Assembly: GCA_964016885.1 (NCBI GenBank)
Contig: OZ024743.1
Span: 168,206,001 to 168,270,000 of the forward strand
Length of the DNA: 64,000 nucleotides
Direction: 5' to 3'
Source of the DNA: Eledone cirrhosa
Lineage: Eukaryota
Positions 1 to 64,000 of the stretch are shown here, in pieces. The stretch's first letter is position 1, and every line of letters begins with the position of its first letter. Under the pieces are notes generated by a model. The model made no database searches and was not told the DNA's origin. It was given only the letters and a program-made list of their open reading frames with translations. The position numbers were made by a program, and so were the translations under genes.

Positions 1-215
1 AGCTGTGGATGCTGTAGCTCTTGCATTTTGCCGCTGTTTCCACAATGTGGGAAGAAGCAAAAGAGTCACTAACTGTGACGTCCCAGGTAAGGCACCTGTC
101 TCTTGACCAGGAGCACAGAGTAAGACCGTCAAGTATTTTCCCATCAATTCAGGACAACCCATACGGTTCAAAAATTGAGGGGATGTTTGCCCGGGCCAAA
201 GCTCTTAAGTGGTAA
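1..215 (-). mobile_element. CRE-clade-like non-LTR retrotransposon fragment (restriction-like endonuclease region)
   Basis: The minus strand reads ARANIPSIFEPYGLS*IDGKILDGLTLCSWSRDRCLTWDVTVSDSFASSHI. This matches the EP.GL.R.DGKRPDG.T..PW..G..L.WDVT motif of CRE-type RLE domains and contains a stop. Confidence 0.65.
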
Positions 216-301
216 TATGACAGTGTGTGTATGTGCGCGGCATGAGTTTGTCGGCGTTTTTAAATTAGAGACATGTGTGTATGTCACTGTTTTTAAGTTA
301 G

Positions 302-398
<97 letters not shown>

Positions 399-469
399 AT
401 ATATATGTATCCCTTTCCTTCCTTTTACACACACATTCATTCACACCAAACACACATACACAAATTTAT

Positions 470-1086
470 ATACATGTGAATGGAGTTCTACTGAGTAGTT
501 AGAGAAGTTTAGTATCTTGGAGCAGTGTTCATGAGTGATGAATGCAGGAGGCTGAATTAGGTGCAAGAATTGCAAAAGTTGATGCAGTAATGCGCCAGCC
601 TCAGCAATCAGTAGTGCAAAAGCCAAACTAGCTGTCTTTCTGGTATTCCTGTCAACTCTTACCGAGGATCATGAATCTTGAGTAATGACCAAAAGATACA
701 AATGCAAATAAAAGCGCCAGAAATGGATTCCTTCGAAGGGTCTTTGGAGTAACGTTACTCGATAAAGTGCATAGCTCAGAGACCAGAGAGTCACTCCTGG
801 TAGAGCGCTACTTCTCCGAATTGAGAGATCACAATGCCGTTATTATGAGCATGTGGTTAGAATGTCCAGTAAAGGTTCGCTGGACACATTTTACAGGCAA
901 AACCAACCGACAAGAGACCCAGAGGTAGACATTGAGCAAGATGACATCATGAGCTTGGCTGGTCACGCTTTGGGATCCAGCTGGATCAGTTAGAGATGTT
1001 TGCTACTGACAGACTCGCTGGAAGGAGTGTTTGAGAAGGACTCTGCCCCCACGGCCCTCTTAGAAATAAGTGGGTGAAGAAGAAGA
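470..1086 (+). mobile_element. RTE-clade (Expander/Rex3-like) LINE 3' fragment, degenerate
   Basis: Frameshifted pieces read VEKF.YLGAVF, LRIERSQCRYYEHVVRM, KRPRGR, LGWSRFGI, LPPRP, typical of RTE C-termini; ends in (GAA)n. Confidence 0.75.
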
Positions 1087-1319
1087 TATTGTCAAATTAC
1101 ATATATCTATATATGCATATATAATTTGCGTATAATACCAATAAGCACACTACATATGCTAGCAGAAAAACAGTCCGGTTTTTCTACTAGTTAAATTAAT
1201 GATGTCATATCTGAGAAACGTGCCATACCACCTGAAATATATACAAGGAGATTAATTTGTGTTTGCACTTTTTACAAATTATCCCCTGAAATTTTTGATG
1301 CGTTTATTTTATATATACA

Positions 1320-2327
1320 CTAGCAGAATGGCCCGGCGTTGCTCGGGATTTGCTCTAGGGTTTTTATATATTTGATATATATTTATCGTTCTCGTGAAGT
1401 AAATACGTTTGTTTATATTTTGTTATTGTGTATGCAAAAATATCTGTACACGAATATATAAATAACAGTACAGAGAAGTACGGAATACCTCGGCTTCGGG
1501 TTGGTGTCTACAATTTGTGCTTATTAAAAAAGTTCGTCGTACATTACCAGGGTTTTTTTCCGTTCGAAGAAAATCAATCATTTATCGCGAAATAAATACT
1601 TTTGTTTATATGTGTATGCAAACATATCTGTACACGAATATATAATTATATATATATTAAAATAACAGATTAAAGTTAAGCAAAGAACCGCTGCTTTCAC
1701 CCTTAACGGATCTTCTGAACCTAAAATAATAAATCTGTGAACGCAGAAGTAAAATATTTCGAAAAAGTTACACAATATATATATATATACAGACACTACA
1801 CACACACACACACCGCGTCATAATGACGTAATGGCAGACAGCCAGGCATACATACAGATATTATAAGGGGCGCAATAAGGGCGGTGGATTGGCAGTATCG
1901 GTAGAGAGTCGGACGCCATGCTTTGACGCATAGAGTACGACCCTTTCCATTCTGAGTTCAAATCCGGCCGAGGTCAACTTTGCCTTTCATCATTACGGGT
2001 CGATAAAATAAAGTACCAGTCATGTACTGGGTAATTGCTGGTCTTGTGCAAAGGTAGAAACAATTATAAGGGCGCAACGCAATATCTATATATCTATCTA
2101 AAAAGAGAAAGACTAAGAGAGAGAGAAAGAGATCGTTAAATCGCCTAATGCGGTCGCTAGGGCATTGAAAATTTGAAATTTGTTTTGCTCAGAACACTCA
2201 ATAGGACCATAAGTATTACATGTTGGGTGATTCGGTTGGGTGGTTTCTCGAGTTTTAGTGATTGTACAGACAGACAGACAAACAGACATTCTCTGTTTTA
2301 GTAATATATATATATATATAAGAGAGA
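1320..2327 (-). mobile_element. Non-autonomous Helitron-like element
   Basis: The minus strand starts A|TC (2327) followed by TATATA and (CTGT)n. It ends in the GC hairpin CCCGAGCAACGCCGGG, then CCATTCTG-CTAG|T (1320). Internal ~40-bp duplication at 1427 and 1611. Confidence 0.7.
1880..2066 (+). mobile_element. tRNA-type SINE (family S1) nested in the Helitron
   Basis: GGCGGTGGATTGGCAGTATCGG head, GAGTTCAAATCC B-box-like motif, GTCGATAAAATAAAGTACCAGT body, TAGAAACAATTAT tail; ATAAGGGCG on both flanks. Confidence 0.85.
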
Positions 2328-2866
2328 TACAACGCACAAACGTTATGTATAATATAAATGATTTATATATGGGAGTGTGTGTGTATATAATACTTTGTAT
2401 TTACTTAATATATTTTGTGTTATTTATCATTAATTGAACAAATCTAAATGACATGTCATCAACATGTCATTAACACTATACATATTTTGTTTCTATTCTA
2501 AAGTCTTTTTCAAGGTCAATATTTTAGCAATTACTGCAATCGGCAGTTTAGCTCGCCGATGAAATACATCCTCTCGCAACAATTATCTATATCAGCATGA
2601 AAAGAAATAGTTTCATCATTACCTTTTTAACAAAGCCAACAACAACAACGCAACAAGTTTAAAACAATAACGATTAAATGTAATAATAGGCACACCAAAA
2701 AAAAAAAATCAATAGCCGAATTGATTCCGAATGTATTTTAAATCCTTTGCTTCGTTTGTTCATATTTTATTGATGAGAAACATTCTAATGCAACGAGATT
2801 TCCTACTATTAATGATCTCGTTAATCAATTCATGTTCATAAAATGTTGGCAAAGTACATGTCCCGA

Positions 2867-2981
<115 letters not shown>

Positions 2982-3324
2982 TATACAATAATCAAAGCTA
3001 TGTTCAAATCATTTTATTGCTGACAATCGTTTCTTCCAAACTATCGTTTTACTACCTTAATGCCTCTTTAATTGTTATACTATCACCTTATAATCTCTGT
3101 CGCTTTCATTCGACTCTGTGCCTTTTTAATTTTTAATTTTTAATTTTTAATTTTTAATTTTTAATTTTTAATTTTTGATTTTTAATTATTGTACAATTCT
3201 CTTGTAATCTAGTTCGCATCCATTCCACTCTGTAAATACGAAGCTGTTGTTGACAACATTAATATCCACATATCTATATGATTGTTCAATTGAATAGGAG
3301 GTTAATTATATGTACAAACATTGC

Positions 3325-3377
3325 TACTGCTCCGATGATTCCAAACGATAGTTTGGAAGAAACGATTGTAAGCAATA
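3325..3377 (+). ncRNA. Minimal type I hammerhead ribozyme motif (CCGAUGA core variant), 5' pLTR
   Basis: TGCT-CCGATGA-TTCCAAAC(gata)GTTTGGAA-GAAA-CGATTG-TA-AGCA; perfect 8-bp stem II. Confidence 0.8.
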
Positions 3378-5978
3378 AAATGATCTGAACATAGCTTTGA
3401 TTATTGTGTAATTTATATTCCGGCTCTGTAAAACATCTCATGTATTTACATTGAGCTATTTTTCTTACTGGTAATAAGGTAGTAATAAATTACTGACCTT
3501 TCCTGTTTATAGTTATATATATAGTGTATACCTAACTATAAATAATATTATTATTATCTGCTCCATACTCTTTAGCTAACATCCATTATATTACCAGTAT
3601 GCTAATCAAAGATTATCTTCCTATGTCTTCTAAGAACATACCTACACCATTCAGAGATACATACGAAAAATTATTGATTAATAGTGTCAACTCCTTTATC
3701 AATAGAGTGAGATAGAGGACATTCCATTGCGATAGAAACAAATCAGACAAAAACAGAGAAGTAAACAATTGACTCTTATGGCTTTAAAACTTTTAAAAGC
3801 CCTCCGCACAACACCTTATTAAACTCTTTTGAAAATGATCTGATAAAACTAGTTAAGAACATAAGGTATAGAAAACATCATAATAGGAACAAGACCTTCT
3901 TAAACAACCTTAACTCTACTATTAAAGGATTTAATTAAAAAAAAAAAATTTATTATATGCTGATAAAATTAATAATATATATAGCCTAGATTACGACATA
4001 TAGAAAATTTATATATAAAGAACTACATAGGAACTATAAGAAAACCACTATTAAAAACCTAGAGGATATAAATATAGAAGGCCATAGTATAGTGTGTAAA
4101 TTAAGACTTCAGAGACATACACAGCCATACACCCCTAATACCCCAAGATTCTCTCTGAAGGACCATAAAGAAGACTTTAATAGTAACCCTTCTATAAGAC
4201 TAATTTGGCCTTCCAAATCTGACATTGGACTTATCAGCAAGAAAATATTGGATAGAATCATCCCACAATGTAAGCATAAAATATATCTTAACCCGCGGGG
4301 AAATATTGGTGATGTTATTGAATGGTTCAATGATATTAAAGAGAATAAACAAAAAAAAAATTATACAATTTGATATTAATTCATACTACACCTCTATTTC
4401 CCATATCCTATTAAATAAGGCATTAATTATGGCTATGAACAATAGTGACCTTACTAGATCCCAAATTGATGTCATCCTTGCGGCCCGAAAAACTATAATT
4501 ACTTTTGAAGATCAATTATGGACCCGCAAGGATACACATAACAACTTTAACATAACTATGGGATCTAGTGACTCGGCGCAGGTCACCGATTTGGTCGGCC
4601 TATATCTCTTAAATAAAATTCATAAGAACCTACCCTACCTCGATGGTGGTTTATATCGCGATGATGCACTACTTCTTATTGACTATAAACATTTAATATA
4701 GAAAGAACGAGAAACAATTACATAAAATTTTCAAAAACTTCAACTTAGGCATCACCTTAGATATAAACACTAAAGACGTTAACTTCCTTGGATTCTAAAA
4801 TATATACACCCTTTCATAAACCAAACGAAAAACTACTTTACGTAGATATCAACTCTAACCACCCTAAATCTATATTAAACTTAATTACTAAAGGAATATC
4901 AAATAGAATCTCTAATCTATCATATAACGAAACCATATTTAACAATATTCCCAATACTATAAGGAGGACTTAGCTAAATCATGACATAAAAATGAAATTA
5001 AATTCTACCTATAAAATCACCTAGTTACAACATTATTTCTCACAATATGGCCATGAGGAAAAATAATAAAAGTACTAGTCACTATAACTTTAATACAAAG
5101 GGTAATATCAAACTTAACTCGCACCAGAATAAATACCACAATAATAATATAAATAGAAATATAAACAATACTTCAAATAAAATTACAAAAACCAAAAATA
5201 GAAGAACAAATACATTCTTCATCCCCCTTTCAATCTAAACGTCTCTACCAACTTACCGAATGCTTTCTTCTCAATCCTAGAAAAAGACTTCCCAGTCGGA
5301 CACAAATACCATAATCTTATCAAGAAAAATACCATTAAATTCTCTTACTCTACCACACCTAACATCGCATACCATATAGTTAGTAGTAATAAAAGGAAGA
5401 TTAATAATTATTTCCAACTAATTAAATCACAACAGGGAGTAAACTTATAGGGCAACATCGTACCAGAGATTTCTAGTATCAATAATAATAATTGTTTCTA
5501 CTTTAGGCACAAGGATAAATTATGTAACCTCTGTCTTCTAGAGACCCGAACAATAATCTATTCTAGGCTAGACCTCCTAAATAGAAAATCAGAGGTTTTT
5601 TCGATGTGCCAGCACTACCACCGACACTCTTTTCATAGCTTTAAACCTAGCTGCTAATATAGAACAATGTCAGATCTGAATTCCTCACCACCATTAACAC
5701 CTCACCTCTAGGTATTATCGGCATATAAGAACCCCCACTGCATCAAACTCTTTGATCAGCTCATCACTCTACTTAACTCCTTTTTATCTCAAACCTTATA
5801 CTCTACAATAACTATTTGGAATAAACATAAAGCCAACACCATTTAATATAACCAGTATAGCTTACTTATATTATATTCAGTAATGGATAGATAATAATAT
5901 GATGAGACACTTAATGTAGTATAGGAAAATAAATTATATTTATAATTAAATATATAAATTGATAGCATTATATATAAT

Positions 5979-6167
5979 GGCGGTGGATTGGCAGTATCGG
6001 TGGAGGGTCGGACGCCATGCTTTGCAGCACAGGTACGTCCCTTTACGGACTGAGTTCAAATCCCACCGAGGTTAACTTTGCCTTTCATCCTTACGGAGTC
6101 GATAAAATAAAGTACCAGTAATACACTGTGATAATTGCTGGCCTTGTGCCAAAAGTAGAAACAATTA
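5979..6167 (+). mobile_element. SINE S1 copy
   Basis: Same sequence as 1880-2066; near-perfect TSD ATTATATATA(A)TGG. Confidence 0.85.
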
Positions 6168-7227
6168 TATATATGGGATTCACTTATAACATAATATAAT
6201 GTATATTAATAGCGTAAGAGTTTTAACTAATTAGACCTGTAAACAACTATACATTTTTCCTGTAACTTTCTTATACTTTATTAAGTAATGAATAGATAAC
6301 AATATAATTGTTTCTACTTTTTGGCACAAAACAATATAATGAGACCTTTAATGTATTATAGGAAAATAGATTCTATTCAAAATTAAATATAAACAAAGAG
6401 CATTATATAAAAGGGATTCACTTATAATATAATGTATATCAACACAAATATTTTAACTGATTGGAGCTGTAAACAACTTTACATATTTTAAATTTCTTCT
6501 ATCATATACAATGTAATTCGCTAGTTACCTACCCTTTCGTATTAGCTTCCCTTAATATAGATCAAACTCACTTCCGGAAATTAAACCGTTGGAATAATCG
6601 CTCCACAGCAACTTGAAACCCTGATTGCAATACAATAGGACCGGTGTACAATCCATGGCAGTGACTGATTAAAAACATTCACTAAAATAAAACATAGCCA
6701 ATGTAATGGAAAAGATAGCAATAACATTGATGCTCTCAACACATTCACATTTGAACATTACAGAAATAACAGTCACACTACATCCACCATAAAGCCATAG
6801 TTTCAATACAAAAACAGCTTTGCCTGATATGCTTATTTTATGTGATAACTTTGGCTTGCAAAATATTATACATGCCTAATAACATTGCTTGTTTCCTTCC
6901 TGTATATGACTAATGCATTTGCACTCTCTTTACGCTTGCAAATGTACTGCTAAAGTCCTTGTTTTACGAGTAACTTTCTACCTTAATGCCTCTTTAATTG
7001 TTATACTATTACCTTATAATCTCTGTCGCTTGCATTCCACTCTGCCTTTTTAATTTTTAATTTTTAATTTTTAATTTTTAATTTTTAATTATTGTAAAAT
7101 TCTCTTGTAATCTAGGTCGCATCAATTCCACTCTGTAAATACGAAACTGTTGTTCACAACATTAATATCCATGTATCTATATGATTGTTCAGTTGAATAC
7201 GAGGTTAATTATATGTACAAACATTGC

Positions 7228-7280
7228 TACTGCTCCGATGATTCCAAACGATGGTTTGGAAGAAACGATTGTCAGCAATA
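7228..7280 (+). ncRNA. Minimal type I hammerhead motif (CCGAUGA variant), 3' pLTR
   Basis: TGCT-CCGATGA-TTCCAAAC(gatg)GTTTGGAA-GAAA-CGATTG-TC-AGCA; GUC cleavage triplet. Confidence 0.8.
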
Positions 7281-7451
7281 AAATGATTTAAACATAGCTT
7301 TGATTATTGTGTAATTTATATTCCGGCTCTGTAAAACATCTCATGTATTTACATTGAGCTATTTTTCTTACTGGTAATAAGGTAGTAATAAATTACTGAA
7401 CTTTCCTGTTTATAGTTATATATAGTGTATACATAACTATAAATAATAATA

Positions 7452-7632
7452 TGGATTGGCAGCATCGGTAGAGGGTCGGACGCCATGCTTTCCAGCATAG
7501 TTACGTCCCCTTACGATCTGAGTTCAAAGCCCGCCGAGGTTGACTTTGCCTTTCATCCTTACGGGGTCGATAAAATAAAGTACCAGTAATGTTCTGGGTA
7601 ATTGCTGGCCTTGTGCCTAAAGTAGAGACAAT

Positions 7633-7636
<4 letters not shown>
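7452..7636 (+). mobile_element. SINE S1 copy
   Basis: High similarity to the other S1 copies in the window. Confidence 0.85.
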
Positions 7637-7696
<60 letters not shown>

Positions 7697-8141
7697 CGTT
7701 TCGTTTACATGTATTTATGTTCTATTGAGTATTGACATGTTACGTGCGTTTCACAGACGATTGGCTCAATGTTACATATGGAAACTATGGTCCTGATTCA
7801 TCAGAGTAGTGTTTCAACAAATAATAAAGTATGATGAGCACATCAATGCTGGAGCCGGATCGATAGCTTCCATAGTTGACCTTGGGCCAATCATCTGCTA
7901 AATGCACTTAATACGCGGATACTCAATAAAAACATAAATACATGTAAACCAAACTTCATCGTTTTCTTTTTTATTATATACACTTAGCTTGTGCATCGAG
8001 TGCTCATATCGATACCACGACCAGTAATTCACTGAATCAGCTAATATATATATATGTATATGTGTGTGTATATATATATATATACATATATATATACAGG
8101 AGTATATTAATTCATTTTTAATATATAGTAACTTTCTACAT

Positions 8142-8348
8142 ACTGGTTTCGTATTTAGGCACAAACCCAGCAATTTTTGGGCTGAAGAAAATCGATTAAA
8201 TCGACGCATTATTTGACTGGTAACTTATTCTAATGAACCTGGAAAAATGATATGGCGGAGTTGATCGCATCTGGATTTGAACTCGGAACGTAAAGTGGTG
8301 TAACTAAAAGAATTTTTCCATCACCCTACCGATTCTGTCAATCCACCT
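8142..8348 (-). mobile_element. Older, diverged SINE related to S1
   Basis: GGATTTGAACTC, CCTACCGATTCTGTCAATCCACC and GTTTC..TTTAGGCACAA segments align to the reverse complement of S1. Confidence 0.65.
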
Positions 8349-8495
8349 TTAGATATAGTAAACATACATTTAATAGAGCTGGGGCTATTTTAAACCTACA
8401 TACATGCATTTCAATAATCGCAAAGTTCGTCAACACTCGCATACATATATACGTATATAATGTGTCAATGAATTAATGCCTTCATTAAACGTAGA

Positions 8496-8538
<43 letters not shown>

Positions 8539-8539
8539 G

Positions 8540-8578
<39 letters not shown>

Positions 8579-8599
8579 TTACTACTACTGCCAATACAT

Positions 8600-9232
8600 A
8601 TAGACAGAGGGATCAAGGCCAACCGAACAGATATTATAGTCAAAGACTACAAAGAAAAAAATGCTTTCTAATAGATGTATCTATCCCCACAGACAATAAT
8701 ATATCTTCCAAGGAAATAGAGAAACTCTACAAATATAAAGATCTAAGGATAGAAATAACTCGAATGTAGAAAATGAAAACAGAAACAATACCTATAATAA
8801 TAGGTGCTGTGGGAATGATAAAAAAATACACACAGACAAATACATAACCAAAACTCCATAGCTTACAATTATATACAGCATACAAAAGGAAACACTACTA
8901 GGCAGTGCACACATATTACGTAATATCAGTACCATAGAAACAACATCAGCAAAAACCATACTGCTCATACCCAAGACGCACAGAGCTGTGCTCGGTAAAA
9001 CAGTAATAATTGTTTCTACTTCAGGCACAAGGCCAGCAATTACCCAGTGCATTACTGGTACTTTATTTTATCGACCCCGTAAGGATGAAAGGCAAAGTCA
9101 ACCGCGGCGGGATTTGAACTCAGATCGTAAAGGGACGTAACTATGCTGGAAAGCATGGCGTCCGACCCTCTACCGATACTGCCAATCCACCGGTAAAACA
9201 GTAATAATGTGCAATAAAAATAATAATGGAAA
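8600..9232 (+). mobile_element. R4/Dong-like LINE 3' fragment (RLE domain), interrupted by a SINE
   Basis: IKANRTDIIVKD..KKCFLIDVSIP.D.N...KEIEKL.KYKDLRIEI.RM...ETIPIIIGA; ends in (TAA)n. Confidence 0.8.
9008..9192 (-). mobile_element. SINE S1 copy
   Basis: Reverse-complement S1 flanked by the direct repeat CGGTAAAACAGTAATAAT. Confidence 0.9.
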
Positions 9233-9245
9233 TAATAATAATAAT

Positions 9246-9975
9246 GACTTCTTTATCAGCCACGCAGGGCTCACATTAAGGAAACATAAAAGACACTATA
9301 TGACGATACTGTGTGGGGTTTTATTTGTGTAAAATAAAATTTATAAAAGAGACTAAGGAAATAAACATTTAGAACAAATATAACAAATTCTCCAAAGTTG
9401 AGGAGACTACACGAGTGACCCGTAGATTCTCCTCAACTTTGGGGACAAAAAAAGGCAGTCACCCAGTCCGCTAGGGTAAAGTGTCCTCTCCCAGTTTTTC
9501 TACTCCAATCTACAGGCGTATGCTTAAGGCAGGCCCATTCACACGGACCATGATTGCCACTCTCATCCACCTTTCAACAAACTGGGTGGAAGGCAGCACT
9601 TCCCTCTCCACCCTGAATTTCCTCTTCAAGTGAAATCTAAAAAAGTTAATCAGGGCTTCACCGAAGGAGGAAAAGGACTGTCTTCAACCCTTTCAAATAC
9701 GTCCACCACATGACCGCTTTCGCTATGGTTCCTCGGTAGAACTGCCAGCCCATGATTTCTCGAAGTTGTCCATGGGCCCTGAACCGAAAGTTCTCTGGAA
9801 GAGACTGGGTAGTTGGCTTTCGTCAACGCCCAGAGTCTCCCCAAGGACGTCCCCGCTTTTACTCTCCACTAACCCTTTATAAACGCTGAGGTGAAGTTTC
9901 CACCTATTATACTAACCGCTTTGCCGAGGACTGTCAGCGCTTGAAGACATTCCAGTCTGCAGTTCTGTCGGCCAG
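9246..9975 (-). mobile_element. L1/Tx1-like LINE 3' fragment with internal deletion
   Basis: Homologous to 52938-53922 (ECLQALT, LGETLGVDE, GPMDNFEKS); 3' end ..GATAAAGAAGTC followed by (ATT)n. Confidence 0.8.
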
Positions 9976-10254
9976 TTAACTCTTTAACATTTTGAATTAA
10001 GTTTGCTGCGTGTAAGTGCTATGAAAAGAAAATATCCATTTTGATAGCAAACCATTCCTGAAGCACGAACTCATTCTTTACAAAATGAATAAATTTCTGT
10101 AAACAAAAGCTTAACCAATTCATAGACACATTTCTCATGAAAGGAACTGTATTTCAATTTATCAAATTTCATTTTTAGACATTACTTACGAAAAAGTTCC
10201 ATATCAAATAATGTTGGCAGATTTTAATTCAAATAGGATCTCTTTCGGTCTTAC

Positions 10255-10680
10255 CCCACTGTCATGCCGTTATAGTGCTGACCACTTTTCAAGTCATGCT
10301 TCTCTCAACGAGATCATAATGCAAGGCCTGGACGCCGCAGGTTTCCCTTCCCAGCTCGAGCTTGTGGAGCTGAATCGAGGTGACGGTAAAAGGTCAGACG
10401 GCATGACAATCTTACCGTTCTGCAGTGGTAAGCCTCTCATCTGGGATGGTACAATTTGACACCTGTTGCATTCGATGACTAGCCCAGGCATCGCAGATCA
10501 TGAAGTAGCTGATAAGTTTGTGGTCGAAACTGGGGCAGTGGAGACTTTCGGAGTTTTTTGCCCGGGACCACACCCTACTCACTGCTTTCGAGGCGGAATT
10601 GGCTACCCGCAAGTTGGAGTGACTATTCCAACGTGTCTCTCTCCCCATCCTATAGAGCAGTGTCTTTTCCATTCTATCCG
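10255..10680 (+). mobile_element. CRE-clade-like retrotransposon 3' fragment (RLE)
   Basis: HASLNEII..GLDAAGFPSQLE.V.LNRGDGKRSDGMTILPFCSGKPLIWD.T, then AVETFGVF.PG and LFQRVSL. Confidence 0.75.
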
Positions 10681-10747
10681 TTGGGTCCACAAGGCGGAAT
10701 GACCCTTAAACAACTATCGGCAAATCAACACACACACTCTCTGGCTA

Positions 10748-10844
<97 letters not shown>

Positions 10845-11354
10845 CTCTCTCTCTCTCTCTCTCTGTTTCTTTCTTTCTCTCTCGCTCATTTTCTGCCTCA
10901 CTCGTCTCTCACGCTCTACCTCTCACACTCTCTACCTTTCTCAAACTCTTGGTTTCTCCCTATTTTTCCCCAAGTATGCCATATTTCTGGATGTGTTGTA
11001 AATGCTTCAGTGTGTTGCATTCGATTCTTTTATATTTGTTTAAACATAGAAGTAATTGATGAAAGCAGTGGAAGTGGTGAGAGCAGAAAGGAGGAAATAG
11101 CTGTGAAACATGGTGGAAGTAATTATGTCAATAGTCGTGGTTGTGGTATTGGCGACGGCAGTGTCGATGGTATTAGTAGTGGTGAGTAAGGCCAGTGCTT
11201 TTAGTTTAAGTTGTGTGGTGGGAGATAATAATTGGAGTGTGTGCTTGCTAGTAATGAATATGGGGCTGCAATAGTGGCCTAATGTATGTTTGATTCGTAA
11301 TTCCCGAGGGAGTTGTAGGTGTGCCAGACTGACATACGACGTTTCCAGGACATT

Positions 11355-11625
11355 TTGTAAACCTGGCAGAAGCCATTTCGTCTCCAGGTGTGAATACAAC
11401 ATATTTCTTCCAGTGATTGATAGAGAGAGTGGGAAAATGGAAGTGAGAAAGATATATAGAGGAAGAATCGACCTAGTGCTAGAGTGGTACTTTTTTATCG
11501 ACTTTGAATGGATTAAAGTCAAAATTGACCACGGTGGGATTTCAACTCAGGGAGCAAAGAGTCGAAGTGAATATTGCAAAGCATTCTATCTGATGTTCAC
11601 CACCTATAGAGACTTAATAATAATC
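11355..11625 (-). mobile_element. Diverged long-tailed SINE (family S2)
   Basis: Shares GGATTT.AACTCAG and TGGTACT..TTTATCGAC with S1; second copy at ~48875-49105. Confidence 0.6.
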
Positions 11626-12720
11626 AACAAAAACGAGAGAAGCTTTCCAGTTTCAAGATGACTGAGTACCAATACTACTATATACAGCGGTACCATTAGT
11701 TGTTGGTGTTGTTTAATCCCAGATCAGTTCAGATCGATCAGATCTATGTTTAGAAGCATTCAAGCCATCACCATCACATATTTTTCTTATGCACATTGCA
11801 ACCATTATCTCACTAACGATATACTATGATTGGAAGGAACTCAAATGCTGTTTCTAAAACGTAATGGTCCTTTCAGCATTGGTCCATGATTCATTGTGTG
11901 TTGATTTCCTTTATAGGCATGAAGCAAATTTATTGGGAGAAAACAATTAGTTATATCGATCTCAGTAGTTGTAGGATACTTCATTTTATTCATCCCTAGA
12001 AGATAAAAGTTAAAGCTGACGTTAGCACGACTTGAATTAAGAATGTGAAATGCCATAAATAAATACCGTAGATATGGATAAGTTGCACAAAGCATTCTGT
12101 GGTTTTAAAGTATACATAAAACAGTACTTCACGAGATAACGAAGAAGCCTTTCTGTGGTGACTCTACATACTAGAAATAGCAACGAAAATTTCTTCAAAT
12201 TACATTTATCGTGTTCAGAAGAGGACTGGGCATTAAAACCGACCGGGTATTTGGGTGACGCTAATTAACAGGCTGCAGTCTGCCGAGGACCAGAAGCACT
12301 TTTTTAACCACTCAGCTGAGGCGCATTCTATTTTTGGTTCAATATTTGTTCAACAGCTATGACTTCAGTTCTCTGTGACATTTGTTTTCATTTTTTAAAA
12401 TATCTTTTACCAAACTCAACAACCAGCCGGATATTGCCCCTAAATGCGGCCAGTAAACCTCTGACCGTATAAAAAAAGGACATATTGGATAATTTTGAAT
12501 GTATATGTCCAAGCGCAAATGACCATAATAATAATCGAGTACTATAAGTAATAGGTGAGAAAATTAGGGAATGTACTCCTGGAGTCGGAAAAAGTGGACA
12601 TAAAATCTGTTTATTTTTCTCCGCCTCCCGGTCATTCTACCCGATTTTCCTACATATTGTATTTCCGACATATTGTATTATTTTAGGTGTTTCCATTGGG
12701 ACAGAAACATTTCATTCCAA

Positions 12721-13977
12721 AGGTACTTATGCTTCGTTGGCTTATTCCTAACAACTCATTTAGCCTGTCATATAAGTAACAATGGCTTCTCACTCTGGAG
12801 ATTTTAGAAAGTGTAGGAGAGTTCTAAGGGCAGCTAAGCCCGACTATATCTATAAATAGACAAACCTCTTGAATAATGTAAGTGAAAAGGGAGGTAACTA
12901 TGAAAAAAGCTAAGGTAGGCAACTCATGTTACACAGGGGACACTGGGTTAAGTTGAAAAGTCGAAGATAATAAGTTCAATGGTTCTGGTTTAGATAAGTT
13001 TTTCAGAACACAGTTTGCTTCATGAGGACAGTGACTCAAGCTGTCGTGGCGCGTGTTTAAGAAGCGTTTTCCCGAAGTCATTTATGAGAGTATTTTCCAT
13101 TTCTCCGAGTTACACAGCTGGCAAAATTTCGTCCCATTGACATCTTTCCAGTATCCTTCTTGTAATGGACAACTCTGTGCCTTTATTTTTGAGGTTCTAC
13201 ACACGGTTCGCGAAGTGAGTGGTATGCTTTTTATCAGGACGTTTGAATGTTTCGTGGTTCAGAAAACGGCTTGGGAACCGGCTATCAGACATTCCTACAT
13301 AATTCTAGACTTCAGTTTGGTGGTTCTGGTTAATCGAAGTCATTTTTGTTTCATATATCACTGCTGGAGTGTTGCACTGTTAATCCAGGGGGCATGCCTC
13401 AAGCTTTCTGCAAGAGCATCCGTAAAGTGGAAGGCTTTTGCGTTTCTTGTTGATGTGGGATTTCATGTTATTTGTACAAAACAGTCTATTTTCACTTTGG
13501 CAGTTGAATATTTGCTGGTATGTATGGCCTACGGGGAAGTGAAAATCTAAGAGGGCTAGGAATTTTCTATCTAAATTAATCTTCACATTGAGTGCGAATA
13601 GTGACTCTAAACACACGACGGCTTTATGTCTAGGTTTTTTCCTGTTAGATGTTGGAGGAGGGGGGATTTGGAGAGTAAGTGATTCTCTCAGAGATGCCTA
13701 CAGATCGGATTAATTGAACTTATTTTCTTCGACTTTTCAAATTAACCCCTTGGACCATTGTATAACGCAAGTTTGCCTACCTTGACTTTTTTATAGTTAA
13801 ATCCCTTTTCACTTACATTATTCAAGGGGTTTGTCTATTTATAACTGAATAGGTAATTACCTACACTTAGAACTCTCTGAAAAATTCTAAAATATCAATG
13901 CGGACAGGCCATTTTTAATTATATGATAGGCTGAATGAGTTGAGGGGAAAGACCCAAGGAAACTTAAGTACATGTCA
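12721..13977 (-). mobile_element. 5'-truncated Penelope-like element (GIY-YIG end) with inverted pseudo-LTRs
   Basis: Minus strand 13616 to 12980: HFP.GHTY.QIFN, CSCRKLEACPL, VIYE..YVGMS..RF.NH, CQLCNSEK, FLNTR...SHCPH. Arms ~12721-12980 and ~13713-13972 are diverged inverted repeats. Confidence 0.85.
13924..13977 (+). ncRNA. Hammerhead-like motif with a one-base core insertion (CUGAAUGA); degenerate partner on the minus strand at 12721-12770
   Basis: TGATAGG-CTGAATGA-GTTG..CAAG-GAAA-CTTAAG-TA-CATGTCA; the consensus of the two arms gives stem I TGACAGG/CCTGTCA. Confidence 0.6.
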
Positions 13978-14050
13978 CTGCTGTAACTAGTTATATATAT
14001 ATATATAGTCACATACATATATATATATGTGTGTGTGTGAATGTATGTGG

Positions 14051-14084
<34 letters not shown>

Positions 14085-14174
14085 GGAAAAATTTGAACAG
14101 GAACAAAACAGAGAGGCAGTACAATAAATGTTTATTAATTTCACGCTCAGGAGAGTGGGGGGTAGGTGGGGGAC

Positions 14175-14810
<636 letters not shown>

Positions 14811-14964
14811 AAAGTTCTATTTAAATTGTTGGGATACAACAAGCAAATATTTTTATAACTGATATAAAGCACTCGACAAGTATTTGGAGTAAATATACGA
14901 TATTAACTATCCTGATGTCTTCCAAAAGTAACGGTTGCATTTTGAAAGGGTACGTCAATGTTTA

Positions 14965-15067
14965 TTTATAAAACTGGAATATATTGTATTTTGTCTGATG
15001 AAGGCATACCATAATTTAACATGGTATCCTTGAAATATGTATAATAAAATAAATATGGTTTTATAAA
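14965..15067 (+). ncRNA. Type I hammerhead motif with extended stem I, between (TA)n tracts
   Basis: CTGATGA (14995)-AGGCATACCAT(aatttaac)ATGGTATCCTT-GAAA-TATG-TA; outer arms TTTATAAAAC and GTTTTATAAA pair. Confidence 0.7.
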
Positions 15068-15090
15068 TATAGTTTCCATTTGTTAATATC

Positions 15091-15146
<56 letters not shown>

Positions 15147-15267
15147 CTACCAAAATATACGGTAGTGTCCAATCCGTATGAAGAACTCAATGTAATCCAA
15201 ATTTCATGAAAAGAAAAGATGTATTCAAAACATTTTTCGATGAAAATCACACGAAAACAGAGTAAAG

Positions 15268-15652
15268 ATAAATTAATAAAAACAATGAATAAAAACAAAG
15301 AAACAGTTCCTTATATAAAAAAATTCATCATTTAACGATCGTTTCTAGGATATATATGTGTGTGTTGGTATGTATATCATATAGATCTATGTAAATATTT
15401 TACAAAGTATCAGAGGGAATATACATACATACCTACACATATATATGCTGTCTTCAGAAATAAAGATTATTTCTGAAGACAGCATATATATGTGTAGGTA
15501 TGTATATTCCCTCTGATAGTTTGTAAATTTTTTACATAGATCTATATGATATACATACCAACACACACATATATATCCTAGAAACGATCGTAAAATGATG
15601 AATTTTTTGATATAAGGAACTGTTTATTTGTTTTTATTCATTGTTTTTATTA

Positions 15653-15658
<6 letters not shown>
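15268..15658. repeat. ~390-bp fold-back element carrying a hammerhead on each strand
   Basis: Arms are near-exact reverse complements about an AGA spacer at 15464-15466. Confidence 0.9.
15469..15596 (+). ncRNA. Hammerhead motif with ~100-nt stem II (mirror copy at 15330-15461, minus strand)
   Basis: ATTT-CTGAAGA-[CAGCATATATATGTGT..GGTATGTATAT / ATATACATACC..ACACATATATATCCTA]-GAAA-CGATCG-TA-AAAT. Confidence 0.7.
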
Positions 15659-15725
<67 letters not shown>

Positions 15726-15775
15726 TATTTATATATATTTATATATATATTTATATATATATATTTATATATATA

Positions 15776-15818
<43 letters not shown>

Positions 15819-15868
15819 TTATATATACATTTATATATAAATAAATATATATATATATATATATATAA

Positions 15869-16308
15869 ATTGTTATGCTTTGGGAGGGTCATGTTGTCAA
15901 TAAGAAACACACGCACCAGATGCTTTCACTCCAATTTATTATAAATTAAATTTATAAATTTAAGAATTTATAAATTTCCGGTTGGTTCCACAACCGGACG
16001 GTTGTTCATATATTGTCAAAGTTCTTTCGTCACACATTCTGTCACCTCTTCAGTGACTGGGGATTCTTTTCTTTGTTTTTGTGCTTCTATCAAAGGAGAG
16101 GCACAAAAACAAAAAAAAAGAAAATAATTCCAGTCACTGAACCAACCAACCAACCGGAAATTTATAAATTTAATTTATAATAAATTGGAGTGAAAGTTAC
16201 CGGTGCGTGTGTTTCGTATTGGCAACATGACCCTCCCAAAGTATAACAATATCTGTTTCAACACACGTTTTCAGATAAAGAATCCTGCTAAACAAATTCA
16301 GAAACGAA
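15869..16308. mobile_element. Non-coding fold-back element (family H) in (TA)n, PLE pLTR-like
   Basis: Inverted arms centred near 16090; the right arm lacks the hammerhead core. A colinear copy lies at 29968-30283 and a terminal piece at 51792-51825. Confidence 0.8.
16014..16058 (-). ncRNA. Minimal hammerhead motif (family H)
   Basis: GTCA-CTGAAGA-GGTGACA(gaatg)TGTGAC-GAAA-GAAC-TT-TGAC on the minus strand. Confidence 0.7.
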
Positions 16309-16580
16309 ATATATATATATATATATATACACATATATCGGTATATTATATACCTAAACACATTAACTCATTCGTATATTTTGTTACTGAAACTGTCGCC
16401 CATCCTCAAATACAGTACAATGTAAAATAAGCAAGAGAATTCACAACAGAAGGGAGGGGGAGTGAAGAAGAGATATTTTTTAATTTCTCCTTTCGTTTTT
16501 TCTTTCTCCCACCCTGACATTCTTTTTCTTTCTTTCTCTTTAATCTGTCTGTCTCTCCCTCTCTCTCACTCTCTCTATCT

Positions 16581-16695
<115 letters not shown>

Positions 16696-16703
16696 TCAGG
16701 CAC

Positions 16704-16822
<119 letters not shown>

Positions 16823-17271
16823 CATGCACAAACGTACTCATTTATCTTTTGTCTGTTGACAACTTTGTGTCTTTCTTTCAACCTTCATTATCCTATTTCT
16901 CAGCGACTATCAATATTTCTCAACGCATAAACATGAATTTGGAGCTTAGTAAATAAGCCCAAGATCCACTTCTTTTGAATTTATCTGAAAATAGCCACAA
17001 TCTTTTCACAATTTCCGCGATTTTCTTGAGAACAACTAGAAAGTTCTATGAGAAAATCCCAAACTGTCAACTAATTAATAAAACATGAAAATGTAAAACT
17101 AAGTCATAAAAAAATCAGCAAGCAAACCATAAAAAGTATGAGATTTTATTTTCCGTATTATTTGCTCTATTTTTCTTGCTTTCAATTTAAGAATTTTTCC
17201 ATATACCCTGTTTGTATTTTTGTTATTTTTGTTGATTGTTGCTGTTGCTATTATTTTTGTTGATTGTTACT

Positions 17272-17649
17272 GTTGAAAAGGAAAATCAGGGTGGAGGGGA
17301 CGTGCTGCCTTCCAGCCAGTTTGTAGAGAGGTGGGTGAGAGAGCCAAGAATGGCCCTGAGCGTGTGCCTGTAGTATTGTAGGAGGAAAACTGGAAAAGGG
17401 CGCTTGCCCTCGCGGTCAGGGTGACTATGGTTTTTTGGGGGGCTTTATCCACGCGTGACCCTCGGAAGTCTCCCTACTATTGGAGAATTTTTCCTTGTTT
17501 AATTTTTTTTATACCTTTGTTTGTGTTTTTTTATGGGTTTTTTTACACGCAGAAATGTCCATTTGTACCGTCCTGTATTGTCCAGTATTGTCCTGTGCTG
17601 TCCTTAATGTTATACTTTATGTCAGCCTTTGTGGTTAATAAATAAAGCA
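17272..17649 (+). mobile_element. L1/Tx1-like LINE 3' end
   Basis: Homologous to 53570-53920 (RKIRVE..VLPSSQFVERWV); ends TAATAAATAAAGC(ATT)n. Confidence 0.75.
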
Positions 17650-17663
17650 TTATTATTATTATT

Positions 17664-19728
17664 ACAGTTGCATTTATCTTGCTTTATGTTCATACGAGTT
17701 ATCACCAAGTCACAACCAGTGACCTCAATGACAACAAGGTCCGCCATGTTCAAGAAAGAACATACATATTCACACATGCATCTTTAGTGTTTAGACTTGT
17801 GATGTACTTATATTGACAGAATCTTCCTTAGTATATGGGCAGTTCCCATTAGTACTATCTTTTGTATTTCTCCTATACGCGGGTTTCCTGGGATTTGCGA
17901 TAAGTAATCATTAGACCCCTTAGGTATCATTCCCAGAGCGCCTACAACAACTGGTATTGTTTTAGTTCTCAATTTCCACATTTTTCCAATTTCTATCTCC
18001 AGGTCCTTATACTTGCTCAATTTTTCAAATGTTTTTATAGATACATTCTTGTCTATTGGAACAGACATATCAATTAACAGGCATACCCTCTTTTGAAAGT
18101 CCTTCAATATTATATCAGGTCTATTTGCATCTATTTTTCGGTCTGTTTGGATGCTAAAGTTCCACAAGATTGAGATGTGATCTTTTTCAAGTATGGGAGG
18201 TGGTTGATGCTCCCACCAATTCTTTTGATGGGACAGGTCAAAATGCTTACACATTATCCATTGTATGTATTGTGCAGCTCTGTCATGCCTGTTTAGGTAT
18301 TCGGTTGGAGCTATAGGACTGCACATTGAAATTATATGGTCAATGGTCTCTGGTTGTTTTTTGGATACACGGCATAATGGGCTGCACCCATTTTTTATTA
18401 TGTTGGCTTGGTAATTTTTTGTTGGCAGACACTGATCTTGTGCCGATATAATCAGTCCTTCAGTCTCCGATTTCAGTCCAGAGGATGCCAACCACTGATG
18501 GATTAAAGTTTTGTCAACATCAGGATTGTTAGCTCGCTCTGGGTATTTTCCATACAGAGGCTTTTCTTGCCATTTCTTAGCCAGTTTCTGTAGCAGTTTT
18601 TTCTTCGCAGTTACTTTTACCTGCTTTGCTTTTTCTGTGTTTTCCATTTCAGCAGTAAATGGGACTTCTGAAATTTGTAGTCCATTACTGTATCTTTGTG
18701 CATCTTTTGTAATGGAATATGATCTTTTGATGCTTTCGTGTTTCAAAACGAGTTTGATCATCCAATCATGTGATTCCCTTAGATATGTAGATAATCCAAT
18801 TGTCGCAGTTTTCAACGCAATGTCTAACTGGATTAACCCACGTCCTCCTTCTTTCCTAGGGAGATATATTCTATCTATATCTGCCTTAGGGTGATGCATT
18901 CTGTGCATGGTTAAGAATTTTCGAATTTTTGTATCGAGCCTACGGATCTCTGTGCTTGACCAGTTGATGACATTGTAACTGTAGGTTACTACTTGTATGG
19001 CAAGCGTGTTTATGGCATCGATCCTATTCCTTGCATTCAATTCCGTTCTTAAGATTGCTCTTACTCTGCGGTAACATTCCTTCCTTATCCTTTCCCTCAT
19101 TGTCGAGTGCTTGATTCCGTCTCCTTCACAAACACCTAGATATTTGTAAGTTTTTTCTTGATCAAGTTCTCTTATCACGTTCCCTCGATCAAGATTAATG
19201 TCTGAACTCTTCAGCAGCTTTCCTCTGGTGAACGTTGCTTTGGCGCATTTATCTAGTCCAAACTCCATTTTAATGTAATCACTGAACTGCTCCACAGTGG
19301 ATAATAGCCCTTGCAATTGTTTATCATTTTTTGCAAATAGTTTCATGTCATCCATGTAGAACAGGTGATTAATGGTTTTGTCATAGACTTTATATCCATG
19401 TTTTGTTTCATTGAGCATTTTACTTAATGGTATAAGTGCGATGCAGAATAAAAGCGGTGATAAAGAGTCACCCTGAAAAATTCCACAATTAATATTAACT
19501 TCTCCAGCTTCCAGTGATTTTGTTTCACTATTCAAAAGGAGTGTCGTTTTCCATGTCTTCATACTGAATGACAAAAACCTCCTGACAACGGGGGATATTT
19601 TGAAAATCTCTAAACATTTTTCAATCCAACTGTGTGGCAAACTATCGAATGCTTTTTTATAATCTATCCAAGCAATTTATAGATTTTTGAGTCTATTATG
19701 ACAATCTTCCAGTATCATTTTGTTAACC
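17664..19728 (-). mobile_element. R4/Dong-like LINE family A, 5'-truncated (RT + zinc knuckle + RLE)
   Basis: 610-aa open frame 17808-19640 with GIFQGDSLSP, YMDD, YKYLG, GGRGL, CR...ETIDHIISMC, RHD, RPDII..LIDMSVP, KLSKY; both ends abut (ATT)n. Confidence 0.95.
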
Positions 19729-19778
<50 letters not shown>

Positions 19779-19780
<2 letters not shown>

Positions 19781-20039
19781 AGTTGCATTTATCTTGCTTT
19801 ATGTTCATACGAGTTATCACCAAGTCACAACCAGTGACCTCAAGAGACAACAAGGTCGGCCATGTTCAAGAAAGAACATACATATTCACACATGCATCTT
19901 TAGTGTTTAGACTTGTGATGTACTTATATTGACAGAATCTTCCTTAGTATATGAGCAGTTCCCATTAGTACTATCTTTTGTATTTCTCCTATACGCGGGT
20001 TTCTTGGGATTTGCGATATGTAATCATTAGACCCCTTAG

Positions 20040-20041
<2 letters not shown>
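19779..20041 (-). mobile_element. R4/Dong-like family A, short 3' end
   Basis: Nearly identical to 17664-17925; flanked by (ATT)n on both sides. Confidence 0.9.
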
Positions 20042-20110
<69 letters not shown>

Positions 20111-20112
20111 AT

Positions 20113-22796
20113 TTGCATTTATCTTGCTTTATGTTCATACGAGTTATCACCAAGTCACAACCAGTGACCTCAAGAGACAACAAGGTCCACCAAGAAAGAA
20201 CATACATATTCACACATGCATCCTTAGTGTTTAGACTTGTGATGTACTTATATTGACAGGATCTTCTTTAGTATATGGGCAGTTCCCCTTAGTACTATCT
20301 TTTGTATTTCTCCTATACGCGGGTTTCCTGGGATTTGCGATAAGTAGTCGTTAGACCCCTTAGGTATCATTCCCAGAGCGCCTACAACCACTGGTATTGT
20401 TTTAGTTCTCAATTTCCACATTTTTCCAATTTCTATCTCCAGGTCCTTATACTTGCTCAATTTTTCAAATGTTTTTATAGATACATTCTTGTCTATTGGA
20501 ACAGACATATCAATTAGCAGGCATACCCTCCTTTGAAAGTCCTTCAATATTATATCAGGTCTATTTGCATCTATTTTTCGGTCTGTTTGGATGCTAAAGC
20601 TCCACAAGATTGAGATGTGATCTTTTTCAAGTATGGGAGGTGGTTGATGCCCCCACCAATTCTTTTGATGGGGCAGGTCAAAATGCTTACACCATATCCA
20701 ATGTATGTATTGTGCAGCTCTGTCATTCCCGTTTAGGTATTCGGTTGGAGCTATAGGACTGCACATTGAAATTATATGATCAATGGTCTCTGGTTGTTTT
20801 TTTACATACACGGCATAATGGGTTGTATCCATTTTTTATTATGTTGGCTTGGTAATTTTTTGTTGGCAGACACTGATCTTGTGCTGATATAATCAGTCCT
20901 TCAGTCTCCGATTTCAGTCCAGAGGATGCCAACCACTGATGGGTTAAAGTTTTGTCAGCATCAGGATTGTCTGCTCGCTCTGGGTATTTTTCATACAGAG
21001 GCTTTTCTTGCCATTTCTTAGCCGTTCTGTAGCAGTTCTTTCTTTGCAGTTACTTTTACCTGCTTTGCTTTTTCTGTGTTTTCCATTTCAGCAGTAAATG
21101 GGACTTCTGAAATTTGTAGTCCATTACTGTATCTTTGTGCATCTTTTGTAATGGAATATGATCTTTTGGTGCTTTCGTGTTTCAAAACGAGTTTGATCAT
21201 CCAATCATGTGATTCCCTTAGATATGTGGATAATTCAATTGTTGCAGTTTTCAACGCAATGTCTAACTGGATTAACCCACGTCCTCCCTCTTTCCTAGGG
21301 AGATATATTCTATCTATGTCTGCCTTAGGGTGATGCATTCTGTGCATGGTTAAGAATTTTCGGATTTTTGTATCGAGCCTACGGATCTCTGTGCTTGACC
21401 TGTTGATGACATTGTAACTGTAGGTTACTACTGGTTTTGTAAGCGTGTTTATGGCATCGATCCTATTCCTTGCATTCAATTCCGTTCTTAAGATTGCTCT
21501 TACTCTGCCGTAACATTCCTTCCTTATCCTTTCCCTCATTGTCGAGTGCTTGATTCCGTCTCCTTCACAAACACCTAGATATTTGTAAGTTTTTTCTTGA
21601 TCAAGCTCTCTTATCACGTTCCCCCGATCAAGATTAATGTCTGAACTCTACAGCAGCTTTCCTCTGCTGAACGTTGCTTTGGCGCATTTATCCAGTCCAA
21701 ACTCCATTTTAATGTCATCACTGAACTGCTTCACAGTGGATAATAGCCCTTGCAATTGTTCATCATTTTTTGCAAATAGTTTCAGGTCATCCATGTAGAA
21801 CAGGTGATTAATGGTTTTGTCATAGACTCTATATCCATGTTTTGTTTCATTGAGCATTTTACTTAATGGTATAAGTGCGATGCAGAATAAAAGCGGTGAT
21901 AAAGAGTCATCCTGAAAAATTCCACAATTAATATTAACTTCTCCAGCTTCCAGTGATTTTGTTTCACTATTCAAAAGGAGTGTCGTTCTCCATGTCTTCA
22001 TACTGAATGACAAAAACCTCCTGACAACGGGGGATATTTTGAAAATCTCTAAACATTTTTCAATCCAACTGTGTGGCAAACTATCGAATGCTTTTTTATA
22101 ATCTATCCAAGCAATCGATAGATTTTTGTGTCTATTATGACAATCTTCCAGTATCATTTTGTTAACCAGAAGCTGATCCTTACAGCCATATGAGCCTCGT
22201 TTACACCCTTTCTGCTCAATGGGAAATAGGTCATTTGTTATCAGGTGGTCATATGTGTATTCAGTTAGGACTGATGTTAAAATTTTATACATTGTGGTCA
22301 AGCAGGTTATCGGTCTGTAATTTTTGGGATTGTTTGTCTCATCATTCTTCGGTAGCAGGAATGTAATGCCGTTAACTAGCCATGATGGTATCTTTTCTGG
22401 CTCCTTAACTATTTCATTGTAAAGTTGGGCTAACAGCTCATGAGACTCTGTGAAGGCATTTATCCAAAAGTTTTGTATTTTGTCTTTTCCTGGGGATGTC
22501 CATTTGCTGGTTTTTCTTAGAGCCAAGCGCAACTGTTCAACTGTTATATTTTCCCATGCTTGTTCTTCAAGGTGAGCTGTATCTTTCATTTGTCTGTCTA
22601 TCCATGGGGCATGTATGTTATGAACTTTTTCTTCGGCCCAGATCTTTTCCCAGAATTCTTGCACTTCCTCCTTGGGTGGTATTGATTTAGTAGTTATTGA
22701 TGACTTACCAATTTTTCTGTAGAAGTTTCTTTGGTTGTTTTTGAACATATTATTGTCCTTATAGAATCTAGATCGTTTTTCAAAGCGCCTTATACG
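20113..22796 (-). mobile_element. R4/Dong-like family A, 5'-truncated, frameshifted
   Basis: ORFs 21648-22748, 21018-21617 and 20248-20832: SPGKD, NYRPITCL, WIDYKKAFDS, YMDD, RLE. Confidence 0.95.
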
Positions 22797-22851
22797 ATAT
22801 ATATATTATATTATTATTATTATTATTATATATATATTATTATTATTATTA

Positions 22852-22910
<59 letters not shown>

Positions 22911-23292
22911 TTCTTTCATTATTGTTTCTGAGATATATGCCGAGTGTCTTCTTGACACCCAGGGCAAATAAATTCACAGTGTGCATTGGTAAGCCAGTTA
23001 ATACAGCACATTGATTATAATAAAAAAAAAACTGTATACATATATACACATGTGCATATGCATATGTAAATACAAGGAGGGATATCAATCTTACAGGGAT
23101 AGTGCTCTTCTCAATACGTGTGCAGTACCAGTCAAAACAATTGTTTGCACCACGTGCAGAGAGTGTAAACCAGGAATCATTCGCAAATATTGTTCTGTTC
23201 CTTTCTTGATCATTCCCAGTCCTCCCACAATGACTGGTATTGTAACGGCCTTGAGGTGCCACATTTTTTCAATTTCAATAAGCAGATATTTT
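22911..23292 (-). mobile_element. R4/Dong-like LINE 3' end (another family)
   Basis: KY..IEIEKMWHLKAVTIPVIVGGLG..VLTGTAHVLRRALSL*; flanked by (ATT)n. Confidence 0.85.
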
Positions 23293-23310
23293 ATTATTAT
23301 TATTATTATT

Positions 23311-26279
23311 CTTTGAGTCTCAGTCATTGATTTTAGTTAACTGGAAAGTTTGTTGAAATGAATATCAAGCCACTACCTGCAGCCTCAGATATTTAGGACG
23401 TATCGGAGGGTTCTTGCTGTTCCCAGCAAGCATGCCTTTTGAAGCGTTCCAAAAAGCGTGAAGGGGCCAATTTTCTTTAACCATCCCTGGAAACTTTTTG
23501 AGATAGTCCCTAGTGCGCCTATGACAATCGGGATCACTTTGACTTCATGGCAGTTCCAAATCTTTTTTACCTCCCAATTTAAGTCCTGGTATCGGTTAAT
23601 TTTCTCCCTCTCCTTCTCTTGCACTCTCGTGTCGAATGGGCAGGCCACAACCACAATCAGGCACGATCTTTTTTCTTTGTCCACAACCACCAGGTCAGGT
23701 CTATTATGTTCCAGTTTCTTGTCCGTCTGTATCCTAAAATCCCACAGCACCTTCACCTGATCGTTTTCTATCACCGCCTCTAGCTTATGCTCATACCACT
23801 TCTCAGAATGTGGTAAATTGTTTACTTTGCATAGGTGCCAGTGGATCACCCTGCCCATCACATCATGTATCCAGCCCTTATAGTGAGTCTGGGCTAGGTG
23901 TTTACACTCGGATACAATGTGAGCCACAGTCTCCTATCTCTCTCCACAGATCCTGCACAGTGGGCTAGCCTCCTCCTTGTAAATATGATGTTTCAACCAC
24001 TTCGTTTTGAGGGCCTGCTTCTGCGCAGCCATTAACATTCCTTCTGTAGCCTTTTTAAGGTCTCCTCTTTTTAACCAGTTCCATGTCTGTGGATCTCTAA
24101 ATTCAGTTTTCTCAAAGAAGGTACTATGAAGGGATTTTTCCTGAAGGCTGCTCTTTCTCCTTGATGTTATTTCCTCCTTGGACATCCCCTGGCCTATTGT
24201 CCCCTCCTTCAGTACAGTTCTGAGCATTGGCTCCTTACTATCAGTCACGTATTTGTGTAGGTTGTTTTTCTCCATCTGAACACAGTCCTCTATGCTGATA
24301 AGACCTCTTCCACCTTCAGATCTCCTTAAGTAGAGTCTATCGACATCACTCCTCTTGTGGAACATGTTACAACATGTTCCACAAGAGGAGTGATGTCGAT
24401 AGCTTCCTAGTCTTCCTATCCATTTCTTTTTGTTCAGCAACATTCCATCTCAGAATTCCCGCACTGTACCTATTAATAGACACAGCTCGGGAAATTACTG
24501 CACTTATGGCATTCCTACTGTTCAGATGTGACTTTAATACGCTCCTTACTCTCCGAATGTATTTAGTTCTTATCAATTCCTTCTTTTTTCGTTCTTGATG
24601 TCATCAGCCTCCAGAACGCCCAAATACTTGTATCCTTCTTCAGAGTTAATTTCCTTTATCATCTCACCTGTTGGTACCTGGATTCCGTTACTTCTGCTCA
24701 ACTTACCCCTCATCATCACAATGACTCCACACTTACTAATACCAAATTGCATACATATATCATTGCTGAAAATACGGACAGTGTCAACAAGCACATCCAA
24801 CTCCTTATCACTCTTCCCGAAGAGCTTAAGATCGTCCATGAAGAGGAGGTGATTGATGGTAAGCCCTCCCTTTCCCAACCTGTATCCTGCTCTCACTTTT
24901 CGCAGTACACTGGTCAGGGGCATCAGGGCAAGGACAAACAACAGAGGGGGCAGACTATGATCCTGGAAGATACCTCCCTTGATCTTCACGCTTCCCTAGG
25001 ATTCTCCAGTTGATGTTAACTCTATTTCCCAGGACTTCATACTTTTGCCCAACAACTGTCTGATGTTATCTGCCACCTTAAAGATCTCCAGGCTTTTGGT
25101 GATCCAAGAATGAGGCACCATGTCAAATGCCTTTTTGTAGTCTATCCCTCCCATGGCAAGACCAGTGTGTCTCCTCTTGCAATTCCTCATTACCATCTTA
25201 TCAATAAGTAACTGGTTCTTTGTACCACTTGACTTCTTTCGGCATCCTTTCTGTTCATCCGGTAACAAGTTGTTTGCATGGAGGTGATGGTAGATTTCCT
25301 CAGACATAATGCTTGTCAACAGTTTCCACATTACGGACAGACATGTGATAGGTCTATAGTTGGTAACATCATTACCCTTGATTCGGTCTTTCATTATCAG
25401 AACTGTTGTACCTTTTGTCAACCACTCTGGTACCTCACCTGACACCAAGCAGTCATTGAACATGGTTGTCAGTTTCGGGTGGAGGGATGTTATATTTTTA
25501 ATGCAATACCCCTGCACACCATCTGGGCCTGGTGATTTCCAGTTGGTTAGTTTTTTGGCCTGCCCCTTAAGAGTTTCAACTGTGATACTCAAATCAGTTT
25601 GTTGGTGTGCCTGTTCACTAATCTCCTTCTGTACTGTCTCAATCCACACTGCCTGGTCATTGTGTTTAACATCCTGCTCCCATATTCCTCTCCAGAATGT
25701 TTTAGTTTGTTCCGCCTCAGGGATCAAGTCGTTGCCTCTTTCTTTCCCCTCAAGCTGTCCAAACAGCATCTTCTGGTTGTTGTCAAACATGCGGTTCTGT
25801 CTATACTGACTGACTCTATTCTCGTATCGCCTGATTTTTGCACTCTTTGCTACAATGCGTTGCTTCAGTTCTTCTATGATAATATTTAGCTTTTTCCTCC
25901 TAGTTTTGTACTTTATTTCCAGTCTATTTTTAGTGTCTATGTTTTTTAGTGCCCCATTCAGTAGGGACTCAAGCTTTCCAATGTCATTTCTCATTTCCCT
26001 GATTTGACCACTCAGTCGTTTCTTCCACCAAGGCTCTGCTCTTTCTTGTCTGTTGTTTCCTCTCGCTTTTATACCAAGTAGTTTCCTCACCGTATTTGCT
26101 GTTGCTTTGAGGATATTGTTGCACTGGTGAAGGCTCCTCGCTTCAAGGTATGGGATGACTTTGTTTACCTTAGCTGTTGTTTCTTTTATCTTTTTCCTGT
26201 CTACAAATCTTAGGTTCATAGGTCTCCCACTATCATTGTTCAATTCATCTACCACTAAGTTTAGGATATAAACCAAATC
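23311..26279 (-). mobile_element. R4/Dong-like LINE family B, degenerate
   Basis: ORFs 24996-26276, 24573-24989, 23934-24443 and 23385-23927 with PWW, KSPGPDG, YRPITCL, DYKKAFD, FMDD, CRIC..HIVSEC, RPDLVV; (ATT)n at both ends. Confidence 0.95.
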
Positions 26280-26339
<60 letters not shown>

Positions 26340-27730
26340 TATCGGTCTGATCAGACGTACTTTTTCTCGCTCTCGTAAATCTCTTTATTTACCTGTCAAA
26401 ACTTACTTATTGTTAAATTTTCTTTATGTGTAAGGGGTATAAACCCTTGGAATTTGCCCTGTAAAGGGGAAAGTATAATATTTGAGCCTTTTGGCCCAAC
26501 TATTTGAACTTTTTACATTTTTTAAATTTATCGAAAAAAAAAAAAACATGGCTGGACCACGCCCCCCAGTGATATGTCTGCTGTCGTTTGACAACGACGT
26601 AAAAGTTTAGAGGAGGGTTACGGCGAACACAGAAATTGATACAACAAACATCACCAAAAACAACGTGAATAAAGACAGCAATGACAACAACACTGAGAAC
26701 ACTAATTTTGAAAACAATGACCACACTAACCACAGCAGTAACAGCGACAACCAAAATACAGACAACAGAAACAATGACAACAAATGCAACAACAATATTA
26801 ACACCACTAACATGAAAACAAATAGCGACAATATAATCTTAGACGCACGCCGGGACTGTGTGGGAGTATCCGATAGGAGAGGGGGTGCAAAAGCCTCAAG
26901 TACCTGATCAGCCATTTCCAACTGTCTGACAGGTACCGACTAGATTTCCCTAATGCGCGGGTGTGGACCTGGACCAACCACATAGTGTCATCTAGATCGT
27001 ATATAGACAGGATATTTATTAGGAAAATAGACAGAAATAGCGTAAGCTGCCACATTTTAAAACGGTCGCCTATTCAAATCACAAGTTTGTGATCTGTATG
27101 GTCGACCTAGATAAGAGGCGTAGGTTAAGACCTGGTTACTGGAAGCTGAACATGTCGTTTCCGGCACACAAAGCTTACAGGGACCGGGTCAATAATTTAG
27201 TTAAGAAAAAGTTGACAGAGGCTGTCGTCAACAATAGATGGTGTGTGTATGTGTGTGTCGGGGGGGGGGGGGGGGGGCAAAAGAGATATTAGAGTAACGT
27301 CGATAGGATTTAGCAAAGAAGTAGCATTAGAGAAAGATAGAAAGGAGGGGGATCTGGTAGATAAGTTAGACGAGGCTATTTGTAGTGGCATTGCAGCTGA
27401 TGTGCTAGCGGCGAGAATAGCATTAGATTATTTCTTCAAATCGAAACACGAAGGTTGCATTGTCAGAGCTAAGGCGCGTGCTCTGAGAAACGAGGTAACC
27501 AAAGCTGTTCGATGGGCCCGCGTGGCAGAGGCGCATCGTGGTAATAAAACCACAATTCGGTCTTTGACACACCGAGACGGACACGAGCTGAGCGATTCCA
27601 AGCGGATGTGTGAGGCCTTTCACCAACATTTTTCTCGGTTGTTCGGGGGAAGTGTCGGATCGGAGACGGTGGCGGACTTCAGTCCCTACCTCGATGGCTT
27701 GCCGCAACTCTCGACGGCCGACGCTGAGCT
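26340..27730 (+). mobile_element. L1/Tx1-like LINE 5' part (5'UTR/ORF1 start fused to APE end and linker), deleted
   Basis: ILDARRD, WTWTN..SRSYIDRIFI, PGYWKLN, KHEGCIVRAKARAL are homologous to 61390-62090. Confidence 0.8.
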
Positions 27731-28418
27731 CTCCCACCAATGCTTTTGATGGGTCAGGTCAAAATGCTTCCACATTACCCAATGTATGTATTGTGCAACT
27801 CTGTCGTGCCTGTTTAGGTATTCAGTTGGAGCTATAGGACTGCACATTGAAATTATGTGATCAATGGTGTCTCGTTTTTTTTTACATATACGGCATAGTG
27901 GGTTGCATCCATTTTTTATTATGTTGGCTTGATAATCTTTTGTTGGCAGACACTGATCTTGTGCTGATATAATCAGCCATTCAGTCTCCGATTTCAGCCC
28001 AGAGGATGCGAACCACTGATGGGTTAAAGTTTTGTCAACATCAGGATTATTAGCTCTTTCTGGGTATTTTCCATACAGAGTCTTTTCTGGCCATTTCTTA
28101 GCCAGTTCTTTCTTTGCAGTTACTTTTACCTGCTTTGCTTTTTCTGTATTTTTCAATTCAGCAGTAAAGGGAACTTCTGACATTTGTAGTTCAATACTGT
28201 ATCTTTGTGCATCTTTTGTAATGGAGTATGATCTGTTGATGCTTCCATGTTTCTAAACGAGTTTGATCAGCCAATCATGTATTTCCTTTAGATATGTAGA
28301 TAATCCAATTGTTGCAGTTTTCAAAGCAATATCTAACTGGATTAATCCACGTCCTCCTTCTTTCCTATGAAGACATACTCAATCTGTATCTGCCTTAGGG
28401 TGATGAATTCTGTGCATT
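27731..28418 (-). mobile_element. R4/Dong-like family A internal fragment
   Basis: Aligns to 18211-18910 (LYGKYPERANNPDVDK, CRIC..HIISMC). Confidence 0.9.
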
Positions 28419-28423
28419 ATTAG

Positions 28424-28820
28424 TGAATTGGCAGTATCGGTAGAGGGTCGGACGCCATGCCTTCCAGCATAGTTACGTACCTTTATGTTTTGAGTTCAAA
28501 TCCCGCCAATGTTAACTTTGCCTTTCCTCCTTACGGGGTCGATAAAATAAAGTACCAGTAATGCACTGGCCTTCTGCTAAAAGTAGAAATAATAATAATT
28601 ATTATTAGTGGCAGGAGCTTTAGCGTGTCGGATGAAATGCTTTGCATTATTTTGTTACAAGGTCGGACGTAAAGCTTTGCAGCATAGCATTATGGCCCTT
28701 TACGTTCTGAGTTAAAATCCCGCCGAGGTTAACTTTGCCTTTTATCCTTCCGGACTCGATAAAATAAAGTACCAGTAATGCACTGAGATAATCTCGCCTT
28801 GTGACTCAATTAGTAACCAT
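28424..28820 (+). mobile_element. Two adjacent S1-type SINE copies
   Basis: S1 sequence at ~28424-28595 and ~28660-28820. Confidence 0.8.
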
Positions 28821-29361
28821 TATTTTGCTACTGACCTGTACGTTATAGATTCAAACTCCATCTTGGCCAATAAAAATTAGCCTTTTGTCTAAATCAATAT
28901 TATGATTATTATTTTTAATTGATTGGGCTAGAGTACAGGATTAAGTTCATCAATTCCCCCATGAGCCCCAACTATTACTCTGTGTTTTTATAAATTAATG
29001 CCTGAATTCAGTGAAAAAAAAAATATATATTTATATCTCATATATCTCAGAGAAATGACAATGGCTCACTCAATTAAATTACCTATACTCTATTATTTAT
29101 ATTTCAGCCGCTTATAGCTTACATCAGACCCAAATCTGGACTCCCCTCTAGCTACGCTACAGATTCACCGAATTTTCGCACTGGCTTAGACACCAATTGC
29201 CCCAAAGCACACACACACATGTATGTATATGTCTCTCTGTCTGTATGTATCTATGTATCTATATATATATATATAATCCAAATTTAGACGGGATCAAAAC
29301 AGAGAGGCAGACAAATAAAGGTCTATTAGGTTCACGCTCTTGAGAGTGATATATGTATATA

Positions 29362-29456
<95 letters not shown>

Positions 29457-29458
<2 letters not shown>

Positions 29459-29640
29459 CGAAGGAAATGTGGTAAGGAACCAGGTGGACCATAACGTACT
29501 CAATACTTAGGGTAGTAGAGTGGGTAATAGGAACCAGTAAGATTCCGACGCCTGAGCTCAAGCCGTTTCGACGGCTAATTCTAGTCCAGAATTAGCCGTC
29601 GAAACGGCTTGAGCTCAGCCGTCGGGGTCTTACTGGTTCA
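29457..29640. repeat. Short fold-back pLTR-like fragment between (TA)n tracts
   Basis: GAACCAGTAAG..GGCTAATTC (29531-29581) is inverted at 29589-29639; same family as 14421-14573; carries only the GAAA half of a hammerhead-like motif. Confidence 0.75.
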
Positions 29641-29641
29641 G

Positions 29642-29673
<32 letters not shown>

Positions 29674-29706
29674 GTATAAATATATATATATGTATATATA
29701 TACATA

Positions 29707-29769
<63 letters not shown>

Positions 29770-29931
29770 AGAATTTCATGTGATATTTGTTGTGCTAACG
29801 CTCGTCTGAGGATCAGGTAGACTTGGAGTCTGGTCTGGGGTGCCAACTTATCTCACGAGCCGGCTGCTTGAGTAACATTTGTAACCAGGATTGAGCAATA
29901 GATCTCGTATGTAACACCTCGACTTTGTTCT

Positions 29932-29970
<39 letters not shown>

Positions 29971-30031
29971 AAAACAAGATGGCGCAGGACAGAACAGAGG
30001 AGAGGCACAAAAACAAAGAAAAGAATCCCCA

Positions 30032-30074
30032 GTCACTGAAGAGGTCACAGAATGTGTGACGAAAGAACTTTTAC
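30032..30074 (+). ncRNA. Minimal hammerhead motif (family H, element 29968-30283)
   Basis: GTCA-CTGAAGA-G-GTCACA(gaatg)TGTGAC-GAAA-GAAC-TT-TTAC. Confidence 0.7.
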
Positions 30075-30280
30075 AATATATAAACAATCATCTGGTTGTG
30101 GAACCAACCAACCAAGCGGAAATTTATAAATTCCTAAATTTATAAATTTATTATAATAAATTGAAGTGAAAGCAACTGGTGTTTGTGTGTCTTATTGGCA
30201 ACATGACCCTCCCAAAGTATAACAATATCGGTTTCAACACACGTTTTCAGATAAAGAATCTTGCTAAACAAATTCAGAAA

Positions 30281-30344
<64 letters not shown>

Positions 30345-30369
30345 ATGTATATATATATATATATATGTG

Positions 30370-30419
<50 letters not shown>

Positions 30420-30548
30420 TGTAAACCCGTAAAGCAAATATTTATCATTAGTACAGATTAAAAGTTTAAACAAAAAACTTCTGCTTACACCCTAAGCGGG
30501 GTCTTCTGAAACTGAGAAAAATCAATCTGTTGACAGAGGCGTAAATAT

Positions 30549-30655
30549 TTGTTTCTACTTTAGGCACAAGGCCAGCAATTACCCAGTGCCTTACTGGTAC
30601 TTTATTTTATCGACCCCGTAAGGATGAAAGGCAAAGTCAACCTCGGCGGGATTTG
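30549..30655 (-). mobile_element. 5'-truncated SINE S1
   Basis: Flanked by the TSD TGAC(A/G)GAGGCGTAAATATT. Confidence 0.85.
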
Positions 30656-31773
30656 ACGGAGGCGTAAATATTATTAAAAAATTACGTTCAAATATTGCGT
30701 TTAGAAAACAGGAAGACAGTACGTGAGGACGTTTTTTTTTTAAATGAGCGAAATGTATGCATGGCGGAATTACGTCATTATGTGGAGCGAGAAGAACAAA
30801 TTCTTTCTATGGAAAAATCATATTTTTCCTATGAAAAAATCAGGAAACTAATATTATATTTAGAATAACCGAATACTTTCCAGCTACCATATATGGAATA
30901 TGATATTAGTAGTAGTAAAATGATTAAATCTAAAATATTGAAGGCATTAATTAAAGTAAAAATAATCGTTTCGGATTGAGGTTTATAAATAAGCATGTGC
31001 TGATATACATATAGCGAAAGACAACGGGGAGAAAGTGAGAACTGATAAATCGATAGATACATAGATAGATATTTCGAGATTGTACCCTTACAATTGTACC
31101 CTTGTATTTTTCGTGTCAAAAAGGTAGGTGGATGGGTGGTGGCATGAAGTTGGTTATTTACTTTACTAAACTCTTTCCTATTAGAAATAATTTTATTTAC
31201 GTTTTCTTTTTCAAAACATCAATGCCGATATTTGAAACCGTTTACTGGAGAAAGTGACAAATGACAAATACAAATAAAACAATGATATATAATAAAAATC
31301 CAATAAAACTATTTTAATATATTTTCGTAATTACCATAAATCAAAAACAAAAATATAATACTAAAATATAAAAGATACGAAACTAAGAAAAGCATCAAAT
31401 TACATGAAATAAAAATAAAATAAGAAAATAAAAAAAAGATGCAAAACTAAGTAACGCATCTACCATTAATAACAAATGAAGAAGTAAGCCACCTTGCAGT
31501 GACCTTCATCAAACTATTGATCTGTCCTTGTTTTCAAAGCAAACGGTCATGTCCTTGCTTCACCTTATGCGACTGAAATTATCATAGTTGATGAAGGCAG
31601 TAATAGTAGTAGTTATAGAAGTAGTGGTAATAGTAATGGTGTTGCTGGTGCTGGTGGAAGTTATGATTAGTTAATCGCTTCATTTGTTTAGTTTGATTTG
31701 TTTTTATTGTTGTTGGTCGAGTAGTGATCAGATTGTTACTTTTATTTGGTCGTTGCTGCTGTTCTTAGTTTTG

Positions 31774-31808
<35 letters not shown>

Positions 31809-31840
31809 CTATTAATATTATCTTATTCACCTCTCTCTCC

Positions 31841-31882
<42 letters not shown>

Positions 31883-31915
31883 CTCTCGCTCTCTCTCTCT
31901 CGCTCTCTCTCTCTC

Positions 31916-32012
<97 letters not shown>

Positions 32013-32694
32013 CTGTGTGTGTGTTCATTGTTTTCTATTTCATCTTATTATCACTGAATACACACACGCGCGCACATATCTCTATTTTATTTGTTTCACT
32101 CAATGGACTATTGCTAAAGACCCACTGTCATGGCTTTAATCAATCACATCGACCCTAATATTTATTTTAGTTTGGTATTTATTATATCGATCTTTAATTG
32201 TAGAACTATCAAGTCACCGGGCAGAAAGGGACACAATATTCACACACACATATATACATACATATATACATGCATACATGCATAGATACATATATACGTA
32301 CATACATACGTACATACATACGTACATACATACATACATACTAGGGCATCCGCAGAGTTTCAATCAACAAAAATTTCATTCACGAATCATTCGTTAATGG
32401 TGCCCCGACTTGGCAACGAACTCGGAATTTTGCCTACGCACACACACATCCACAAATACATACATACATACATACATACATACATACATACATACATACA
32501 TACATACATACATACATACACACCTACGTGTGCCTGTGTGTGTTTAATTGTTGACGTGATTGTGAGTGTGTTTGAGTTTATACATATATTTAGCTAACAT
32601 TCATATACAGTTACATGGGCATCCTTTTGGGAGTTCTTCATTTCTACCTCTGATTCAATATATGTCTACCATCTATCTGTCTACCTATCTATCT

Positions 32695-33106
32695 CTCCGG
32701 ACAACACCTTATCCCCTTCTTTAAGTACCACTTCAGACAGAAGGTGAGAGTGGAGAGAGAGGTGCTGCACCCCAGTAAATTCGCTGAAAGGTGGGTGAAT
32801 GAGGCGAAAATGGCCCGAGTGAATGAGCCATCTCTGTATATAAACCTGTAGGTTGAGGAAGATAAACAGAGGGAAGACAGGAACACCTACAAAACGTGTT
32901 CCTGGTGTTGAGGGTTGTTCTAACCACGGGGTGTAAAACAACCCTGCAGTAACGCCCCCCCCTCCCTACTGGGGATTTCAATTGTTATTTTATTATACAT
33001 AGTTTATTGTTATTTATTAATGTTAAAGTTATTTTTATGTTAAACCCCCGCCGTCACGTCTTGTAATGTCCCATTTTTGTACGCCCCTGTGGCAAATAAA
33101 GAAAGA
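32695..33106 (+). mobile_element. L1/Tx1-like LINE 3' end in (ATCT)n
   Basis: FFKYHFRQKVRVEREVLHPSKFAERWV; ends AATAAAGAAAG-ATATCTATCT. Confidence 0.85.
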
Positions 33107-33629
33107 TATCTATCTGTTTACCTGTCTACCTATCGTATCTGTCGATCTATCTGTCTGTCTACCTGTCTACCTGTCTACCTGTCTATCTACCTCTCCGTCT
33201 ATCCACCTCTCTGACTATGTCTACCTGTCTAGTTATGTTTATGTCCACCTGTTTGCCTGCCTGTATATCTGTCTACCTGTCTATCTCTTTTTACCCGTCT
33301 TTCTGTCTACTTGTCTATCTGTGTCTGTCTGTCTACCTGCCGGAATGTATATCTGCTGATTACCTGGCTCTCTGTCTATCTGTCTGCCTGTCTGTCTATC
33401 TACCTGTCTGTCTATCTACCTGTATATCTGTCTACCCGTCTATCTCTTTGCTAGTCTCTCTGTCTGTATGTCTTTATGTTTGTATGTCCGTATGTTTACC
33501 TGCCCCTTTCTCACTTTCTCTTAAAATATTTAACATCTCTCTCCTACTTGGCTGTATTTCAATCACTTCATTTCTTAATCCCTTTATCCCATCTCTCTCT
33601 CCTACTCTCTTTCCCTCTCTCTCACTCTA

Positions 33630-33696
<67 letters not shown>

Positions 33697-35037
33697 GTAT
33701 CTCTATCTCAGACATAAAAGATACTCACACACTCTCATACGCATGTATACACACACAAATTCACACCTAAAGATAACACAATATATAAATATACGTACAC
33801 ACACTTGTATACACATACATGTACACACACACACATATGTACACACAAAAACATGAAAATACACACACTTCATAAACATATAGGCACACATAAATTTATA
33901 GCTAAACATGCTACATAAACATATGCACACACACTCATACACATGTACGCACACATGAATTCACAGCTAATCACAACACCATATATACACATAAGCAGCA
34001 AGACTAATACGGAAAGAAAACCTTCACCTGTCCATTAATCAATATACAGCTTTTCACAGTCCTCATGAACACCTCTCATGACACTCCCCACCCAACACTT
34101 TTCTTGTTTTGCCCTCCCTCTATCTGTCATTATCAGACACTCTTTCTTTCTCCCTCACTCTCTTTGTTTTTGCTTTTTCGCCCTCTCTTTTTTTTTCTTC
34201 TATTTCTGATGCATCCCACGCATTAGAATTACTGCAATACAGCTGCAACAAACGACCACCATTACTACTACCACCACCACTACTACTACCAGCACTAACA
34301 ACAACAGCACCACAGCCTTCAACACCAACGGTAGTAGCAGCACCACCACCATCACCATTAACACAACCCCCACCAACAACAACATGGCTGCCACCATAAA
34401 CACCATCAGCATCAACAACAGTAGCACCATCACCAACCACCATCAACATTCGACCACCAACTACAATACGGCCACTACAATCAACACCAACAGCTCGACC
34501 ACCACCGCCACCACCGCCACCTTTATCACCATAATTACCATCATACGATCACCTTTGTTATTTGCCTTCTCCTCATCGCTGACATACCATAATTACCATT
34601 ACCCATTAACTATGTTAGCTGCTGCGCCGCCGCCACCACCACCCTAGCACAGTAACCACCATCATCACTATCAATACTACAGCTAGCGCTAGCACAAGCT
34701 CTGTTATGATCATCATTGATATCAGATTGTTACCATTATCCCCACCACCTTCATTACTACCACCCCCATTAGCACGACAACCCTTACTACCACCACCAGC
34801 TCTGTTTCCATCACTACAACCACCACCACCCCATCACTACCAACCCCACTATCATCATCAGCTCTGTTACCACCACCACCATCCCCAGTATTATAATTAC
34901 CTCAGCCTATGTTCCCCCGCGCGTGTCAACACCATCATCACCACCACGTTTACCATTGTCATTGCTACCACTACCACCGCTATCCTCACCAGCTGTCTTA
35001 CCATCACTACCACCATCACCATGTTTACCTCTCTCAT

Positions 35038-35109
<72 letters not shown>

Positions 35110-35130
35110 CACTGCTGCTGATGCTACAAC
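33107..35130. repeat. Low-complexity block: degenerate (TCTG/TCTA)n, (CA)n, (CAC/CTA)n
   Basis: Direct reading. Confidence 0.9.
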
Positions 35131-35567
35131 TACTTCGATAGTTACTTTTCCTCATCTATATTGTTTTTTTTTTCAATGTTTAATGATTTATGTGCGAGTT
35201 GAGTAAATTATCTGTTATAATCATAGAGAAGTAAAATAAATGTTTATTCTCAATGCATGTGTTTCACTAACAAAGTTGACTTAAAAACCATTCATAATTA
35301 CATAAATATGAAAAAGATAGATAAAAACAAAATTAAGTAATGAGAAAAGGGGGAAGGGGTAAGGAAGGGCATGTCTGGCTGTATGGGAAAGTAGAGGAAA
35401 GGACTATAAATGCCATAAATGAGAGGAAAAGGAAGGAGAAACTAAGGATTCTTGGGTCTTAGAAGAAAAAAAGGGGAAAGGGGAGAGGGTGGTGGGCTCT
35501 GGGCCTAATGCGAGGCAGTGTTTCGGCTGTGCCCCACGGACAAAACTGTAAAGGCATCTCCGCTAAT

Positions 35568-35946
35568 AATTGTTTCTACTTTTGGTACAAGGTCAGCAAA
35601 TACCCACTGCATTACTGGTACTTTATTTTATCTACCCCGTAAAGATGAAAGGCAAAGTTAACCTTGGCGGGATTTGAACTCAGACCGTAAAGGGATATAA
35701 CTATGCTAGAAAGCATGGCGTCCGACCTTCTACCGATACTGCCAATCCCCCGCTCTCATCTCCGCTAACAATTGTTTCTACTTTTGACACAAGGCCAGCA
35801 ATTACCCAGTGCATTACTGGTACTTTATTTTATCGACCCCGTAAGGATGAAAGGCTAAGTTAACCTCGGCGGGATTTGAACTCAGAATGACAAGGGCCGT
35901 AACTCTATGCGTCAAAGCATGGCGTCCGACCCTCTACTGATACTGC
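35568..35946 (-). mobile_element. Two tandem S1 SINEs
   Basis: Copies at ~35568-35752 and ~35770-35946; CATCTCCGCTAA flanks the first. Confidence 0.9.
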
Positions 35947-36754
35947 CGGCCAGCAACACTCGCTGCAATAGCCACCACACCTCGTGGGGGTCCTTTTTCA
36001 GACGGGCTGCTGACATTTGATATTCAGAAACACTAACTTGTCTCTATTTCAATACATATTGATCACTGTTAGTGTTGTCGTCTGAAGATGAAAGTTATGT
36101 TGAGGAGATACAATACAACCTAAACAAGCCCATTGCTTTGACTATTTGGCTATAAACCTTTTAGTACCAAGCTCTCTTAAATCGGCCTTGCTTCTATGAT
36201 AGATGACAGTTTTAGGCTGTTATGTTTAGCTAAAAATCATCGATCATAATTTTACGTAAGAACCTTTTTTAATTATTAACCAGCATCAAATTAATAAGGA
36301 GACATTTCTTTATATTACTAAATCCCTCCAAATTCTTGATTATTTTGAAAATAATTTGTAAATCATAATAGCCGTGTCTTCATTGAAAATATAGTAACAA
36401 AGGGCTGAAGGATCTGATCCATTCCAAATCTCCCACCACCATCAATGATAACACTACTACCACCATCAGTAAATCAGCAAATCCTCACTTCTATTTCGTT
36501 TACTCCCAACATCATCATCCCCATTCCTCCATCCCACCACTCATGTGGTTTGCTCCAATAGTTTATGCAAACGTCAAAGCTAACGTCATCTCATTGAATA
36601 ATCTTCTTAAGGAGTTCCATCTACGTTTCTTTACTTTTTTCTTTGGTTTTTTATTTACATTACTCTCCCCAAAACGGATTATCCCACTTAATGTTTGGCA
36701 GACTTCAACTAGAGACCATCTAGTCATTTCCTGCACACTCATATTATTATTAGA

Positions 36755-37485
36755 ATAAATTAAGAGAATACGAAGCGGTGACAGGAGCAATGATCAACCA
36801 GGAAAAGTCGGTGGGCCTGCAGCTCGGCACCTGGAGAGGCAGGTCCATGCCGTCCAACGGCATCGTCGGGCGCTGGACGGACGGACCAGTTAAATTGTTA
36901 GGGGTCTGATTCGGTCCGGACCTCCAGACGGACAAAAACTGGGACGAGGTGACGAGCAGGGTGGCCTCTCTCACCCAGAAATGGGCGGAGAAGAAGCTAT
37001 CCCTGAAAGGTCGAGCGGAGGTGGCAAACGCGTACATCGCGTCCGTCATCTACTACCGCCTGACCGTCGTACCTTGTCCTAAGCCCCGCCTGACTGCGCT
37101 GGAGCGTTTGCTCTTTCGCTTTTTGTGGAAGGGACACGCTCCGATGGTCAGGCGGTCCATCTGCTGTCAACACCCGCTACGTGGACACGCGCTCAGGCTA
37201 CGACATCTCCACCTCTTCCACAATGGTGATCAGGTGTGGTCGCCGTTTGCTAGACACGTCTTTCCCCAGCTCGTCTCCTTGACGAAGCTGCAGTCCTAGG
37301 TCAAGCAAAGACCTAGAGGGAGCGCTTGGAGACTGGAATGTCTTCAGGCGCTCACAGCCCTCAACCAATCGGGCAATGTGATCGGTGGAAACTCCACCTT
37401 GGCGTTCTATAGAGGATTAGTGGAGGGGAAGAGCGACGACGTACTTGGAGAAACTCTAGGCGTCGACGAAAATGAACTGGAGGGG
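36755..37485 (+). mobile_element. L1/Tx1-like ORF2 internal fragment (post-RT)
   Basis: YEAVTGAMINQEKSVGL, LSLKGRAEVANAYIASVIYY; homologous to 62865-63620. Confidence 0.9.
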
Positions 37486-37588
37486 TGAAGAAATATTTAA
37501 TTGGTGGCTGCCACAATTCCCTTTATTCATCGATGTATGTATGTATGTATGTATGTATGTATGTATGTATGTATGTATGTATGTATGT

Positions 37589-40500
37589 TATCTCTTTCTC
37601 TTAATTTCGAGTATATTTTTTTGACCGGCCACCTTCCTGTGGCAAGGTTGTAAAAGAAAAGAAATTGTCATCCCTTGAATCGCAAGAATGTTTTGCAAAT
37701 TTTGAAGGTGCCAGCTATCGCAGCCATTTCTAGACTATGAATTAGGGAGCTCCGCTCTTTGTCCGCAAATCCAAGTTCGGTCATACTTTGGTCCAAGCGG
37801 GTTGGTATATAACCCGTAGCTCCAATAATGATGGGTATGAAGCTAAAGGTGTATCTTGGATACTGGATTTGCAAACTCCTCATCAATGGTCCGTAGATGT
37901 CCTCCTTCTCCTGTATTTTTCTGACAACGTTTACATCAAGTGGGCAGCTGAACTCCACAACAGAACACGTTTTCAATATGTGGTCCCAAACAACAATATC
38001 AAGCCGGTTGTGCTTTAATTTGGTGGCAGTTTTTATTTTCAGGTTCCACCAGTATTCCTTAGTGCCATCTGTCTCAATATATTCTTCCTCGTTTGTTGTT
38101 AATTTTGTTTTCCGAAGTGCGTTCCAGATGGTTCTAGCTATCCCATCGTGTGTCATGGGGAGGTAGTAGCGAGATGACATTCTTTCGCAGCTGGCAACAA
38201 TGTGGCTTACATCCTCGATCTTTGTTTTACATAGCCTACATTTATTGCCAGCTGATGTCCCTCCCCTTTTGTGCAGCAGATATTTGGTAGGGAGTTCTTG
38301 TTCCTGTATTGCATAGAGATATCCCTCAAGGTGTGATGTCATAAACTTGTCGAAACTCCATGCCAGGCTTTTTGAGTGGTTTATCCCTTCAATGGTCTGT
38401 GTTTTACGTCTCAAGTATCCATGCACAACTTGTTCTGTAAATTGCTCAATTTTTTCATCTTGTTTGAACATTGAATAGGATCTTCCGATTTCTCTGGGTG
38501 ATAGATTTATATCAGGCTTTATTCAATATCTCTCCTCCAGATCAGTGGCTATTCTAATGATATATTTTTGTTCATGCTCATAAACCTGGGCAAGATGGTT
38601 GGCAACCTTTTTCCTCTGTTGAAGGTGTTGCTTCAGTGTTACTATCCGGGTCTCATATGATGTTAATATGGATTTTAGACCCCGGCCACCTTCCTTGCGT
38701 GAGTAGTATAGCCTATCCACATCACCATTGATGTTAATGTTCCCAGTAACACTGAGAAGTTTGCGAGTTCTAACATTCATCTCACTTAGTTCTTGCAATG
38801 ACCAGTTCAGCAGGCCAAATGTTGGGGTTAGAATTGGCACAGCATAAGTATTGTGGGCAATGTATTTGTTTTACGCTGACAGTTCTGATGACCATATTTT
38901 CTTTACTCTTCTGAGGTATTCAGTTCTGGTTCTCTCCTTATTTATGGGTCCATCATATCTGACATTCTCATCCTGACCAAGATATCTGTAGTTGTCACCT
39001 GACTGTAGAGATTGTATTGTCAGGCCGTTCATCTCTAGATTTCTAGAGGAGGGCACAGCTCTTCCACGTTTTACTGCCAAATATGCACACTTGGACTCAC
39101 CAAATTTCATTTTGATGTCTGTTGAAAATTGTGTAATGACGTCCAATTGTTTCTTGATGTCATTGATATTTGGCCCATACAACTTCGGGTCATCAACAAA
39201 GAAAAGATGGGAGATCTTCTGGACCCACTTCTTTGTCCACCTTGTTTCCTGAGTAGGTAAAATAGTGGATTTAGTGAGAGAACGAAGAGTAGCACTGACA
39301 AGCTATCACCCTGAAAGATGCCCTTCTGGTAATGTATCCTATCAGTCTTAACTTGCTCCTTCTCACCTCTAAGGATCAAATTGGTGTACCAGTTCTTGGT
39401 CAGACGTTCAACAGCAGCTACCAGTGGTTGTGGGACTTTGGCTAACTGTAAAGCCTTAACAATCCACCCATGAGGTACACTATCAAATGCATTTGGATCG
39501 TCCAGCCACACCACAGTCATGTTTCTACGATTCTTTGTTGTTTTTTCTTGAATAATTTTATCAGTTAGTAAGTGATCTATGCAACCCCACACCTCCCTCT
39601 TTCCACCAGCTTGCTCAGGTGTTATGATGCTGTTGGTAGCACAGTGATCCTGTAAGAACAGGTTAAGGCACCCAGTATATAATTTATACATGATGTTTTG
39701 GCAGGCTATTGGGCGGTAATTTTTAGCAAGGGTGGTTTGGCTATTTTGGGGAATGAGGAGAGTAGTGGCAGTTGATAACCATCTGGGCAGTTCTTGTGTG
39801 GCTTTAATGGTTTCTGTAAACAGCCGTATGAGATCTTGCCGATAGAAAGTGAAATTCTTCAACCAGTATCCTGTAATGAGGTCTGGGCCTGGTGATTTCC
39901 TATTCGACATTTTCTGTAGAGCTGTTTCCAGTATTGACCTATCTATGTCATATTGTTTTGTCTGGACATGTTGGCAGTAGTCCTGTTCCAGTTCTTTTAG
40001 CCAATTAGTTTGTCTGTTGAAGCTGCGATAAACTGATTTAGGATCTCTGGCAAACAATCTATTTAGCACTTGTCGTTTATGTGCTGTTGACTTATATTTT
40101 AGTCTTTCTGTTGTAGCTGTGAGTCGTTGTTTCAACTGGTGTAATTTGGAGTTCAAAGTTTTAAATTTTGTATCTCCAAATCGTCTCTCTAACTTTTTTT
40201 TAGGTCTTCCTGGTGTCGTGTGAAGTTGCTCTCTATGTTGCATTTCATAACGACTGCGATGTGTGAGATACTTCGTCTCAGGGACAACATTTTGCTTTTT
40301 AAATTTCGCATCAACGCTGGTTCAGGCTTTTTGTTTGTATCTTGATTGCGTGGTTTTAGATGTGTGTTATATGATAGCAATGTGACAGCTGAAACATATA
40401 ACAAAATAATAAGCGTTTCAAATGTCGTTTCTACACCTTTAAATCGTATAGCCTTCAGATAATTGCCAGCTATTTCGTTCACCGCTTCCAATTCCAATTT

Positions 40501-41463
40501 AGTGGGTTCTTTACTGATTCTGGTGTTGTATGGTCTGTCACTCACATTAAGGCTGTGTATCTCTTGAAACATATCGTCCAATATCACTTGTAAGGTGTCC
40601 ACAAGTTTTTGGTGTTCTGTTTGTACAGTAGAGTCATGAATTTCAGCCTCGTTGTTGATGTGGTGACAATTACTACTAGAGTTAGCTGACTATTCTCGCT
40701 GTTCTTCAGTGGAAGTGGGATGGATTTCAGCAAAATTGTTGGTGAGCTGTTCACTGTTAGATTTAGCTGGCCATTCTCTTTGTCTGTCAGTGGAGGTGGG
40801 TGGTTGTCTACAAGGGCTGTATTTGTAGTATCACTCAATTCCGTTAGATGTATCAATTTACATCTAATGATACGTTTTGCCTGTTCATTTTAATGCTTTG
40901 GAGAAACGTCTAATTCTGGGTGTTTGGAGTTCCATAAAGTTTTTAGCCTTTGCATAAAACCGAACTTTTGGGGTTCAGATTGTTTGTATGCTTCATATAA
41001 TTCTTTGTTAAGCTCGTAGCTCCACTGTATACAACGGTTATAGTTGCGATTTGGTCGAAGGAGACTTGTACGTTTTGCCATGATGAGTTCGTCTATTCAC
41101 TAATATTTTGTATTTATTTTTCAAAATAGTCGATAATCTTCTTTAAAAGTTTCGACAAAGTTCTGTCAGAATCAAATTTAAAGTTATTCACAGCTTGGGT
41201 AATATTTCTTTATAAATGTAATATAACAACGTTGCATTTATATGTTAAAGTGTATGTATCGTTCATATATCATAAGTGTATGTATCGTTCATATAAATAG
41301 GTGTTTTACAACACACTTACAGTTCAAACACTTATGTAGAATTATTGTATGTAATCTTACCGCGTAATGTAGCTCAACTTTTTCCAATATATGGTATGTT
41401 GCCTTCATGTAAGCCGTAATTACACACGTCCAATTATCGGACGCTGACCACAACGGTCGCCAT
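37589..41463 (-). mobile_element. R4/Dong-like LINE family C, near full length, degenerate, in (TACA)n
   Basis: ORF pieces 40890-41081 through 37668-38471: KSPGPD, NYRPIAC, AFDSVPH, GIFQGDSLS, FVDD, CRLC..HIVASC, EFSCP; (ATGT)n at both junctions. Confidence 0.92.
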
Positions 41464-41490
41464 TGTATGTATGTATGTATGTATGTATGT

Positions 41491-41926
41491 TCTTCTGGTT
41501 TTATAATTTCACAAAGTTTTACCAATAGAGAGAGAGTCGGTTTCTAACATAGACACAAGACTCTCTCATTGGAATTTACACAACATCAACTAGGTAGATA
41601 TGTATGTATGCATGCATGTGTAGATATGGATGTTATTGTATGTGTGGATGTGGATTTTTTGAGTTGTATGTGTGCATGTGTATATGCTTTGTATCTGTAC
41701 ATGTGTATATGCAGTTATTAGATGCAAAACTTTTGGAATGTTTTACATGTTTTTACTGTTCCATTAATGGATTGTACTTGTAGTTCCCTAACTAGTTGTG
41801 TTCTTTCTGTTCCTGTGAAGCCTAGCTTCTCAAGATTTGTATTGAGGCAGTTACTAACATATCCCAGTGCCCCAATAATCACAGGCATAAATCTGAAGGT
41901 GTAATCAGGGTGGAATATCTGCAGAT
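41491..41926 (-). mobile_element. R4/Dong-like family D 3' end
   Basis: Near-identical to 54343-54785; (ATGT)n on both sides. Confidence 0.9.
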
Positions 41927-41995
41927 GTGTATGTATGTATGTATGTATGTATGTATGTATGTATGTATGTATGTGTATGTATGTATGTGTGTGTA

Positions 41996-42032
<37 letters not shown>

Positions 42033-43348
42033 ATCTATACATACACTGTAACAAAACATTCCTTACAAGGACTGAACATAAAGCAATCTATTTCCTATTG
42101 ACACTGCCTCCGTCTCTCACTATATTCAGCAAATGGGGACTTCCTAAATATCAAATGAGTGACTATTTTTATAGTCTGTAAAAGCTTCAAGAGATTAAAA
42201 ATGTTAATGTCTCTACAAATGTACTCAAGACTCTCCCAGTTTCTTTAGAAAAAAAAAAAAAATAAACAATGAAATTGTAATTGTAGAGAGACAAATATAT
42301 TAATGTATATACAAAATAATATATGCTATATATTGAGGTATATTCAAAATAATATATGCTATATAAATGTGAATTGAATAAAGTATATATAGCTTTATTT
42401 AGGAAAACAGTAATGTTTTGATACTTTGGTGCATTTGCAAATTGTTACGTTGGCGAAACAATTATAGAAAAACTAAGCAGACAAGTTTTCAAACCTTGAA
42501 AAATTATAACAGTATATCTGTATATATCTAACAAATAGTTTGTGTGCGTGTGTGTGTTTAAAATTAATATATAAAAACGAATTAAGTGGGTAGTATTTTT
42601 TATATTTGTAAATTCAAATGTACATAATCACACACAGACACGCTTCACCACCGTGTATATATATTTAGTTAATAAATGAAACAAAACAAAACACAGCGGG
42701 TACAATTACACAGTCATATTAGATTCACGCTTGGATATATATATATATACGAAAATATAAATTGGATTAGTTAAATGATTGAAAGAATACAACTATTTGC
42801 GTGAACCCAGCACATGAAACACGAAGTATTGCCTTTTACTAATGTGCTTCATTTTCCTCCCCACCAATAGATTAGTAACCATTAATTGAAGAAATATATA
42901 AACTTTATTCATTAACATAAGAATTGGCCCTAGGCCAAAGTAAGAAATCAATACTAAGTCACGTCTAATCTTTATTTCTCATTATATACTATAAATTAAA
43001 TAAGATGCATTTTCTAGATAAGCAGGAGATACATGGTTCGATTCCTCAAAATTGATTAATTGCTATTTTTCTATTTCACATTGATATATATGTCAATGTT
43101 AAATAGAAAAAGTGCAATTAATCGATTTTAACGAATGGAAGATAAACGATGTTAAACGATAATGATGATGATGATATATATATATATATATATATATATA
43201 CAGTATTTTCCGTTGTGTTGTAATATAAATATTACACACAGTAGATTATCAGCTCACGTAGAGTTTGCTCGACGGTTCCAGTTGTAGTTCCAAAAGTAAT
43301 CCGGAGAAAAATAGAAAGATTTGAATGGATACAGTTTAGTTGAAAGGA

Positions 43349-43470
43349 ATTTATTGACACGTGTTTCTATAACAGTTACATAACCTAAAACAGCTATCTA
43401 CAAACTTTTAGTTATGCAGACATTCAATATTTCAATGTTATTATTTACTGTCATTTCATCAGAATAATAT
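43349..43470 (-). ncRNA. Hammerhead motif, long stem II (left arm)
   Basis: Mirror of 45724-45845. Confidence 0.75.
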
Positions 43471-44059
43471 TACTGAGGACCTATTTAGTTTTTATAGAGA
43501 ATATTAGGAGGGAGGGGTGAAGTTGTTAGAAGAATAGTTGAAGGAGTGGTTTTTCGATAGCAGTGAGAATTCTTGGTGGCAGTGAGTAATTAGATTCACA
43601 TCTGTTGTTTTGACATTTTTTATAGAATATATTATTGGTTATTTTTCTAAATCTATAGAAGGATTAGAGATAGTAAAGATATGCGTGGTTGGTTTTGTGT
43701 TTGCACTTAACATTCAGACTTAAATTTTTCTTTCAAGTGTACGTATTCTTTCACCAACGCATTCACACACAAATATATTTGCACACCTCTACAAAATACA
43801 TATACTCACAATTCACATATTCATACTTACATATATATACACATGCATACACATATATATACACACATGTATTCATGTACATACATACGCGCTCATGTGT
43901 ATACATTTTCATACTCAACTTATCTTTATATATACACACGTATAGACACACACATATATACATACATACTCTAGTCCATGTGTACACACATACACATACA
44001 TACACATCCATATACACATACATACATACACATATATATATACATATATATATATACAC

Positions 44060-44098
<39 letters not shown>

Positions 44099-44125
44099 CA
44101 TACATATACATATATACACATATAT

Positions 44126-44158
<33 letters not shown>

Positions 44159-44878
44159 AGCACTTTAATACATGAATACACTTACATCTAACTATACACA
44201 TCAAACATATATATATATTTACTTATTTATATACATTTTCACATATATATACATACTTATGGACGTTTTTAGACACATTCATTATCGCATATTTGTACCT
44301 ATTCTCATCAGCATATCTTTTCATTATTAGTATGGTAATTTAAGGTTATTAATATATGTTGAGAAGAGATTGTTTTTATATTTTTCTAACTAGATTAAGG
44401 TTTATATAGTTGGGGGATGTCCCTCTTTTATGTAATATTCTGCTTGTAGTGGGAAAAAAGGGTTTTAGTTCTGTGACGGCAGAATAATGTTCGTTCAATT
44501 CTGTTATTCAGCAGTTTCTTCTTGTGTGTGATTATGTAATCACACACAAGAAGAAACTGCTGAATAACAGAATTGAACGAACATTATTCTGCCGTCACAG
44601 AACTAAAACCCTTTTTTCCCACTACAAGCAGAATATTACATAAAAGAGGGACATCCCCCAACTATATAAACCTTAATCTAGTTAGAAAAATATAAAAACA
44701 ATCTCTTCTCAACATATATTAATAACCTTAAATTACCATACTAATAATGAAAAGATATGCTGATGAGAATAGGTACAAATATGCGATAATGAATGTGTCT
44801 AAAAACGTCCATAAGTATGTATATATATGTGAAAATGTATGAAATATAAGAATCAAAGAACTGTTCAAAACATTATTG

Positions 44879-44925
44879 TGCTTACAGCTGTTTCCTCCAA
44901 ACCGAGGTTTGGATTCTTCGGAGCA
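44879..44925 (-). ncRNA. Minimal hammerhead (CCGAAGA variant) inside a 106-bp insertion
   Basis: TGCT-CCGAAGA-ATCCAAAC(ctcg)GTTTGGAG-GAAA-CAGCTG-TA-AGCA on the minus strand. Confidence 0.8.
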
Positions 44926-45035
44926 ATTTATTAATGCATGGACAGTTATATGTGAAAATGTATATAAATAAGTAAATATATATATATGTTTGATGTGTAT
45001 AGTTAGATGTAAGTGTATTCATGTATTAAAGTGCT

Positions 45036-45072
<37 letters not shown>

Positions 45073-45097
45073 ATATGTGTATATATGTATATGTATG

Positions 45098-45134
<37 letters not shown>

Positions 45135-45723
45135 GTGTATATATATATATGTATATATATATGTGTATGTATGTATGTGTATATGGATGTGTATGTATGT
45201 GTATGTGTGTACACATGGACTAGAGTATGTATGTATATATGTGTGTGTCTATACGTGTGTATATATAAAGATAAGTTGAGTATGAAAATGTATACACATG
45301 AGCGCGTATGTATGTACATGAATACATGTGTGTATATATATGTGTATGCATGTGTATATATATGTAAGTATGAATATGTGAATTGTGAGTATATGTATTT
45401 TGTAGAGGTGTGCAAATATATTTGTGTGTGAATGCGTTGGTGAAAGAATACGTACACTTGAAAGAAAAATTTAAGTCTGAATGTTAAGTGCAAACACAAA
45501 ACCAACCACGCATATCTTTACTATCTCTAATCCTTCTATAGATTTAGAAAAATAACCAATAATATATTCTATAAAAAATGTCAAAACAACAGATGTGAAT
45601 CTAATTACTCACTGCCACCAAGAATTCTCACTGCTATCGAAAAACCACTCCTTCAACTATTCTTCTAACAACTTCACCCCTCCCTCCTAATATTCTCTAT
45701 AAAAACTAAATAGGTCCTCAGTA

Positions 45724-45845
45724 ATATTATTCTGATGAAATGACAGTAAATAATAACATTGAAATATTGAATGTCTGCATAACTAAAAGTTTGTAGATAG
45801 CTGTTTTAGGTTATGTAACTGTTATAGAAACACGTGTCAATAAAT
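45724..45845 (+). ncRNA. Hammerhead motif, long stem II (right arm)
   Basis: TTATT-CTGATGA-A-ATGACAGT..ACTGTTAT-A-GAAA-CACGTG-TC-AATAA. Confidence 0.78.
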
Positions 45846-45877
45846 TCCTTTCAACTAAACTGTATCCATTCAAATCT

Positions 45878-45932
<55 letters not shown>

Positions 45933-46039
45933 TATATATATACGTTTGCATGTATGTATGGACCCGTAACTCCCGAGGGAGGCATATGGGTGCAGCATTG
46001 ATATACAGCGTATCTATATAATTTTTAAGGGCGTTAAAC

Positions 46040-46630
46040 CAACAAGGATGACTTGACTAATACACCAACTTGTAGACTCATAAACCTTCCAAAACTGAAT
46101 TAGAACTTGTAATTAAGGTCATACTAAAAGCATTAACAAAACCTTTAGAAAAAGGTCGAACCATAATCAGGGGAATGATAGTCAAGTAATCATAGATTAG
46201 TTTAACGAACTCAAACATTCAAATAATGCTAGGTTTACACAAATTGATGTAGGTGACGTTCACCCTTCGATATGAAGGACCTTACCTACTATGGCTTTGG
46301 ATTTCACTAGCAATTTCACCAACATATACACGATTTAAACCGGCTAGTACTATTCCACTGTAGGAAAACCCCCCTCCTTAATAATGAGTACCTCTGTTTA
46401 AATAAATCCACTTGCAATGACCTATTCAATGTGGCGATAGGATCATTTCACAGTACTCATATATGCGATTTGGTGGGTGGTCTTTTTATCTTAGATACAC
46501 TACCTAAGAAATGTCCTGATGTATACCGTGATGATGGTCTGGCACTCTCTAGCCATAAAAGTGGCCATGACCTTGATACCTTTAGAAAAAATCTGATTAC
46601 CACATTAAACACCTAGGACTAAAAATTACT
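46040..46630 (+). mobile_element. Penelope-like RT fragment, degenerate
   Basis: CRLIN..KTEL, IGSFHSTHICDLVG.FIL, YRDDGL. Confidence 0.8.
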
Positions 46631-46888
46631 ATGTATATATATATATATAATTACTATGTACATATATATGTTTGCTCTCAGATTAGCGCAAACATCACGG
46701 GCGCTCTATCTTTGAAAAGCATTAGAAATGCGCAACCGGTAAAAACTTAAAACTAAAACTGAATACTAACCAATACTTATTACTAATTTTTACTTATTCC
46801 TAATTAAACTATTTTTCACTGGGAACAATTTGTCAGCATTTTCTTTTCCTTTTACCAATATATCACAACTCGTGTGTTACACCTCTAT

Positions 46889-47390
<502 letters not shown>

Positions 47391-47395
47391 ATACT

Positions 47396-47468
<73 letters not shown>

Positions 47469-47840
47469 GGAAGCAGAAAATTGCTTATTGTGATCCAGTT
47501 CGTGGTTAAGAAAGCCAGTTTCATGGACGGTTTCAACGTACGGTTAGGGGTAACGCCACAAGTTTGTAAGAATTCCGTTCAATCTTGGAGTATAAAGTAT
47601 AAAAGAGAAAACACAGGTAAGCATTAAGAGAAGGATTTTATCCAGGTATTTACGACCGTTTCATTGGTAAGTGCAACCTTATATTGCTATACTGCATATA
47701 GCAGCCACTCAACGATAATTATTGTTCACGTCCAAATTTTCAAAATAGTGCTTAATGCTTACCTCTTAATGCTTACCTGTGTTTTCTCTTTTATACTATA
47801 TATATATATTATACTCTGCTTTGTATTGAGTACCTTACCT

Positions 47841-47877
47841 ATTGTGGTTACCAGCGATTGAACCCGGGATAAACTTA

Positions 47878-47945
<68 letters not shown>

Positions 47946-47982
47946 TAAGTTTATCCCAGGTTCAATCGGTGGTAACCACAAT
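47841..47982. repeat. Inverted repeat (~42-bp arms) centred on (TA)n
   Basis: ATTGTGGTTACC..AAACTTATCTGA / TCAGATAAGTTT..GGTAACCACAAT. Confidence 0.85.
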
Positions 47983-48874
47983 ATATATACATCATTTTGT
48001 CGAATATAAATGTATAGGAAAGAGTATCTAAAAACTCAACATGAACAAATATGTGATGGGGTTAGAATTAGTAGGATGTTGGCCTAATCACTCTGTTATA
48101 GAATATACTATTTAGTGTCTGTATGTTCAGAGTTCAATCTGATAGAGAATATACTATTTATTGTCTGTATGTTACGAATTCAGGTTACCTGTACTATTGA
48201 ATAGACACACGTTCTAAAATGCATTTTATCGACAAATTTCCACGTATTTCCAAAGTATGGTCAGTGAAATTCATTCTTTGAGTCTTTCTTAATTATTTCC
48301 ATACCCACCTGCCTGAAAACGCCCTTTGTTTTGTGATAAACCAGTCATTTTGAAGCGTTCACTTCTAATTTAAAACCGTCCATAATAATTTTAAGAACTT
48401 TATTGTCAACGTCTTAACATGAGCTTAATAAAAAAAAAGGTTATTTTACCTTCCAAATTCTTACTTGTTTCGAAATTAATTGAAAGTATTCATAGTAATT
48501 CATGAGAAATATGGTCACGACTCTTGTCAGTAACCATTTTGATCACCACTAAAACTTTCGTTTCCGTGTTGTGAGACATATGTAACTTTGTCTGGCGGTG
48601 TGCTTTTTCAGACTGCTGAATACAGGAATATATAATCACCACAGAAGGGTGGATTAAGAAGGTAGGCTGACTTGGCTGTAACCAGGAGTCCACAATATTT
48701 AAAGGACCCTCAAGTGAATTCTTTTTTGTACCATAATTATTATATTATACCTATATGGAGTGCAAGATCGATGTCCCTTGTCAGTACAAAGAATTAGTGA
48801 ACGTATGTCTCACAAACTGTCTTCCACTTATCACCACCCTAGGGGTGCCTTCTTAACATATGTTTTGGATATTT

Positions 48875-49105
48875 TAAACCTGGCAGAGCGCATCCCTCTC
48901 CAGGTGGAAACAGCCGATTTCTTCTAGAGAGAGTGAGAGAGAGGGAGTAAAAAAGAAGTGAGAAAGTGATCTAGAGGAAGAATCGACAGTATTAATGGAT
49001 TGGTACTGTTTTTTTGTCGACCTCGAGAGGATGAAATACAAAGTTGGCCTTGGAGGGATTTGAACTCAGAATGAATACCGGAAAGCATTCTATCCGTCAC
49101 TGTAG
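48875..49105 (-). mobile_element. SINE S2 copy
   Basis: Aligns with 11355-11625. Confidence 0.6.
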
Positions 49106-49836
49106 AGAAAGACGGAAAATGACATCTCATTCTCCCCTTCTTCGACTGACGAATAAAAACAAATATTAGACAGTTAGCTTTCTAACCACGTCAATCCCAT
49201 CTGTTTAGGCATGTTGTCCAATGGATTAGGACGGCTATCACGTCACGTATCGTCCTACTAGACTTAACACAGAAAGGATTAGTGAAGTGTAGTAAAACAA
49301 CAACAATAGCAACTACAGCACATTGTTATTGGACCTCCGTTGGTTCCTGCGACAGATGAACAAGTTGTTTGACAAGCGGAAAATCTGCTCCTGAATTTAA
49401 TGAGCAATTGGCTGAGCATTTAACAGAGAATATGTGACACGGTTGGCTCCTTGAACATTTTTGCCGAATGAGTGAACTGGAGCCACATTCCTATAACAGC
49501 AGTAACACGTAAAACAATAATAATGAATGATTTTATTGGGAAATTTCAGAGAGGATTTCGATTATGAAGCAGTAACAACGTGCTCAACGTCACGGAGGTA
49601 GAACTTTAATATAGATAGAGTGTTGAGGAAGAAGAGTGTGAGATTTACTATGTGAAAGTGAAAAGGAGAGAGAGAAAGAAAAGAGAGGAACAGAGAGAAA
49701 GAGGGAGGGACGAGGGGGGAGTGAGAGAGAGAGTGGAGAGAGAAAGAGAACTATCATGGAGAAAGCTCATAAACTTTCAGCGTTCATGTATCAATCTGTA
49801 GCTTTCTCTTTCTTTCTTTCTCTCTCCTCTTTCTCT

Positions 49837-49924
<88 letters not shown>

Positions 49925-49971
49925 CTATCCATCTTTCTATATATATATGTATATCAAATAATGGTAGTTAA

Positions 49972-50227
49972 GACGGGATTAAATCACGATAATTGTTTAT
50001 TGCATTATACATATATTTCTATTACATGGTTATTCATGTGACTTCGCCGGATGCTTACGCAATCATTGGTGTAGTTATGCAATCATTGTGATATGCGGTG
50101 GCCATGCAAGTCCATCCAGTAGTGAAGTGGATCGGCATATGCGTAAGCATTTGACAAAGTCACACGAATAACCACGTAACAAAAATACATGTAATGCAAT
50201 AAACAATTATGGTGATTCAATCCCGTC
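49972..50227. mobile_element. MITE with ~90-bp imperfect TIRs and TTAA flanks (Kolobok-like termini)
   Basis: TTAA|GACGGGATT...AATCCCGTC|TTAA; TIR similarity extends to ATGCTTACGCA/TGCGTAAGCAT. Confidence 0.7.
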
Positions 50228-50279
<52 letters not shown>

Positions 50280-50284
<5 letters not shown>

Positions 50285-50593
50285 GTTTGTATATGTATAA
50301 TAAAGCCAAAACAATGCAGGTATGGACATAGAATAAAGAATGCAAATGCAAAAGATATTGTTGACAATTAGTCTTTTACCTTAGATTTATTTAAATGTCC
50401 TTAATTTTAGAGATAATACTGGATTAACAGCTTTACTTCCCTCTGAAGAAGAGATATTATCTCGAAAATTAAGGACATTTAAATAAATCGAAGGTAAAAG
50501 ACTAATTGTCAACAATATCTTTTGCATTTGCATTCTTTATTCTATGTCCATACCTGCATTGTTTTGGATTTATTATACATATACAAACGTTTA
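50280..50593. repeat. Fold-back element (~140-bp arms) with a hammerhead-like motif at 50438-50475 (+)
   Basis: Arms 50280-50418 and 50455-50593; CCT-CTGAAGA-A-GAGAT(att)ATCTC-GAAA-AT-TA-AGG. Confidence 0.75.
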
Positions 50594-50633
50594 CACCTCA
50601 TTACACAATGCTTCAAGTGAACTATAACCTCCT

Positions 50634-50678
<45 letters not shown>

Positions 50679-51336
50679 AGTGTGTGTATGTATTGTACAA
50701 GAATGTTGTTTATCTTAGTTTTTACGTATATATATATATATATATATATATGAATAGAGTTAGTCCTTCATCAGTGATCTTCCAACCTTCATTGGTATTT
50801 CATCGCTTTAAGGACCATATACCTCCGGTTGGTGCGAGCAACGGCTAAAGAAAGTCGTTGGGACACGTAAATAAGGGGAACAAGCGAGACTGTAAACAAT
50901 CAAAGATGGTAATGCAATGAAAAGTGAGGAAGAAAGAGTCAAGTCCCAGATTTTTATGAAGTTCGGTGAAATCGTGAACGAGAGAGAATAAAGACCATCA
51001 AACCTAGTCGAAATGTGAGCAAGAAGGAATTCCGCACAGGTCAAACGGGAGGAAGAAGAAGTCTAGTCACTGAATTCGGTGAACATAAGTTCTGTGAAAT
51101 CGTAGACAAGAGAGAAAAAAGGAACAATCAGCCTGGTCAAGCGTGCGCGAGAAGAGAAGTACGCACAGGTCAAACGGGAGGAAGTAGGAGAGGTAGTAGC
51201 AGAGAGTGAGTGAGTGAAGGGTGAGGAAGAGGTTAACAGAGAGAGTGACTGTTACAGAGGGTAAAGGGAGGTGAAAGATACAGAGAAAGAGGAAGCAGTA
51301 AGAACGAAATAGACGGGTCACAGCGGAGGAAAATAA

Positions 51337-51375
<39 letters not shown>

Positions 51376-51631
51376 CGGAAAAAATGAAACGAAATTTCAT
51401 TTCCTACTCTTAGTACGGCTGTTACTTAAATATATGTATACATATATGTATACAGACGTACAGTAGTATGTATATATATATACATACATGCACACATATA
51501 TATATATGTACGTATGGATTCACCAAACATTTATTATAATGCTCGGTGTGTTTGTTTGTAAACAAACATCCCGTATTAAGCCGTAGTGTCTAGCAACCAC
51601 CGTTGCTCGTTTGTTCAACACTGACAAAGGA

Positions 51632-51674
51632 ACGCTGTACTAGTTTCAAGCTTGTTAGCTATCGTCAGCAACGT
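51632..51674 (-). ncRNA. Minimal hammerhead, family J second copy
   Basis: ACGTTG-CTGACGA-TAGCT(aaca)AGCTT-GAAA-CTAG-TA-CAGCGT. Confidence 0.85.
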
Positions 51675-51822
51675 ATACCTTCCTGCCAGATAGTTGAACG
51701 TCCGAAAGTATATACTTTCCTTATGCATATTAACGGCTCTGTAGCCCAATTTGCATATCGAGTGGGTTAATTGGCCGGGTGCACCGAAAACGATAAAGAA
51801 TCTTGCTAAACAAATTCAGAAA

Positions 51823-51855
<33 letters not shown>

Positions 51856-52067
51856 AAGATCGGAATTAAGAGTATTCCGCAGTTCACTGTAATCATAATA
51901 ATAGTATTAGCTCAAAGAAGAATAGAGAATGTTCTTCTGAGCTCAAATGCAAAGATATTACACGAAGAGAAGTGTGTTACACAGTGAGATGTGTGTAAAG
52001 AATTATTACAAGTGAGTTTTACCGTTACTGTATAGAGAACAATATCTACAGGTTTAGCAATTAATTA

Positions 52068-52113
<46 letters not shown>

Positions 52114-52122
52114 GTATACATA

Positions 52123-52159
<37 letters not shown>

Positions 52160-52412
52160 GAATGAAGAATAACACGTATTAGCTATACAGTAGGGTTTAT
52201 TCCAAGTATTAACATGTTTAATTGGGTAGTATGTGGTTGGATGCATCTAAAAATCGCTATGTGCAAGGCTGTTGTGTCACTCGAACGCCACAACTATGGA
52301 AACATCTTGTTGAGCCAAGCAACGCCGCACGTTAAAATCCTCCACAGTTCAGATTACTCATAACCTCTACTTGGATTACCCTATACGATATCTCGTTTAC
52401 CCCCCCCCTCTC

Positions 52413-52483
<71 letters not shown>

Positions 52484-52937
52484 CTATCTATCTATCTAGC
52501 TAGCTAGCTATCTCTAATTATTCTCTGTTGGAGCCAGCAGTCAGCCAAGGTGGAATTTAACGGTAAATATACGAGGCAAACATTTATTAACATTCACTGA
52601 ATTTCAGCAAATATTTCCCTAAATCCCACTTTCGCACTTCTGTTTTTCACGTCAGCTGCACATCTTTTCAACATTGTAGGCTAGTGTATGCGTGCGTGTG
52701 TGCTTGTGTGTATATATATAGATCTGATATGTGTGTTTATGTATGTGTGCATGTGTGTATATGTGTATGTGTGTACGAAGTGATGTGTAAATTAACATGT
52801 ATCTATCTTTCTATCTATCTGGTTCCTTTTCTACGTATATGTCTGTCTGTCATAATATCTATCCGTCTATCGATCTATCTATCTTTCTATCTGTCTGTAT
52901 ATCTATGTATTTATCTACCTACACAACCACCTACCTA

Positions 52938-53922
52938 TCTACCTGCCTATCTATCTAAAATGGGCGACTGGCACATCGAATGTGCTCAGGCGCTCACAGC
53001 CCTCTGGCAGGCGGACTCGGCGATCAGTGGAGATTCCACTTCGTCATTCTATAGAGGGTTGATCCGCAGCAAGTGCGACGACGCGCTTGGTGAAACTCTA
53101 GGCGTAGAGGAAGATGAACTGGCCAGTCTGTTCGGTAGGACCTTCCGCCCGGGACCGATGGACAACTTCCAAAAGTCCCTGGCCTGGCAGTGCTACCGAG
53201 GAGCTCTACCAGTTCGAGACAAGCTCTACAGACATGGACGCCCGGGCAGGGACCCTGCAAAAAAGATCTGTCCGAGGTGCGTGCGAGACGAAGAAACCGT
53301 CGCGCACGCATTCATACACTGCCCGGGCGTCACTGACCAGTGGGGCTATGTAGAACGACTATTGTCGCGGGTGGGACCAATCCGGTTTACCACCGAGTCC
53401 ATTGTCATGATCAAACCGCCACCCTCCTTCAAAAACGAAGGAGATACGGTTTTCCTTTGTGTGATAGCTATGGCGAAAGAGGTTGTATGGTGGACAAGGT
53501 TGAAAGGGCTGAGGTCAGACACCTTTCTCTCCCGCCAACAACTGATTCTTTTTTTCAAATACCACTTTGGAAGAAGAATCAGGATGGAAAGAGAGGTGCT
53601 GTACCCCAGCAAGTTTTATGAAAGGTGGGTGAAAGTGGCGAGAATGGCCCGAGTGAATGGGCCTTCTCTCTATATCAGCCTGTAGGTTGAGGAAAAGGAG
53701 GAGGAGAGGAAAGGAGTACAAACTCTTCGTACTCCTGCAGATGAGGGTTGCACATTTTTTCGGGGCTATGTGTTACCCATATGAACTGTCTCCCCTATTG
53801 GGGAAAATAGACTAATTTTTTAAATTGCATTTGTGATAATATTTTACACGTTTTTATTGTATGTGAACTTCCTCCTTTGTATTTGTCCCCTTCTTTTGTG
53901 CCCCTGTGGCTAATAAAGAAAC
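52938..53922 (+). mobile_element. L1/Tx1-like LINE 3' part (zf-RVT-type CCHC) in (ATCT)n
   Basis: Open frame to 53685: AWQCYRGALPVRDKL, CPRC..EETVAHAFIHC; ends AATAAAGAAAC-ATATCTATCT. Confidence 0.92.
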
Positions 53923-54342
53923 ATATCTATCTAATCTCTCTCTGTTCTTTCTTTATCATCTATAGCATTCCTCATATCTCTTCCTATTTCGACTTATTAA
54001 TTTTCATGTCTTTGAGTTTTATTTGTTTCCCTATTAATTTACTCACCTCTCCAGTCTTCCCCGATTTCATATCTCCTAATATCTTTGGATACTATGCACA
54101 TAGCACTTGGCCTGTCACTCTCTTTTCAGTCCATAATTGGAGCGGATTGTTATTTCTACAAATACTGCGCTAAGCTGTATTTGTTATCAAGCAGGTCGAA
54201 ATTTCTCCATATTCGTGAAGTTCAATAACGCACGGAAAAACATCAACCAGTACGCTGTCGACACGTCATAGATTTGTAACGTTCCGTTATCGAACTGCCT
54301 CTGTCAATGCATGCTTTCATGTGCACGTGTATGTATGTATGT

Positions 54343-57300
54343 TCTTCTGGTTTTATAATTTCATAAAGTTTTACCAATAGAGATAGAGTCGGTTTCTAAT
54401 ATAGACACAAGACTCCCTCATTGGAATTTACACAACATCAACTAGGTAGATATGTATGTATGTCTGCATGCATGCATGTGTAGTTATGGATGTTATTGTA
54501 TGTGTGGATGTGGATGTTTTGAGTTGTATGTGTGCATGTGTATATGCTTTGTATCTGTACATGTGTATATGCAGTTATTAGATGCAAAATTTTTGGAATG
54601 TTTTACATATTTTTACTGTTCCATTAATGGATTGTACTTGTAATTTCCTAACTAGTTGTGTTCTTTCTGTTCCTGTGAAGCCTAGCTTCTCAAGATTTGT
54701 ATTGAGGCAGTTACTAACATATCCCAGTGCCCCAATAATCACAGGCATAAATCTGAAGGTGTAATCAGGGTGGAGTATCTGCAGATTTCTCATCAGTTCT
54801 GCATAAATATTCTCCTTTTCACTAATCTTTGATATTATATTGGCATCTGCTGGGCAGCTAATTTCCACTACTGTGCATGTTTTCTTCTCCCTGTCCCATA
54901 TCATAATATCTGGTCTGTTATGCCTGCATTTTATTGGGGTTTTTACTGGAACATTCCACCAGTACTCTTTCATATTATGTACATGGATGTCTTCCACGTT
55001 GTTGTAGCTTTTAATGTGTTTATTATCGGGGCTATCTTTTTTACGAACTGCATTGTATAGTGTTTTGGCCACTACATCATGCCTCATAAGTAGATAGTAC
55101 CGCGATGACATCTTTGGGCAGCTGCTGATGACATGGGTGATATCCTCGATGTTAGTTCTGCAGAGTCTGCACTTGTTATCACATCTAGGTGTTTTGCCTG
55201 CATCCCTCTCTCTTTTGTGAATCAGGTATTTCATGCTAATCTCCTGTTCTTGGATTGCAAGAGCGTATCCTTCAAAGTGGGAGCCAATATAGCGGTTGTT
55301 GGTCCAAGATAGACTACTTTCCTTATCTATATTACTCTTACTCTTACTGGAAACATATCCATGCATGATTTTTTGCTGATAGGCATGCAGTTTTTCATCC
55401 ATGGATTCACTGCGATACTGCTGAGCGACATCCCTGGGTGTGAGTTTTTGATTATCACACAGGTAATATCTCTCAAGGAGTTCCTTCCCAACTCTCATGA
55501 TCTTATCTGTTTCATGCAGATAGACTTGCTCGAGAAGCGGGCTCCTACGCTTCGAGGTTCGTAGATGTTGTCGGAGAGATATGATGCGACATTTAAATGT
55601 TGTCTGGACTGATGTTAGGCCTCTGATGTTAGCCACTGTTTAGTTTTGCGCAGAGAGTTCCGATGACCAGATCTTTCTTAATCGGGTGTAGTATTCCCTG
55701 GTTACGCGTTCTTATTTACATATACCATTATAGGATATGTTCTTATCTATCCCCAGGTATCTGTAGCAGACCTCATCAGATATCGGTGAAACAGTTAGAC
55801 CATTGATGACAATGTTGCTAGATTGGGTTGTTGTTTTCCCCCGCTTTACAGTCATGTATGAGCATTTATCTTGGCCACACTCCATTCCTATATCCTTTAT
55901 CCCATTCCTATATCCCATTCCTATATCCTTTCTTTCCAGCTTCTTGTTCATCTGTGATGATGTTATTATTTTCACAGTGATCTTGGAGGAATAGGTTGAG
56001 GCAGGCTGTATACACCTTCTACATCAGGTTCTGGCATGCAATGGGTCGGTAGTTTTTTGCCAAGTGGGTGTCTTTGTTTTGGGGGGACCAGTAACGTTTG
56101 TGCTAATGTCAACTATTCTGGTATAAGTGTATCTCCCTTAAGAACTTGTTGGTAGAGGTCAGTAAGATACCTCCGATAGAATATTAGTGTTTTGTACCAG
56201 TAGCCGACAATCATGTCTCTTCCTGGTGTTTTCTTATCTTGGAGTTTTCCTATCACAGTCTCAAGGGTACCCTCACTTATTTCGTATGTTTTTGTTGTAG
56301 TGTAGGAGCAATAGTTCTTTCGGATTTCTCTTAGCCACACTGCATCTTGGTTGAAATTCTTCTTTTCACCCCATATTTTTCTCCAAAAGGAATCTATGTC
56401 TTATGCCTCAGTGACACTTATTATTTTGCCCTTCATATCTCTATAGACTGATGTTTGGTTTCTTCTGAATCTTTTATTAAGCACTTTTCTCTCATCTACC
56501 TTCTTCAGGCATCGGCGTTTTTCGCTAACAGCTCTCAATTCTTGTTTGAGGGTGATCAGCTTATATTGGAGAGTTCTGGTTCTACTGTTACCAAACATCG
56601 TCTCTATTTTATTTTTCACTCTTTGTTGGTGAGGAGTGAGGTTTTTTTGTGTTTGTTTGCATGTAAGGAGCATTGTCACATATCCTATGTTTTTTCGTAG
56701 GTCAGCACTCTTTTTTTCTATTTTAGTTATATATGATGGTATCTTTGGTGGTGTTTTGTTCTTGTTAATATCTCTACTATCACCAAGATAATGCTTCACT
56801 GTCGTTGCTAGAGCATATAAACAGGCGTTGATTTGCCAAAATGTTGGGGTTTTTATCCGTCGTAAATATTCATCCCCTATTTCGTCAATAACACGTAGTA
56901 TTTCATTATTTGGTTTTTTATTCACCATTGTCGTTTTCACACGTTCAGCAAGAGAGATATTTATACATGAGTTAATTTCTCTCTGGAAGATTTCGTTGAG
57001 GGAAATTTTCATTTTTTTATACTTTTGATTATCATTATCGATAGTATTTTCCACAACAGTCGAGGTAGACTCGGATGGTACACTTGGTGTCACATTTATT
57101 CGATTATTATTATTATCGATAGCGTTTTCCCCAGCATTCGAGGTAGACTTAGATGGTACAGGTGGTGTCAAGTTTCTTACATGCATAGTTGTTTCAAGGA
57201 GCTGTTCGACCTGGCTGCTAGGAAGTCTAGTAGCATGGCGACCTGTACCACGTGTTGTTGATTCCATGTTTGTTGTTGGGGACTTACAATTAATAATATT

Positions 57301-57820
57301 TATCTTATTTTTACGTTCAACAAACGTCGCTTGTTGGCGTAATTGTTTCGCTGTGAAATAATTTAGCTTTGGGTGCATTTCGTCCCAGTGTAGCTACATT
57401 CTATTCATATAGCCAATGGAGAGATTGTTTTTTGCCATTTTATAACAATTAAATAAATCATTATTAAGTTCGCAACTCCAAGAGAAATGCGATTTATAAT
57501 TTCGGTTTCTCCTGTAGCTACAACTGAATAAAGTTTGATTACCTTCTTTGTTATTTGTCTTCGATACTTCCTTAATTTTCTTGTTGATGTTGTGTTCAGC
57601 CATGCTGTTTGTAGCAAATCCTTGTAAAATGAATTATGTATTTAGTCGGATATCGCTACGAATTCGAATAAAAGGTGTCTTCAGAAAGGATAGTTAGAAT
57701 AATAACCAGTTATTCAACCTGACTGTAGTTGTGGCGTTACTGTCGGAGATATTATTCATCTTAAATTTAATAAATAGTCTCCCACGCCAAAATATGCGAC
57801 TGATCGCGTTGACTGTCTTT
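54343..57820 (-). mobile_element. R4/Dong-like LINE family D, both ends apparently present, RT core deleted, in (TACA)n
   Basis: ORFs 57394-57603, 56401-57378 and 54578-55636 (CRLC..HVISSC, RHD, RPDIMIWD, EISCP). Central RT motifs are missing near 55900-55940; (ATGT)n at both ends. Confidence 0.9.
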
Positions 57821-57899
57821 ATGTATGTATGTAAGTATGTATGTATGTATGTATGTATGTATGTATGTATGTATGTATGTATGTATGTATGTATGTAGT

Positions 57900-58150
57900 G
57901 ACTTTGCTCACTATAAAAGCTTCACGGCACATGTATTGCTTTATATCTGGAGATCTCTCTGCACTTGTCATCACATGGTACCATGGGCCCAGCACTATGT
58001 GTCAATAATTGTCACAAGTGTAGTGTTTGTACCAGAGTTTTCAAGTCGCTGGCTGAAACTAATAAGTCACACTTGTTCAGCGCATCGGTAGGGGTTCTCC
58101 TACATGGATATAAAGTAGTGGCCGTACTCGAAAACGAGTTGGCAGTCACC
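57900..58150 (+). mobile_element. Probable RTE/BovB-like LINE 3' tail
   Basis: CSVCTRVFKSLA..LISH..SAH (frameshifted C2H2-like end), then the hairpin CTCG-AAAA-CGAG; flanked by (ATGT)n. Confidence 0.5.
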
Positions 58151-58275
58151 ATGTATGTATGTAAGTATGTAAGTGATCGCGTGTTTGTGTAGGATTGATG
58201 AGTTTCTTCTATTCGTGAATGGAGGTGTTTGACATATACTCAGCTCATACATCGATTCTCTCCAGCACTCCACTC

Positions 58276-58319
<44 letters not shown>

Positions 58320-58351
58320 CCTATCTATCTATCTATCTATCTATCTATCTC

Positions 58352-60170
58352 TTTATCTGCCTGACGCGTGGAACATCGCCGGTAAGCTTTTTTGTTAATT
58401 TCTATGCAAAAAACGAAATAATTCTTTGAAAAAATATAACATTTTGTAGATTAACCCCCAAGCTGAATTGTCAGCTGGGTGGTAATGCCTCTTTGGGGGC
58501 GAACATTTAATTTAAAAATTGTTTTAAAACATCAAATTTTGCCAACTATAAAACATGAATAGCTCGGAAAGAACGTCGAGAGAGAGAAGAGAGGTAGGGA
58601 GGCAGATATTAACGTTATATCTGCTTCTGCTACTATGGACGTCGCCATAGATACGACTGTCAACAAAGAGAAAAAAATATTACCACTTGAAGATTTTAAA
58701 ATTTCTACCGTCGAAGCGGAGAAAAATAATAACAACACACAGGAAAACACAGGAACTAAACCTATTAACATACATACACACAAAAAAGGCAGCATCAACA
58801 ACTCCGCAGATACATCTACACATACATTTTCAACTCGTCAAGGAACTGAAATTTCCAACACCGAGGCTAACAGCGATAACAACAACAACAACAACAGCAA
58901 CACCACACAAAAAAAATGTCTTTCGCTGAAACAGTGAACAAAAAACAAAATTTTATAAATCTTGACGTCTCCAATGCAAGTGATATGCTCCAGCAAGGGA
59001 GAAAATTTGTAACTTTCGAAGACAAGGGTGGGTTTAGAATTAACTCACCCCTCGAAATAAAAGAGACAGTTCGAAGGACAGTGACCTTTAGGACTGTCTC
59101 CAACACAACGAGAAGGCCGATATTTGTTAGTCAAGCAGATATAGAAGTCACCTTCAAGGAGACTCTAGCAAATATTGACTTTCTCCAACGAGGAAAACAG
59201 TACGGAAGTGTTTCCGTACTGTTTAAAAGCGAGACACTCGCCCATAAACATTCTGTAACACCAATGGTGTCAAAAGCATTCACCTTTTTCCCGACGTACA
59301 TGGAAAAAACGACACAAAAAATAAAAAATAAAAATATACCACCAAAAATTAACATCTTGTGGATCTTGGCTGGCTTCGTGGAGCCCGAGACTGATATGAT
59401 TCTTTCGATACGAAAGTCTATTAGACAAAGGTGGGCGGGTACTGATTTGGAGATTCTGATTCAAATGAGGACGGAGAGAATCTCCCAAATGCCCGAAAAA
59501 GTCGTCATCGAGGACAACAACAAAATAAATATTACGGTGGAGGGTCGAAAACTTCATTGCTTTCGTTGTGGTAGCACAGCACACCTCCTGTCCTTCACAA
59601 ACACACCACAACATCATTAAAAAAGCACTATTACCAACACCAACAGCACCACAAGTACAACAACAGACGGAACGAGCAAACACACCAAAACAAACAGCCA
59701 CTCAACCAACAACAACAGAAAAAACACAGACAACACACCTGAAGAACACAGCCCCACCCCATCCCACTCCATCAAACACTACCACAAACACACACACCGA
59801 AACACCACCACCACACAACATACCCTTACCTGACACTCCTGACGATGATTATTCAACGACAGATGAGGCTGCTTCTTCTTTAAGTGAAGACGAAGAGACT
59901 CGGAAATCTAAAAGACAAACAAAGAGACCACAAAACCCCCGAAACTCCAATCACCAACACCAACACACAACCACAGACACAAACAACAACACAAACAACA
60001 CCACAGTCAAACATCCCCCTACCAGCAAAACTAACACCAACGCCATCTCAAACACAAGCACCCACCATAAAAAGAAAACTCCCGGACGAACAACAAACTA
60101 AAACAACACAACAAAAACACAAACAACAATACGCATACATCAACACAAACAACAAAAGTATAAATATATA
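58352..60170 (+). mobile_element. Tx1-like 5'UTR and ORF1 (frameshifted gag-like protein)
   Basis: ORFs 58635-58937, 58916-59620 and 59568-60101: SFAETV, ITVEGRKLHCFRCGSTAH..C zinc knuckle, T/P-rich tail; begins after (ATCT)n. Confidence 0.7.
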
Positions 60171-60188
60171 TGTCAATCAATTTCTAGT

Positions 60189-60250
<62 letters not shown>

Positions 60251-60918
60251 TTCCCCCTCCTTATCGAGTATGATATACCATTATTAATAATTATTAATTA
60301 ATTCTATCGTGCAATGCCTGGGTGTGAAGATATTTATTTAAGTGAGGAAAGACTGTGCACTGAGCCAATCCCACTCTCTGAGCGACAGTAGCTATAACCC
60401 GAAAAGAAGAAAATATCAGCATCATCGGTAACTACTGAGCCGCAGGTTTTATATCGGAGTTATCCCAGTATCCTGAGCTGCCCTTTCCTAGAAGAATTCC
60501 CTGACAAAGGCTAGGGGTCCTTCATTCCCAGTGATTTAACCGCGTGGTGCATGTGTATATACATATTTACACACTTTCGGGTGGCCGTTGACTCTTATGA
60601 GTTCTTCCGCCCTTATATACATACATGTATATATATGTTATAAAGAGCCGGGAGATGGAGGTCATCTCCCAAAACCCCAATGTGGAGACGGAGGGCAAAA
60701 CATTCGTCAAAGCAGAATCGTTTCCACACCTTAAACTTATAAGGGTTTCTATGGAGACCTATAGTGACCTAAAAAATAAATTTTCACGGGACGTGGGCAA
60801 CCCCTGCCAGAAACCCATCAACCGCGTCCTATTAAAATGTTTCCCCACCCCACCCAACACCCCATCCAGCACCCAAATGGAGATTGAACAACCCGATCTC
60901 CAGGAAACGAAAAGGTAA

Positions 60919-63660
60919 GTGCACCTTTTCGTCCTTTTTCTCCAACTTTTCTTCACCAACGTGGCTAGTTTACGAGTTGGAAGCGTGAATGTACGTGGCC
61001 TAGAGATGTCCTGGAAACAGGGCCAACTTTTAAACGACCTTAGGTCACACGGTATGGATGTGATAGCCATCACCGAGTCCAGGATCCACAACAGGAAGCA
61101 ACTAACCCCCATCTTTGACGACTATCTACACATCTCTCTGTCAGCCAGGAGGTGGAAGGGGAGAGGCTGTCATGTTTCGGAAGAACCTGGACATCGAAGT
61201 ACAGCAAGTACACTTGGACACGGAGGGTAGACTGGTAGTCCTAGACGTGAACAGTATTGGAGGTGGAGCCTTCAGACTGGTGGCCGTTTATGCCCCGACC
61301 GGGTAATCGCAATCACGGCCAGACTTCTTTAAGCGTCTAGGGTTTTTTCTGGGAACATCTCGCTCCTTACATTTAGTGGGGGACTGGAATGGTATCCTAG
61401 ATGCACGATGGGACTATCTGGGAGCATATCCCAGTAGAGGGGGGTGCAACAGCCTCAAAACATTAATCGGCCAATTCCAACTGGCCGATGGGTATCGACT
61501 GGATTTCCCGACTGCACCACTAGATCGTATTTAGATAGGTTCTTCATTAGAGAAAGGGACAAGGAGATGTTAAGCTGTCCACGAATGCACATGGTTACCT
61601 ACTCAGATCACAAATTAGTCATCTGCTTAGTGAACCGTGATAGAATACATAGGCAGGGACCCGGATACTGGAAGCTGAACGTGTCGTCGCCGGCACGTAA
61701 TGCTTACAGTGAACGGATAAGTAGACTAGTCAAGCAACAGTTAACAGGAGCCATCGTCAACAATAGATGGTGGTATTCTCTCAAGAAAGAAATTAGAGTA
61801 GAATCGATAGAGTTTAGCAGAGAGTTAGCCTTAGAGAAAAACAAACAAGAAAGAGAACTAGTAGCCAAGGTAGAGGAGGCACTTAGAAGTGACAACGCGG
61901 CTAGAGTGTTAGCGTCGAGAACTGCACTAGACCAGTTCTTCGATGCTAAACACGAAGACTGCGTGGTCAGAAGCAAAACACGTGCTCTAGGAAACGAAGG
62001 AGCGAAAGCTGTCAGCTGGGCCCGAGTGGCGCAGGCAAAAAGTGGCAACAAGTCCACGATTCGGTCTTTGAAAGACCAAAACGGACGCGTGCTACTTGAC
62101 GCTGAGATACGGGACGCTCTGGGCCACTGCGGGAAACGCAAGTCACCAGGTCTAGATGGTCTACCCTATGAGTTTTACCTAGGCATGCCAGACTTGTTCT
62201 CTGGCGTCCTCGAAGCCGTCTACTGCAATTGGCAGCAGAACGGGAGAATTCCCAGTTCTGCAGGCAAAGGCGTAGTAACGCTGATAAGGAAAGACGAGAA
62301 CAAGGGGGACGAAATTAACAACTTCAGGCCCATAACTCTGCTCAACACAGAATTAAAGATTTTGGCCAAGGTGCTAGCGACGAGGTTGGCGCTTGTCGTC
62401 GAGAACCTGGTAGGTAAAGCGCAAACGTGTGCAATCTCGACCAGGTCCATACACGACAACCTCCACCTCATGCGATACATCATAGAGAGGCTGGGTAGTA
62501 AACCCAGCTTCGGTGGGGCTCTGATCAATTTGGATCAGTCTAATTTTGAAGCGGTTCTCAAGGCGGCCGGTTTCGGTCCCGTTTTCAGAGGCTGGATCGA
62601 GGCGATGCACACCAGCATCTGCTCGAGGGTCAAGGTGAACGGCTACCTATCGGAGCCGTTCGCAATCACGCGTTCCATTCGACAGGGGTGCCCTCACTCC
62701 TCCATTCTGTATGTATTGACTCTAGAGCCACTACTGCGGAAATTGGAGCTGTTGCAGGGCATCCCTCTAGAATCGGGACTGCGCAAAGCGGCGTCGGCTT
62801 ATGCCGACGACGTGACGGTAATGGTGTCGAGCACCTCGGAAATCGGGGTGATCGGCAACTTACTGAAAGAATACGAAACGCTGACGGGAGCAAAACTAAA
62901 CCCGGACAAGCCTGTCGGTTTGCAACTCGGTACGTGGAGAGGCAAAGCGATGACGTCCGACAGCGTCGTTGGACGCTGGACGGATGGACCGGTGAAATTG
63001 CTCAGGGTCTGGTTCGGTCCAGACCTCTAGGTGTAGAAAAACTGGAACGAGGTCACGGCGAAGGTGTTTGCGCTCACCCAGAAGTGGGCAGAGTGCAAAC
63101 TGTCCTCGAAAGATCGAGCGGAGGTGGCGAACACTTTCATAGCGTCCGTCATCTACTACCGCTTGACTGTCGTGCCTTGTCCCCGTGAACACCTCGCCAA
63201 GATGGAACGCATGCTCTTCCAGTTTCTGTGGAAGAAGCAGGCTCCGCTGGCGAGGAGATTCATCTGCTGCCAGAACCCTTCCAACAGAGGGCTGGGAATA
63301 CCGTGGCTGACGATGCGCAAACAGGGGCTGAGGCTGCAGCATCTCCAGGTATTCCTCACCGACCCCCAACCGGTGTGGGCACCGTTTGTGAGACAGGCTT
63401 TCCCACAGCTCGTCTCGTGCACGGAGCTGCAGTCCTGGGTCAAGAAAAAGACCGAAAACGATGGGCGCCTGGCACATTGAATGCGCTCAGGCGCTCACAG
63501 TCCTCTGGCAAGAGGGCGCAGCAATCAGTGGAGACTCCAGTTCGACATTCTATAGAGGGATTGTAAGTTACAAGGGCGACGACGTGCTCGGAGAGACTCT
63601 GGGCGTCGAAGACGATGAGCTCACCAGTCTGTTTGGTAGGATTTTTCGCCCGTGACCTAT
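60919..63660 (+). mobile_element. L1/Tx1-like ORF2 (APE endonuclease + RT), degenerate, 3'-truncated
   Basis: GSVNVRGL, AITES, VYAP, GDWN, SDH, KSPGLDGLP, FRPITLLN, IRQGCP.S, YADD. Confidence 0.95.
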
Positions 63661-63666
63661 TGACAC

Positions 63667-63789
63667 CTTCAGGTTCATAATGTGTGGTGACAGTCAAGTT
63701 TGCAATTTTGAAATGTTGAAAATTGCAAACTTGACTGACACCACACATTATGAACCTGAAGATTGCGAAAGCATAAAAGTACTTGTTCA
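63667..63789 (+). ncRNA. Fold-back (63667-63761) ending in a mutated hammerhead (63751-63789)
   Basis: TGAAC-CTGAAGA-TTGC(gaaa)GCAT-AAAA(GAAA expected)-GTAC-TT-GTTCA. Confidence 0.65.
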
Positions 63790-63941
63790 ATTAACACTTA
63801 ACATTTAATATTCCACCATACTATTTCATTCTAATACCATTATAAATGTTAAAGGATTGTAAATAAAACGAGTAAATCAGACAAATTTGGAATTCCTTTT
63901 ATTTATATAATCTTCTATACACACTCATACACACCCGTGTA

Positions 63942-64000
<59 letters not shown>

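What the first reader, a model, noticed from the sequence alone, without database searches (positions are those of the whole stretch)
44824..44963. 106-bp insertion consisting of little more than a hammerhead, with a 17-bp TSD and an internal empty-site control
Seen: TATATGTGAAAATGTAT is duplicated at 44824-44840 and 44947-44963 around insert 44841-44946, while the mirror arm (~44231-44247) has a single copy. The insert holds a complete CCGAAGA hammerhead with a palindromic CAGCTG. Inference: a recently mobilised, minimal ribozyme-bearing retroelement, or an extreme PLE truncation.
Basis: partly seen in the sequence, partly recalled or inferred. Interest (0 to 1): 0.75.

Follow-up and report, generated by a model that had tools for sequence, protein, structure and literature searches.

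The report
Shortened Penelope end with readable duplication
This 106-base insert is the exact tail end of a very abundant Penelope-type jumping gene, likely pasted in by a copying reaction that stopped early, and it carries a predicted self-cutting RNA motif only because that motif lies next to the gene's end, so it is ordinary rather than a new mini-element.

Summary
In detail: a 17-bp duplication, a 106-bp insert, an empty mirror arm and a type I hammerhead motif on the minus strand. The 'minimal mobile element' reading fails its own test. The insert is letter for letter the 3' end of a young 4.2-kb Hydra-clade Penelope-like element (PLE; 2,365 exact 3'-end hits). Sampled copies share fixed 3' ends but have scattered 5' ends (39 to over 1,500 nt; 11 of 94 are 135 nt or shorter). 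Only about 3 solo copies share this 5' boundary, roughly background. The ribozyme's cut site lies 42 nt from the end, so any stub over 85 nt holds it whole. The surrounding 2.7-kb palindrome is a head-to-head insertion of a second Hydra family (about 1,400-1,700 copies, all further empty sites). By-products: inverted pairs always join one short and one tailed end (26 of 26; 14 of 14), and readable two-armed copies mostly carry a 13-bp duplication. This suggests a staggered cut primed on both strands. The '17 bp' includes 6+3 nt of junction microhomology. The scan has already noted Hydra ends and two-armed insertions on other DNA of this genome.

The parts
44841..44946 (-). 3'-terminal 106 nt (up to 115 with junction microhomologies) of Hydra-clade PLE family A, ending at the family's short (S) 3' end at 44841
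   Evidence: Identical to the end of intact copy L034; S end shared by 49 of 102 sampled anchors
44879..44925 (-). Minimal type I hammerhead motif of the family A pseudo-LTR; predicted cut between 44883 and 44882, 42 nt from the element end
   Evidence: Motif scan, coordinates; palindrome varies among families while mostly staying palindromic; activity untested
44824..44840 (.). Target duplication, copy at the element's 3' end; 3 nt next to the insert also match the element
44947..44963 (.). Target duplication, copy at the truncated 5' end; the 6 nt next to the insert (44947-44952) also match the element (microhomology)
44231..44247 (.). Empty site in the mirror arm
   Evidence: 1,680 further empty sites in the genome
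43201..44534 (-). Left arm of a head-to-head insertion of a second Hydra-clade PLE family (B): 5'-truncated copy ending in the long (L) end with a 113-bp tail (43201-43313), followed by (TA)n
   Evidence: full copies encode a 779-794-aa ORF, 41% identical to family A
44537..45880 (+). Right arm of the family B insertion, ending at the short (S) end before (TA)n; interrupted by the family A stub
45727..45843 (+). Family B hammerhead motif (CTGATGA core, long stem II, palindrome CACGTG); mirror copy at 43351-43467 on the minus strand; predicted cut also about 42 nt from the S end
   Evidence: distance counted from the sequence

Best explanation
The insert is the exact 3' end of an abundant Hydra-clade Penelope-like retrotransposon, likely written into a TA-rich spot of another Penelope copy by a target-primed reverse transcription that stopped after about 110 bases. 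Shown: the element's identity, its fixed 3' end, its variable 5' ends, the duplication, the microhomologies, the empty sites. Inferred steps: (1) the element's GIY-YIG nuclease nicks TA-rich DNA on both strands with a stagger; (2) one nicked end pairs by 3 nt (ATA) with the RNA at the short start site 42 nt downstream of the ribozyme cut site and primes cDNA, which reads through the uncut (or re-joined) ribozyme; (3) normally the opposite nick primes a second, inverted cDNA at the tailed start site 166 nt further on, giving the usual head-to-head pair; here that second priming did not happen; (4) instead the opposite target end annealed to the short cDNA through CATATA and primed second-strand synthesis, leaving a one-armed stub with a 17-bp duplication. 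The stub has no gene and no second ribozyme, so it is likely inert.
For: 1,828 and 2,365 exact hits for two 27-mers of the insert. Hits 4.2 kb apart flank an ORF of 832-859 aa whose model (pLDDT 86.7) matches telomerase RTs best (top 5 of 500, E 9e-9 to 5e-8) and has the Hydra motifs (Craig 2021, section 11). Of 102 anchors: 49 S ends, 45 L ends, 8 internal. 5' ends of 94 terminal copies: 65 resolved between 39 and 1,511 nt, 29 longer than about 1.5 kb; 11 of 94 are 135 nt or shorter and 5 of 94 stop inside or below the ribozyme. Junctions at this boundary: 7 in the genome, against 4-8 expected from the local density of 5' ends (rough estimate). Comparable solo stubs with other boundaries: L165 (about 140 nt, 14-bp duplication) and L083 (78 nt). 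De novo PLE insertions in Chlamydomonas have a median length of 128 bp (PMC9977147, passages); TSDs of 8-10 bp and microhomology joins are described for rotifer PLEs (PMC3846280, passages); two internal RT start sites, extension of both strands and an uncleaved template are shown in vitro for a Poseidon PLE (PMC11167929, parts 1-2 of 4).
Against: No biochemical test of this family. The 17-bp duplication is longer than the 13 bp typical of two-armed copies, so the second-strand step is a reconstruction. The 5'-end sample is the first part of contig C1 only (102 of 2,365 anchors). The stub spans almost exactly the 111-bp interval between two copies of a 10-bp internal repeat (L031 6063 and 6174), which other routes could also produce. 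Two more solo copies (L201, L202) share the boundary within 1 nt.
Confidence: 0.9

Rival explanations
1. An independently mobile minimal ribozyme element (a nascent retrozyme) of about 106-111 nt, copied from its own RNA by the PLE enzyme.
For: Complete hammerhead motif; the piece spans the interval between two 10-bp internal repeats; two other solo copies share the boundary (L201, L202); animal retrozymes are proposed to derive from PLE pseudo-LTRs (bioRxiv 10.64898/2026.07.22.740005, part 1 of 5).
Against: About 3 solo copies among about 2,000; the window copy has no variant of its own, and the variant shared by L201 and L202 also occurs in the long copy L009; no tandem copies seen in the 19 hits; a single minimal hammerhead cannot excise a unit RNA, and single min-HHRs did not cleave in vitro (PMC4209133, parts 1-2); the hairpin region just downstream of the S site, a candidate binding signal, is missing from the stub.
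Confidence: 0.04
2. A host repair patch: a break in the family B arm was filled by copying from a family A DNA or RNA copy through microhomology, without the element's own enzyme.
For: Microhomology at both junctions (6 and 3 nt); no second arm; duplication longer than the family norm; palindromes are break-prone (recalled).
Against: The 3' end falls exactly on the family's fixed S end (49 of 49 S-class anchors end within 5 nt of it); the target is TA-rich as for the whole family; a clean duplication without loss of target sequence fits a staggered nuclease cut.
Confidence: 0.05
3. Assembly artefact.
For: Repeat-rich, palindromic setting; no public contig spanning a junction was seen.
Against: Both junctions are precise, carry a duplication and obey the family's end rule; the palindrome itself follows the S+L rule of 14 of 14 family B pairs.
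Confidence: 0.01

Closest known systems
Hydra clade of C-terminal EN+ Penelope-like elements (Craig et al. 2021, PMC8557442; read: passages, section 11, supplement look-ups)
   Same: RW[K/R], DKT, CxCx5C linker, CxxC and CxH around the nuclease end, (TA)n targeting, hammerhead near the 3' end (in two published consensus sequences the end lies 46-47 nt after the cut site, counted), 5' truncation, inverted copies, one-sided tail.
   Different: Unit is 4.2 kb (published Hydra generally under 3 kb); tails are 166 and 113 bp rather than 30-40 bp; U4C core. The finding itself is only the last 106 nt.
Minimal type I hammerheads of PLE pseudo-LTRs (Cervera and de la Pena 2014, PMC4209133; read: parts 1-2 of 4)
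   Same: Long helix II (7-8 bp), short helix I (4-5 bp), extra base after position 9, small palindromic helix III suited to dimers; most occur as single motifs in truncated PLEs.
   Different: U4C and no G10.1-C11.1 pair (A.G here; A.A in family B).
Poseidon PLE PAc of Anolis (Frangieh et al. 2024, PMC11167929; read: parts 1-2 of 4)
   Same: AT-rich target, two internal RT start sites that define the tail, both strands cut and extended, ribozyme cleavage not needed for insertion.
   Different: [quoted passage not shown]
Non-LTR retrozymes of animals (Cervera and de la Pena 2020, PMC7229834, passages; Li et al. 2026 preprint, part 1 of 5)
   Same: Protein-free, AT-rich, type I hammerhead, link to PLEs.
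   Different: Retrozymes are tandem repeats of 150-450-bp monomers with their own sequence families and circular RNAs; this is one 106-bp copy identical to the autonomous element's end.

Membership tests
Hydra-clade PLE (parent element A) | Single ORF with telomerase-like RT | tested here: met
   832-aa ORF; YRDD in 108 of 108 aligned relatives; best fold matches are TERTs. No Pfam hit above cut-off for the query itself and no PDB sequence match.
Hydra-clade PLE (parent element A) | C-terminal GIY-YIG nuclease without CCHH | tested here: inconclusive
   VIY...YVG motif at residues 710-727 conserved as [VI][VI]Y...Y[IVY]G; PF01541 precomputed on 2 of 120 listed relatives (family name recalled). 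The domain was not folded or searched alone, and the absence of CCHH was only judged by eye.
Hydra-clade PLE (parent element A) | RWK-type, DKT, CxCx5C, CxxC and CxH motifs | tested here: met
   RWR at 51, DKT at 136, CNC-x5-C at 691, CNLC at 789, CQH at 817; RW[KR] 100 of 108, DKT 97 of 108, CRH 99 of 108 in A1.
Hydra-clade PLE (parent element A) | Insertion into (TA)n | tested here: met
   Only 42 of 2,365 end anchors continue ATA plus a non-T base; sampled S and L ends are followed by TA repeats.
Hydra-clade PLE (parent element A) | Pseudo-LTR partial tandems, inverted 5'-truncated copies, one-sided tail, hammerhead | tested here: met
   4.2-kb tandem spacing; 26 of 26 inverted pairs are S+L; motif.
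Hydra-clade PLE (parent element A) | Phylogenetic placement inside the Hydra clade | not tested
   No tree built; assignment rests on motifs and on resemblance by eye to the published proteins seen.
Hydra-clade PLE (parent element A) | Generally shorter than 3 kb | tested here: not met
   Unit of 4,198 bp; a tendency in the paper, not a strict criterion.
Minimal PLE hammerhead | Core, long helix II, short helix I, palindromic helix III | tested here: met
   palindrome is CAGCTG (A), CAATTG (related families), CACGTG (B); a common imperfect form CGATTG also exists.
Minimal PLE hammerhead | U4 and G10.1-C11.1 | tested here: not met
   C4 and A.G. U4C is a known natural variant with reduced activity (PMC3088659, passage); published Hydra motifs also vary at the stem II base.
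Minimal PLE hammerhead | Self-cleavage as a dimer | not testable with these tools
   Predicted only: two copies co-fold through the palindrome at -35.1 kcal/mol against -11.7 for a monomer.
Non-LTR retrozyme | Tandem repeats of 150-450-bp monomers, two or more hammerheads | tested here: not met
   Single 106-bp copy; no tandem copies among boundary hits.
Non-LTR retrozyme | Own family with shared boundaries | tested here: not met
   About 3 solo copies, background level, no private variant.
Non-LTR retrozyme | Expressed as small linear and circular RNA | not testable with these tools
   No RNA data available for the stretch.

The most novel reading that the evidence does not exclude
Copies that land in imperfect TA sites, like this one, expose the cutting geometry that pure (TA)n hides: Hydra PLEs make a 12-13-nt staggered cut centred on ATA-N6-TAT, and a dimeric enzyme primes one cDNA from each 3' overhang, always one at the short and one at the tailed RNA site, sometimes re-copying the start motif in telomerase fashion. 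The window's stub is the rare event in which the second end could not pair with the RNA and was joined to the first cDNA instead. This would be a concrete, testable two-primer mechanism for the head-to-head, one-tailed structure of PLE insertions.
Probability: 0.55. Interest if true: 0.5.

Novelty: new member of a known kind. Interest (0 to 1): 0.22.

Why it matters
As reported, it matters little: short hammerhead-bearing stubs are the expected debris of PLEs, and thousands lie in this genome. Its value is as a clean specimen. Because it fell into a non-repetitive site with over 1,600 empty controls, both junctions can be read. Together with similar copies it constrains how PLEs cut and prime, which the papers read here call unresolved (origin of tandem/inverted structures and microsatellite bias, PMC8557442, discussion passage). 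The intact young ORFs (L034, L119) offer substrates for that test.

Tried and rejected
DNA search of the genome with the 106-mer returned nothing, not even the window (the tool skips common words), so patterns were used. Rfam: no hammerhead family at E<=1. Pfam on the ORF and PDB sequence search: nothing useful; a Pfam scan of the whole alignment was not obtained, so family names for the relatives rest on accession numbers. Sequencing runs: no RNA holder listed. Laying four runs' contigs showed family B empty sites and related ribozyme variants but no contig across either junction; a hole proves nothing, so presence of the insertion in other individuals is open. Lunse et al. (PMC5785218), on PLE hammerhead variants, was not held; it may already describe U4C or the stem II mismatch. 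Rejected: that the palindrome is a fold-back of host DNA or was made by this insertion (it is family B); that the two core departures are decay of this copy (family majority); that cDNA stops preferentially just above the ribozyme (5' ends are spread, 5-20 per 100 nt over 27-215 nt, small numbers); that the CATATA site is a hot spot (7 junctions, about background). My first boundary search missed joins into (TA)n; closed that gap and added L201 and L202. Simple folds of the sequences after the S and L sites gave a bulged hairpin at the family A S site but no clear common fold for all four sites. Supplements of the bioRxiv preprint were not seen.

Full report
Observation. The 17-mer is duplicated at 44824-44840 and 44947-44963 around 106 bp and is single in the mirror arm at 44231-44247. 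A type I hammerhead motif lies on the minus strand at 44925-44879. It has all its parts but is of the minimal, dimer type, with C at position 4 and an A.G opposition at the base of stem II. Rfam does not detect it and the 106-mer alone is not unusually stable.

What the insert belongs to. Two 27-mers of the insert have 1,828 and 2,365 exact matches in the 3-Gb genome, with 0 for the reversed controls. Many lie 4.2 kb apart on one strand or in head-to-head pairs. The DNA between tandem hits encodes an ORF of 832-859 aa. Its predicted structure (pLDDT 86.7) matches telomerase reverse transcriptases best, and it carries the motifs that Craig et al. give for the Hydra clade of Penelope-like elements (section 11 read; motif counts over 108 aligned sequences). 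No tree was built. The insert is identical to the last 106 nt of the intact copy L034 up to its short end.

Ends. I mapped the 102 end anchors present in the loci fetched from the first part of contig C1 (of 2,365 genome-wide). They fall into 49 short (S) ends, 45 long (L) ends with a 166-bp tail, and 8 internal pseudo-LTRs. The 5' ends are scattered: of 94 terminal copies, 65 were resolved between 39 and 1,511 nt and 29 ran beyond about 1.5 kb; 11 are 135 nt or shorter and 5 lack a whole ribozyme. The ribozyme occupies positions 39-85 from the S end, so every stub over 85 nt is 'little more than a hammerhead'. In two published Hydra consensus sequences the end likewise lies 46-47 nt after the cut site (counted).

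One search found 7 hits with a changed base just upstream of CATATA: the window copy, 2 joins to an inverted element piece and 4 point changes in long copies. One search found 9 hits one base further in: 2 solo copies (L201, L202), 2 two-armed insertions and 5 point changes. One search (TA repeat close upstream) found only two of these loci again. So 7 junctions, 3 of them solo, lie at this site, against a rough 4-8 expected from the local density of 5' ends. The window copy has no private variant. Against my reading: the piece spans the 111-bp interval between two copies of a 10-bp internal repeat, and L201 and L202 share a variant, though the long copy L009 has it too.

The host palindrome. 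Its arms are a second repeat family with 1,399 exact hits for one 29-mer and 1,680 hits for the empty site. Full copies encode another Hydra-type ORF, 41% identical to the first over 813 aa. The window holds a head-to-head pair, 43201-45880, with an L end on the left (113-bp tail) and an S end on the right. It has its own hammerhead with the palindrome CACGTG, again about 42 nt from the S end. The finding is thus a family A stub nested in a family B arm.

Two-armed rule and duplication length. All 26 inverted pairs of family A join one S and one L end; so do 14 of the 14 family B pairs with both ends resolved, among 21 loci examined. Only 42 of 2,365 family A ends continue into an imperfect TA site, and 30 of these were fetched. 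Among 41 two-armed rows, 19 had non-TA bases near a junction: 8 gave an exact 13-bp duplication, 2 gave 15, 1 gave 7 or 15, and 8 gave none. Of those 8, L160 shows 13 bp by eye, four have their non-TA base at or beyond position 13 or a repeated L end, and three (L013, L023, L066) do not fit 13. L141 adds one more 13-bp case by eye. The 13 bp include TA microhomologies at both ends; a symmetric 12-bp reading is possible. At 13 of 49 S ends the terminal motif is repeated 1-4 times. The window's 17 bp include 6 nt and 3 nt that also match the element, so the true stagger is 8-17 nt and may be the family norm. L165 is a similar one-armed stub with a 14-bp duplication.

Mechanism. Most likely the nuclease cut both strands, one end primed cDNA at the S site, synthesis read through the uncut or re-joined ribozyme and ended after about 110 nt, and the other target end annealed to the cDNA by CATATA instead of priming its own inverted arm. 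These steps are inferred. They agree with the in vitro work on a Poseidon PLE (two internal start sites, both strands extended, cleavage not needed; PMC11167929, parts 1-2), with TSDs and microhomology joins in rotifer PLEs (PMC3846280, passages) and with the 128-bp median of new PLE insertions in Chlamydomonas (PMC9977147, passages). The ribozyme is probably maintained in the parent: the palindrome changes between families while mostly staying self-complementary, though an imperfect form is common. A single copy is not expected to cut (PMC4209133); U4C lowers activity in other hammerheads (PMC3088659, passage).

Novelty. The finding is a new instance of a known kind. Five literature searches showed no paper giving a duplication length, a strict S+L rule or end reiteration for Hydra PLEs, but only listings and the passages named were seen, and one relevant paper was not held. 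Earlier notes of this scan already describe Hydra ends, two-armed insertions and a tail hairpin on other DNA of this genome; a word search for the duplication and reiteration found none. Interest 0.22.

Noticed in passing
L003, L005, L008, L036, L048, L066, L095 and others (S ends); L034, L084, L160 (L ends): The terminal motif is repeated 1-4 times before the TA tract at 13 of 49 S ends, and sometimes at L ends: repeated priming or slippage reminiscent of telomerase repeat addition.
   Followed up: partly
Family A and B loci; window 43201-45880: Strict pairing of one short and one tailed end in head-to-head insertions (26 of 26; 14 of 14), with a 13-bp duplication in most readable family A cases.
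   Followed up: yes
window 2980-7450: An older, broken Hydra-type PLE of a third family: inverted stub at about 2980-3050, pseudo-LTRs with CCGATGA hammerheads at about 3330-3375 and 7233-7278, ORF fragments at 3990-4701.
   Followed up: partly
window 47157 (+), about 51660 (-), about 16050 (-), 14994 (+): Further hammerhead-like motifs from other families found by the motif scan, some in short palindromes (15268-15658, 29385-29765, 47850-47970, 50280-50593).
   Followed up: no
L168-L197: 3,840 hits for related hammerheads with other palindromes; the base of stem II is a mismatch in several families (A.G, C.A, A.A) and a U-A pair in others.
   Followed up: partly
L035-L036 (G000:C1:56973500-56986000): Two apparently full-length family A copies arranged head to head in one insertion.
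   Followed up: no
window 17649-28417, 36900-40700, 52591-57393, 61438-63566: Several LINE-type reverse transcriptase ORFs and fragments, one with a 2-kb tandem duplication at 17649-22167; types judged by eye.
   Followed up: no
L202 upstream flank: A short perfect inverted repeat around a TA tract directly upstream of a solo family A stub; possibly the ends of another element.
   Followed up: no
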